A stretch of DNA of 64,000 nt from Octopus sinensis (lineage: Eukaryota), in assembly GCF_006345805.1 (NCBI RefSeq), contig NC_043000.1, positions 11,284,001 through 11,348,000 of the forward strand. The letters run 5' to 3'. Positions within the stretch are counted from its first letter, which is position 1. Each line of letters opens with the position of its first letter. Below the pieces are notes generated by a model. It made no database searches, was not told where the DNA came from, and saw nothing but the letters and a program-made list of their open reading frames with translations. Of the stretch, positions 1-64,000 are shown one piece after another. The position numbers and the translations under genes are program-made.

Positions 1-238
1 ATCAGCAGCATTGTCATTGCTTCCACTTCAACCACATACACCGCCATCAACGTTATCATGACAGTTACCTTGACAGTCACTTTCACCACCACAACCAGTA
101 TAACCATTACAATACCACCATCACACAACTAACAAGATGACAAAAGGCCGAGATGTCTGGTGCCTTGTTGTACTCAAGAAGACCCATACTTCGCAGCAGA
201 AGTGTTAAGATCAGTCCCTCTGGTGATGTAAAGCTCTG

Positions 239-447
239 ATGGCAGTATCACATAAAAGCGCCAATACAGTGCCACGTAAAAGCGTCTGTGCGATGCCTCG
301 TGAAAGTGCCCGTGTGGTGTCACATACAAGCACCCGTGTGGAGCTGCGTAAAAGCACTCAACACTCTATAAAGTGGTTGGCGTTAAGAAGGGCATCCAGC
401 CATAGAAACCATACCAAATCAGACTCCAGTCTCTGATTTGGTATGGT
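239..447 (+). mobile_element. Fragment of RTE-tail-type retroposon family (TGGTTGGCGTT..GAAGGGCATCCAGC motif), ending in a perfect hairpin
   Basis: Contains gtggttggcgttaagaagggcatccagc and tcacataaaagc units shared with copies at 14632, 32366, 41692, 53390, 62750 and 63120. Confidence 0.7.
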
Positions 448-1384
448 ATATTTTTTGTGGTGTGTGCGCGCGTGCGTGTCTATGAGTTTTCCGCATTTTG
501 ATGCTGAACTGATGTTTTTCTTCCTGTTTTCTTTCATTGTTCCTCTGTTTCCATTTTTATTTTATTGAAATCTCTGCACTATCCGGAACTTCCATTAATA
601 GATAATATATGATTGGACACCCTTAATCTGCATTCGTTCGTGTGATTTCCATTTCGACGTAGGTTTTATATTCACTTATAAATCTCAATAAAAATTAGTA
701 CATAGTTTGAAAAAAAAATTAAAACATAGATATATTTAATAAATATTAAAACAAGGGGTAGCTGTAGTATTCTAATATACACGCGGATATATTTGTGATG
801 GAAAGTGCATTTAAGGACATCAGGTCGTGTTCATTGGCTCAATGTGACAAGATACGAATTGATGTCTACAGTCAGGAAGCTACCCGAACGTTAATGCCGT
901 AGAATAAAGTGGATAAAACATTTGAAAATCCCAGTCTAACAACGAAATAATTTCTTTAGGAGTTTGGTCAACACCCAGATTCACTGTTGACATGTTAGAA
1001 GCGGTAAGTTGACAAAGATTTACTTGAATAAATCTGTAATAATGTATGTAAATAGCAGAATTAATGTGTTAACCTTGCAATCATGCAGTATTTCTGTGGA
1101 AGTATCGTCTTTTTGCTGACCTTTTTTTGAAGTGAGGGTGATACTTAAATGTTGATCTATTTTTTGAAAACAAAAAAATCATAATAATTATAATACCTGA
1201 CTGTTACAGGTGATATAAAGGAATTACAGATCTGCTAATTGAAAAGCTTTTCCTGTTGCTAGTCACACAGATATTCTCTTCACCGCTACATTATAGGCGC
1301 ATTTTAAGCAATAACAAACCTACAAGTTTATTCTATCGATCATTATAATATTTACTCGTATCTTCTACTTCTTTTGGTCGTTAG

Positions 1385-1786
1385 TCTGTGGCCATGTTGG
1401 GGTACCGTCTTGAATCATTTTTTTACCAATGAATCGACCCTAATACTTTTTTTTTAAAAGTTTGGTACTTCTGGGCGAAAGTAAAGAATACGTACACCCG
1501 ATTTTTAGGGTTAGGGTTTTTTATTACGCTGTAAACTGGTGGTGTATATATTCTTTACCTCCGCCCTTCTATCGGTTCTTTCGCCGAACCGCTAAGTTAC
1601 GGGTACGTAAACACACCAACACTTATTGTCGAACGGCGGTGGGAGACATGCGTGATTCTATTCACAAGGCTTTGGTCCGCCCAAGACTGTAGCAGACACT
1701 TGACCAAGGTGCCTTACAGTGGGACTGAACTCGGAACTATGTGGTTGGGAAACAAGATTCTTACCACAGCCACATCTGCCCCTATA
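1385..1786 (-). mobile_element. tRNA-derived SINE, ATAGGCGCAGG-head family (diverged)
   Basis: Reverse complement reads ataggggcagatgtggctgtggtaag...ccgagttcagtcccactg...ggcaccttggtcaagtgtc, matching the full copy at 58806. Confidence 0.8.
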
Positions 1787-2336
1787 TGTTGTATTATTAT
1801 TATTATTATTTTATTTGTAGTCGTGACGTTTTCCAGTCTTCAAATATCATTAATTGTACACGATGAAGATCTTGCTAAATTTCTTCTAACCAGTTGAAGT
1901 TTTTCAAATCATTTTCAAAAAATGTACTTCTGATGAGAATATCGCATTATTTTTCTTAGAGATTAATTGTCAAAAAGTTACAAACATTTACATCAATTTA
2001 GCCAGTCGAATTTTTGATTGCCCGACATAGCGGAAGTTGTGAATGTTTGTCCCCATGGGAACAGCAGGGATGGCACAAAGTATTACAGCACGGGGTTTTT
2101 TTTCCTCACTTGAGATAGGCCCAAGTGGTTTCCACTTGTTGAGGGATTGATTATCAGTAACATTGAAATACAGTCTTCTAAATAATACAAATCTTGCCAA
2201 CGCAGACACCCACCATCTTTCCTCAGCTTTGATATGTATGTGTTCACATTCCATGGCTTTGTTTGGAGTGAAACAGTGTTACATTGACATTCCATATTGA
2301 CATTACAACTAGTTGCACTATATCAAGACATCTATT

Positions 2337-2740
2337 GGATCTTTTCGGTTTGAACGGCAGTTTTTAAAAATAACTTCCACGTAACTAAGCACGTTTAAAC
2401 TTCGTTTACTGGTAGAATGTGTTTATAAAACATCTTTTTCTCTTGGCTTTATTGAGAAAATTCTATAGTTTGTAAGATATTTGCTGTTTTTTTTCTTCAA
2501 TTTCTACAATTTCAACCAATCAACGACGTCTATTGAGGTGAAAACATTCTGTGCCGTATGAATATGTCCCTCGTTTAAGAAACAGATTGGGTTTATTTAC
2601 ATTTCTGAAGAAAAAAAAGATACCCTTCCCCCACCCCTAACCCTAAAACAAATTGACATGCAATAGATCGATACTAGGGTCATAATTATGGGTGACAATT
2701 TTATATGACACCGCTAGAAAAAACCGCCGTTCAAACTGAA
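2337..2740. mobile_element. MITE with GGATCTTTTCGGTTTGAACGGCAG termini (right end truncated)
   Basis: Nearly identical to the complete copy at 53947-54363 and the inverted copy at 58141. Confidence 0.85.
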
Positions 2741-3120
2741 ATGGTCCAATTTGTCTATCAATATAGAAATGTAGTAAAATTTCCATGTTTATCTTGTTTC
2801 TTACACTGTTTCTTTATTATTTCAGATTAACAGACAACATTGGCATACAGGATTTATTTTAAATTGGATACACCTTCAATATCTAATCTTTTAAAGTCTA
2901 AGGGAAAATGCTATGTATGACAGATATAACCCTATTGCTATTAATTGATGGTGGAATTACTGTGAAATATTTTCTTTAATAGCAACTGTCTGATGCTTTT
3001 TCCTTTTAATGAAACTTGATTAAATTTTTGAAGGTGTTTACAGCACCTCTTAGATGTCAATGAAGATTACAGTTCATAACAATAGACTGGGTATTTATAT
3101 TCTTTGAAGAGCTGTTCAAA

Positions 3121-3993
3121 ATGTCAGAAAATACACCATACCTCTGTGAAATCTGTGGCAAAACTTTCCCTGAAATGATTCTGTTACATAGACACATGTG
3201 TATTCATACAGGTGAGAAATTTCACTGCGGTATCTGTGGTAAATCATTCTCTGCCAATAGTGACTTAACTAAACACCTTCGTATACATACAGGAGAGAAA
3301 CCATTTCACTGTGATGTCTGTGGTAAATCATTTTCTTTAAATAGTTCCTTAACTAGACACAAACGTCTTCATACCGGAGAAAAACCATATCATTGTGATA
3401 TCTGTGATGAATCATTCTCCGAGAGCGCTAAACTGAGTAGGCATAGACGTATTCATACAGGAGAGAGATTTCACTGTGACATCTGTAGTAAATCATTTTC
3501 TGAGAGCACTAAACTAAATAGACATAAACGTATTCATACAGGAGAGAAGCCATATCACTGTAATTTCTGTGGTAAATCATTCTCTTATAACAATGTTTTA
3601 ACTAACCATAAACGTATTCATACGCTGGAGAGACCGTATCACTGCCATTTTTGTGATAAATCATTCTTGCGAAATAGTGACTTCACTAAACATGTCCGTA
3701 TGCATACAGGTGAGAAACCGTTTCAGTGTGATACTTGTGGTAAATCATTCTCTGCGAGTAGTGACTTAACTAAACACAGACGTATGCATACAGGAGAAAA
3801 ACCGTTTCACTGTGATGTCTGTGGTACATCATTCTCCAGAAGTAGCAGCTTATCTATACATGTACGTATGCATACAGGAGAGAGGCCATTTCACTGTGAT
3901 ATCTGTGGTAAATCATTCACTCGTAATAGTATTTTAACTAACCACAAACGTATTCATACTGAGGTAAATCATTCTCTAGAATTAGTGACTTGA
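3121..3993 (+). CDS. C2H2 zinc-finger protein ZNF-A, 10 intact fingers, C-terminus frameshifted
   Basis: 290-aa ORF of CxxC-x12-HxxxH repeats with TGEKP linkers and no N-terminal effector domain. Two more broken fingers follow (3963-4091, 4313-4345). Confidence 0.9.
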   Translation: MSENTPYLCEICGKTFPEMILLHRHMCIHTGEKFHCGICGKSFSANSDLTKHLRIHTGEKPFHCDVCGKSFSLNSSLTRHKRLHTGEKPYHCDICDESFSESAKLSRHRRIHTGERFHCDICSKSFSESTKLNRHKRIHTGEKPYHCNFCGKSFSYNNVLTNHKRIHTLERPYHCHFCDKSFLRNSDFTKHVRMHTGEKPFQCDTCGKSFSASSDLTKHRRMHTGEKPFHCDVCGTSFSRSSSLSIHVRMHTGERPFHCDICGKSFTRNSILTNHKRIHTEVNHSLELVT

Positions 3994-4091
3994 GTAACCA
4001 CAATCATATTCATACAGGTGAGAAACAATATCTGCAATATATGTTATAAATCTTTTACTCGACAAAGCAACTTAACTTCACATATATCTAT

Positions 4092-4312
4092 TCCTTTACT
4101 ACCCACAAGGGGCTAAACACAGAGGGGACAAACAAGGACAGACAAACGGATCAAGTCGATCATATCGACCCCAGTGAGTAACTGGTACTTACTTAATCGA
4201 CCCTGAAAGGATGAAAGGCAAAGTTGACCTCAGCGGAATTTGAACTCAGAACGTAGCGGCAGACGAAATACCGCTAAGCATTTCGCCCAGCATGCTAACG
4301 TTTCTGCCTTAC
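4092..4312 (-). mobile_element. tRNA-derived SINE (GGCAG-head family) inserted in the last finger of ZNF-A
   Basis: Minus strand has A-box-like TAGCATGCTGG, B-box GAGTTCAAATTCC and a GGGTAGTAAAG tail. 17-bp TSD ACTTCACATATATCTAT at 4075-4091 and 4313-4329. Confidence 0.92.
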
Positions 4313-5013
4313 ACTTCACATATATCTATCCTTATAAAAGTGTGACTGTGTTTTTGTTAGAATTGATTACCACTAACAACCACTACCAACATTTCAAGGT
4401 TTTTTTCATTGCTAAATCATGGATTAGCCTTATGGACTTAACAACTATCAGTGAACTCATGGCAAACTATATACTCACCATGGTTTCATTTTTGTGATAG
4501 TGTTCTACAGCCAGATGCCATTCCTTATGTGAACTCTACTAATAACCTCTTACATGAGATACACATACTGTATTTGGACACTTGCTCTGTGTTGAAATTT
4601 ATTATATTTTTAAAATAACTTGTATTACTATAAATGTATTTGAAATGGACAGAAGATATAGAAGTGTAATAACAAGCTGCTGTGACTATATTTTTTATCA
4701 TCACAATGCTGAAATAACATATTGTGATATTTTAAATAAAAGCATAATCATATATTTTCTCAGAGATCAGTAATATCATTGTACAATTGTTATGCTATCA
4801 ATAAATAAAGTGTAAAAGAGAATTGTTCATCACAGCATAATAGAATATATATATGAATTTGTGTGTGTGTCTTTCTGTGTCTCTATATATACATACATAC
4901 ATACATATATGCAGCATTTGTAAAAATGAATAGAAATATGTATCAGTATAAAGTGCCATTGAAGCATGATTTGACCATGCAAAAGGCACTTTGCATAATG
5001 CTTGCAGTCCGGG

Positions 5014-6260
5014 TTACAAACTGTTAGCATTACTCAAACTGTTAGCATTACCATGTACCCACCCCAGATGGTGCTGTACCTCATAGTTTTGCTGGTTCAG
5101 TTCCCCTAGCCAGCATGCTAATTGTCCCTCCAGGTTCCTCAGTGTCTTCAGCCACTTGAGTGCTGCATGGTCCATTCTGATGATAAAGTGGGAACTATAC
5201 AGGTACGGATAGAAAGAGTCAATGCTCTTCATCACCAGCAAAACCTCCTTACGAGTTAGTCAATAGTTTCGCTCTGGTGGACTAAACTTTTTGCTGTTAT
5301 ATGCCACCACATATTTTTCTCACCCTACCTCCGACACAGTACTCCACTGATAACATGGCTATTGGCGTCACAGTCCAGTATAAAAGGCTGGCTTGGGTCC
5401 AGGTATGGCAACACAGGAGAACTTATTAGCACCTGTTTGAGTTTGTCAAAAGCGTTCCATGTCATGGCAGTCCATTCAAACTTTTATCTCTTTCCCAACA
5501 GCTTGTGCAATGGTGCGGTCACCATCACAAAGTACCTGTCATAGGTACACAGCCCTAGGAATCTCCTTGACTCGCTTGCACAAGTAGGAACTGGCCAATC
5601 TCCCACTGCTGCCACCTTCTCTGGATCAGTATGGACACCGTCTTCTCCCACAACATCTTTCAAGTATCTTACTATCTTCTGGTTTGAGGTTTGCAGCTCG
5701 AAACTTCTTAAATACCTCCAATAACCTCTCCAGTTCCTGATCAAATGTTTGACCAAATACAAGATAGATGAGGGTGACCTGCCAGTGTAGGCCTCCAGTA
5801 CCCAATCCATGAGGTGCTTGAAAGTTGCAGGGGCGTTGCACAGGCCAAATGGCATTACATTGAACTGCCACAAACCCCTTCCATATGAAAATACAGTCTT
5901 CCCCCTACCTTTTCTGGCAACCTTGATTTGATGGTATCCAGCTTTCATATTCAAAGTAGAGAATTACCAGGCCCCTGCTAAAGCATCAAGTGTGTCAATT
6001 CTTGGCAAAGGATGTGTATCCTTCACTGTCACATCATTTAGTGCTTTATAATCCACGCAGTATTTCCCTGTACCATCTTTCTTCTGCACTAAAACAACTG
6101 ATGACCAGGGACTGTTTGAGTTTTCGACTACTCCCTGTCATCAATATTCCTCCATCACTTCTTCCATTTCCTGTTGCTGAACTGGGGTCATCCTCCGAGT
6201 CGGTTGTTTTTACCACACACAAAAGCTATTTTCCCTGTTAACCTTCCTCTGGTATTGCTG
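5014..6260 (-). mobile_element. Degenerate Ty3/Gypsy pol fragment (RT and RNase H)
   Basis: Motifs [47 protein letters not shown] and DHAALKWL, broken by stops and frameshifts. Confidence 0.9.
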
Positions 6261-6520
6261 CACCTTTTATATGTCCATAGCTTACACCAGGTACATCTTA
6301 TGGAGTTTCTCATGGAGGCAGTGCCAGGTGATTGAGACCTTTAATGATATATTGTGCTTGTGTAGACCTGTCAAGCCAAAGGAGATCGTAGTCATGACCA
6401 ATGCCAGTGTGAGTGTGTGTGCTGGCATATATGAATATTGGAAAAAAGGTTTAGGAAATGATGGGAAGTATTTTTCAAAATGATAATGATATGTATAAAA
6501 TTATTTTTAAGTGTCTGTTC

Positions 6521-7060
6521 TTATTTATTTGTTGTGGTTGGGTCTATATTTAATTGTTGTTTATACTTGTTGATAAATTGCCATTCTTTATTTAGTCTTT
6601 GTTGTTGTTTGAAGGAATCTGAGCACTTGTAGAGGGGAAATATTTTGAAATTTGGTAAGATCATTCCTGCACAGGTTGCAATGTGACTGCTTAAAGGAAT
6701 TTTCCTTGTGCTTTTATCTTGGACCTGTTGGCGATGGGATGTCATTCTGTTGCATAACGATCTGCCCGTCTGACCTGTGTAATTATGTTGGCAACCATTG
6801 CATGTGATTACGTAGATCAGGTTTTCCATGTTGCAGGTGAAATTGGACTGGACTTTGGAGGTTTGGCCAACTTTGAATTTTAATTCTGGCCCCCTCAATT
6901 TAGTAACAGCAAGTACCGCACTTCTCGTGCATTTTGTAACCATTCGATTGGGAGTTTCTTTGTGCATTTTTGTTCCAGTGAGAATGAGTTTTAGTGTTTG
7001 GGGCTGCCTTTTGCTTTTGATGATTTTTTCTTTCTAAGATTCATGGTTTCCTGCTCTCTT
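6521..7060 (-). mobile_element. Penelope-like element GIY-YIG endonuclease remnant
   Basis: NLIYVITCNGCQHNYTGQT...HRQQV...LSSH...RLNKEWQFI matches the PLE GIY-YIG pattern. The Cys-rich linker is recoverable with one frameshift. Confidence 0.8.
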
Positions 7061-8473
7061 GTTCTGAATGTTCTAAGAATCCATCTGGCCAGCTGCTTGC
7101 ATCTCATTGCCAACTTAGTGAAATGCACAAGGATGCATTACTTCTCATGTCAACGTTCAGCTCATGTACTGATTATGAATCTAGAACTATGATCCCTCCG
7201 GGTCCAGTGTATTTTATCTGCCGATAGCATTAAACAGCTTGTTATTGCTTCTCGTCTCAAAGTCTTTGATTCCAGACCTTTTAAGTTTTAGCCACTGATC
7301 ACACAAGTCATAACCAGTTCCAGCCACAATGCCAGATAACAACACCCATCCAACAGCATTACAGCAATCTCTTTCTTCGTCGCTACCATCTTCTTCTTAA
7401 TGACATCAACAACATCTCTACATACACAGCTCAACCAGCAACACTGCACAGGTTCCAACACAGCACTGTTTGTGAATTACTTCACCATGGTTAACAGCGA
7501 ATATACAACCTGCGAGAATTCCTGTACAACTAACCCACACAGCAGCATTATAGCCACAACTTCATATGACACGTACCACACCAGCTCGGCATCTTCGCTG
7601 CAACTTCTTGATACAATATTTCAACTACTGTGTACAATTGACTATGAACTGGTATCTCTCATTTCTTGTATCTGTGAACATTTGTAATTTATTTTATCAT
7701 TCAGTTGTGGTAGCAATTGAATAATATTCTTAAGGCTGCAATTTACTCACATGCAATATCTTTCAGAGCTTATCGCTCATTCAATTCTCAACCAAATTGG
7801 AAACTGTTAACATTGTTGAAGAGAAATAGTCCCTAGTTATATTTTAGCATAAAAAATTAAGATTTGGTCCAGTAGAAAAAAGTTTGCATCAAAATTTCTA
7901 GCAACATTATAGGAGAGTAAGTAACGCCTCCAATCAAGTTCAGATCTAAATAACTTTTTTATTTTAAAAGCATAATATATTTATCTTAGCTTCAATGATA
8001 GAAGAAAGCATGAGGAATTTCATAGTTTTGGTCCCAGGCAACAAAAATTTGTATCAAAAAAAGTTGAGGTAAAATATCCTGAAAAAAAATATAAGGCAAA
8101 AAATTGGATTTAAGTATAATTAACTTTTTTATTTTACAAACAAACTATATTTTAATTAAGCTTAAATGATAGAGCTCAATTCAATGAATTTCATGGTATC
8201 GATCTCATGCAGTGAAATTTTAAAAGAAAATAGTTACGAGTGTTTATTTCTCAAATTTGAGGGTGATATAGTTCTATACTTTTATGAATATAGTTCTATA
8301 AGGAGACTTTTAATATATGTCATTGGTGTCATTGAGATAAGGAAAAAATTATCAACTTCACTGCTAATTGACACAATTTGACACATTATTAATTAACACA
8401 ACAACATGACCTAGAAAAAAAATGGATTACATGGGAAAATGTGAGCAAGAGAAATAATATTCTTAAGATTATA

Positions 8474-8556
8474 AACCTGGAAATGTACAGGACAAGTTAT
8501 TACACTTGGAAAAGTCTAGGACAGGTTATTACATCTGGTAAAGTATAGAACAAGAA
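8474..8556 (+). repeat. Three imperfect ~30-bp tandem units (TGG.AA.GT..AG.ACA.GTTATTACA)
   Basis: Visible by eye in the sequence; possibly subterminal repeats of a DNA transposon. Confidence 0.55.
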
Positions 8557-9689
8557 AATTTTTACTTTATCATTCCCTTTCCAGTAGACAATACAGAAAG
8601 AAAATTAATTTGATGAAAAAAAACTTAATTATAAAAGTGATAGCTAAAGCAAGTGAGCTGGTAAACTCATGGAGAAAATAGGGTTGATTTATTGTCGAGA
8701 ACTTGGAAGCTGCTGCGATTGACGAAATGGTAAACTCAACAATATATTCAACCACTACCGTTGTTGAATGATAATTACATTTGAAAAAACACTCCTGCAC
8801 GTCAATATCTATCATTAGACATCACAAAGATCAGAAGTGCACCATGAATTTTAAATATCTAAGTCAAATGAAAGAGGATCATAGAAAATAGCACATGATC
8901 TGAAATTAACGAAACCCTTCTAAATCTAGACTTAATATTCTCTGCAGCTTCTTCACGATCTGCTGGACTGATATATTTATGTGCCATGCAGTTAAAGAGA
9001 AATTACTGAAATAACTCGTTACTGATTTTATCCCACTTTGGACACCATTTCTTGGGAATTGAAAATTATCAATTTAGACCTTAGTATGAGGGAGAAAAAA
9101 CAGTTGGGATATTAATTGTTAAGCATGAAAAATTCCAGATATTTTATTGGCAACTTCAATTACAATTGGGTCAAAGTTGAATAAAAAGTTTTTGAAAGAA
9201 AGTGCCTTGTGGGATGACGTCAGCAGCTGGGGAGCTGACCGGAAGAGGAGGGGGCAGGAGTGACGCGCAGGCAGGCAGGGCAGCATTGGGCTTTTCAATC
9301 AAGGTAGCTGAGCGAGACAGACATGTGAGCTCATTGTTAAGGTAGGGGAAAAGCAGCTGCTATTTCTAGTGTTCGGGTTGGGCTGCGTGAAAGGGTGCAT
9401 TACCACTGAGAGGTCTCCATCGAGCGAAGAGAAGGTAGGTGTCCTTATTTCAAATATCTCACATACACCACACCTGTCACTTAAGTTTCAAAGTTTCTCA
9501 ACTTATACAACTATGCTGACCAATTTTTACTCCGAAAGACGATGTAACAGCACAAAATCATGGTGTGACATTCAAAATGTCGAGGAAATGGGGGTGGGGA
9601 ATAACAAGAAAGAAATCAGAAATTACCCATTTTGCCTCACTAACCCAATTTGCCCCACCCTCTTCATGCCTATAAGTTCTTCATTCTTT

Positions 9690-10190
9690 AGACCCTGTTT
9701 CGTATCATGTCACACTGAACATGAGCTTGTCTTTAAATGCACTTTCCATCTCAAATATATCTGTGTGTATTAGAGTATAACATTTACCTTTAGTTTCAAT
9801 ATATATTAAATAATATATCTGGGGCTTGTTTTAAATAATTTGATGATTCACAATAAGAGAAAAGTCGAAAAAAAATACAATATAAAAATCATTTAATTAC
9901 ACTAAAAGAATTATTGTAGACCACGACAGTCCTGGAGTTTTATGTTCTGCTAGCTTTGCAGACATAAACGAAAGAAACTAATCAGTTTTACGTATTAATC
10001 GGTTGTTGCTAAATGTAGACCCTCGAGGACTTCGGTCAATCCACTGCACTGAATAGATACAAAAGAAAGACATGTAAAACTGAACGAGCATTAAATACAA
10101 ATGTTTCTCTACAAAAATTATGATTTGTATTCCTATATTGATTTAATATCGTAACTCGGAAATAAATACTCAAATGTAAAAAGCAGAACG
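9690..10190 (-). promoter_or_regulatory. Inverted copy of the ZNF inter-gene/promoter block with a truncated exon-1 homolog
   Basis: Reverse complement aligns by eye to 25340-25830 and 46680-47290, e.g. ggtctacatttagcaa.aaccg, gtcgtggtc..caataattctt, gagtatttatttcc, cagatatatttg.gatggaaagtgcatttaa.gac. Confidence 0.7.
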
Positions 10191-10296
10191 TGGAGTTTAC
10201 AATCATACTTTTACAACTATCATGTAAGAGGGATCACCGATAATTATTCAGTTTACGCTTGTAGAATCAAAACGTATTGGTGACAGTATTGATAAT

Positions 10297-10720
10297 GGCA
10301 ATCTTTCGTCTCTAGTAGACCTTTCCGTCGATTTCCGTAAAAAACTTTTTTTTTTACATATGGGCTTGCGGGAACTTTTGAAGTAATGAGAGCGAAAGAG
10401 ACTAAGAGAAAGCGATTGTATGACGAGGGAAGTTCTTTTGAAGTTACCGTGCATGGGAAGCATTGATGTACATGTGGGTGTGTGTGTGTGTTTGATGGGG
10501 TGTGGGAGACAGACAGTATGTTGTGTAAGTGAAGTGCTTCTCTTAGTGTGTGTGAAGAGACAGAGTAATGTGTGAAAGAAAGAGATAACTGAATTTTTTT
10601 ACTCGGTGTATGTGTATATGTATGTATATTACTTCAAAAGTTCCCGCAAGCCCATATGTAAAAAAAACAACAATTTTTACGGAAATCGACGGAAAGGTCT
10701 ACTAGAGACGAAAGATCGCC
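10297..10720. mobile_element. MITE with ~90-bp near-perfect TIRs and 8-bp TSD
   Basis: TIR GGC(A/G)ATCTTTCGTCTCTAGTAGACCTTTCCGTCGATTTCCGTAAAAA...TACATATGGGCTTGCGGGAACTTTTGAAGTAAT at both ends; flanks TTGATAAT / TTGATAAC. Confidence 0.9.
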
Positions 10721-11621
10721 TTGATAACTTTGATTTTAGTTTGTTTTTGTTTATTTACTATATTTTCTTTTTTTTTTTTTTGATGTGTACTTTTAGCTGC
10801 AAGTCTGTTTTATGAAAGGAAAGAAGAAAGCAGTAAGAAATGATAACTAGATAGATAACCAGTCAGAAATAAAGATTTGTGTGTGAAAGACACAAATAGA
10901 TGGTTTTATAAGTCGAGTAAATAATCATTTTCTCCAAAGAGAAGCTGGAAATCAGTTGTAAATTCCAGATAAAGATGACGAGGGGTGACAAAAGTGAGTA
11001 AAATATCAGACAATCTACTTTGTTGTGTTTAGTTATTTCCCTTTACTTTATATTATTTTATTAACGAACGTAAACTGAACAATTGATGGAAAAATGTTAA
11101 AAACGATGAGAAAAAATTATAAAATGTATATTATTTAGAACATCTTATATATACATATATGTGTGTGTGTATACATATGTGCATGTATATATGGATGAAT
11201 GTAATAAGACTCAACAAAGAATATCTTTGAAGAGTACGTTAAAAATAGAGGCAAATACGAATTGGTGTCTAAAGAGTGAAGAAGCTCTCTGAACGTTAAT
11301 GTAGATTAAACGTTTAAAAAGCCCAGCTTTAACGACCAGGTAATTAATTACTTTAAGACTTTGGTCGACACACTGAAAAGGTAAGTTGACAAAAATTTAC
11401 TCGTATAAATCTCTAATAACATGCGTAAATAACAGAATTATTAACCATGAAATAATCCTATACTTTTCTTTGTTCCTTTTTTTCTTCTTTTCTTTCTTTT
11501 GTTAGATATATTCTTGTTCATATTTTGAATAAAAACCATCTCTCATTACAAAGAGTAATTACTTCCAAACTGAAATGTTGATCTGATATTTTGAAAAAAA
11601 AAAAAATCCCTGACTGTTACA

Positions 11622-12000
11622 TCTTTATATATAAAAGAGAAGTTGTGTGTCTGTCCCCTTCGATTTAGATTCCTAACTACTCCCACATTTTGCGGTGCAG
11701 TTTAACCAAAACCGGGTATCTTATTAGTCGTAATTTATATCGAGCCCTTCTGGGTATTAGCGCGCGTCTACGATGAGTCTACGATTTAAAAAAAAATTTA
11801 CCATCATTTTTTTCCATTTTAATGCATTTTTTCGCTATTATATAAGAGAAGTAACTCTCTAAAAATGTCTACGATGAGTCAACGATTTTAAAAAAAATTT
11901 ACCATAATTTTTTTGCTATTTTTTGGCTATATAACTCTCTCAAAATGCTTATATAGTTATTTCCCTTACAAATCCGAGCAACGCCGGGTGATACTGCTAG
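11622..12000 (+). mobile_element. Non-autonomous Helitron
   Basis: A|TC 5' end, 3' CCGAGCAACGCCGGG hairpin then CTAG|T, no TSD. A second copy lies inverted at 39876-40260. Confidence 0.88.
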
Positions 12001-12021
12001 TGTGATATAAATTAAATATCA

Positions 12022-12462
12022 TATCTGGCGAACGTTGGAAATAGATAGCACCAAGTTGGAATTTCTCCGTTTTGACGAGTATTTTTCAAATTTTATTTTC
12101 TACGGTGGCCTTGGAAATGCTTTCTGTAAAGTTTTAGCAAAGAAATTTGCGAAAACTATAGACGCCTTTTCGGTTAAAAAAAAAAAACATTTTTCAGACG
12201 AAAAGGTGTGATTTAAGGGAGATTTGGCAGTTGTTTCTAGCGTATCAAACAACCAGTTAAGTTGATAAAAATAAATTTTCAAACTTTTTTTCGTAGAATG
12301 AGTTTATGCTATTAATGAGACCATTTTTCTAAAAAAAAAATTTTGTTAAAAAAATACTCCAGATCATTTCCAAGGGCACCATAAAAAAAAAAAAATTTGA
12401 AAATTTCCCGTTGAAACGGAGAAACTCCAACTTAGTACTACCTATCTCTGATATCTGCCACA
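12022..12462. mobile_element. MITE with ~55-bp imperfect TIRs
   Basis: Left ATCTGGCGAACGTTGGAAATAGATAGCACCAAGTTGGAATTTCTCCGTTTTGACG versus right reverse complement ATGTGGCAGATATCAGAGATAGGTAGTACTAAGTTGGAGTTTCTCCGTTTCAACG. No clear TSD. Confidence 0.7.
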
Positions 12463-12954
12463 TTACATTGACATTGCATATTGACATTACAACCAGTCGT
12501 ACTATGTTATATAATTTGTCTAACAATTCAGAAATGTAAAATTTCCATGTTTATCTTCTGTTTCTTACACTCTTTCTTTATTATTTCAGATTAACAGACA
12601 ACGTTGGCATTCAGGATATATTTTTACATTGAATTCATCTTCGATATTTGTAATCTTTTGAAGTCTAAGGGGAAATTTTATATATGACATATAACCCTAT
12701 TGCTATTAATCGATGTTAGAACTACTGTGAAATACTGGCTTTAAATAGCAGCGTTTCTCTACCTCACTATCTGATGCCTTTCTCTTTGAATGAAACTTGA
12801 TTAAATTTTTGAAGGTGTTTACAACACCTTAGATATCAGTGAATATTACAGTTGATAACAATAGACTGAGATTTTATATTCATTGAAGAGGTGTCCAAAA
12901 TGTTAGGAAAAACCCCCATATCACTGTGAAATCTGTGGAAAATTTTTCTCTAAA

Positions 12955-14259
12955 ATGATTAAATTACATAGCCACATGCATATTCACACAGGGGAGAAGC
13001 GATTTCATTGTCATATCTGTGATAAATCATTCTCTACAAGTAGTGGCTTAACTAAACATGTTCGTATGCATACAGGAGAGAAACCATATCAGTGTGATGT
13101 CTGTAGTAAAGCATTTTCTGCCAGTAGCTCCTTAGCTAGACACAAACGTCTTCATACAGGAGAAAAACCAAATCCGTGCGATATCTGTGATAAATCGTTC
13201 TCTGACAGCACAAAACTGAGTAGACACAAACGTATTCATACTGGAGAAAAACCATATCACTGTGATTCCTGTGGTAAATCATTCACAGGAAGTAATGACT
13301 TATGGAAGCACATACGTATTCATACAGGAGAGAAACCATATACGTGTGATACCTGTGGCAAATCTTTCTGCCATTCCAATGATTTGACTAGCCACAAACG
13401 TATTCATACAGGCGAGAAACCATACAAGTGTGATATCTGTGATAAATCTTTCTCTCATTCCACTGATTTAACCACCCACAAGCGTATTCATACGGGTGAG
13501 AAACCGTTTCACTGTCACATCTGCAGTAAATCATTCACTGGACGTAGTGCCTTAACTAAACACCTACGTATGCATTCAGGAGAGAAACCATTTAACTGTG
13601 ATGTCTGTGGTAAATCATTCTCTGAAAAACCTAGATTAATTAGACACAAACATATTCACACAGGAGAGAAGCCCTATCACTGTAATTTATGTGGTAAAGC
13701 ATTCTCTTACAATGATCTTTTAACTAACCATAAACGTATTCATACGCTGGAGAAACCGCATCACTGCCGCATTTGCGGTAAGTCATTCTTACGAAATGGT
13801 GACTTAACTAAACATGTCCGTATGCATACAGGTGAGAAACCTTTTCCTTGTGATACATGTGGCAAATCATTCTCTGCAAGTAGTGACTTGGCTAAGCATA
13901 AACGTATTCATACTGGAGAAAAACCATTCTGCTGTGATGTTTGTGGCAGATCATTCTCCAGAGCTAGCATCCTATCTAAACATATACGTGTTCATACAGG
14001 AGAGAAACCATATCAGTGTGATATCTGTGCTAAATCGTTCACTCATAAAAGTGTTTTAACTGTCCACCAACGCGTTCATAGCGGGGAGAAACCGTTTCGT
14101 TGTCATATCTGTGGTAAATCGTTCTCTGGAAGTAGTGACTTAACAAAACACAATCGTATTCATACAGGGGAGAAGCCATATCTGTGTGATATCTGTGGTA
14201 AATCTTTTGCTGAAAAACGCAACTTAACTGCACATTTATCTATCCATACAAAAACGTAA
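12955..14259 (+). CDS. C2H2 zinc-finger protein ZNF-B, 15 intact fingers; ancestral start at 12900 is out of frame
   Basis: 434-aa ORF ending SIHTKT. The upstream ATG at 12900 matches paralog starts but hits TGA at 12927-12929 because of one extra C in a C5 run. Confidence 0.88.
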   Translation: MIKLHSHMHIHTGEKRFHCHICDKSFSTSSGLTKHVRMHTGEKPYQCDVCSKAFSASSSLARHKRLHTGEKPNPCDICDKSFSDSTKLSRHKRIHTGEKPYHCDSCGKSFTGSNDLWKHIRIHTGEKPYTCDTCGKSFCHSNDLTSHKRIHTGEKPYKCDICDKSFSHSTDLTTHKRIHTGEKPFHCHICSKSFTGRSALTKHLRMHSGEKPFNCDVCGKSFSEKPRLIRHKHIHTGEKPYHCNLCGKAFSYNDLLTNHKRIHTLEKPHHCRICGKSFLRNGDLTKHVRMHTGEKPFPCDTCGKSFSASSDLAKHKRIHTGEKPFCCDVCGRSFSRASILSKHIRVHTGEKPYQCDICAKSFTHKSVLTVHQRVHSGEKPFRCHICGKSFSGSSDLTKHNRIHTGEKPYLCDICGKSFAEKRNLTAHLSIHTKT

Positions 14260-14631
14260 CTGTCTCTTAGAATTGGTTACTGCTCACAACAACAATCAAC
14301 ATTTTACAACCATTTTCATTGTTAAATCCTGGATTAGCCACATGAACTAAACAGTAATCAATGAACCAGACCAGTGACATACTACATACTCACCATGATT
14401 CCCTTTTTGAGGTATTGTTTTGCAGCCAGATGTCATCCTTTTTAGTAATCTCTTATATGAGATATATGTAGTTTATCTGGACTCATGCTCTTTGTTAAAA
14501 TTCATATTAAAAAGAATAACTTGTATAACCATAAATGTATTCAAACTGCACTGAAGATATAAAATTGTGAAAGCAAGCTGTAGTGACTATATTTTTTTAT
14601 CATCACAATTACATCTACATTGCTGAGATAA

Positions 14632-15045
14632 CATCATCATCATCGTTTAGCATCCAGTTTCCATGCTAGCATGGGTTGGACGGTTCAACTGGAGTCTGGG
14701 AAGCCAGAAGGCTGCACCAGGCCAAGTCTGATCTGGCAATGTTTCTACGGCTGGATGCCCTTTCTAACGCCAACCACTCCATGAGTGTAGTGGGTGCTTT
14801 TTACATGCCACCGGCACAGGTGCCGGACGCGGCTGGCAAACGACCACGATCAGATGGTGCTTTTTATGTGCCACTAGCACGGGGGCCAGGCAAGGCTGGC
14901 AAACGGCCACGATCGGATGGTGCTTTTTACGTGCCACCGGCACGAGGCCAGTCGGGGTGGTGCTGACAACGGCCATGTTCGGATGGTTCTCTTACGTGCC
15001 ACCAGCCCTGGTATCACAGCTGCAATTTCCATTGATGTTGAGTCC
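14632..15045 (-). mobile_element. RTE-tail-type retroposon with (GAT)n tail and internal ~60-bp tandem units
   Basis: CATCATCATCGTTTA..TCC..TTTCCATGCTAGCATGGGTTGGACGG at the left end, plus GGATGCCCTT.CTAACGCCAACCACT and repeated GGTGCTTTTTACGTGCCACCGGCAC. Confidence 0.85.
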
Positions 15046-15094
15046 ATATTTTTCTAGATTAGTGAAAAATACTGTTGATACCTATATCTAAAAA

Positions 15095-15398
15095 AAAAAG
15101 GAGCACTCCACCAGTTATGATAAGGGTCCCAGCTGATACGATAAATGGAACTGCTTGCTCATGAAATTAACGTGCAAGTCCATACGTGTACCCTTAATGT
15201 AGTTCTCAGGGAGATTCAGCGTGACTCAGAGTGCGACAAGGCTGGCCCTTTGAAATACAGGTACAACTCATTTTTGCTAGCTCAGTGGACTGGAGCAACG
15301 TGAAATAAAGTGTCTTGCTCAAAGACGAACACGTCGCTGAGAATTGAACTTTTGATCATGAACCGAATACCCTAACCACTAAGCCATGCACCTTCACT
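15095..15398 (-). mobile_element. CORE-like tRNA SINE variant (duplicate at ~19245-19547)
   Basis: Minus strand GTGAAGGTGCATGGCTTAGTGGTTAGG head and TTGAGCAAGACACTTTATTTCACGTTGCTCCAG central domain. Confidence 0.8.
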
Positions 15399-16345
15399 GA
15401 TACCTATATATATAATATAGGTAAATAATTGAGAAATTTGTCTTGTATGCTGAAAGAGAACAGAGATAATTTTCTGAAATTGCCTTCAAAATGTAGATCT
15501 CTTTGTGTGTATATACGTATATATATATATGGACAGTTGACGATTTTCCTTCTCCGGACTTTTCCCTTTCTCCTTTCCGACAAAGAGCCATGCTTGAAAC
15601 ATTAGAGACTCCCTTCTTTCACCAAGCATCTAACTAATATAATTCTTGTGCATGTCCTCACATGCGTTTCTCTTTTTTTTTTTTTTTTCTCAATTTGTTT
15701 TTTGAACTGGCTATATTTAAATCTATGGACACTTTATTATCTCCCTTTCTTTCAAACTTTTTTTTTCTAATCACTCACCATGCTTGACTGCTAAATCTAC
15801 AAGTTTTTTTTATTCACTCTATGTTTATTTTCTCTTATTGCTTTCTGTTGAAGAGTGTAGGCTCAAAACGAAAAAGACTTTTCCATTTTCCTGAGCATCA
15901 AACTAATATACCTGCTTGTTGTTCATACACCTGTCTTTGTCTTTTGTTTTCCTATAAATTTTATCTATATATGTATGTGTGTGCTTATAAAAAGCAAAAG
16001 TTGTCTGTACATTAACCGCTAATTTCACTAAATAAAATTGATAAGTTTGGTTTTTTTGTGTATTTTCAACTTATCTGACCTCTGTCATGCTCACTATTTT
16101 CTTTTTTTTTTTTATCCTGAAACATTTGAGAGTAGGGGTTAAATTACCTTTAGAATTTGAAGTTCAGAAGTGTGGAAGTTGTAAGGATAAATTATGGACA
16201 CTCTTCTATCACATCAGTTGTGTTGGGAAAACAAGACTGAAACAACAAATGGAGTGGGAGTGACAGAGATGCTATATGCAGGCAATGGATTTAATTTATT
16301 AGTTTCACAGACATATAAATACATATATGAAATTATGTATATATA

Positions 16346-17815
16346 CAGGGTGTGATAGGTAAATTGTTGCCATTTTATATTTTTAATTATGTGCATTGTA
16401 TTGTTTTTTATTTTGTTGACTACACAGTATAGTAGGGTCAATAGAGCACTGTCTGTGAAAAAAAACACAGCACAATGATGCAATTCACCCTGCCAGAAAT
16501 TTGGCAACCACATACTATACTGCTTGGCATTCGTGCTGGAAGCTCCAATACAAATATTTCAGTGTTTGGGTGTCAATCTGAGAACAGTGCAGAGGATTCT
16601 GAAAGAGTTGGACGAATCTAATGGTGATTATGAAGGTATAGCAGCTCGGAAAACTCTGATAAGAACTCCTGAATTTGTTGGTGAGATCCAGGCCATGATT
16701 GACAACAATCCCTTGAAGTCAACCAAGGACATGAGGGAGGGGAGTGTCTGAGTTTCTTACCAGGCAGATAATGAATGAAGACATTTGGTATTCCTCATAC
16801 AAGATGAAAAAGGGCTAATTTTTATCCCAATCCATCAAGGACAAGAGGAAAGACTGCATTACAAAGCTTTTGAACAAACTCAAGTCAAGTATCCATCAAA
16901 ACATGCTTCGGTTTTTCTCAGACAAAAATTTCTGCCAGGATCAGCTGGTGAGCACACAACGACTATTGGCTTGCCATGTAATGAGAGTGATTAAAATCAA
17001 ACATCATGGTGTTGGAAGTGATGGTGACATTATACTTCCATTGTTCCACACAGCCTCAAACTTAATATAGAGCCTATATCATAGGTTCTCAAAATGAGTG
17101 CTATCCCCCCCCCCCAGTGGGTGTTGAGTCGGTGGGGGTGGTAGAGAAAAAGGAGGTATTGGAAGGAAGGCAGTGAATTGAGGGATGATGTGAATTTATT
17201 ATAATATTGTATATAGATTATATATTATATTAAATATCAAATGATTCATAGTATATATAAATTAGTAAAATATAAAATATTTATACATAAAAATGGGCGG
17301 GGGCACTGAGGGTATTATGTGGCCATGAGGTGGGCGGTGGTCCAAAAGGTTTGAGAACATCTGGCTTACATCAAGTGTCTGGAGAAGGTAGTGCTGCCCT
17401 GGGTCAAAAGGGTGGCTGCTGGAAGACCCTATGTCTGGCAGCAGGACTCTGCACCATGCCACACAAGCAGGAGAACCCAGACAATTTCTGTGACCACATC
17501 ACTCCTAACATCTTGCCACCTAACTCCCCACACTGCAACCCCCTTGATTATTATGTGTGGGGCGCAGTTGAGCAAGAGAGCAACAAAACTCCTTGTAACA
17601 CCAAAGATGAACTGAAGGCAAGGATTATGGTAACATTCACTTAAACAAGGAGATCGTTCAGAAGAGTTACAGGAGATTCCGAAGTCGTCTGGAGGCTGTC
17701 GTTAAAGCCAATGGCAATTTTATTGAATAAATTTACTCTTTTGTATTTCAAGATATTTTTACGTAATTTTGGTAAATATATCTGTTAAAATGAACTGTCA
17801 GTGTTCTTTTCATTT
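16346..17815 (+). mobile_element. Degenerate mariner-like (probably maT/DD37D) transposon; duplicate at 20497-21975
   Basis: TA|CAGGGTGTGATAGGTAAATTG left end; fragments RTPEFVGEIQAMID, RPYVWQQDSAPCH and PPNSPHCNPLDYYVWG with frameshifts; right TIR missing. Confidence 0.85.
17080..17363. mobile_element. hAT-type MITE inserted in the mariner (duplicate at 21239-21523)
   Basis: Termini CATAGGTTCTCAAAA / GTTTGAGAACATCTG; 8-bp TSD GCCTATAT / GCTTACAT. The transposase reading resumes after it. Confidence 0.8.
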
Positions 17816-17817
17816 TT

Positions 17818-18095
17818 GTTTACTCTCGGGTCTCAAATAATAGGGATGCTGGAATAAGCAGGTGGGCTGGACATTTGCTTAAATTTATATAAGTTGGTGG
17901 GTTGGAAAATTGGTAATTGTATAGTGGTAACTATAAAATTTTAAAGGTTGTCTCCCTTGATTTTTAAAAAAACCCAGTTATTTATATTCGTATCTCAAAC
18001 AATAGGGGATGGTGTTGGAATAAGCATAAGGTTGGACATTTGCTTAAATTCATATAAGCGGGTGGGTGGAAATCAGTAACTGTAAAGTATATGTA
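17818..18095 (+). repeat. Two imperfect ~100-bp direct units (CTCAAA.AATAGGG..GGAATAAGCA..TTGGACATTTGCTTAAATT)
   Basis: Units start near 17822 and 17994; duplicated at ~21980-22250. Probably the end of a DNA transposon. Confidence 0.6.
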
Positions 18096-18423
18096 CGAAA
18101 ATTAGGAAAAATAAACATCTTAAAGCACATATAATGACACAACGAGGCAAAAGAAATTAACAAGAGGCAAGTGAAAGCACATACGTGTGCTCCAAGCGTT
18201 CAGTTTAGTTATACATTTGTATAATAAAAGTAAAACATTTGTTAATTATGGTAATTAATGGGATTTTTATTTATTTATTTACTTATTTTTGTAAATGCTA
18301 CGAATAAAACATATTGATACAAGTAACACGTCTTAAAAAGTAAGAAAAGTAAAACACAATGAAAAGAGCATAATTACCGTTTCGTGAACTTGCGGTATTA
18401 ATTATACTATACATAGTAAATTC

Positions 18424-18750
18424 GTGGCTCAGTGGTTAGAGCGTCGAGCTTACGATCGTGAGGTTGTGAGCTCGAATCCCGGACCGGGCTGCGTGTTGTG
18501 TTCTTGAGCAAGACACTTTATTTCACGTTGCTCCAGTTCACTCAGCTGTAGAAATGAGTTGCGACGTCACAGGTGCCAAGCTGTATCGACCTTTGTCTTT
18601 CCCTTGGATAACACTGGTGGCGTGGAGAGGGGAGGCCGGTATGCATGGGCGACTGCTGGTCTTCCATAAAACAACCTTGCCCAGACTTGTGCCTTAGAGG
18701 GTAACTCTCTAGGTGCAAACCCATGGTCAGTGTCTGACCGAAGGGGGTCA
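18424..18750 (+). mobile_element. CORE-like tRNA-derived SINE (copies 22584-22910 +, 35421-35747 -, 56212-56538 +)
   Basis: tRNA-like head TGGCTCAGTGGTTAGAGC...TCGAATCCCGG followed by TTCTTGAGCAAGACACTT...CAGCTGTAGAAATGAG, which resembles the MIR CORE domain. Confidence 0.88.
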
Positions 18751-21700
18751 CCACCACATAGTAAAACATAGCACAGACTCCTAATTTTTCGTCACTGTCA
18801 TTCTGCAAGTTTCTCGGTTTCGATATTCGCTTCTTTACGGATCACTGAGCTTCACTGGCAGCTGAGATGAGTTTGCTTCGATATGGCAAGAAAAGTGTAG
18901 AGGTCTGGGAAGCTAGTTGGCTGCACCAGGCCCAGTCTGATTTGGCAATGTTTCTACGGCTGGATGCCCTTCCTAACGCCAACCACTCCATGAGTGTAGT
19001 GGGTGCTTTTTACATGCCACCGGCACAGGTGCCAGACGAGGCTGGCAAATGACCACGATTGGATGGTGCTTTTTACGTGCCACCGGCACGAGGCCAGTCG
19101 GGGCGGTGCTGACAATGGCCATGTTCGGATGGTTCTCTTACGTGCCACCAGCCCTGGTATCACAGCTGCGATTTCCATTGATGTTGAGTCCATATTTTTC
19201 TAGATTAGTGGAAAATACTGTTGATACCTATATCTAAAAAAAAAAGGAGCACTCCACCAGTTATGATGACAAGGGTCCCAGCTGCTACGATAAATGGAAC
19301 TGCTTGCTCATGAAATTAACGTGCAAGTCCATACGTGTACCCTTAATGTAGTTCTCAGGGAGATTCAGCGTGACTCAGAGTGCGACAAGGCTGGCCCTTT
19401 GAAATACAGGTACAACTCATTTTTGCTAGCTCAGTGGACTGGAGCAACGTGAAATAAAGTGTCTTGCTCAAAGACGAACACGTCGCTGAGAATTGAACTT
19501 TTGATCATGAACCGAATACCCTAACCACTAAGCCATGCACCTTCACTGATACCTATATATATAATATAGGTAAATAATTGAGAAATTTGTCTTGTATGCT
19601 GAAAGAGAACAGAGATAATTTTCTGAAATTGCCTTCAAAATGTAGATCTCTTTGTGTGTATATACGTATATATATATATGGACAGTTGACGATTTTCCTT
19701 CTCCGGACTTTTCCCTTTCTCCTTTCCAACAAAGAGCCATACTTGAAACATTAGAGACTCCCTTCTTTCACCAAGCATCTAACTAATATAATTCTTGTGC
19801 ATGTCCTCACATGCGTTTCTCTTTTTTTTTTTTTTTTCTCAATTTGTTTTTTGAACTGGCTATATTTAAATCTATGGACACTTTATTATCTCCCTTTCTT
19901 TCAAACTTTTTTTTTCTAATCACTCACCATGCTTGACTGCTAAATCTACAAGTTTTTTTTTATTCACTCTATGTTTATTTTCTCTTATTGCTTTCTGTTG
20001 AAGAGTGTAGGCTCAAAACGAAAAAGACTTTTCCATTTTCCTGAGCATCAAACTAATATACCTGCTTGTTGTTCATACACCTGTCTTTGTCTTTTGTTTT
20101 CCTATAAATTTTATCTATATATGTATGTGTGTGCTTATAAAAAGCAAAAGTTGTCTGTACATTAACCGCTAATTTCACTAAATAAAATTGATAAGTTTGG
20201 TTTTTTTTGTGTATTTTTATCTTATCTGACCCCTGTCATGCTTACTATTTTCTTTTTTTTTTTTATCCTGAAACATTTGAGAGTAGGGGTTAAATTACCT
20301 TTAGAATTTGAAGTTCAGAAGTGTGGAAGTTGTAAGGATAAATTATGGACACTCTTCTATCACATCAGTTGTGTTGGGAAAACAAGACTGAAACAACAAA
20401 TGGAGTGGGAGTGACAGAGATGCTATATGCAGGCAATGGATTTAATTTATTAGTTTCACAGACATATAAATACATATATGAAATTATGTATATATACAGG
20501 GTGTGATAGGTAAATTGTTGCCATTTTATATTTTTAATTATGTGCATTGTATTGTTTTTTATTTTGTTGACTACACAGTATAGTAGGGTCAATAGAGCAC
20601 TGCCTGTGAAAAAAAACACAGCACAATGATGCAATTCACTCTGCCAGAAATTTGGCAACCACATACTATACTGCTTGGCATTCGTGCTGGAAGCTCCAAT
20701 ACAAATATTTCAGTGTTTGGGTGTCAATCTGAGAACAGTGCAGAGGATTCTGAAAGAGTTGGACGAATCTAATGGTGATTATGAAGTTATAGCAGCTCGG
20801 AAAACTCTCTCTGATCATTCTGATGATAACTCCTGAATTTGTTGGTGAGATCCAGGCCATGATTGACAACAATCCCTTGAAGTCAACCAAGGACATGAGG
20901 GAGGGGAGTGTCTGAGTTTCTTACCAGGCAGATAATGAATGAAGACATTTGGTATTCCTCATACAAGATGAAAAAGGGCCAATTTTTATCCCAATCATCA
21001 AGGGCAAGAGGAAAGACTGGCATTACAAAGCTTTTGAACAAACTCAAGTATCCATCCAAACATGCTTCGGTTTTTCTCAGACAAAAATTTCTGCCAGGAT
21101 CAGCTGGTGAGCACACAACGACTATTGGCTTGCCATGTAATGAGAGTGATTAAAATCAAACATCATGGTGTTGGAAGTGATGGTGACATTATACTTCCAT
21201 TGTTCCACACAGCCTCAAACTTAATATAGAGCCTATATCATAGGTTCTCAAAATGAGTGCTATCCCCCCCCCCCCAGTGGGTGTTGAGTCGGTGGGGGTG
21301 GTAGAGAAAAAGGAGGTATTGGAAGGAAGGCAGTGAATTGAGGGATGATGTGAATTTATTATAATATTGTATATAGATTATATATTATATTAAATATCAA
21401 ATGATTCATAGTATATATAAATTAGTAAAATATAAAATATTTATACATAAAAATGGGCGGGGGCACTGAGGGTATTATGTGGCCATGAGGTGGGCGGTGG
21501 TCCAAAAGGTTTGAGAACATCTGGCTTACATCAAGTGTCTGGAGAAGGTAGTGCTGCCCTGGGTCAAAAGGGTGGCTGCTGGAAGACCCTATGTCTGGCA
21601 GCAGGACTCTGCACCATGCCACACAAGCAGGAGAACCCAGACAATTTCTGTGACCACATCACTCCTAACATCTTGCCACCTAACTCCCCACACTGCAACC

Positions 21701-22914
21701 CCCTTGATTATTATGTGTGGGGCGCAGTTGAGCGAGAGAGCAACAAAACTCCTTGTAACACCAAAGATGAACTGAAGGCAAGGATTATGGTAACATTCAC
21801 TTAAACAAGGAGATCGTTCAGAAGAGTTACAGGAGATTCCGAAGTCGTCTGGAGGCTGTCGTTAAAGCCAATGGCAATTTTATTGAATAAATTTACTCTT
21901 TTGTATTTCAAGATATTTTTATGTAATTTTGGTAAATATATCTGTTAAAATGAACTGTCAGTGTTCTTTTCATTTTTGTTTACTCTCAGGTCTCAAATAA
22001 TAGGGGTGCTGGAATAAGCAGGTGGGCTAGACATTTGCTTAAATTTATATAAGTTGGTGGGTTGGAAAATTGGTAATTGTATAGTGGTAACTATAAAATT
22101 TTAAAGGTTGTCTCCCTTGATTTTTAAAAAAACCCAGTTATTTATTCTCGTATCTCAAACAATAGGGGATGGTGTTGGAATAAGCATAAGGTTGGACATT
22201 TGCTTAAATTCATATAAGCGGGTGGGTGGAAATCAGTAACTGTAAAGTATATGTACGAAAATTAGGAAAAATAAACATCTTAAAGCACATATAATGACAC
22301 AACGAGGCAAAAGAAATTAACAAGAGGCAAGTGAAAGCACATACGTGTGCTCCAAGCGTTCAGTTTAGTTATACATTTGTATAATAAAAGTAAAACATTT
22401 GTTAATTATGGTAATTAATGGGATTTTTATTTATTTATTTACTTATTTTTGTAAATGCTACGAATAAAACATATTGATACAAGTAACACGTCTTAAAAAG
22501 TAAGAAAAGTAAAACACAATGAAAAGAGTATAATTACCGTTTCGTGAACTTGCGGTATTAATTATACTATACATAGTAAATTCGTGGCTCAGTGGTTAGA
22601 GCGTCGAGCTTACGATCGTGAGGTTGTGAGCTCGAATCCCGGACCGGGCTGCGTGTTGTGTTCTTGAGCAAGACACTTTATTTCACGTTGCTCCAGTTCA
22701 CTCAGCTGTAGAAATGAGTTGCGACGTCACAGGTGCCAAGCTGTATCGACCTTTGTCTTTCCCTTGGATAACACTGGTGGCGTGGAGAGGGGAGGCCGGT
22801 ATGCATGGGCGACTGCTGGTCTTCCATAAAACAACCTTGCCCAGACTTGTGCCTTAGAGGGTAACTCTCTAGGTGCAAACCCATGGTCAGTGTCTGACCG
22901 AAGGGGGTCACCAC

Positions 22915-23300
22915 CACATAGTAAAACATAGCACAGACTCCTAATTTTTCGTCACTGTCATTCTGCAAGTTTCTCGGTTTCGATATTCGCTTCTTTACGG
23001 ATCACTGAGCTTCACTGGCAGCTGAGATGAGTTTGCTTCGATATGGCAAGAAAAGTGTAGAGGTCTCGTTTTCATCCAACACCAGTATTTTTCCAAGGAA
23101 CATGGCATCTTTATTAACCCTATTGAAGGTGGGTGTCTTAATGTCAACCAGAGAAGTTGAATTGTTGAGAATCTTTTTAACTTGGGTCTTATATCTATTG
23201 TTTGAATTTCTTTGAAATAGGAAATATATGTTCACTGGGTTTGTAAAAGTGAGCAAAGCTGCAGGAAACCAAAAGACGAATGATCACAATAAGCAGTCAG
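22915..23300. repeat. Unidentified dispersed repeat; inverted copy at ~56975-57170
   Basis: Both copies give the near-identical peptide FTNPVNIYFLFQRNSNNRYKTQVKK in the ORF track. Confidence 0.75.
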
Positions 23301-24159
23301 CTCCCCTACCCTAGTCGGTAACACTCCCAATGCAGGATTCCTCACTATCAAGGTAACAGGCACAGCTGTAAGATACATTACGAATCTATAACAAGTGGAA
23401 GGGCGTGACCCAACTGAAATTAACATTAACAGCTGTGTGACGTGAGAGCTAAGGAGAAATGAAAGTGTCACCTATGAAGTTTGCAAATGACCACTATACT
23501 GATAAGTAATTGGACAGACTCATCTGGGAAGGCCTTGAAATCAATGCTACCATCTGGGGGCTATGTGTGACCCAGTGATAATAAAAAGACTGAAAGGAGG
23601 TCTGCAATCAAATAACTTTACTCCACACTTTGCAATTGAATCAGTAGAGGCAAAGTTGCCTCTCATTTACTTGACAATTTATGCACCACATTGCAGAAAT
23701 CACAATCTAAGTATATGTCAAAGCAAACTCTTACACTGTTGTACCATTGAATTACAAATAATGCTCATCTTTTATGCTCGGGTGACCCTACAGCAATGGG
23801 GTAGGGAAGAATATCTGACATTAATTTATTACCACCAAGAAGAACTTAACTTCAATTCCCAATGCTTTTAATTCTAAGGGGATGTAGACTACTTGCTGTA
23901 TTGGGTTTTTTGAATGGGATAAGGATAAAGATGAACGTAGTTATATCACCTTCCTCTTTCTTGACCTCCATTATTTTCTTCTGCTTCTCCAAATTATAGT
24001 AGGCTTTGGGTATTTCTTCCCTAAATTCATTCTGCTACAATAATAGCAAAAAGAAGCAATGTAATTATTTTAGTCTCTAGTACTGACGTAAAATTTGCTA
24101 AAAAATTACAATAGATATTCTTGTATGTTGAAAATCTATATGGTCGTGTGTGTGCACCG

Positions 24160-24600
24160 CTTCTTCAGAGCGGCATAGAGGCCGAGTGGAAATAGAAGCA
24201 TGGAAAGACATCATCGAACGATCAAGGCCATGGTGGAGAAGGAATGCATCTCACCGCTGGAAGCAGTATTCTGGTACACTATGTCACCCCAATCAGGACA
24301 GGCTGAAGAGTCCGTGTCACACACGATAATATTCAGATATGAATGGCGACATCTGAGTAAACTATCAGAATGCTCTGCGGAAAATAGAGGACCTGCCTTC
24401 GTAGAGATGGGAGATGAAGTCTGGATCAAGCCCCCGAAGGCACGCTGCACATCTCAGAGGAACAGTGACGGCTGTTAATTCCATAAATAACGTTTCTGTG
24501 GATGGAATGCCGTGTCATGTCTTGGATGTATGCAGAATTGTCGCTTCGTCGGATGACGAAGGTGGAGAAGAGGAAGAAAACGAGGCTCCCTCCCTATGGG
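24160..24600 (+). mobile_element. Gypsy-like integrase C-terminal fragment
   Basis: RPSGN..ERHHRTIK, EAVFWY, GDEVWIKPPKARCT and TVTAVNSINNVSVDGMPCH. Confidence 0.75.
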
Positions 24601-25339
24601 GATCACAGTGTGTATGAGGTGTCCACCCAGGTGGATGGCAGATTTTGACATGGAGTGAAGTGAGGATCCTCTTTGGATCTTTTCTTTTTGAAGGCCAGAT
24701 TTTCCTAGTTAACTAAAAAATTTGAAACTTCGTATACTGGTAGAATGTGTCAAAAGAAAACATTATTGTAAACAAAATTGAAAACAAAATTGTTATTCGT
24801 AACTTAAACGTAGTTTAATTTTTACGAATTTTAACCAATGAAATCCCAGCATTGCTGCGTTATCGATATTGATAAAGAAATATAGCAGACGCACCACACA
24901 CACACACATTTGCACAAGCGCATAGTAATTAATATATAAGCGTACACACACATACAAACGGACATACACACACACACACACACACATAGTAATTAATATA
25001 TAAGCGTACACACACATACAAACGGACATATACATATACGCACACAAGCAAAAATACACGTTCGTGTTTTGCCACTTGCCGCAACAAATTTGCACAAAAG
25101 GTAAATAAACCAGAAGGGGGGGGGTCAATGTTTCATCGTTTCGGGGTCGATAAATTAAGTACCAATTACGCACTGGTGTCGAGGATTTTTTTCCCAATTT
25201 ATATCACAGCTTCCGACAAGCTGGGGGCATCCTTTTACGAAAAAATATTTCGCAAATTTTTACAATACTACTCACACTCCACGCGAAGAAAAGATCCGGA
25301 TCGGATCTGTCTATTTTAAAAGTATTCCTTTAAAATATA

Positions 25340-25973
25340 GTTTTTACATTTGAGTATTTATTTCCTACCGGAGATATTAAATCAATTTAGAAATTCTAAC
25401 CATAATTCTGTGTAGAAGCATCTGCATTTAATTATACACATTCTCTTTTTGTATATCAATCCAGTGCTGTGAATTGACCAAACTTTTAAAAGGTCCACAT
25501 TCAGCAATAACCGCTTGATAAGTAAAATTCCTCTTTTAATTATGACTGAATAGCACAACATAGAACCATCATGATCTCCAATAATTCTTCTTTCAGCGTA
25601 ATTAAGAGATTTTGATATAAGAATTATTATTCTCGAAGTTTCTCTTCTTAGCATTGTGAAACATTATCTTATTATAAAACATATATATATATAAACAACA
25701 CATATTTAATATACGTTTAAACAAATGATAAGTGTAATGCCGTGATATACACAGATATATCTTTGATGGGAAGTGCAGGTAAAGACACAGAGTTAGATCC
25801 ATCGTGATTAGATACGAATTGATGTCTAAAGACTGGAAAAGCTAAGATAATCCCAACATTTATGTCGTAGAAAAAAAGGGGTTAAAACGTTTGAAATTCC
25901 CAAACTTACAACGAAATCATTTCTTTTGGAGTTTGGTCGATACATTGATTTACTGTTTGACATACGAGAAACG
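25340..25973 (+). promoter_or_regulatory. Promoter block and non-coding exon 1 of ZNF-C
   Basis: Collinear with 46685-47733 upstream of ZNF-E once two SINEs are removed; ends at the donor GTAAGT at 25974. Confidence 0.65.
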
Positions 25974-28201
25974 GTAAGTTGACAAAGATTTACATATTTG
26001 TAATGATATGTATGAAAAATAGAATTATTGTGTGAACTCTTTAACCATTTCTGGTGCACCTGAGCACTCTATACAATAATTTCATTATTATTTAAAATCT
26101 ATACAAGTGACAAATACAATGTTAGAACAATGATATTCACTTGCTGTCTCCGTCTTCTTGTTGACTTTCACAGACAGGATAATACTTCCAAGCTGAAATG
26201 TTGACCTGTTATTTTTGAAAGAAATAAAATACTTCAGTGTTCCATGTAATATAAAGTAAATTACAGATTTGCTAACTGAAAACATTTTCATGCTGCTAGT
26301 CATGCATAGATATTCTCTTCCACACCGCATGATGCTCTGAAATCACTGATGAAACAATTTAAGCAATAACTATAAATAAAATTCTAACGATTTTTATTTG
26401 TGTATGTAGTTTAATTCTAATCTTTTTTTTGGGGGGGGGGCGTAACTTCGGTATAGGTTACGGAAGTACCGGATACATTTCAAGAAAGTGTTTTTTTTAA
26501 ATATATATGGTTAGGATTAGGGTTAGGGGTGGGAGAAAAGAGTTTATCTTCAGAAATGTAAACAAAGCCACTTACGGTACCTATACCGAAGGATCGCCTT
26601 TTTTTTTTAGTGTTGATTTAATGTGTATCTTTTGTAATAAAACCCCAATTCACGGGTGGTCGGCGTATGGAATGTGATAGAACTGTCTGCAATGAGAAAC
26701 ATGATTTTGGGTGACTTCCGACGTCTATTTAGTGATGGTCCAGAATAAACATATTGATTTATTTAGTTACTATAGTAATCTATTTAATTGAGTATTTGAG
26801 AAAAAGTGATGGTGTGTAGAATTAATATGAACGACGATAGAGAAAGAGGGATAGAAATTTACAGCTTAAAAAATAACTGGAAATTCCTATGGGACAACCT
26901 GCTGAAGTCTACGGACCAAGTCTGTGACTGGGACAAGGGCCTTTTCAGACGAAAGATGATATCATAATAGAACAGTGAGGTGGACATAGCCATTACAGCA
27001 AAAAGGCAGGTATGGAAAGAGTGGAATAATGGAGATAGAAAAGAATTATAACGGTTAGACATAAAGGAAGCTAAGCAACAGGTTTATTGAACAAGGGGGA
27101 AAGCAGAGCACAAGAAGTTTGCCAATGTTTTATGACATGTGGATGAGAGACATGAAGTATTCCGGATTGCAAAGCAAATTTACTAGTTGGTACCACATTA
27201 AATGCATCCAGTTCAATTTATAAAATGGTTGGCATAAGAAATGTTGAGTCCTACCCCATCCTATGTTAGCTCTTGCATACACATACATCCATTCAGCTTT
27301 ATTCCAGCACATTTTCCATTTGTTCTAACCATTTCATGGGCACATTTATGGTGATAGCCCTATAGTTTAAAACCTGCCAGTAAGAGTTCGGCTTCCAACC
27401 ATGAGTGACTATATTTGTGTTTAATTTTCATCTGAAAGGGAAAATGTCTAAGTGATTACTTCTCAAACATAGCTAGATGCTTCAACTTATATCATTGCTA
27501 TTTGCCCAGTCCACCACTAATCTATTATTACAGATAATTTATCAGCATGGATGAAGTAAATGGGTTTAAACTTTGTGAGAGATGTATGGTCAGAGAGACA
27601 TAAATACCATATAGATATATACACATAAATGTGCACAAACAAATATATAAATACGTGGATATATACATGTATAGACATAAATGCAAACATGCAGAAATGT
27701 ATCTGATAAAGATGTACTTAAATGTATATGTATGCATACATCATGAGTGTGCTCAGTGAAGGTTGACCTGGGCCAAACAACAAGCCACAGAGAAAGCCAT
27801 AATATCCTTGCTTTATCTGCTAGAAACAGCAGCCATTTCCCATTTTCATTTCAACTTTCAGTCTTGTAAATTGAAGACTATATTTGTTGATGTAATGCTA
27901 AATATATAATTTCAGAAGGAAAGACAGGATAGTCATGGATGCAATGTCTTTGATCATAAGTATGTTCACTCAAGGTTGATTGGGGACTAAACAACAATGA
28001 AAAATGCTGTTTCTAAGAAGAGAAGAATGCTATTGCCCACTAGTCTTTAGATTAAAGTGTATATAATGTTATACAATGTGAAAGTGTTGCTGTAATTTAC
28101 AAACATTTAGATTTCATACAATGTCATTTGTTATTAATATAGAAATGCAAAATTTCTCTGTTTGCCTTTCATTCATATCTTATGTTTCTTTATTATTTCA
28201 G
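25974..28201 (+). other. Predicted 5'-UTR intron of ZNF-C
   Basis: Donor ACG|GTAAGTTGAC; acceptor TTATTATTTCAG at 28201; intron blocks homologous to the ZNF-E intron. Confidence 0.72.
26446..26591. mobile_element. 146-bp MITE with 22-bp TIRs
   Basis: CTTCGGTATAGGTTACGGAAGT ... ACTTACGGTACCTATACCGAAG; internal TTAGGG units and TCTTCAGAAATGTAAA are shared with the GGATC MITE family. Confidence 0.75.
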
Positions 28202-28620
28202 ATTTCTTTACATTGGATACTTCTTTAATGTTTATTGTCCTAAAGACAAAAGGAAAATGTTTTACAGAAAAGATATAACCCTGTTCCTATAAGTCTTATG
28301 GTAGGATCATCATCGTCATTATTAACGTCTGTTTTCCAAGCTGGCCTGGGACTAACGCTGAAATATTTGCTCCGAACTGAGATAAATAGCAGTATTTCTT
28401 TATCTCATTGTCTGATGTATTTTCATTCTTATTAAACTTTAATGAATTCATAAATGAGTTTGGAACAACTTTAGATTTCAAAGAAGATCACAATTGATAA
28501 CTCTAGAAATATCTGCAAGGAATAAACTATTACTTGAAGAAAGAGAAAAAAAGATATAAAGGAAAACATCAATACAGAAAAAAACTTCAAGGGTTTGATC
28601 TGTTTTTATCTCTTGAAAAG

Positions 28621-30402
28621 ATGTCAAAAGGGATACGAAAAGTGTATCATTGTGAAATCTGTGGTAAAACATTTTCTGCAAAAAATGTTTTAAATAAACA
28701 CCAACACATTCATACAGGAGAAAAAACATATCATTGTGATATATGTGGCAAATCATTCTCTGAAAATAGTGCCCTAACCATTCACAAACATAGTCATACA
28801 GGTGAGAAGTCATTTCACTGTGAAATCTGTGGTAAATCATTCAGTACAAATAGTCAAGTAACTACTCACAAACGTATTCATACAGAAGAGAAACCATTTC
28901 GCTGTGAAATCTGTGGTAAATCATTCTCTGAAAATGGTAAATTAACTAAACACAAACTTATTCATACAGAAGAGAAACTATATTACTGTGATATCTGTGG
29001 TAAATCCTTCTCTCGCAATAATGTCTTAATTAATCACAAACGTATTCATACACAGGAGAAGCCATATTGTTGTGATATCTGTGGTAAATCATTCTCTCAA
29101 AATGGTATCTTAACTAGACACAAGCGTATTCATACAGGAGAAAAACCATATTACTGTGATACCTGTGGCAAATCCTTCTCTCACAGTAATGTCTTAATTA
29201 ATCACAAACGTATTCATACAGGGGAGAAGCCATATTGCTGTGACATCTGTGGTAAATCATTCTCACAGAATGGTACTTTAATGAGACATAAACTTACTCA
29301 TACAGGAGAGAAACCGTATCACTGTGAAGTCTGTGGTAAATCATTCTCCGTGAAACATGAACTAACTAATCATAAACGTGTTCATACAGGAGAGAAGCCA
29401 TTTCACTGTGATATTTGTGGTAAATCATTCTCAGCTGCAAGTTGGGTGCGTATTCATAGACGTATTCATACAGGAGAGAAACCATTTCACTGTGAAATCT
29501 GTGGTAAATCATTCTCTCGAAATGCTTTAAGTGGACACAAACGTATTCATACAGGAGAGAAACCATTTCACTGTGATATTTGTGGTAAATCATTCTCTCT
29601 AAGCAGCACCTTAAATTGTCACAAACGTATTCACACAGGAGAGAAACCATATCACTGTGATATCTGTGGTAAATCATTCTCTGAATGTGGTATCTTAACT
29701 AAACACAAACATATTCATACTGGGAAGAAGCCCTATCACTGTGATATTTGTGATAAATACTTCTCACAAAATAGTACCTTAACTAAACACAGACGTATTC
29801 ATACAGGAGAAAAACCATTTGAGTGTCATATTTGTGGCAAATCATTTTCTCGAAAGGATCACCTAATTAAACACAAACGGATTCATACGGGAGAGAAACC
29901 ATGCCACTGTGATGTCTGTGGTAAATCATTTTCTACAGATAGTAATTTAATTAGTCACAAGCGTAGTCATACAGGAGAGAAGCCATATCGCTGTGATATC
30001 TGTGGTAAATCATTCTCTCGAAGAAGTGACTTACAAAGACACATGTGTATTCATACAGGAGAGAAACCATATCATTGTGATATCTGTGGTAAATCCTTCT
30101 CAGATAATGGTACCGTCACTAAACACAAACGTATTCATACAGGAGAAAGACCATATCACTGTGATATTTGTGGTAAATCATTCTCACACCCTAATGTCTT
30201 AATTATTCACAAACGTGTTCATACAGGTGAGAAGCCATATCAGTGTGACACCTGTGGTAAATCATTCTCTCAAAATGCTATCTTAAGTAGACACAAGCGT
30301 ATTCATACAGGAGAGAAACCATATCGCTGTGAAATCTGTGGTAAATCATTTGCTCGAAAAGGCGACTTAACTTCACATATATCTATCCATACAAAAGTGT
30401 GA
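28621..30402 (+). CDS. C2H2 zinc-finger protein ZNF-C, 21 fingers, 593 aa
   Basis: Intact [14 protein letters not shown]...SHISIHTKV. The ATG at 28621 is in the same GA(A)AAG/GAGATG context as its paralogs; the track start at 28534 is a non-ATG extension. Confidence 0.95.
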
Positions 30403-30660
30403 TTGTATCAGTGTCAAAACATATTAAAATGTGTAGCAAAACTTCGACATTTTAAGACCATTTTCCATATTAAATCATAGATTAACTTTGTGGACTTAAG
30501 AGTAAGCCATGAATCTGACAATAATCATACTCAGGATGTTTCTTTTCAGCCAGATGTCCTTTCCTGTATCAACTCTTTTAATAGTTTATTACCTGAGATA
30601 CACAGATTATCTGCACACTTGCTGTTTGTTAAAATTTTTTTGTATGTAAGAAATAATTTG

Positions 30661-30964
30661 TCATACGGGAGAGAAACTATGCCACTGTGATGTCTGTGGT
30701 CGGCTGCGGGGTCATCTGTGACAATTTCATCTCAATCGAAGGAGAGGGGCTTTCTCCGTCCGGGTTGCGGATCCGTGGAATAAGCTGCCGGACGAGATGG
30801 TGAAGATGCCGACGACCGCTCAGTTCAAAGTCTCCCTTGATCACAAGTGGCCTGAACTCTTTACATGAACACCACCCTGTACATAACTCCATGTCCCCCT
30901 ACATGGCCTTGCTTTTTGCTTTTTGAGCCAAAAAATTTACTAACTAACTAACTAACTAACTAAA
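30661..30964 (+). mobile_element. 5'-truncated CR1-type LINE with a 40-nt ZNF-C-derived 5' tag and (CTAA)n tail
   Basis: Encodes RGH...QFHLNRRRGAFSVRVADPWNKLPDEMVKMPTTAQFKVSLDHKW (CR1 ORF2 C-terminal pattern). 30661-30700 matches 29883-29922 at 39/40. Confidence 0.85.
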
Positions 30965-31481
30965 TCATAAATGTATTCACACAGGAAAGAAGATATCACT
31001 GTGTGATACTATATTGCTATTACATATTTTACATCACCAAAGCTATATCTACATTGGCGTAATTATATATTGTGATATTTTAAATATTTTCCAGATTTTT
31101 GGCTACCTTACCTTGTTAAGCCCCTCCTCTCCATAAAGGATGAAAGACACTTCTAACCAAATGGGTTTTGTATGTTTGGTTGACAAGTCTACTATCAGAG
31201 TGGAATTAATGGAGTGCTTTGAACATAGTCATAGAGTGAGAGCTGCTAAAACTTTGAATTTTTGGAAAATTGTTCCCCTAGAGTTTAAGTTTTTGGTTGT
31301 ATTTTTTAAAAAATTTTGACTGCTAATTTTTCAAAGACACCAAAGTTAAAACAATTAATTCTAACTGATTTTAAAACACTTTAGGGTGGAGATGAGAAAA
31401 ACAACCTTTCAAAATGCAGGCCTCCAAAATAGGGGATTAGTTCATACAATGAACTGCTTGCATATCTCTCTTTTACTTGTT

Positions 31482-31842
31482 TCAGTCATTTGACTGGAGC
31501 ACCACCTTTAATTGAGCAACTCGACCCCGGGACTTATTCTTTTGTAAGCCCCGTACTTATTCTATCGGTCTCTTTTGCCGAACCGCTAAGTAACGGGGAC
31601 ATAAACACACCAGCATCGGTTGTCAAGCAATGCTAGGGGGACAAACACACATACGCATATATATATATATATGTATACGACGGGCTTCTTTCAGTTTCCG
31701 TCTACCAAATCCACTCATAAGGCTTTGGTCGGCCCGAGGCTATAGTAGAAGACACTTGCCCAAGGTGCCACGCAGTGGGACTGAACCCGGAACTATGTGG
31801 TTGGTAAACAAGCTACTTACCACACAGCCACTCCTCCTATGT
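31482..31842 (-). mobile_element. tRNA-derived SINE, ATAGGCGCAGG-head family
   Basis: Reverse complement is highly similar to 58806-59215. Confidence 0.88.
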
Positions 31843-32365
31843 AGAGAAGAACCTTCAAATATTTCACTATTAAATAGCACCCTCTTTGTACTAATTGTTT
31901 AATCAAATTATAAGGATAGTTTCTTGAATTTCTAATTACTGACCCTTGTTATCCTTAATTGTGTTTTTTCTAATGCAAGACTAGCATTCTGTTATGTTTT
32001 ATTTCTACTTCTTGGTTTATTTATTTTTTCCTTTCAACTTTCTTCTTTTTATTTTTCTTCCTTGTACTTCTCCAATCCTTGATATTAGCCTTCCTATTAT
32101 TGATTTTGTACTCATTACTATTTTTATTTATGAATATGTCTATTTACTTCCTGTAGGATATATTTGATTTGATTTTCTTGAATTATATTTGTTTTGCCTC
32201 ATCTTAAAAATGTTGCTTTATATCACTTTATTGGCTTCAGTGATCTTTTAAATTTATTTCTAGCTAACCTAAATAACTAGCTACCCATGTGTATTGAGGT
32301 ACTCTTTTTGCATTTTTCATCCTCCACAGTAGAAATATTAAGGCCACTTCCCCTGCTGAAAAGGA

Positions 32366-32617
32366 TTGGCCTGCAAGAGGTGTGTGCCAGTGCCACATAA
32401 AAAGTACTCATGCCAGTGTCACTTGGAAGTACTCATCTGGTGCCACATTAAAAGCATGCAGCACACACTAAAGTGGTTGGTATTAATGATGGCATATAGC
32501 CATAGAAACCAAACCAAATCAGACTGGAACCTGGTGCAGCTCTCTTGCTTGCCAGCTCTGGTCAAACCATCCAACCCATGCCAGCATGGAAAACACATTA
32601 AAGGATGATGATGATGC
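32366..32617 (+). mobile_element. RTE-tail-type retroposon fragment
   Basis: GTGGTTGG, CCATAGAAAC and CCAACCCATGCCAGCATGGAAAA motifs plus a (GAT)n tail. Confidence 0.75.
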
Positions 32618-32640
32618 CTACTGGGTTCACTTAAGTTTAA

Positions 32641-32860
32641 CCCTTTCGTTACCAACCCGGCTGAAACCGGCTCTGGCTCTGAGTACAAATGTCTTGTTTT
32701 CATAAGTTTTGAATTAAAATCTTCCACCAAACCTTAGTCACAATTTATGTTCCTATCACTAGCTTAATGATAACTAAGTTATTTTTCTAAATTCTTTGTT
32801 ATATTTAAAGTAATCGAAAGAAACACAGAACATCTCAAAATAAATACAGTAATGAAAGGG
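32641..32860. mobile_element. piggyBac-type MITE
   Basis: TTAA|CCCTTTCGTTAC ... GTAATGAAAGGG|TTAA. Confidence 0.9.
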
Positions 32861-33481
32861 TTAAATACCAAATTGGCTTTCTTTAGCATACATTTCTTCT
32901 TAGCTTTGTATCTTTTTGCATTCCTTCTTGATTTCAGTGGTTTTGCTATATTGTTAATAAATTCTCAGTTCTCATGAGATTTGTGCCTGTGTGGGTTGCC
33001 TTGCAAACAATATGTTTGCATAATTTTGTATTATATTTGAATAAACAACCTATCCAATTTGGACCTATTTGTATATTGTACTTCTTGTTATATCTAAAAA
33101 TGCTTATGTAATAGAAACACATGTTGGCTTTTGTATAATGTAAACCTGAATTAAAGATGTGTTATTCTTTATTCTTGTATTTGTCTTGTAATATATTTTG
33201 GAATTTTAAAAAATTCTTTTAAGTGAACTTTGGATTTACTTATTGCACTGGAAGTGTTGCCAAGGATGTAAATTCTATTTGGATTTATTATGTCTCCAGT
33301 TGTTTGACACAGCCAAGTTTGCATAGCAACCAAGTGTTTACAAGATATCTGCCTGAATTTATAAATACCTATTACCTGGTAGTATATATATGTGTGTATG
33401 CGTATATGATATTTGTTCATATTTATATTAAATTGTACGTGTATCCTGTTTCATGTATTAATATTTTAAAAATTCTTTATA

Positions 33482-33617
33482 ATCTCTGATGAGGCCTATA
33501 ATTATATATATATAAGTACCCTATTTTTAAATGCCTACAACCTCAATATGATTGACAACTATAGGCACTGGGAAAAAAAAAAACTACTTTTATCCATAGG
33601 CTGAAACAGCTGTAAGG
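33482..33617 (+). ncRNA. Type-I hammerhead-ribozyme-like motif (Penelope LTR-type)
   Basis: CUGAUGA (33486-92); stem II GGCCUAU/AUAGGCU with a ~96-nt insert; GAAA (33603-06); palindromic ACAGCUGU; GUA triplet; weak stem I. Confidence 0.55.
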
Positions 33618-33974
33618 AATGATTTAATGATTTCAATAATTTATATTATGATTTTTATAATTGTATTCTTATCTTATATGTATTGAATTATAATGTATAT
33701 ATGTATGCTATTAAGGTTCTCATTTTTGTTAAATGAATAAATAAGTCAACATTCTAATATCCGAAAGCTGATGAACCAACTAGATTGTTTCTCCATTTTC
33801 TTATTTGTAATATATATATATATATGAGAGAGAGAGAACAATAAGAAAATGGAGGGGATCAATAGGTGGTATTCATCAATTTTAGACATTATATTATGTC
33901 AATTTATGTATTTATTTACTAAAATGACAATTACAACAAAATACATACATGTACTCGTATAACATATGCTTTAC

Positions 33975-34014
<40 letters not shown>

Positions 34015-34047
34015 TATATAACATACAGGAATAGAAATTAGGAAAAT

Positions 34048-34171
34048 ATCTTACAGCTGTTTCAGCCAAGAGGCAAAAATACCACATTCTACCTTTATCA
34101 CTCCAGTAGACTGAAGTAATTAGCAGATGAAATTGAGGTGCTTGAGTGTTTCTCTAGGCTTCGTCAGAGAT
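34048..34171 (-). ncRNA. Type-I hammerhead-ribozyme-like motif, inverted second copy
   Basis: Minus strand AUCU-CUGACGA-AGCCUAG...CUUGGCU-GAAA-CAGCUGUA-AGAU; stem I AUCU/AGAU is fully paired. Confidence 0.6.
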
Positions 34172-34792
34172 TTTAGAAAGTACATGAGGTTAAGTTATAA
34201 ATACACATATGTATATACTTATACATACACACACACACACACACATATGTAATCCTGCAGTTAATTGTTCTTCTCTATGGTAAGACAGAGAATCATCTTG
34301 CCAGTCCTCCTTATATTATTACTCCTTTTAAAATATATGAAAGAAATTTAGTTAAATTTTATTTCTTTAAATTTTTCTTTTTATAATAGTCTTTAATGTT
34401 CATATATAGGTGACATTTTCATCTAGTTTTGTCCATATATATGTATGTATATATACATATGTATGTATATATGTAGCATATATACGTATAGACATAATAT
34501 ATATTTGTGTCTGTATATACACATACAAGGGTGTGCTGAAAAGTTCCTGGCTTTAAGGGTATTTTGAAAGGCCTGGTTGTAGGCCTGACCTTCTGAGTTT
34601 TTCACAGAGCTTAGTAAACTGAAGGACTGCTGCAATAAGTGTATGAATCTGGGATATGAATATGTTGAATAAAATCCTAATTAACTGATCCTCCTGTATT
34701 TTCTTTTACCCAAAGCCAGGCACTTTTCTGCACCCCACCCCCTCGTGTGTGTGTGTATATATATATATATAGAGAGAGAGAGACAGAGAGAA

Positions 34793-37700
34793 TTATCTCT
34801 GTCTATGCCCCAAAAGCAGGCCTGCCAAATGAATAGTAGGACCACTTTTATGATATCCTTCTGCAGGCTACCTAAAAGACAAGTGACAATGATCTCATCT
34901 TCATGGCAGGGGATTTCAATGGGCATGTCAGACAGCCGCCCGGTATCTTCCATGGTGTACATGGGGGCCAGAGGATTGGTTCCCAAAACAAAGAGGGAAC
35001 AAGGTTACTGGAGTTCTGTCATGCAAATAACCTATTGATCTGCAACACCAACTTCAGGAAGCCAGTCACCTGATAACCTACCAATCAAGTGACTGTGCTA
35101 GCCAGATTGATTGCATTCTCACCAGACAGTGGGATGCATGGTTGCTCTTAAATACAAAGATCCTCCCTGGTGAAGAATGTACCCACTAGCGTAGACTAGT
35201 CGTTAGTGACTTTAGACTGCAAGCCAAATGGATGCCAAAAACCAGACCAATCTGAAAAAGAAGGATTTGGAAGCTTAAGGATCCTTCGTATGGTTAGAGA
35301 TATAACCCTTGTGTTACTAGCCTGGCTGAAACTGGCTCTGTAGTAGAAATGTCTTGTTTTCATAAGTTTTAAATTTAAATCTTCCACCAAATCTTAGTTG
35401 TAATTTATGTTCCTAACACTCGGAGACTCCCTTCGGTCACGACACAGACCATGGGATTGCACCTAGAAAGTTACCCTCCTAGACACAAGTCTGGGCGAGG
35501 TTGTTTATGGAAGACCAGCAGTCGCCCATGCATACCAGCCTCCCCTCTCCACACCACCAGTCTTATCCAAGGGAAAGACAAAGGTCGATACAGCTTGGCA
35601 CCAGTGACGTCGCAACTCATTTCTACAGCTGAGTGAACTGGAACAACGTGAAATAAAGTGCCTTGCTCAAGAACACAACACGCAGCCCGGTCCGGGATTC
35701 GAGCTCACAACCTCACGATCGTAAGCTCGATGCTCTAACCACTGAGCTTGATGATAACTAAGTTATTTTACTAAATTCTTTGTTATATTTAAAATAATTG
35801 AAAGAAATACAGAATATTTCAAAATAAATACAGTAACAAAATGGTTAAGGACATCCTAATTAGAAATTTGATAAGTGGGAGGAAGAGGAATTACAGACTT
35901 GTGATATAGAGGGCAACAGGGAATTCCTGCAGGACAGCTTGCTGAGTGCCACAGACCAAATCTGCTGTTGGTGCAAAATCCCATCGAAACCTAGGGTGAC
36001 GTGGTGGTGGAACAATGCTGTAGACAGGGCCATTAGAGTAAAGAAACAGGCCTGGAAGAGTGGGAGTAGCAGTTAACTGTATCAGACAGCCAGAAGGGAA
36101 ATTAGGAGACAAGTATATCTAACCAAGGAAGAAGCAGAAAAGAAATTTGCCTATATTCAGTGACTTGAGGACCAATTGCTTGGAATGTTTTGGATTGCTA
36201 GACAGTGTGTAAGAGAAATGTGTGCATGTGGATGATGGTGTACTTGCTTTTAAAGATTCTGTGAAGAAGCTTGGAAATGCCATTATGAAAGACTACTGGA
36301 GAATGAAAGTTTGCCAAATGTTGACACAATTGAGGGACCAGCTATCCAAATCGACAGAACCTGGGTAGATAAAGCAATTAAGGATATGAAGACAGGGAAA
36401 GTCCCTGGCCCATCAGGGATCACCACTGAGATGCTTAAAATATCTGGTGGTGTTGGTTATAGTCTAGTCACCTGTATCGTAAATCAGGTGGTTCACGAAG
36501 GAGTCATACCCAATGACTGGTGTAGCAGCACCATAGTCAAGTTCCACAAAGGTAAAGGTGATGCCTCAGATAGAAATAATTACAGAGGTATCAAATTGTT
36601 GGATCAGGTGATGAAAGTTACAAAGAGAGTCGTAGCCCAACTAATTAGGGAGAGGTTTAGTCGAGAAGAGATGCAGTTTGGTTTTGTGCTGGGGAGAAGC
36701 ACCACTGATGCTATGTTTCTGGTAAAGCAGCTGTAGGAGAAATACATAGGCAAAAATAAACATCTATCTGATGGTCAAATCAGAAACTAGAGATAGACGA
36801 GTGGTTGGTGAGAGCCATGTACAGGGACGCTAACAGTAAGGTGAGGATTGGTAAGGACTACAGTGAAGAATTTAGGTGCAAGTAGTTCACCAAGGATTGG
36901 TCCTCAGCCCCCTCTTGTTCATCATAGCCCTCGAGGCAATAACAGAGGAATTTAAGACAGGCAGCTCCCGGGAGCTCCTCTGTGCTGATAATTTTGTTCT
37001 TAGAGCTGAATCACTGCCAGAACTAAAGAAGAAATTTCAGGTATGGAAGCAAGGTCTAGAATTGGAGAGCCTTAGAGTTAACCTAGCAAAAACCAAAGTC
37101 TTAATAAGTAGGAAACAAATCACAAATCCCTTCAGGAAGATGGCCCTACTCTATATGTAGAAAAGGTGTAGGTAGAAACTCCATAAAATGTTCCCAGTGT
37201 ATGCTATGGATACATAAGAGATGCAGCAATATCAAAGGAAGATGCACAGGTAAAATATACACAGAAAATAGACTCCATCAACTGCTAGCGGTAGATAACT
37301 ACCATTATCTAGGTGACTAAATTAGTAGCAGAGGTGGATACTCTGAGAGCGTAGCTGTGAGAATAAGATTTGGTTGAGCAAAGTTCAGAGAGCCTCTACC
37401 TCTCCTGGCAACAAAGAGCCTCTCCCTTAGAGTCAAAGGCAAATTGTATGATGCCTGTGTGTGAACAGCTATGCTATACGGCAGTGAAACATGGGCTGTG
37501 ACAGCCAAGGGTATGCATAGGCTTGAAAGAAATGAAGCCAGTATGCTTTAGTGAATGTGCAATATCATTATGCTTGTTCGACAGAGTGTAAGCATCTTGA
37601 GAGAAAAGTTAGGCATAAGAGGCATCAGATGTGCTGTTCAAGAGAGATGACTGTGCTGGTATGGTCATGTGATACATATGGAAGAGTACAGCTGTGAAAA

Positions 37701-37850
37701 GAAGTGCCAATCTCTAATTGTGGAGAAAATCTGTGGTAGAGGTAGACCTAGGAAAACATAGGATGAGGTGGTGAAGCATGATCTTCGAACTTTGGGCAAT
37801 GAGTAGTGACTGAAATCTCTGGCACTGTGCTGTGCTTCAGAAGACCTGTC
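34793..37850 (+). mobile_element. Degenerate RTE-clade LINE (APE and RT)
   Basis: APE motifs SVYAP, AGDFNGHV, CNTNFRK, QID, PGEEC; RT motifs GPSGIT.EMLK, YRGIKLL, QFGF, HQG..LSPLLF, LLCAD, MLYGSETW, GRGRPRKT; many stops. Confidence 0.92.
35306..35844. mobile_element. piggyBac-type MITE (same family as 32641) inserted in the LINE and carrying a nested SINE
   Basis: Collinear with 32641-32860 once 35421-35747 is removed; ATAA/TTAA flanks. Confidence 0.85.
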
Positions 37851-37859
37851 AAGACAAGT

Positions 37860-38130
37860 GAAATCATAACTGTGGCTGATGCTGGTGTCTCATAACTGGC
37901 ATGTAAAAAGCACTTTGCCGCCATGAGGCATTGGGTCTCATGGAGGCAAAGTGGTTCATACTAGCGACACATGAAAAGCACCTTTTGAGTGTTGAGCCTC
38001 AAGGAGACAAAGACCGAGAGTTTTGCATTATGTCGTGCTTGAGAAGAAGAGCCATCAATACAAGTAAAATCGCAGCCGTGACAGATACTAGTGTCATACA
38101 AATGGCACCTGTGCCGGTGGTATGTAGAAG
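37860..38130 (+). mobile_element. RTE 3'-UTR-type repeat following the LINE
   Basis: GTAAAAAGCAC, TTTGCATTATGTCGTGCTTGAGAAGAAG and GTGCCGGTGG units directly after the ORF2 end. Confidence 0.6.
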
Positions 38131-38267
38131 CACCTATTACACTCTTGAAGTAATTAGCATTAATATACTTAATAGTATATGCTCTCTGACACTTCACTAC
38201 CATCTTGACTTCTCCTTCTAGATCCCCACCATTTCCAGTTCCTCAAAACCATCCTTCTAAAATGTTT

Positions 38268-38880
38268 TGTAGCCATATACATTCTTTACAACAATGAACT
38301 TGTAGTGACGTCATATTCCAGTGTGCGCACACACAACGTCATTCTTCAGTGTGCGTGTGCGGAACGTCCTTCTTCAGTGTGCGTGTGCGGGGTTGGAACC
38401 TTCTGGAAAGGCATAAGGAAATTCCCTCATGCACATGCGCTAGAGACTGAAGAAGAAATTCTATCGCGTTCCTTAATAGCGTCGGGGACTTGAGACACGG
38501 CGATAGAAGAGAAAGGACGTATTTTCAAACGTGTGATCAGCCTATTCTCCTGTCCCAGACGCTTAGGATTTGACCTGTTCTGTTGCTGCTGAATTGTTGT
38601 AAGAAACTTACAAACATTAGAATTCAGCCTTGCTGTGTTGAACTAGGTGGATACCAGTATACCATCGTGCTTGATTGTTGAATAAGAGAATAAAGAATTA
38701 TATATATTTTTAAACTTGCGTTTCGTTCCTGACTGGTAGTTTCTAGAAACAAAAAGAAAGGAAATTGTGTTGCACCCAAGTTGCACCCCAAAAGTGTAAA
38801 GAAGCAACCAGTTCCCTTTACAAACTTATTTCTGTCTCTTCTATAAACTTTAACATTTTGATATCTTTTGTAAAACTACA
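38268..38880 (+). mobile_element. Possible solo LTR
   Basis: TGTAG...CTACA termini with an internal AATAAA. Flanks TGTTT/TGTAT if it starts at 38268; an alternative start is 38301. Confidence 0.45.
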
Positions 38881-38954
38881 TGTATCTCTACTATACTCAC
38901 ACCCAGTTACAGTGTCTTCTTACTCTTGCTACTTGTGATGATTTTCCAAATGTC

Positions 38955-39200
38955 TCTCTCTCTATCCGCTCAGTCGAAGTCGACTCTCGGTTACTCGATA
39001 GATCAGTGTCCTCCAGCCAGTTCTATCCTGGGCCGCTTCTTTCAGATTGGCTATGTCCAGTCCCGTATCACTCTTGATGGTGTCAAGCCAGCAGGTTCTT
39101 GGTTAGCCTCTTCCTCTCTTACCACTGACCATTCCGAGCATGATGTCCTTCTCCAGGGATGTAGATGTCCTGAAAATGTCACTCAGTACAATCTCTCAAT
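38955..39200 (-). mobile_element. RTE/BovB-like LINE C-terminal fragment
   Basis: SLEKDIMLGMVSGKRGRG*PRTCWLDTIKSDTGL...LKEAAQDRTGWR on the minus strand. Confidence 0.8.
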
Positions 39201-39239
39201 TGGAAGGGAATAAATAGTCTTACAAACCATGCTGAAACC

Positions 39240-39760
39240 AAGTCTTTGGAACAAGAAGTAGTCCTTTATCCTGTTGGATCTTATTGAGCTGCTGAACACA
39301 TTCTCCAACATTTTACATTGCAGGAAGCAGTAAAACGTAGCCAGAAACAGCTGTGCCATACAGGGCACAGGAATGGAGTCTTCTGGGAGTGCTCAGTAGA
39401 TCTCTCCGGATCAACAAAACAGCCAGAAATGATCAGGAAGAATAGCTTGAGGCAGGATATCATATTCCATTCCAGTTCATCAAAGCAACTAATTTTGATT
39501 GAACTTTGTGCAGTTTAAAAGTTGAATAGAAGCACATGTGTTCAAGACTGAAAAATATGTCAGTCTGACCAACAGCCAGCCAAATCTTGGGTCAAAGTTC
39601 TCACCATAGAGGTTGGAGCCAGAGGTTTTGTGGGCAAATCTGCTTTTGATCTAATGAAACAAGTCTCAGTATTTGGGAAGAATAGGACCAAAGCCCTAAA
39701 GCAGAGAGGTGTTCCAGCCGGATCTAGCTGAGGAGGAACAAGAGCAACCTCCATACCATT
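39240..39760 (+). mobile_element. RLE-type (HERO/NeSL-like) non-LTR retrotransposon endonuclease remnant
   Basis: One frame with stops reads EHIL ... W..SVDL...PEMI...LRQDII..S.SSKQLILIEL ... IEVGARGF. Confidence 0.65.
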
Positions 39761-39875
39761 TGAAGGCAATAGTTCTACAACTTAACACTAAGGGAAGTAA
39801 CTCTGAGTGAGTCACTAATAGTGCTGCTATTTCACCTCTACCATGACAACCAACGTTATCTCTTCTTATATAAGA

Positions 39876-40260
39876 CTAGCAGTATCGCCCAGCATTGCTC
39901 GGGTTTGTAAGGGAAATAACTATATAAGCATTTTTAGAGATGTAAAGTATAATAGTCATCTCAATATGGCTAACCACAAAGGGGGGGGGGTGTTACTGTA
40001 GCTTTTTACGTTCTGAGATTTAATAATAAATTTTTAGAGAGTTACTTCCCAAAAATGCATTAAAAATGGGAAAAATTGATGGTAATTTTTTTTTTAAATC
40101 GTAGACTTATTGTAGACACGCACTAATACCCAGAAGGGCTCGATGTGAATCACGACTATTAGATACCCGGTTTTGGTTAAACTGCACCGCAAAATGTGGG
40201 AGTAGTTAGGAATCTAAATCGCAGGAGACAAACACACAACCTCACTTTTATATATAAAGA
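39876..40260 (-). mobile_element. Non-autonomous Helitron (family of 11622)
   Basis: Plus strand A|CTAG ... GA|T; interior is the reverse complement of 11622-12000. Confidence 0.88.
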
Positions 40261-40557
40261 TTGAAAGCTGAGTCAACTGAGTGGAGTTGCAGCTAGATGA
40301 AATCTCCAAGTGGTTTAAATGCACACGTCTCCAATATCCAAGTAGCTAAAAAGTGTCAGCAGAAGGGCCTCAAGGAGTCATGACTTGGATGTGGCCCGGA
40401 CCCATTAGAGTGTAAAAATTGAAGGGCCAAAACACATGAGGGGTTTTCTTCTCTGAAGACTTGCTATTCGGCTCTAAGAGTTTCTTATCAGTTTCTAAAG
40501 TGAGAGTATATTGTATGAAATCTACTTTCACACTTTATTTGATATTAACTCGGTACA

Positions 40558-40801
40558 TGCACTGTCCTCAGATTGACACCCAAACACTCTGAAATGTTCT
40601 TATTGGAACTTCCAGCATGAATGCCAAGCAGTACAGCATGTCATTTCCAAATTTCTGGCAGAGTGAATAGCATTATGGTGCTATTTTTCTCACAAATGGT
40701 GCCCAACTGACCCTACTATACTGTATAGCTGACAAAATCAAAAACTGACAATGCGCATGCACAAAAGTATAAAATTGAGACAATTTACCTATCGCACCCT
40801 G
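40558..40801 (-). mobile_element. 5' end of the same mariner-like element as 16346
   Basis: CAATTTACCTATCGCACCCTG|TA terminus; interior is the reverse complement of ~16346-16590. Confidence 0.85.
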
Positions 40802-41691
40802 TATGTATGTATGTACGTACGTATGAATTAAGCTACCCATGATGCATTGGGTCACTTGAGTTTCCCAGCAACAGAGTTTGTTTCATGGGTTTTTTTTTTC
40901 CTTTCCAGGTTATTTTGCATGCTTTCAATGAATGTGACATTGAAATCACACGTAAATGGCTCCTTTCCACAGAAAAGGAAAGATTTGACTGCTATTTCTT
41001 GCACGCCCTACTGTTACATGGTAGCAGGGTGTGCTAGAAATAGCCCTAGAGTTACGTGGTAGCAGGGCGTGTTAGAAATAGCAGCCAAATCTTCAGAGCT
41101 GGGATGCATTGAATGCACTCGAAAAAGTTTTTGTAATGGTATTCCCTTGGGGGCGATCTTTCGCTTTGACTCTCAGAACTGTAATCTGGATCAGCTGGTT
41201 TTGTTTTTTAATTTTCCCAAAAACATTTTTATTTATTTACTTTTGGTTTGAAGTGAAAGAGAGGAGAAGGTGAAAGATGTATGAACATGTGTGTGTGTCT
41301 GTGAGAGAGAGAGTGTGTGCCACTTACACATACGAGAACACACACACAGTCATTCACTCACTCTCTCACACACACATGCATATGTACATAGAAAAAAGAT
41401 GTACACATAAGTATGGATGTATGTACGTAAACATGACAACACACCCCTTCACGCACTCTCTTTTGTGCAACCATATGCGTATTACATCATATATATAAAA
41501 GTACAAATTCACTCATAGATTCCCATAAAATTCAAGTTAAAATATAGAATAAATGCATATATGTTATATATGTACAGATACTTGCACATATTCCTCATCT
41601 TTCTCCTGATGTGAAGTTAGTAACTTAATTTAATATGTGATGGTTAAGAGACACTAGATTCTTCACTACAGGATGGAAATATCAGTAATAT

Positions 41692-42052
41692 CATTATCAT
41701 CATCGTTTAACGTCCACTTTCCATGCTAGCATGGGTTGGACGGTTCAACTGGGGTCTGGGAAGCCCGAAGGCTGCACCAGGCCAGTCAGATCTGGTGGTG
41801 TTTCTACAGCTGGATGCCCTTCCTAACGCCAACCACTCCGAGAGTGTAGTGGGTGATTTTATGTGCCACCGACACAGGTGCCAGACGAGGCTGGCAAACG
41901 GCCATGATCAGATGGTGTTTGTTACGTGCCACCAGCACGGAGGCCAGTCGATGTGGTGCTGGCTACGGCCACGTTCGGATGGTTCTCTTATGTGCCACTG
42001 GCACTGGTACCACAAACTACAAATTCCATTGATGTGGATCGAATATTAAAGA
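41692..42052 (-). mobile_element. RTE-tail-type retroposon
   Basis: Same family as 14632. Confidence 0.85.
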
Positions 42053-42354
42053 TTATTTTTAAAAGAAAAAGTAAAATGATTAATATCAAATAAATGAGTT
42101 TAAAAAATACATTTTATTTCTTTCAAATATCTTAATAGAAAAATATGGATTACAGGCAAGATATTTTTCTTATCATAAAGAACAATCAAGTGTAAGATTA
42201 TATTTTTATATATACACAATTTTATATTTATTTATTGATAACATAACAACTGTACAGGGGTATTATTATTGATCTCTGAGAACACATTTCAAAGCTAATT
42301 ACCCATATATTAATCAAGAGTACCTTCTCTCTGTCCCAGTAATATGGTATTCTT

Positions 42355-42690
42355 TTGTTTCAGTCATTTTACTGTGGCCATGCTGGAGCACCGTTTTTAG
42401 TCAAACAAATCAGCCCCAGCACTTATTCTTTGTAAGTCTAGTACTTATCCTATCAGTCTCTTATGCCAAATCTCTAAGTTACAAACACACCAACATCGGT
42501 TGTCAAGTGATGGTGGGGGTACAAACAGACACACAAATATAAACACACACACACATATATACCAAATCCACCCAAGGCTTTGGTTGGCCCGAGGCTATAG
42601 TAAAAGACACTTGCTCAAAGTACCACACAGTAGGACTGAACCCGGAACCATGTGGTTAGTAAGCAAGCTACTTACCACACAGCCATGCTG
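42355..42690 (-). mobile_element. tRNA-derived SINE, ATAGGCGCAGG-head family
   Basis: Similar to 31482 and to the reverse complement of 58806. Confidence 0.82.
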
Positions 42691-43063
42691 GTTTATGGAA
42701 TATATATAAAGTATGCTTTTATTTAAAAAATATTACAATAATACACCATGTCACCAATGGAGATATAGCTGTGGTAATATAAAATATAGCAACAGCAATT
42801 TGTTTTCACCTTGCTATATCTTCTTTCCAGCATGAATACATTTATAGTTTACAAGTTATTTTTTAAATATAATGAATTTTAACAAAGAGCATGTCTACAA
42901 ATAAATTACATGTATCTCATGTAAGAGATTATTAAAAGAAGCAAACCAAGGAAGGGCAACTGGCTGGAAAACAATACATCAACAAGTAAACCACGAGAAT
43001 CTGTTTTGTCCTGGCTTCATTGATTACTGTTAAATCCACAAGGTTAATTCATGACTTGGCAAT

Positions 43064-43356
43064 AGCAGCGGACTCGTAGTCGAGGGATCGCAGGTTCAAA
43101 TCTCACACTGGATGATGTGTGTGTTTATGAGCGAAACACCTAAGCTCCACGCGGCTCTGGCAGAAGGTAATGGCGAAACTTCTGCTGACTCTTTCGCCAC
43201 AACTTTCTCTCACTCTTTCCTCCTGCATCTTGCAGCTCACCTGCGATGGACCGGCGCCCCATTCAGGTGGGGAACCTATATGCCAAGAAACCGGAAACTG
43301 GCTCTTATGAGCCAGGCATGGCTCGAGAAGGAACAAAGAAAAGAAACAAAAAAAAA
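43064..43356 (+). mobile_element. tRNA-derived SINE with A-rich tail, antisense in the ZNF-D 3' region
   Basis: B-box GGTTCAAATC; A-rich tail; 13-bp TSD ATGACTTGGCAAT at 43051-63 and 43357-69. Confidence 0.88.
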
Positions 43357-43429
43357 ATGACTTGGCAATGGAAATGATCTTGAACTGTTTGATGTTGTTT
43401 TGAGTAGTAATCAATTCTGACAAAGATAG

Positions 43430-44545
43430 TCACACTTTTGTATGGGTAGATATATGCGAAGTTAAGTTGCACTTTTGAGCAAATGATTTACCACAGATAT
43501 CACATAAATATGGTTTCTCCCCTGTATGAATACGATTATGATTGATTAAGTCACCACTTCCTGAGAACGATTTACTACAGATATCACAATGAAATGGTTT
43601 CTCTCCAGTATGGATACGTTTGTGTTTAGTTAGGTTAGCCCTTTGAGAGAATGATTTACTACAGATATCACAGTAATATGGCTTCTCCCCTATATGAATA
43701 CGCTTGTGTCGAGTCAAGTCACTACTCCCAGAGAACGATTTACCACAGATATCACAGCGAAATGGTTTCTCACCTGTATGCATACGCATGTGCTTGGTTA
43801 AGTCACTATTTCCAGAGAATGATTTACCACAGATACCACAGTGATATGGCTTCTCCCCTGTATGAATTCGCTTGTGGTTGGTTAAAACAGTATTATGAGA
43901 GAATGATTTACCGCAGATATCACAATGATATGGTCTCTCTCCTGTATGCATACGTATGTGTTTCCTTAAATCATTACTTCCAGAGAATGATTTACCACAG
44001 AAATCACAGTGATATGGTTTCTCTCCTGTATGAATACGTTTATGTCTACTTAACTTAGCACTTTCAGAGAATGATTTACTACAGATGTCACAGTGATATG
44101 GTCTTTCTCCTGTATGAATACGTTTGTGAGTAGTTAAGACACTATTTTGAGAGAATGATTTACCACAGATATTGCAGTGAAAAGGTTTCTCTCCTGTATG
44201 GATACGTGTGTGTTTATGTAAGTCACTGCTTCGAGAGAATGATTTACCACAGATATCACAGTGATATGGTTTCTCTCCTGAATGAAAACGTTTGTGTCTA
44301 CTTAAGTTAGAACGCTGGGAGAATGACTGATCACAAATTTCACAATGATATGGCTTCTCCCCTGTATGAATACGTTTGTGTATAGTTAAGACGCTATTTT
44401 CAGAGAATGATTTACCACAGATATCACAATGAAATGGTTTCTCTCCTGTATGAATACGTATGTGTCTAGTTAAGGAAATACCTTTAGAGAAAAATTTACC
44501 ACAGATTTCACAGTGATATGATGTATCTCTCAACTTTTTTGACAT
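43430..44545 (-). CDS. C2H2 zinc-finger protein ZNF-D, 13 fingers, 371 aa
   Basis: Intact [15 protein letters not shown]...SHISTHTKV; ATG at 44545 chosen by paralog context. Confidence 0.95.
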
Positions 44546-44853
44546 CTTTACAAAGAATATAAAAACCCAATCCACTGTCAACTGTGATTTTCATTGAAAT
44601 ATAAAAATGGTGCTGCAAACACCTCAAAAATGTTGAAGTTTAATTAATAGGCAAAAGCACCAGATAATGAAGCAGGGAAATATGTTTTTTTTTTATCTCA
44701 GTTCAGAGCAAATATTTCACAGTAATTTCACCATAAAGTAATAGTAGTATGGTTATATCTGTCAGGTATACAATTTCCCTTTAGTCTTCAAAAGATGACA
44801 AATATTGAAGATGTCTCCAATATAAAAATAAATCCTGTTATGTCAATGTTAAT

Positions 44854-46518
44854 CTGAAATAATAAAGAAACAGTATAAGAAACAGAGGAGAGATCAATAT
44901 GGAAATTTTACATTTCTTTATAAATAAACAAATGACATCGAATACCATTGCATGAAATCTGCATATTTAAGGCATTGCTCCAGCCTGGCTGCAGTCACTT
45001 GACTGAAACAAGTAAAAGAATTTGTAAACTACAGGTAGGTGTGGGGACAATGAATGGATGCACAGTCAACAGATTAGGCAAGGATAAGGGCAAATTGGGT
45101 AATGGTGGGGGAGGGGATGCCCTTATTGGGTGAAGCAGCAAGCTATGAGTTGCAGTTGTGTCTGGATATATATTTTATTTGTTTCAGTAGACTGCAGCCA
45201 TGCTGGAGCACTACCTTGAATTTTTATTCGAATGAATTGACCCCCAATGATTCTGGGTTGCTGGGGGTGGGGGGTCACGCGTAATCAACCCCTTTTCCCA
45301 GAAAAAGGAAAGATTTGGCTGCTATTTCTAGCACGCCCTGCCACCACGTAACAGCTATTTGCGATAGAGGACCCACCGATATTTCGTTCTGAATTAGTTT
45401 TTTGACTCCTTTCCCACTTTCTTTTCCGGTAAAAAGTGGCTTGCAGCGCGTTTGGTGGTCAGATACGTTGGATGCACTCGAAAAAACCTGTGGAAAAAAG
45501 ACTATTTCACTCCGAGGTACGAACGGGCCCTATATTAACCGAAATATTTACCGTTGAAAGTATGCGAAGTAAGGCATTCCTTCGATATAACTCGACAAAA
45601 TCAAAACACTTCACTTCGGCTGTTTCTGTGAAAAGCACGAAAGAAAACAAAAACCCGCGAAACAAAACTCCGTTGGTGGGAACCTTGGAGTTTCCCACCA
45701 CCCTTCCCCTTTTCCTTTTCCGGAAAAAAAGTGGCTTGCAGCAGGTTTGTAGGTCAGATACGTTAAATGGCCTCGAAAAAGCTCGTGGGCATTCTTTCTA
45801 CATAACTCGACAAAATCAAAACACTTCACTTTGGGTATTTCCGTGGAAGCAAATGACAGATCGATTCTGTTTTCTGCTTGGAAATTTGTGGATTTTACAT
45901 ACACACATGAAACAGGTCAGAACAAATATGCAAGGCTTTTTTTTTTCTTCACGTTTAAAACGAGACATTGCTGGCATAATTTCGTTATATATATATACTC
46001 CACAACCCACAGGAATACCCGAAGTGAAATGTTTTGATTTTGTCGAGTTATATCGAAAGAATGCCAGCTCGTGGAAAAAATTATGTCCATTACAGATTTT
46101 TAATTAGCAAACCTGCATTTTATTTTATTTCACATATAACAGTTGAGTGTGTGTTTTTTTTTTTAAAAAAAAACAACATATCAATATTTCACTTGGGAAA
46201 TATAATCCTTTTAGTAAAAGTCAACAAAAGTCAGTTGTTGATTGCCATAACACTGCATCCTTTAAGGCCCTCATGCCTTCCGAAATCCGCCGAAACTACA
46301 CCTGATTATATATAGACTTTAGATGAGTTGTAGTGCACCTGAGCACTGTACACAATTATATTATTATTATTATTATTATAAGACGACGACGGGCGAACAT
46401 CTTTGTTCCAATGTATCTTAAATGGTAGAATTACTGTATTCTTGGAGGGTTCGCGTAATAATTCTGTGATTTACACACACTATTACAGATTTATTCAAGT
46501 AAACCATTGTCAACTTAC
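44854..46518 (-). other. Predicted 5'-UTR intron of ZNF-D
   Basis: Minus-strand donor ACG|GTAAGTTGAC (46518-46513) and acceptor TTATTATTTCAG|ATTAAC (44854). Confidence 0.75.
45421..46075. repeat. Structured intronic repeat: a 47-bp motif twice direct and once inverted
   Basis: GGCATTC.TTC.A.ATAACTCGACAAAATCAAAACA.TTCACTT.GG at 45573 and 45788 (+) and 46019 (-); TTTTCCGG.AAAAAGTGGCTTGCAGC at ~45422 and ~45716. Confidence 0.8.
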
Positions 46519-46815
46519 CGTTTTCAACATGACAACAGTGAGCAAACTGCAAAGGAAATTATCTCGTTGTTAGTTTTGGCTTTTCCAAAGACTATTCCAC
46601 TTTATTCTACGCCATTAACGGTCAGATAATTTCCCTCTCTAGACATCGATTCGTATCTGTCTCTAATATATTGTCTTAACGTTTGAGTATTTATTTTCTA
46701 CCAGCGATATTAAATCAATATAGAAATTCTAATCGTAATTATTTCTACATCTGCATTTATGCATATGTAGATACATCTGCACTTAATGTACTTCAGTTAT
46801 AAACGCCTTTTCTTT

Positions 46816-46965
46816 TTCCGCCGAGGTCGACTTTGCCTTTCATCCTTTCGGGGTCGATAAATAAAGTACCAGTTTCGCACTGAGGTCGATGTAATCGACT
46901 TAATCCATTTGTGTGTCCTTGTTTGTCCCCTCTATGTTTAGCCCCTTGTGGGTAGTAAAGAAATA
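46816..46965 (+). mobile_element. 5'-truncated SINE (GGCAG-head family)
   Basis: 18-bp TSD TATAAACGCCTTTTCTTT at 46798-46815 and 46966-46983. Confidence 0.9.
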
Positions 46966-47290
46966 TATAAACGCCTTTTCTTTATATATCAATCCAGTGC
47001 AATTTGACCGAACTATTAGGTCTACATTTAGCAATAACCGCTTGATAAGTAAAACTGTTTAATTCCTTTTTTAATTATGACTAAATAACACATCATAGAA
47101 CCGTCGTGGTCGACTATAATTCTTCTTTCAGAGTAATTAAATAATTTTGATATCGGAAATATTATTCTCGGCGTTTCTCTTCTAAGCATTGTGAATCATT
47201 ACCTTATTATAAAACAATATACCTTAAAGCAATACATATATTTAATATACATTTAAACAAAGGATAAATGTAATGCCAGATATACACAGA

Positions 47291-47524
47291 TATATATATT
47301 TCTTTACTACCCACAAGGGGCTAAACATAGAGGGGACAGACAAAGGGAGTAAGTCGATTACATCGACCCAGTGCGAAACTGGTACTTTATTTATCGACCC
47401 CGAGAGGATGAAAGGCAAAGTCGACTCGGCGGAATTTGAACTCAGAACGTAACGGCAGACGAAATACCGCTTTAAGGATATTTCGCCGGCGGCTAAACGT
47501 TTTCTGCCAGCTCGCCGCCCTCCG
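47291..47524 (-). mobile_element. SINE (GGCAG-head family), full length
   Basis: 12-bp TSD GATATACACAGA at 47279-90 and 47525-36; absent from the paralogous ZNF-C promoter. Confidence 0.9.
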
Positions 47525-47733
47525 GATATACACAGACGGAAGTGCCAAGTGATTAGATACGGAATTGATTGTCTAGAGCTCTGGAAAAAGCTAAGATCTC
47601 CCAACATTTATGTCGTAGAAAAAAAGGGGGGTCAAAACGTTTTTGAAATTCCCAAACACTTACAACGAAATAATGTCTTTGGAGTTTGGTCGATACAGAT
47701 TTATTGTTTGACATACGAGAAACGGGTTAAGTT

Positions 47734-50041
47734 GTAAGTTGACAACGATTTACATGAACAAATCTGTAATGTATTATCGAAAAATAGAATTTATGTTGTG
47801 AACTCTGTTAACCATTCTGGTGCACCTAGCACCGATAAATATTTCATTATATTAAAATCTATACAAGTGACAACTACAATGTTAGAACAATGATATTCAC
47901 TTGCTGTCTCCGTCTTCTTGTTGACTTTCACAGACAGGATAATACTTCCAAGCTGAAATGTTGACCTGTTATTTTTGAAAGAAAAAAATAAAATACTTCA
48001 GTGTTCCATGTAATATAAAGTAAATTACAGATTTGCTAATTGAAAACATTTTCATGCTGCTAGTCATGCATAGATATTCTCTTCCACACCGCATGATACT
48101 CTGAAATATCTGATTAAACATAATTCAAACAATAACAATAAATAAAATGGCATTCCTTCTTTACTAGAACTAACTTGTCAAAACTAAGGAATGCTTTTAA
48201 TTCTGATCATTTTATTTTTTCTTTTATTGTTAAAGTTGATATGATGTGCATCTTTTGTAATAACCATAATTCATCGATGGTCGGGATATGGAATGTGAAA
48301 GAAATGTCTGCAATCAGATAGATGGGTTTTAGTGACTCTTGATGTCGATTTAGAGATGGTTTACAATAACTTATTGATTTAACTAGTTGTTATAATAATC
48401 TATTCAATTCAGCATTTAAGAAAAAGTAATGGAGAGTAGAGTTAATATGAATGACAATGGGTGAGTGGGAAATAGAAATTTACAGCTAAAAATACAGATT
48501 TGTTGTCTGTATTTTGCGTTTGAAAAGAATGCTTGTGCAATTCTCAAACAGCCAAATGCTTCAACTAATATCATTGCTATTTATCCCTTCCATCACTAAT
48601 GTATTATAAGGGATAATTTATGAGCATGGCTGCTGTATATGGGTTTAAACTTGATAAGAGATGTATGAGCAGATAGACATAAATACTACTCAGATATATA
48701 TATATATATACAGGACTGCACACAAACAAATATATAAATATATGGATACTTGTATATACACAAATGTACCTGATACATATGTACTGACATGTGAATGTAT
48801 GCATTCATCATGATTGTACTCTGTCAGGTCTGACCTAGGCCCAAACGGTGAGCTTTTGAGAAAGCCTCAGTATGGTCATTTTAACTGCTAGAAAGAACAG
48901 CCACGTTCATTAGCATTACCCCACCCCCACCCATATCCTCTCTGTCCTGTCAACCTCCCCCCCCCACATTTCATCCCCTCACACCCATCACTTCTCTATC
49001 ACCTGAAAGCCGAGTAGGCACATACTACATACTCTGGTTTCCTCAGTCACCTTTCGTCCCTCGCCCCAAACCACTCCCATTTTCCATTATCTATCCCTGC
49101 CTATTGTCTTCATCAATCACCTCCTTTCTGCACCTTCTCTCCCCTGTGCTGCTCTCCATCATTAACATCTTATCTATCAACCTCAATGCCCTCATATATC
49201 TACAACACTACCTGCCCCGAGCCTCTTGTACTTCTTTCCATCATTTGCTACAGTCACCTCTATCCTGCTCACTAGCCCAGTTCAAGCCTCTATTTAACCT
49301 CGCCTATTCTCACCATGTCCAATGTCATGTCCAGACACATTTTCACCATTATCTCTCCCACTATTGCTCTCCTTATTCTCTAACTCACTGCCCTGTATTT
49401 TCCAACTAGAGCATCCAGGTATCCACAGCAAGGCACCTACTCTGCCCCTCTATATATTTAATCTCTCAACTGGCACAAAGTCCTACCACCTCAATATTAC
49501 TTCACCCTCTCAGCTGGGGTTTTACCTCTTTTTTTTTTTTTCTAGCAATGCACTTGGTGACCTTGTTGGTGATGGTGCCACATAAAAAGCACATAAAGGG
49601 CTTCAATCTGTAGAAACCATATCAAAACAGACAATAAAGCCTGATATAACTCCCAGTCTTGCCAGCTCCTGTCAAACCATTCAACCCATGCCAAACATAA
49701 CAATTATGACGATGATGGCTAATGTAGTCCTGAAAATACAGAAACTGAAGAAAAGACAGGATAGTCATGGATGTAATGTTTTTGATCATAAGTTTGTTCA
49801 ATCAGGGCTGATCTTAGGCTAAAGTGTATTGAAAAATGATGTTCCTCATGAAAGAAGAATGTTAATGTCCACTATTCCGTTGTTTAATATAACGGTATAC
49901 AATGTGAAGGTGTAACTGTAGTTTATAAACATGTAGATTTCCTACTATTTTATAGGACATAATTTGTTTCTCAATATAGAAATGTTAAATTTCCATGTTT
50001 ATCTCTCCCTTGTATCTTATATTGTTTCTTTGTTATTTCAG
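47734..50041 (+). other. Predicted 5'-UTR intron of ZNF-E
   Basis: Donor GTAAGTTGAC at 47734, preceded by a degenerate duplicate GTTAAGTT; acceptor TTATTTCAG|ATTAAC at 50041. Confidence 0.7.
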
Positions 50042-50460
50042 ATTAACGGATGAAATTGGCATAAAAGAACTTTTTTACGTTGGATATATCTTCTATATTT
50101 ATCATCTCTTGAAGATTAAGGAGAATGTTATACAGAAGAGATATAAACCTTGTACGATAAATCTATGGCAGAATGAAATACTGTGAAATACTTGCTCTCA
50201 ACTGAGATTAACAGTAGCATTTCTCTATGTCCTGTCTGATGTGTTTGAATTCTAAGTAAACTTGGATGAATTTCAAAGAGTTCTGAAGATATTTAGATTT
50301 CAGTGAAGATTACAGCTGAAAGCAGTGGAAATACTTGTAAGCAATAAATGGCAACTAGAAGAAAAATCAAAGTATACACTGTGGTGGCAAAGATAGATAA
50401 AGGAAAAGTTTAACACGGTGAAAACTTTAAGGATTTGGTCTATTTTTGTCACTTGAAGAG

Positions 50461-52413
50461 ATGTCAAAAAATAGACAGAAATCATCTTATCATTGTGGTG
50501 TATGTGGTAAAATATTCTCTGCAAAAAATGTTTTGACTAAACACCAACACGTTCATGCAGGAGAGAAGTCATTTAACTGTGAAGCTTGTGGTAAATCATT
50601 CTCTCAAATTGATAAGCTGAGGTCTCACAAATGTATTCATACAAGAGAAAAGCCATTTCACTGTGATATTTGTGGTAAATCATTCAGGACAAGTAGTCAT
50701 GTAACTATACACAAGCGTATTCATACAGGAGAGAAACCATTTCACTGTGATGTTTGTGGAAATTCTTTCTCTCAAAATGGTATTTTAACTAGACACAAGC
50801 GTATTCATACAGGAGAGAAGCCATATTCCTGTGACACCTGTGGCAAATCCTTCTCTCATAGTAATGTTCTGATTAATCACAAGCGTATTCATACAGGGGA
50901 GAAACCATATTGCTGTGACGTCTGTGGTAAATCATTCTCACAAAATAGTACGTTAATGAAACATGAACGTATTCATACAGGGGAGAAGCCATATCACTGT
51001 GATATCTGTGGTAACTCATTCTCTGTAAGTTGTAGTTTAACTACTCATAAACGTGTTCATACAGGAGAGAAGCCATTTCACTGCGATATCTGTGGTAAAT
51101 TCTGCTCAACTGCGAGTCAAATAAGTTTTCATAGACGTATTCATACAGGAGAGAAACCATATCGCTGTGAAATCTGTGGTAAATCATTCTATCGAAATTC
51201 TTTGTTAACTTTACACAAACGTATTCATACAGGAGAGAAACCATTTCATTGTGACGTCTGTGGTAAATCATTCTCTGTATGTAATGCCTTAACTACTCAC
51301 AAGCGTATTCATACAGGAGAGAAGCCATATCACTGTGATATCTGTGGTAAATCATTCTCTAACCGTAATATCTTAATTTGTCATACACGTATTCATACAG
51401 GGAAGAAGCCCTATCATTGTGATATTTGTGATAAATACTTCTCACAAAATAGTACCTTAGCTAAACACAGACGTATACACACAGGTGAAAGACCATTTCA
51501 GTGTCATATTTGTGGAAAATCATTCTCTCGAATGGATCACTTAGTTAAACACAAACGTATTCATACAGGGGAGCGACCATTTCACTGTGATGTTTGTGGT
51601 AAGTCATTTCTTGCAAGTAGTGCTTTAACTACTCACAAACATATTCATACAGGAGAGAAGCCATATCACTGTGATATCTGTGGCAAATCGTTTTCTGGAA
51701 GTAGTGAGTTGACTAAACACAAACGTATTCATACTGGAGAAAAGCCATACCACTGTGATATCTGTGGTAAATCTTTCTCTGTAAGTAATGCCTTAACTGT
51801 TCACAAGCGTATTCATACAGGAGAGAAGCCATATCACTGTGACGTTTGTGGTAAAACTTTCTCAGTAAGTAATGCATTAAGGAGTCACAAACGTATTCAT
51901 ACAGGGCAGAAGCCATATCATTGTGATATCTGTGATAAAAGCTTCTCACAAAATAACACCTTAACTAAACACAAACGTGTACATACAGGAGAGAAACCTT
52001 TTCAGTGTCATGTTTGTGACAAATCATTTTCTCGAATAGATCATGTCATTAAACACAAGCGTATTCATACAGGAGAGAAACCCTTTCAGTGTGATGTTTG
52101 TGGTAAATCCTTTGCAACAGGTGGTTCCTTAACTTCTCACAAACGTATCCATACTGGGGAGAAGCCATATCATTGTGATATCTGTGGTAAATCATTTTCT
52201 GGAAGTAGTGAGTTAACTACTCACAAGCGTAGTCATACAGGAGAGAAGCCATATCATTGTGATATTTGTGGTAAATCATTCTCTTACTGTAATGTCTTCA
52301 TTTATCACAAACGTAGTCATACAGGTGAGAAGCCATATCAGTGTGATATCTGTGGTAAATCCTTCTCTCAAAGTGGTAATTTGACTAAACACAAACGTAT
52401 CCATAGAGAATAA
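50461..52413 (+). CDS. C2H2 zinc-finger protein ZNF-E, 23 fingers, 650 aa; a 24th finger lies behind the stop
   Basis: ORF MSKNRQKSSYHC...HKRIHRE*; in-frame PFHCNMCGK...SHVSIH follows the TAA. Confidence 0.95.
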   Translation: MSKNRQKSSYHCGVCGKIFSAKNVLTKHQHVHAGEKSFNCEACGKSFSQIDKLRSHKCIHTREKPFHCDICGKSFRTSSHVTIHKRIHTGEKPFHCDVCGNSFSQNGILTRHKRIHTGEKPYSCDTCGKSFSHSNVLINHKRIHTGEKPYCCDVCGKSFSQNSTLMKHERIHTGEKPYHCDICGNSFSVSCSLTTHKRVHTGEKPFHCDICGKFCSTASQISFHRRIHTGEKPYRCEICGKSFYRNSLLTLHKRIHTGEKPFHCDVCGKSFSVCNALTTHKRIHTGEKPYHCDICGKSFSNRNILICHTRIHTGKKPYHCDICDKYFSQNSTLAKHRRIHTGERPFQCHICGKSFSRMDHLVKHKRIHTGERPFHCDVCGKSFLASSALTTHKHIHTGEKPYHCDICGKSFSGSSELTKHKRIHTGEKPYHCDICGKSFSVSNALTVHKRIHTGEKPYHCDVCGKTFSVSNALRSHKRIHTGQKPYHCDICDKSFSQNNTLTKHKRVHTGEKPFQCHVCDKSFSRIDHVIKHKRIHTGEKPFQCDVCGKSFATGGSLTSHKRIHTGEKPYHCDICGKSFSGSSELTTHKRSHTGEKPYHCDICGKSFSYCNVFIYHKRSHTGEKPYQCDICGKSFSQSGNLTKHKRIHRE

Positions 52414-52984
52414 CCATTTCACTGTAATATGTGTGGTAAATTAATCACCCAAAAATGTATCTTGGCTTCACATGTATCTATCCATACAAATGTGACTAGC
52501 ATTGTCAAAATTCATTACATTTTACAACAGCAAACAATATTTTAAAACCATTTTCCATTATAAATCATGGATTCACATTATGCACTGAGAAGTAATCCAC
52601 GACAATAATTATATATATGGTTCTGTTTTTGAAGTAATGTTCTTTAAACTGATGCACTTTCTTATGTCAACCCTTGCAGTGGTGTCTTACCTTGGATACA
52701 CATATTTTATATGGACATGTGCTATTTTTTTTCAAGTTCAATGTATGTATGAAATAACTCATATAACCATAAATGTATTTGTGGAAGGAAGATATTGCAT
52801 AATGATAACAAGTGGTTATGACTATATTTTATATTACTGCAGCTATATCTCTTCATTGGTTATGTAATATATTATTGTGATATTTTCAATAAAAGTATAT
52901 TCATATATATTCTGTGTAACATATTATACAAATATTTTTTTTATTGTTATTGTTTTTCAGTGTTCAGTGAAAAAATATGTTTAA

Positions 52985-53203
52985 CCCTCTAGTGTTCAGA
53001 TTATTCTATCAAACATAATGCTTATTGATTCTCATTGATTTGAATTAATCATGCATTATCTCATATCTTCAAGATCTTGATGGTGTAATTACTTAATGTA
53101 GAATAACATTGTAGGGTAGGTGTGAGAGCCTGGATCTGGTCAGTTTGAACATAAAACAGATTAAATATTTTGGCCGGATATGGCCGGTTTAAATACTAAA
53201 GGG
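52985..53203. mobile_element. piggyBac-type MITE (second family)
   Basis: TTAA|CCCTCTAGTGTT ... AATACTAAAGGG|TTAA. Confidence 0.85.
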
Positions 53204-53389
53204 TTAAAGTTCCCTAAAGATGTGGAGACATGATACATAACATATTTTCATGACTCCTAACATTGTATTTTGCAGGAGAAAATATATGTTTGAGAAAAAT
53301 AAACAAACAAAATATAAATTGCACCAGCACTAATCATTGATATGGTTAATAAGAGACCTATTGAGTCAAGTCAACATCAACATCAAAAT

Positions 53390-53696
53390 AAATATCAAAG
53401 CACCATCCGAACGTGGCCGATGCCAGCGCTGCCTCGACTGGCTTCTGTGCCGGTGGAACGTAAAAAGCACCAACCAATTGTGGCCGCTGCCAGCCTCCCC
53501 AGGCACCTGTGCTGGTGGCACATAAAAAGCACCCACTACACTCACGGAGTGGTTGGCGTTAGGAAGGGCATCCAACTGTAGAAACACTGCCAAATCAGAG
53601 TGGAGCCTGGTGCAGCCTCCTGGCTTCCAGACCCCGGTCGAACCGTCCAACCCTTGCTAGCACGGAAAACGGACGTTAAATGATGATGATGATGAA
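53390..53696 (+). mobile_element. RTE-tail-type retroposon with (GAT)n tail
   Basis: Same family as 14632 and 63120. Confidence 0.85.
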
Positions 53697-53946
53697 TAAC
53701 ACTGGTCTGCATTTGGGAATTTTTAAATTTTTATTTTTGTTGATGGATGTGATCTGTATTCTTGAATTGCTGATTTTAAATATCAAAGCTATTTTGCGCT
53801 ATCACATAAGGATTTTCAATAAAATATAAATTAATGATAAAAAATGTGAATTTTTAATAAATTATTACTTTATTAAAATGAACCAAATAGTCATGGAAAA
53901 GCATGTTCTATTAATTTTAAGAACATATGTATTCCAAGTCAACATC

Positions 53947-54363
53947 GGATCTTTTCGGTTTGAACGGCAGTTTTTTAAAATAATTTCCACGTAACTAAAC
54001 ACTTTTAAACTTCGTATACTGGTAGAATGTGTCACATAAAACATCTTTTTCTCTTGGCTTTATTGAGAAAATTCTATAGTTTTTAAGATACTTGTTGTTG
54101 TTTTTCTTCAATTTCTGTAATTTCAACCAATCAATGACGTCTATTGAGGTGAAAACATTCTGTGCCATATGAATATGTCCCTCGTTTAAGAAACAGATTG
54201 GCTTCATTTACATTTCTGAAGAAAAAAAGATACCCTTCCCCCACCCCTATCCCTAACCCTAAAACAGATTGAAATGTAATAGATCGATACTAGGGTCTTA
54301 ATTATGGCTGACAATTTCATATGACACCGCTAGAAAAAACTGCCGTTCAAACTGAAAAGATCT
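53947..54363. mobile_element. Complete GGATC-terminal MITE with 8-bp TSD
   Basis: TIRs GGATCTTTTCGGTTTGAACGGCAGTTTTT / AAAAACTGCCGTTCAAACTGAAAAGATCT; TSD TCAACATC / TCAACATG. Confidence 0.9.
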
Positions 54364-54439
54364 TCAACATGAAATGATTCATGTTTACCATGAATCATCA
54401 AAATTCTGCTTCATGATGTTGGTACCAACTGAATGTTTC

Positions 54440-55035
54440 AGGAACTAGAAGCTTGTATTCCTTCAGTCTAGAGCCAAGTAACTGTGCACATTCTTTTGGA
54501 AGGTTGAGGTCTCTGACAAAGTCACTTCGTTGAAGAGATTGAAATTGTCATTTGTTGGTGGTTTATTGTGTACTTCCATCTCATTAGTATCACCAGCACC
54601 AGACTTTGATGAAATTACCCATGTCTCAAGTGCCACAGGTACGGGAATATTATCTGAGTATGGAACAGGCCTTATTATTGATGGAAAATTTGGGTATATT
54701 ATGTGATCCTTAGTCTTATTTAATCCAGCTACTTTAGTCATATAGAAGCAGCAGTCATCAAGGTGGTTCATTTGCTCTCACCATACCATTGGTATTACAG
54801 AGAGCATACGTTTCAGATTTCAAACTGACCACATTTGGAGCTTACTAATACAACTCTTGCAAGCTTTGTGAGGTACAAATAGCTTGTCCTGGTCTCCACA
54901 TTTGCAGCCAAAATAAGCTAAATAGCAGCACTTCAACAAAGGAGTAATATTGCTCCAGGAATCTGAAGGTGTGAAATGCTTGTCATAGCAGAATATGTCT
55001 GGTGAATTTATGCAGCCTCTAGACACATTCACAAT
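54440..55035 (-). mobile_element. Degenerate N-terminus of a Cys/His-rich DNA transposase (family unassigned)
   Basis: C.NSPD.FCY, AYFGCKCGDQDK..PHKAC..C, PMVW..Q.NH.DDC and YPNFPSIIRPVPYS across frames. Confidence 0.6.
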
Positions 55036-55620
55036 CTGACAATAAAGAAGAATATTTTAGATTCAATATTTAAGTCTATATAAGGTAAACATTTTCATAG
55101 GTCATACACTTCATCATTTATTTATATAAAAAGAGAAAAGTACTGTTTCTATATAACTTGAGAACCTGATGTGCTAAAGATGAAACTATGAATTACTGCT
55201 TTTCATATATATTTCACAAAAGATACCATACAGTCAATAAAAAAAGTCATGCACACCAGAATAATTCAGTTTGGACATGTGTAAAGTGTATTACAATAAA
55301 CATTGACGTCTAGGGAATTTTCTTTATCACTAGAATCATAACTTCACTAAACGTAACTCATCAATCTCGAAAGCATGAAAGGCAATGTCGACCATGGCAC
55401 TAGCTGACGGTTAATATTCTCCACACTAACAATACTGCGGCCATTACCAATTGGGAGCAGCTGAGCATGGCTTTTGTTCAGGGATATGTAGCCCATCATC
55501 CTCCCTCTCCATCTGTTTTACAGACCCCTAGTTTTTTCTTTTCTTTTTTTTTTTGCTGTTTCTTTGTACTTAAATGTTATGAAGAAAAAAATAGAACATA
55601 TTTATCACTACTTTAATAAA

Positions 55621-56212
55621 CTAGAAAAGCACTCGGAGAGTGCAGACCCCTTATTTTTCCATTGTTCCCATAAATAAAAAAATCACCATACATATTATAT
55701 AAGCATGAATATTGCACGGAACTGCACTTATGCGCATGCATCAAGTGATTGATGATATAAAAAAACTTAGTTCAATTTTTTAAAAAATATACTTATCACT
55801 ATTCACCCACCATCATCATCACTCTCTGTGTTTCTTTAACCTCTCCATCAAAACATTACCCCTTAGCTAAAATTATATGCATAGATTTATAGTGAAACAG
55901 CAAATTGATCATGGCATGTGAAGCCCTCTCTACAATCACTTGATATACTAAAAGTAACAGCTAAATATCTGGAGAATTTTTGTGCTTGTGTGTGTGCTTA
56001 TCCAAATGAGCAGAGAAATAAGTACACAGAAATATATTTTACATACCTGTCATATACAGCTGTTTTGTTTTTTCACTTTAAAGGTAAACAATTCAGATAG
56101 AAGCAATTACCTTGCTGTTAGTTCAATCCCAATAAAGTACTACAAGTTTAGTCACTGGCTCAGCACCTATGTTTGTGTGCTTCATACCAAAATGATAAAA
56201 ACTTTAATATAG
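55621..56212 (-). mobile_element. Helitron-like element (3' hairpin and CTAG on the minus strand)
   Basis: Plus strand A|CTAG-AAAA-GCACTC-GGA-GAGTGC; 55875-56212 is the reverse complement of 57630-57998. Confidence 0.55.
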
Positions 56213-57299
56213 TGAAGGTGCATGGCTCAGTGGTTTGAGCATCGGGTTTACGATTGTGAGGTTGTGAGTTCGAATCCCGGACCGAGCTGTGTGTTGTGTT
56301 CTTGAGCAAGACACTTTATTTCACGTTGTTCCAGTTCACTCAGCTGTAGAAATGAGTTGCGACGTCACTGGTGCCAAGCTGTATCGGCTCCTTTGTCTTT
56401 CCCTTGGATAACATCAGTGGCGTGGAGAGGGGAGGCTGGTATGCATGGGCGACTGCTGGTCTTCCATAAACAACCTTGCCCGGACTTGGGTGACTTTCTA
56501 GGTGCAATCCCATGGTCAGTCATGACTGAAGGGGGTCCTTAATATACTTCCCAAATGGGACTTCATCTATGTGTATCTGTGTGCGTATATGTGCAGGTGT
56601 TGGTGCACAAGAAAAACATTTACGGAAATGAACTTGCACAATGGTACACCTCTGAATTTCTTTTTAATTGTGATAATGAAACAAAGGGTTTAGCCCTTAT
56701 CACCAAAATTTATTTCCCTTGCATTTTCTCTCTTTTACAGTATTTAATTAAAAGGGGGAATATGTTGTTACCAACAACATTAAAGCTTTACTAAATTGAT
56801 CGATCTGTCATTGAACTAGGATTTTAATTCCATTTGATAAACACCTTGCTATCATTTATATGGAGAATTGCAAACATGGCATATAAAGATAACTTATTTT
56901 AATAGAAATTTTATGAGTATATTGCCATAAATGCCTGTCACCTACATTGGGAGTGGTAATGACTAGGGTCCTGTAACTGACTGCTTATTGTGATCATTCG
57001 TCTTTTGGTTTCCTGTAGCTTTGCTCTCTTTTACAAACCCAGTGAACATATATTTCCTATTTCAAAGAAATTCAAACAATAGATATAAGACCCAAGTTAA
57101 AAAGATTTTCAACAATTCAACTTCTCTGGTTGACATTAAGATGCCCACCCCCAATAGGGGCATTAACTCTCACATTTTAGAGCTCCATGACCACCATTTT
57201 TCAGGAGCAAAATCCTTTTAACAGGTTCTATAAGACTGGAATTTTGGAATATGCATATAAAAATCAGTAGTATGGGATACATGTGGCACGATTACAATT

Positions 57300-57450
57300 T
57301 TGCTTGGGGGTGTAAAGAGGGAAATAACCCTCATCTGCAATTTTGATGAAATTCGAAACATAGGTATTCCAGTTCATTACAGAAAATATAACAGAAAAGT
57401 CTAATTCTTCAATTGTATGTAACTTGGGCAACGCCGGGTAACTCTGCTAG
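57300..57450 (+). mobile_element. Helitron 3' end (5' boundary uncertain)
   Basis: GGGCAACGCCGGGTAACTCTGCTAG|T, the same terminus type as at 12000. Confidence 0.6.
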
Positions 57451-57454
57451 TATA

Positions 57455-57628
57455 TATATATATATACGATGGGTTTCTTCCAGTTTCCATCTACCAAATC
57501 CACTCACAAGGCTTTGATCAGCCTGAGGATATAGTGGAAGACTCTTGCCCAAGGTGCCACACAGTGAGACTGAACCCAGAACCATGTGGTTGGGAAGCAA
57601 GCTTCTTACCATACAGCCACTCCTGCAA
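57455..57628 (-). mobile_element. Partial ATAGGCGCAGG-head SINE
   Basis: Reverse complement of the 5' half of 58806. Confidence 0.8.
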
Positions 57629-58140
57629 CTATTATGTTAAAGTTTTTATTATTTTGGAAGGAAGAACACATACATAGGTGCTGAGCCAGTGGTGACAAAA
57701 TGTGTAGTATTTTGTTGGGATTAATCCAATGAATTGACAGCAAGGTCATTGCTGCTATCAGAATCATTTACCTTTAAAGCAAAATAAAAAAACTGACGTA
57801 TACGACAGGTATGTAAAATATATTTCTGTGTACTTCTTTCTCTGTTCATTCGGATAACCTGTAGAAATTGTAGCGAGCGCGTACACACAAACACAAAAAC
57901 TCTCCAGACATTTAGCTGTTATTTTTAGCCTATCACGTTTCGCGGCGAGGGCTTCACATGTTGCGATCCTTTTGCTGTTTCACTATAAATCTATGCAAAC
58001 GGACAAAACGGTCATTCATTTTCACTCTTAGACAGCGGGATGGGGTGGCGATGTGTGTGTGGATCAATTTTGGAGTTTTTCATAAAAAAATTCGAAATTA
58101 AAATTTGTTCCCCCACCCTATATTCTTAATCTCCGTATTT

Positions 58141-58540
58141 GGATCTTTTCGGTTTGAACGGCAGTTTTTCTAGCGGTGTCATATGAAATTGTCACCCATA
58201 ATTATGACCCTAGTATCGATCTATTGCATTTCAATCTGTTTTAGGGTTAGGGTTAGGGGTGGGGGACGGGTATTTTTTTTTTCTTCAGAAATGTAAATAA
58301 ACCCAATCTGTTTCTTAAACGAGGGACATATTCATACGGCACAGAATGTTTTCACCTCAATAGACGTCATTGATTGGTTGAAATTGCAGAAATTGAAGAA
58401 AAAAACAACAAATATCTTACAAACTATATAATTTTCTCAATAAAGCCAAGAGAAAAAGATGTTTTATAAACACATTCTACCAGTATACGAAGTTTAAAAG
58501 TGTTTAGTTACGTGGAAATTATTCTAAAAAACTGCCGTTA
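58141..58540. mobile_element. GGATC MITE, inverted relative to 2337/53947, one end truncated
   Basis: Interior is the reverse complement of 53947-54363. Confidence 0.85.
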
Positions 58541-58805
58541 TTTTTCCACGTAGATTGAAAAAAAAATTCGATAAAAAGTTAAAAATTAGAAATTTAGGTG
58601 TGTGTATGTAAGGGTGGGATTGAAAATTAAAAAAAAAAACCGGGTTTTTTTTTTTGCATATTCGGAATCTCTGTCATCGAAAATATAGGAATCCGGTCAA
58701 ATAAAATTTAAAAAATCGTAGAGGTCGGTTTTTTGAGATGGTGGGGATGAGTGTGCACCAGGTCAGCCTAGGATTTTATAATAATAATAATAATGAAATT
58801 ATTGT

Positions 58806-59215
58806 ATACAGGCGCAGGAGTGGCTGTGTGGTAAGTAGCTTGCTTACCAACCACATGGTCCCGGGGTCAGTCCCACTGCGTGGCACCTTGGGCAAGTGTC
58901 TTCTGTTATAGCCCCGGGCCGACCAGAGCCTTGTGAGTGGATTTGATACACAGAAACTGAAACAAGCCCGTCGTATATATGTATATATATGTGTGTGTAT
59001 GTGTTTTTGTGTCCGTGTTTGTCCCCCTAGCATTGCTTGACAACCGATGCTGGCGTGTTTATGTCCCCGTCACTTAGCAGTTCGGCAAAAGAGACCGATA
59101 GAATAAGTACTAGGCTTACAAAGAATAAGTCCCGGGGTCGAGTTGCTAGATTAAAGGCGGTGCTCCAGCATGGCCGCAGTCAAATGACTGAAACAAGTAA
59201 AAGAGTAAAGAGAGT
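58806..59215 (+). mobile_element. Full-length tRNA-derived SINE (ATAGGCGCAGG head)
   Basis: GGCGCAGGAGTGGCTGTGTGGTAAG head, GG(T)TCAGTCCC B-box-like motif, CCTTGGGCAAGTG, internal (TA/TG)n and a GACTGAAACAAGTAAAAGA tail. Confidence 0.88.
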
Positions 59216-60649
59216 GCTCAGGTGCACCACAACATCTTAAATGTAACCACGAGGAGCCACATTTCCCATCAAATCGCACTCTATCTTTTAAATAGGCATT
59301 TCATATTTTATTTATCTCCAGGTCGTATTTTCCTCTATAATAACAGAAATACATTTTCCATTCCTCCTGATGTTTACAGATGGAATTCTCTGTTTTTAAC
59401 TTCTGTTCCAGAGAGTTATCCAACCATCGTTGTTCTCAGAACGTTGGTCTTCATCTTCGTCGTTCCTCGTAAGTTACCATTCTGCTTTCTCTCAAGATTT
59501 GATGTTTTGTTTTTCTTCTTCTTAAATCTTCAAACTTGTTTCTTTATATGTATAAAAAAAAAAATGTTCGGTTTAATTCATATAAATAGAGATAGATTAA
59601 AGTCAAACGTTTCGTATAGTCTTTGTTACGCGAGTAGAGCTCATTAATGAATCATAATTTATTTTGGTCATTTATTTCACATCTATTTTTGAGATTTTCC
59701 TGTTTCCTTTATCCTAATTTATACGCTTTAGTTTAACCATATATACGAAACACTTTAGTTTAACCATTTATATCTGAGATATAAGTTTTTATTTTTATCT
59801 GTCTCATTTACTGTTGCGATGTTTGCAAGCAGCTCTTCGACTTCTCGTGGTTACATTTATATAATCAAACGGTCAAGAACCTGTCTGGCTGAAGAACATT
59901 CGCCTACTGAAATTTGCAGCCACATTTTCCCTCAAATCGCACTCGATCGCCTTAAAGAAAGACAGGCGAAAGTAAAGAGTACGTACACCCGGTGGTTAGG
60001 GTTAAGGGTTTTTGTTAAGCCGAAAACGGGTGGTGTACGTATTCTTAAACTCTGTCGAAAAACATATTGGATAATATAATCCCTGATGTACCCGCTTACA
60101 TACATGCAGATATGTTTGTAACTGGTTTGATGGGGGTAGTTGGATGCTTGGTTAGGGCTGCATGTCGTTCCCATCTGAAACCAAGTCACCCTGTGTTGGC
60201 AACCATTTCTTGTGTCGAAAGTCATAAATTGTTGCTGAAATGAGTTGACGGTTAATATTGGTTTCAAAATATGGTGCAAGGCTAACAATTTCTGGAAGGG
60301 TTAATCGATTACACAGATCTCAGAGGTCTACTGGTACTTATTTTATCGACCCCGTAAGGATGAAAGGCATAACTGACGGTCAATATTCTCAGAGGCACAT
60401 CATTTGTACTGGGATATCTAACCCATCGCCCTCCCTCTCCTGCTTTACACCCCCACCTAGTTTTTTTCTTTTACTTTTTCATCTCTTTTTTTGTTGTTGT
60501 TTCTTTGTATTTAAATGTTATAAGGAACATAGACACTTTTAAAAAAGAAACAAAACAAGAACAACGGCATTCCACAGAGTGTCAACTGTTGTTCAAATGA
60601 GACGACTGCTAACTTAATGTAAGCTGTGCTTAATAACGGTTTCTAATTT

Positions 60650-60850
60650 TGGCACGCGGTCAGAAAGGTCCGGGGAGGAGGTACGTCGATTACATCGACC
60701 CCAGTGCTCAACTGAACATATTTTATCGAATCCGAAAGGATGAAAGGCATAGTCGACGTCGGCGGAATTTGAACTGGGAACGTACAGATGGACGACATGC
60801 TGCTAAGCACTTTTTCCAGCGTGCTGACGGTTCTGCCAGCTCGCTGCCTT
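60650..60850 (-). mobile_element. SINE related to the GGCAG-head family
   Basis: GTCGATTACATCGACCCCAGTG, GAAAGGATGAAAGGCA and GCGGAATTTGAAC are shared with 4092 and 47291. Confidence 0.8.
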
Positions 60851-61063
60851 TAAGCTGTGCATAGTAACGACACCACCACTACACAGAGCAAACGTTTAAA
60901 TAAGATTTATTGTGGCACAGTAATCACGAATAGATGTTCATACACCACAAAATATCTAGATGATAATAGCGTAACAAAACATGCAAAGGAAATGTCTATT
61001 CAAAGAGAAATTATTTTTGTTTTATTCCAACTACTTGAAGATTTTTCAATTGGTTTCAATTAG

Positions 61064-61441
61064 TCAAGCATATTTAGTGGTTGACCCAACAAAATTTTGG
61101 GTTGAGCTTAAAGGAACCGTGATTATCATTCCATAACCTCACCTCACATTAGAAATAGTTAGAAATATCCATTTTCTTTTTTGCAATTCTTTAATTTCCA
61201 TTAACTTTCTTAAACTTCGTTAAAATTGCACATACTTTATGATAAAATATTCATTGTAATTATAACCTTTATTTTCATATAAATTTTATAGCATAATAAT
61301 TACTGTAACAATTAATAAAATCTTTTTACCATTATTTACTCAAGAACCTCTTCGTATTAACATTTCGCTTGACTCGCTTCTATATATTATTATTTGAGCT
61401 CAACCTAACATTTTGTTGTGTCAAGCACATTTATTGCTTGA
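61064..61441. mobile_element. Possible MITE with ~45-bp imperfect TIRs
   Basis: TCAAGCATATTTAGTGGTTGACCCAACAAAATTTTGGGTTGAGCT versus AGCTCAACCTAACATTTTGTTGTGTCAAGCACATTTATTGCTTGA. Confidence 0.6.
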
Positions 61442-61968
61442 CCACTTATGCAATGCAGCTCTGATTTCTCTTTCTTTTTCTCACAGTGATTAGATTAGAT
61501 TATTGTATATTATGAATTCTTGTATTCTTTGCATAAAATTTGCTTTTTTCTAAACTAATTATAATTATGATAATTAATAAAATCTTTTTAACATTATTTA
61601 CTCAAGAGCCTCTTCATATTAACATTTCACTCAGCTCTTTTCTCTATAATTATTATACAACGTGACTCTGTTGTCTCTATTTCTTTCTCTTGCAGTGTTC
61701 CAATTGTTGCCTCAATTTTGATCCATTTCCGTATTCTTCACTAGTTCTTTTTGGTTAGATGGCCACTTCACCTGCCTAATTATTATGTGAGTTATTTGAA
61801 AAAATTGATACATTTTAATCCACCATTTATTTCAAGTAATATTATTTCCTTTGCTTTTTGACACATTAAATCAAATAATATCAAATGAAAGGACCCCTAT
61901 ATATGTATGTCTATACACATTAAATATGTACATATATATGCATTATATATACATGTCTACACACACAC

Positions 61969-62015
<47 letters not shown>

Positions 62016-63119
62016 AATTAATACAATATATCTGATTAATAATATCCGTTATGATTGTGCGATGGTGGTGTGCAATAATAATTCACCGTTCTAAAAGACC
62101 TGTCGTGAGAATATTTAAACATTTGCGGCTGTCAATGCTTTCTCAATAGATACAGACAGACATACTGTAAGAGTGGTGGTGGAAGAAAGAGTGACAAAGA
62201 GACGAAGCTGTCAAACGTCGTTATAGAGAGAGAACAAATCACTCTTTTTGCTATAGCAACCACTTAGCTTGCGAATTTTAACCATCGCGGGTCTCATCCG
62301 CACCACGCATTTAGTATCCCTGCCAATTTTCAGCTCGATCCTAGCATCGGTTTGGCAGCCATTAGCCGTCAAAGCAAAATGTGCATACAATTTTAGTCCA
62401 AGGACTGTTTTGTAGATATAGAGATAAACAATGAATTGGGTTATTTCCCTTGAATGTTTAAAGACAATATTGTGTAGAGGGTATGAGTTATTTCCCTTGA
62501 GTTTAAAAAAAATAGTTATATAAGGTATATATAAAGGTCCCTTCCATTGCAAAATTAGGTTACTTAGTAAATAATGTGGAGGTGTTGGTATGTGTGCATA
62601 GGAAAAAACCTGAGGGATAAAGTCAAAGGGTATATAGTTGAAAGAGCCTAGAATTGGAAAGGGTGGTGAGGAGGTGAACAATGTGTCAGGTTGTAATTAA
62701 GGATATTAGTAGTGAACAGAGGTTATAAGTAACTTGGCCTTGAAGATAATGCTGGTGTCACATAAAAAGCATCGGTTCTGGTGTTATGTTAAAAGCACCC
62801 AGTATACTCTGTAAAGTGGTTGGCATTAGAAAGGGCATGCAGCTGTGGAAAGCATGCCAAAAGAGACAATGGAGAGTGATTTGGGTCCTGTCCTTGCCAG
62901 CTCCTGTCAAACTGTTTAGGCCATGTCAGCATGGAAACCGACATAAAATGAAGCTGATTATATTGACTGATACATAACACGTGAACAAAAGACAGGATAA
63001 TCATGGATGTAATGTTTTTGATCATAAGTTTGTTCAATCAGGTCTGATCTTAGGCTAAAGTGTATTGATAAATGCTGTTCCTCATGAAAGAAGAATGTTA
63101 ATGTCCACTATTCTGTAGT

Positions 63120-63442
63120 TTTTCTGTGCCGGTGGCACATAAAAAGCACCATCCGAACGTGGCCGTTGCCAGCGCCGCCTTGGCTGGCTTCCGTGCCGGT
63201 GGCACGTTAAAAGCTCCAACCGATCGTGGCCGATGCCGGACCCCCCTGGCACCTGTGCAGGTGGCACGTAAAAAGCACCCACTACACTCTTGGAGTGGTT
63301 GGCGTTAGGAAGGGCATCCATCTGTAGAAACTCTGCCAGATCAGACTGGAGCCTGGTGCAGGCCCTGGCTTCCCAGACCCCGGTCGAACCGTCCAACCCG
63401 TGCTAGCGCGGAAAACAGACGTTAAACGATGATGATGATGAT
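63120..63442 (+). mobile_element. Young RTE-tail-type retroposon in the ZNF-F intron
   Basis: (GAT)n tail; absent from the paralogous ZNF-E intron at ~49875. Confidence 0.85.
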
Positions 63443-63958
63443 GTACACAATATGAAGGTGCCACTGTAGTTTACAAATATGTAGATTTCCTACAATTTTA
63501 TAGGACATAATTTGTTTCTCAATATAGAAATGTTGTTAAATTTCCATGTTTATCTATCCCTTATTTCTTATATTGTTTCTTTGTTATTTCAGATTAACAG
63601 ATGACATTGGCATAAAAGAAGTTTTTTACATTGGATATATCTTCTATATTTATCATCTCTTGAAGATTAAAGAGAATGTTATACAGAAAAGACATAATCC
63701 TTTTATGATAAATCTGTGGCAGGATCACTGTGAAGTACTTGCTCTTGGCTGAGATTAACAGCAATATTTCTGTTTGAATTCTAACTAAACTCGGATGAAT
63801 TTGTTAGAGTTCTGAGAATATTAGATTTCAGAAGATTATAGCTGACAAGAGTGGAAATATTTGTAAAGAATATACTGTAACTCAAAATAGAAAACTCAAA
63901 CTAAATACAATACAGTAGACAATTTAAAATATTTGATCTATTTTTGTCCATTGAAGAG

Positions 63959-64000
63959 ATGCCGAAAGCTATACATAATTCATCATCTTGTGATATCTGT
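63959..64000 (+). CDS. Start of a sixth C2H2 zinc-finger gene, ZNF-F (runs off the window)
   Basis: GAAGAG ATG CCG AAA...TGT GAT ATC TGT (MPKAIHNSSSCDIC); 62990-63960 is strongly homologous to the ZNF-E upstream region; acceptor at 63592. Confidence 0.7.
   Translation, partial: MPKAIHNSSSCDIC

Follow-up and report, generated by a model that had tools for sequence, protein, structure and literature searches.

The question raised by this locus is whether two ZNF genes that stand head to head over a short spacer were multiplied as a pair. In the stretch of Octopus sinensis DNA analysed here (64,000 nucleotides, hereafter the window), the original prediction had taken such a pair, on a bidirectional-promoter cassette, for the duplication unit of the cluster. 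The list of open reading frames (ORFs) with translations showed five C2H2-ZNF ORFs complete in the 64-kb window and a sixth cut off after its start:

3121-3993, plus strand, ZNF-A ORF
12955-14259, plus strand, ZNF-B ORF
28534-30402, plus strand, ZNF-C ORF
43430-44581, minus strand, ZNF-D ORF
50446-52413, plus strand, ZNF-E ORF
~63950, plus strand, ZNF-F ORF, start only, running off the window

ZNF-D and ZNF-E (D and E below, and likewise for the others) were the sole divergent pair among these genes. The ORF, acceptor and donor are all on the minus strand for D and all on the plus strand for E, and the two genes face each other with their 5' ends; four of the six genes are solo and tandem-oriented. 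First exons, intron blocks, acceptor regions and 3' flanks could be aligned among the ZNF genes, and homology of the six genes thus reached their non-coding parts, as in a segmentally duplicated C2H2-ZNF cluster. From acceptor to ATG, identity was 77-85% within {A,B,D}, 71-83% within {C,E,F} and 68-71% between the two groups, a split which bore out the claim that the D/E pair joins two finger subfamilies.

Vertebrate KRAB-ZNF clusters have undergone lineage-specific expansion by tandem or segmental duplication. In coleoid cephalopods, lineage-specific expansion of C2H2-ZNF clusters by tandem or segmental duplication has also been reported, with a description of tandem clustering and no mention of promoter sharing (PMC9795677, PMC13218726). 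The present cluster resembles such expansions in its clustered poly-ZNF paralogues, in homology that runs through UTRs, introns and flanks, in intergenic DNA rich in transposable elements, and in mosaic genes produced by recombination between paralogues. Unlike the tandem clusters, it has one inverted member, which creates the divergent pair. The D-E locus holds the divergent 5' ends of two paralogues in such a segmentally duplicated C2H2-ZNF cluster.

The family appears to share a gene plan in which a short non-coding exon 1 would be followed by an intron of 1.2-2.3 kb and by a single large exon with a 300-420-nt 5'UTR, the entire finger array and the 3'UTR. A first-exon block of ~130-180 nt, beginning with AGATACGAATTGATGTCTA and ending at a donor composed of G followed by GTAAGTTGACAA, was found five times in the window, each time on the strand of a ZNF ORF that begins 1.2-2.3 kb further downstream, and its motif counts were matched by 0 of 100 shuffles. 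The acceptor motif of 20 nt (TTTCTTTATTATTTCAG followed by ATT) occurred six times, once per gene, against a chance expectation of 0.01. We call these blocks exons because of the conserved splice signals and their position, and they are probably start-proximal. The predicted structures are as follows:

850-1003, plus strand, ZNF-A first exon
11253-11380, plus strand, ZNF-B first exon, D-type by the orientation of its spacer
25810-25973, plus strand, ZNF-C first exon
46519-46658, minus strand, ZNF-D non-coding first exon, minimum extent, with edge motif AGATACGAATCGATGTCTA at 46658-46640
46519-46507, minus strand, ZNF-D donor motif, G followed by GTAAGTTGACAA
44854-46518, minus strand, putative ZNF-D intron 1, with a conserved block at 46097-46227 and ~215-bp repeats at 45408-46065 (self-BLAST, alignment)
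44546-44853, minus strand, 5'UTR of ZNF-D exon 2, after the conserved acceptor TTTCTTTATTATTTCAG (motif 44870-44851; alignment and motif count)
43430-44545, minus strand, ZNF-D coding region with ATG at 44545, 371 aa, 13 C2H2 fingers, A/B/D subfamily (ORF list and translation, ATG context aligned with the paralogues)
47555-47733, plus strand, ZNF-E non-coding first exon, minimum extent, with edge motif AGATACGGAATTGATTGTCTA at 47555-47575
47733-47745, plus strand, ZNF-E donor motif, T followed by GTAAGTTGACAA
47734-50041, plus strand, putative ZNF-E intron 1, its 5' 450 nt C-like, its middle unalignable with C and its 3' 450 nt F-like
50042-52413, plus strand, ZNF-E exon 2, 5'UTR 50042-50460 and coding from ATG 50461, 650 aa, ~23 fingers, C/E/F subfamily

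Compared directly, the D and E first exons gave a short match (37 bp, 89%, expect value 1e-7). Both blocks matched the first exon of A, with expect values of 3e-46 for D (75.6% over 246 bp) and 1.5e-24 for E, and the E region 47549-48148 aligned with the C first exon and intron start at 88.7% over 613 bp. The D and E arms could be aligned no further than the exon-1 edges. The D donor (46519) and the E donor (47733) are 1,214 bp apart, and the pair was thus correctly described as starting ~1.2 kb apart from homologous, inverted first exons.

Between the exon edges, the D-E spacer measures 896 bp and divides into four parts:

46659-46797, no strand assigned, D-proximal ancestral spacer, common to the C and B copies and without homology to the canonical proximal promoter
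46798-46983, plus strand, SINE1 with its duplications, a 5'-truncated copy at 46816-46965
46984-47278, no strand assigned, middle ancestral spacer and E-side canonical proximal promoter (~47161-47290), the promoter part common to A, C and the B-copy orphan
47279-47536, minus strand, SINE2 with its duplications, a 234-bp antisense copy at 47291-47524

The two SINEs with their target-site duplications account for 414 of the 896 bases (46%); before them the ancestral spacer was ~480 bp, so that the D-E spacing was nearly doubled by the two insertions. SINE1 is flanked by a perfect 18-bp duplication (TATAAACGCCTTTTCTTT, 46798-46815 and 46966-46983) and SINE2, which lies 19 bp upstream of the E first-exon block, by a perfect 12-bp duplication (GATATACACAGA, 47279-47290 and 47525-47536). 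Since the duplications differ, the insertions were independent. A three-way spacer alignment showed both sites empty in the C and B copies. Perfect target-site duplications, one 5'-truncated copy, dispersed relatives and empty paralogous sites are also what is seen for SINE insertions into promoters. The original prediction had overlooked the SINE content of the spacer. SINE superfamilies are known from cephalopods, Ceph-SINEs being named in PMC4824008; neither ARAGORN nor Rfam detected a tRNA-like head in the two spacer SINEs. By eye alone, the GTTCAAATTCC stretch of the SINE resembles a T-arm.

The cassette is asymmetric, with the canonical family proximal promoter on the E side only. The upstream flank of D had no significant similarity to this promoter as found at A, C, E and the B orphan (local-alignment shuffle p = 0.05-0.53). 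On the E side, a ~38-bp deletion and SINE2 damage the promoter, which may be impaired, and the expression of E may therefore be weak or under different control.

Elsewhere in the window the non-SINE spacer was found at three places only, all upstream of ZNF genes. It recurs in direct orientation upstream of C, inverted upstream of B and in part upstream of A, just as had been claimed:

25341-25973, plus strand, direct cassette copy at C, the entire SINE-free ancestral spacer (25341-25809) and the C first exon (25810-25973)
9685-10183, minus strand, inverted spacer copy at B, 70-75% identical to D-E
10184-11235, no strand assigned, ~1.04 kb insertion between B spacer and B first exon, with TSD-like A[C/T]GT[T]AAAAA at both ends
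719-1003, plus strand, copy at A, the canonical proximal promoter (719-849, E-side orientation) and first exon (850-1003)

The C spacer is 81-86% identical to that of D-E; its homology ends at the position of the D exon edge, and no D-type exon is present. The B copy carries an orphan canonical proximal promoter (GATGGAAAGTGCATTTAA, 9750-9733, minus strand) and, beyond it, the first ~30 bp of a partner's exon 1 (9706-9685, minus strand), where homology ends. At A the spacer part is direct and ~75-130 bp long. The ~1.04 kb insertion at B contains an internal inverted repeat of 91 bp. With this insertion between spacer and exon 1 and a frameshift after the ATG, B is decaying. Identity was 69-77% between the C and B spacers, and the three comparisons (DE-C, DE-B and C-B) together place the B split first. 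An orphan promoter with the start of a partner exon indicates that the B upstream region descends from a head-to-head state. By the time of the B split, a D-type exon already bounded the cassette at one end, and an E-type promoter with the beginning of its exon lay at the opposite end.

This history bears directly on the proposal that a D-E type pair, an A/B/D gene and a C/E gene with a shared bidirectional promoter, is the duplicated unit, that B and C are survivors whose partners were deleted, and that partners are co-expressed and may cooperate. The partner promoter and exon start kept by the B copy agree with it, as does a cassette older than both copies, and the C copy ends exactly where the D exon edge would be. 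At both B and C the copy stops no more than 6-30 bp from a partner exon edge; two random duplication breakpoints would be unlikely to fall there, and loss of a partner gene could leave such ends as well. However, genes stand on both sides in only one of the three full cassette copies, D-E itself, and no orphan donor, exon body or finger remnant was found on the partner side of B or C. The complete spacers of B and C stand at different divergence from D-E, and therefore B and C are not the two halves of one duplicated pair. The solo, tandem orientation of four genes and the lack of a first exon for F within the window also speak against a paired unit.

The mosaic structure of E argues against it as well. 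The 5' cassette of E is nearest to C (82-92%), and the E-C gene bodies are 70-80% identical. In the region before the ORF, by contrast, E is 83% identical to F versus 74% to C, and the 3' part of the E intron is also nearest to F. This mosaicism indicates that units were reshuffled by recombination or gene conversion. Thus, the head-to-head anatomy and the descent of the B copy from a head-to-head state stood up, and the repetition of a two-gene unit did not. A paired duplication unit is not demonstrated, and we regard it as unlikely.

Divergent pairs are known as repeat units in the histone H2A-H2B and H3-H4 genes, in the mouse Mup gene/pseudogene pairs and in head-to-head plant NLR pairs. 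Like these, D and E are head-to-head paralogues over a short spacer that is older than later local duplications. Unlike these systems, in which the two-gene unit is reiterated, both genes are present here in one of three copies, and the copies differ in age.

The recurrence of the spacer does not need repetition of a two-gene unit, because each gene copy or conversion tract would have taken its upstream region along. We favor, with a probability of about 0.6 for the account as a whole, an old inversion that formed the asymmetric D-E cassette, followed by copying with single genes, exchange and SINE insertion. Long ago an A/B/D-type gene would have been inverted, or duplicated in inverted orientation, with a breakpoint at the 5' edge of its first exon, and would have come to lie ~480 bp upstream of one of C/E type, pointing the other way. 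D and its derivative B adjoin the far end of the E upstream region. Later, D with the entire spacer and ~30 bp of the partner exon would have been copied inverted to give B. The spacer, exon 1 and ~450 nt of intron would have become common to E and C by duplication or gene conversion, and the two independent SINE insertions then brought the D-E spacer to 896 bp. On this account the D-E locus is an ordinary ZNF-cluster rearrangement, by inverted and tandem duplication.

We then considered the cassette as a promoter. CpG observed/expected was 0.97-1.27 in all cassette copies, compared with 0.54 for the entire window and 0.26-0.37 for the introns of E and C, and the mean of the copies was reached by 0 of 5,000 random samplings. 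The D-E cassette without its SINEs had the value of 1.27. CpG-undepleted copies in a CpG-depleted locus fit promoter function, and from this pattern we infer that the D-E cassette is probably a promoter region hypomethylated in the germline, with transcription of D and of E leading outward from it. With both genes so transcribed, the cassette would count operationally as a bidirectional promoter. A value of 1.06 was also obtained for the non-functional, orphan B spacer, and causes besides promoter hypomethylation could explain why the CpGs were kept. In the C-E comparison, conservation of the spacer does not exceed that of the intron beside it, and hence the sequence gives no evidence of selection on the spacer.

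Bidirectional promoters are operationally defined by divergent genes whose start sites are <1 kb apart; they are typically CpG-rich or CpG-undepleted, although this is not strictly defining, and homologous head-to-head pairs are often co-expressed. Like them, D and E are divergent, with a CpG-undepleted exon-edge interval of 896 bp (ancestrally ~480 bp) that is flanked at either end by a strong 5' splice site no more than 140-180 nt away. The two genes may be co-regulated. Unlike known bidirectional promoters, the D-E cassette is asymmetric, with its canonical proximal promoter on one side, and has absorbed two SINEs; nor is there evidence in it of one common core element.

Start sites could also lie elsewhere than at the D and E exon-1 blocks. 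In that case the conserved blocks would not be start-proximal exons; transcripts would begin either at an exon still further upstream or just before the large exon, and the D-E interval would be an ordinary intergenic or intronic remnant without a shared promoter. The apparent lack of a block at F, the ~70 nt past the putative donor that are conserved as well as the exon and could belong to another conserved element, and the tolerance of two SINEs and a deletion within the supposed promoter are compatible with this. Nevertheless, the GTAAGT donor is perfect, and both it and the 17-nt polypyrimidine-CAG acceptor occur once per gene, correctly ordered and on the expected strand; the intron around these signals has diverged beyond alignment, and CpG observed/expected peaks at the blocks and collapses in the introns. 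Such a displacement of the start sites is quite improbable.

That the spacer is a dispersed transposable element, close to ZNF genes by coincidence, is very improbable: SINE makes up 46% of the present spacer, and its parts have dispersed matches at 4079-4287, 25131-25182, 60298-60369 and 60681-60848, unlinked to ZNF 5' ends, but outside D-E the SINE-free ~480 bp has just three matches in the window, all of them collinear with a ZNF first exon and lacking target-site duplications or terminal repeats.

Around the favored history of inversion and single-gene copying, a wider set of ideas can be drawn, which taken jointly we hold to be doubtful. The D lineage would have lost its own promoter at the breakpoint and would use the upstream antisense side of the E-type promoter region, so that inverted duplication into a nucleosome-free promoter edge would be an expression route for new ZNF paralogues. 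Gene conversion would spread or homogenise the 5' cassette among paralogues, and the two subfamilies would in this way become linked in their regulation. Within ~30 bp of first-exon edges lie five breakpoints or insertions that arose independently; such edges would be start sites in open chromatin and hot spots of rearrangement.

Some animal genomes, those of coleoid cephalopods among them, are characterised by large lineage-specific ZNF expansions; to our knowledge, how new ZNF copies acquire regulated expression is poorly documented. Paired genes as the organising principle of the ZNF expansion are not shown by this locus. What the D-E locus offers is a clean, datable series, in which an inverted copy was joined at its first-exon edge to the upstream region of a neighbour, the cassette was then copied with single genes, 5' cassettes were exchanged between paralogues and SINEs were inserted. 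If D and E are indeed divergently transcribed, the locus would show step by step how an inverted duplication can lead to a shared promoter.

The six C2H2-ZNF genes of the window (ZNF-A to ZNF-F) belong to a well-known class, the segmentally duplicated C2H2-ZNF clusters; for cephalopods, C2H2 expansions via tandem duplication have been described (PMC9795677; PMC13218726). ZNF-A, B, C, E and F are carried on the plus strand, and the open reading frames (ORFs) are as follows.

3121-3993, plus strand, ZNF-A ORF
12955-14259, plus strand, ZNF-B ORF
28534-30402, plus strand, ZNF-C ORF
43430-44581, minus strand, ZNF-D ORF
50446-52413, plus strand, ZNF-E ORF
start ~63950, plus strand, ZNF-F ORF, which runs off the window (acceptor at 63576)

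The window is AT-rich eukaryotic DNA (G+C ~37%) that is depleted of CpG (observed/expected 0.54), and interspersed repeats and retroelement fragments are abundant throughout. When every ZNF ORF and the transposable-element ORFs were looked up by exact match in the searchable protein collections, none was found, and a homology search with ZNF-E was saturated with generic poly-ZNF proteins of at most 60% identity. The only named relatives of two transposable-element ORFs were from Octopus sinensis (60%) and O. bimaculoides (65%), and an ENA contig with a relative had only 79% transposable-element similarity to the window; these matches point, weakly, to a cephalopod origin.

The intergenic DNA between the ZNF units contains three retroelement ORF fragments, 5484-5954 (minus), 6521-6967 (minus) and 36311-36736 (plus), two of them reverse-transcriptase-like and the third, of 148 aa, uncharacterised. 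Among named proteins, the closest to the 36.3-kb fragment comes from Octopus sinensis (60% identity). Between ZNF-B and ZNF-C lies a 4.07-kb tandem segmental duplication (14856-18906 and 19002-23066, 98.4% identical) with mariner-like ORF remnants inside it (17330-17644, 21490-21804). It is flanked by copies of a ~300-bp dispersed repeat (14632-14990, 18902-19136) and looks like the product of recent unequal recombination between repeat copies. Further copies of this repeat, which holds internal tandem units of 63-67 bp, are at 41691-41986, 53397-53695, 63143-63441, 32437-32616 and 350-423. The repeat sits 0.4-2 kb past the 3' ends of ZNF-B, C, D and E, and also in the intron of ZNF-F and upstream of ZNF-A, with no constant orientation relative to the genes.

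All complete genes share a first-exon block of ~130-180 nt that opens with AGATACGAATTGATGTCTA and closes at the donor G/GTAAGTTGACAA (exon-edge motif and donor written AGATACGAATTGATGTCTA ... GGTAAGTTGACAA). Exactly five such blocks were found in the window, each on the same strand as, and 1.2-2.3 kb upstream of, a ZNF ORF; when the motif counts were checked against 100 shuffles, 0/100 reached the observed counts.

850-1003, plus strand, first exon of ZNF-A
11253-11380, plus strand, first exon of ZNF-B
25810-25973, plus strand, first exon of ZNF-C
46658-46519, minus strand, first exon of ZNF-D
47555-47733, plus strand, first exon of ZNF-E

No usable reading frame runs through the block, which would make it a 5'UTR exon. 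A 20-nt polypyrimidine-CAG acceptor is present in six copies in the window, one for each gene and lying 300-420 nt before its ATG. ZNF-D and ZNF-E had been described as starting ~1.2 kb apart from homologous, inverted first exons, and this holds: the donors are inverted and 1,214 bp apart. Direct similarity between the two exons is short (37 bp, 89%), and the exon of ZNF-A is matched strongly by both (E = 3e-46 and 1.5e-24). The proposed division into two ZNF subfamilies was likewise borne out, with acceptor-to-ATG identities of 77-85% within A, B and D, 71-83% within C, E and F and 68-71% between the groups, and with extra sequence before the ATG in C, E and F. Motif searches found no first-exon block or donor in the whole 10 kb upstream of ZNF-F; in this region (52900-64000), E-like intron and 5'UTR sequence is present from 62830 on. 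Intron 1 of ZNF-D holds several repeat units of ~60-90 bp, one of them inverted (45408-46065); this segment is locally CpG-rich (observed/expected ~1.3) and is overlapped by a spurious 223-aa ORF (45436-46107).

The D-E spacer between the two first exons (46659-47554, 896 bp) holds one SINE-like retroposon twice, once in each orientation. Every other copy of the non-SINE spacer sequence in the window lies upstream of a ZNF gene and runs collinear with a first exon. All three recurrences named in the original prediction were found.

25341-25809, direct, complete spacer copy at ZNF-C, 81-86% identity to D-E
10183-9685, inverted, complete spacer copy at ZNF-B, 70-75% identity to D-E
719-849, spacer copy at ZNF-A, of which only the last ~130 bp survive

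At ZNF-B, an insertion of ~1.04 kb (10184-11235) with target-site-duplication-like A[C/T]GT[T]AAAAA at both ends cuts the first exon off from the spacer. A canonical proximal promoter segment, directly upstream of the exon edge, is common to ZNF-A, ZNF-C, ZNF-E and the far end of the spacer copy at ZNF-B; within it, GATGGAAAGTGCATTTAA is identical at 797-814 and 9750-9733. By eye, the inverted homology seemed to continue into the flank upstream of D; this was rejected when local alignment scores of the flank with this segment were not above those of shuffles (p = 0.05-0.53). The inverted homology of D and E therefore ends at the exon edge.

The two retroposon copies in the D-E spacer are as follows.

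46816-46965, plus strand, SINE1, 5'-truncated, perfect 18-bp target-site duplication TATAAACGCCTTTTCTTT
47291-47524, minus strand, SINE2, 234 bp, perfect 12-bp target-site duplication GATATACACAGA

That these two young SINEs make up nearly half of the spacer is an important addition to the original observation. Searches of the SINEs for tRNA and Rfam matches gave none. In a three-way alignment with the SINEs removed from D-E, both target sites were single-copy and uninterrupted in the C and B copies, so each insertion has a target-site duplication as well as an empty site. The SINEs were therefore inserted after those copies arose, and the ancestral spacer was ~480 bp. The SINEs and the donors have a common symmetry centre at ~47125, which prompted the reading that a palindrome with arm-to-arm gene conversion had carried them; this was ruled out by the different perfect target-site duplications and by the empty sites in B and C. 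The distances from the exon edges are also asymmetric, at 158 bp for D against 19 bp for E. Within the putative promoter the two SINEs make up an inverted repeat of ~150 bp (46816-46969 and 47293-47434, 90% identical, arms 323 bp apart), which could fold into a hairpin in the DNA itself or in upstream transcripts. Other SINE copies in the window (4079-4287, 25131-25182, 60298-60369 and 60681-60848) have no tie to ZNF 5' ends; the last lies ~3.1 kb ahead of the ZNF-F ATG.

The spacer copy at ZNF-B is bordered on one side by a D-type first exon; on the other it carries the canonical promoter and ~30 bp from the first exon of a partner (9706-9685, minus strand), and homology goes no further. Since both sides are represented in this copy, the head-to-head state predates the split of B. 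The three-way alignment gave spacer identities of 81-86% for DE-C, 70-75% for DE-B and 69-77% for C-B, which makes B the outgroup. Most simply, the D lineage would derive from an inversion or inverted duplication; the breakpoint would lie at the first-exon edge and would have fused D's exon edge to the distal end of the upstream region of an E-type gene. C's copy ends ~6 bp from the position of D's exon edge, and the D-type exon is absent. Its origin by retroposition of an unspliced read-through RNA was set aside, since the intron is retained with no visible poly(A) tail or target-site duplication. The canonical ATG of ZNF-B (12900) is out of frame with the fingers owing to a 1-nt shift in an A5C5 run (12900-12960); if this frameshift is not a sequencing error, ZNF-B has probably become a pseudogene, or else a gene truncated at its N-terminus.

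We also compared ZNF-E (47549-50460) with ZNF-C (25804-28620) and ZNF-F (62830-63903). E and C are 82-92% identical over the spacer, the first exon and ~450 nt of the intron; the middle of the E intron cannot be aligned with C, and identity falls to 70-80% from the 3' intron part through the 5'UTR to the ORF start. Over this latter stretch E is closer to F than to C, with 83% against 74% before the ORF. ZNF-E is thus a mosaic, which indicates crossover or gene conversion within intron 1. The higher E-C identity in the 5' cassette (spacer, first exon and start of the intron) implies that the cassette was exchanged between paralogues after the gene bodies had diverged.

The original prediction took the divergent pair as the duplicated unit of the cluster, and this is only partly supported. 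The cassette is indeed old, was copied at least twice and left a partner scar in B's copy; however, the two-gene unit is not repeated. Genes lie on both sides in only one of the three full cassette copies, and neither the body of a partner exon nor a remnant of fingers is left at B and C. Orphan partner exons beside B and C were rejected, since searches with the donor and exon-edge motifs returned only the five known copies and sensitive local alignments to the left of the C copy and past the stub at B were at chance (p = 0.2-0.38). A metagenome scan with the donor block gave 48 loci, all chance matches of 20-30 bp. B and C each have a full spacer, and the two spacers differ in age, which excludes B and C as the two members of a single duplicated pair. 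Moreover, all the genes but D share one strand, and F has no first exon in the 10 kb upstream. Copying of single genes with their upstream DNA, or conversion tracts including it, explains every copy.

Five independent end-points sit no more than ~30 bp from a first-exon edge. Three are the D junction and the boundaries of the C and B copies; the others are SINE2, 19 bp upstream of the exon block of ZNF-E, and the 1-kb insertion at ZNF-B, ~7 bp upstream of that gene's exon block. This clustering would fit open-chromatin start sites acting as hot spots of breakage and integration, and partners may also have been pruned at a common site.

CpG observed/expected is 0.97-1.27 in every cassette copy, compared with 0.54 in the window and 0.26-0.37 in the E and C introns, and the observed mean was reached in 0/5,000 random samplings. 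Where gene bodies are methylated, CpGs retained in this way are a sign of DNA that is unmethylated in the germline, typically that of promoters. On this compositional basis we infer a promoter role for the cassette. Strong 5' splice sites lie within 140-180 nt on either side of the spacer. Against a tightly constrained shared promoter, C-E conservation is no better in the spacer than in the neighbouring intron, E's canonical proximal segment is disrupted by SINE2 and a ~38-bp deletion, and CpGs are kept in the orphan B copy too.

In orientation and CpG composition, D-E fits the definition of a bidirectional promoter of a paralogous head-to-head pair and, at the level of sequence, would resemble one operationally. 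In histone pairs, Mup pairs and paired NLRs, however, the repeat unit is the divergent pair, and D-E lacks this defining feature; because the two-gene unit is not reiterated in the window, D-E stands outside these families. The description that fits the locus best is an old inverted ZNF paralogue that shares the promoter-like upstream region of its neighbour, with a cassette that would later have travelled along when single genes were copied or converted. As a further example of known phenomena, the locus is of modest interest unless expression shows real promoter sharing or mixed-subfamily divergent pairs predominate genome-wide.
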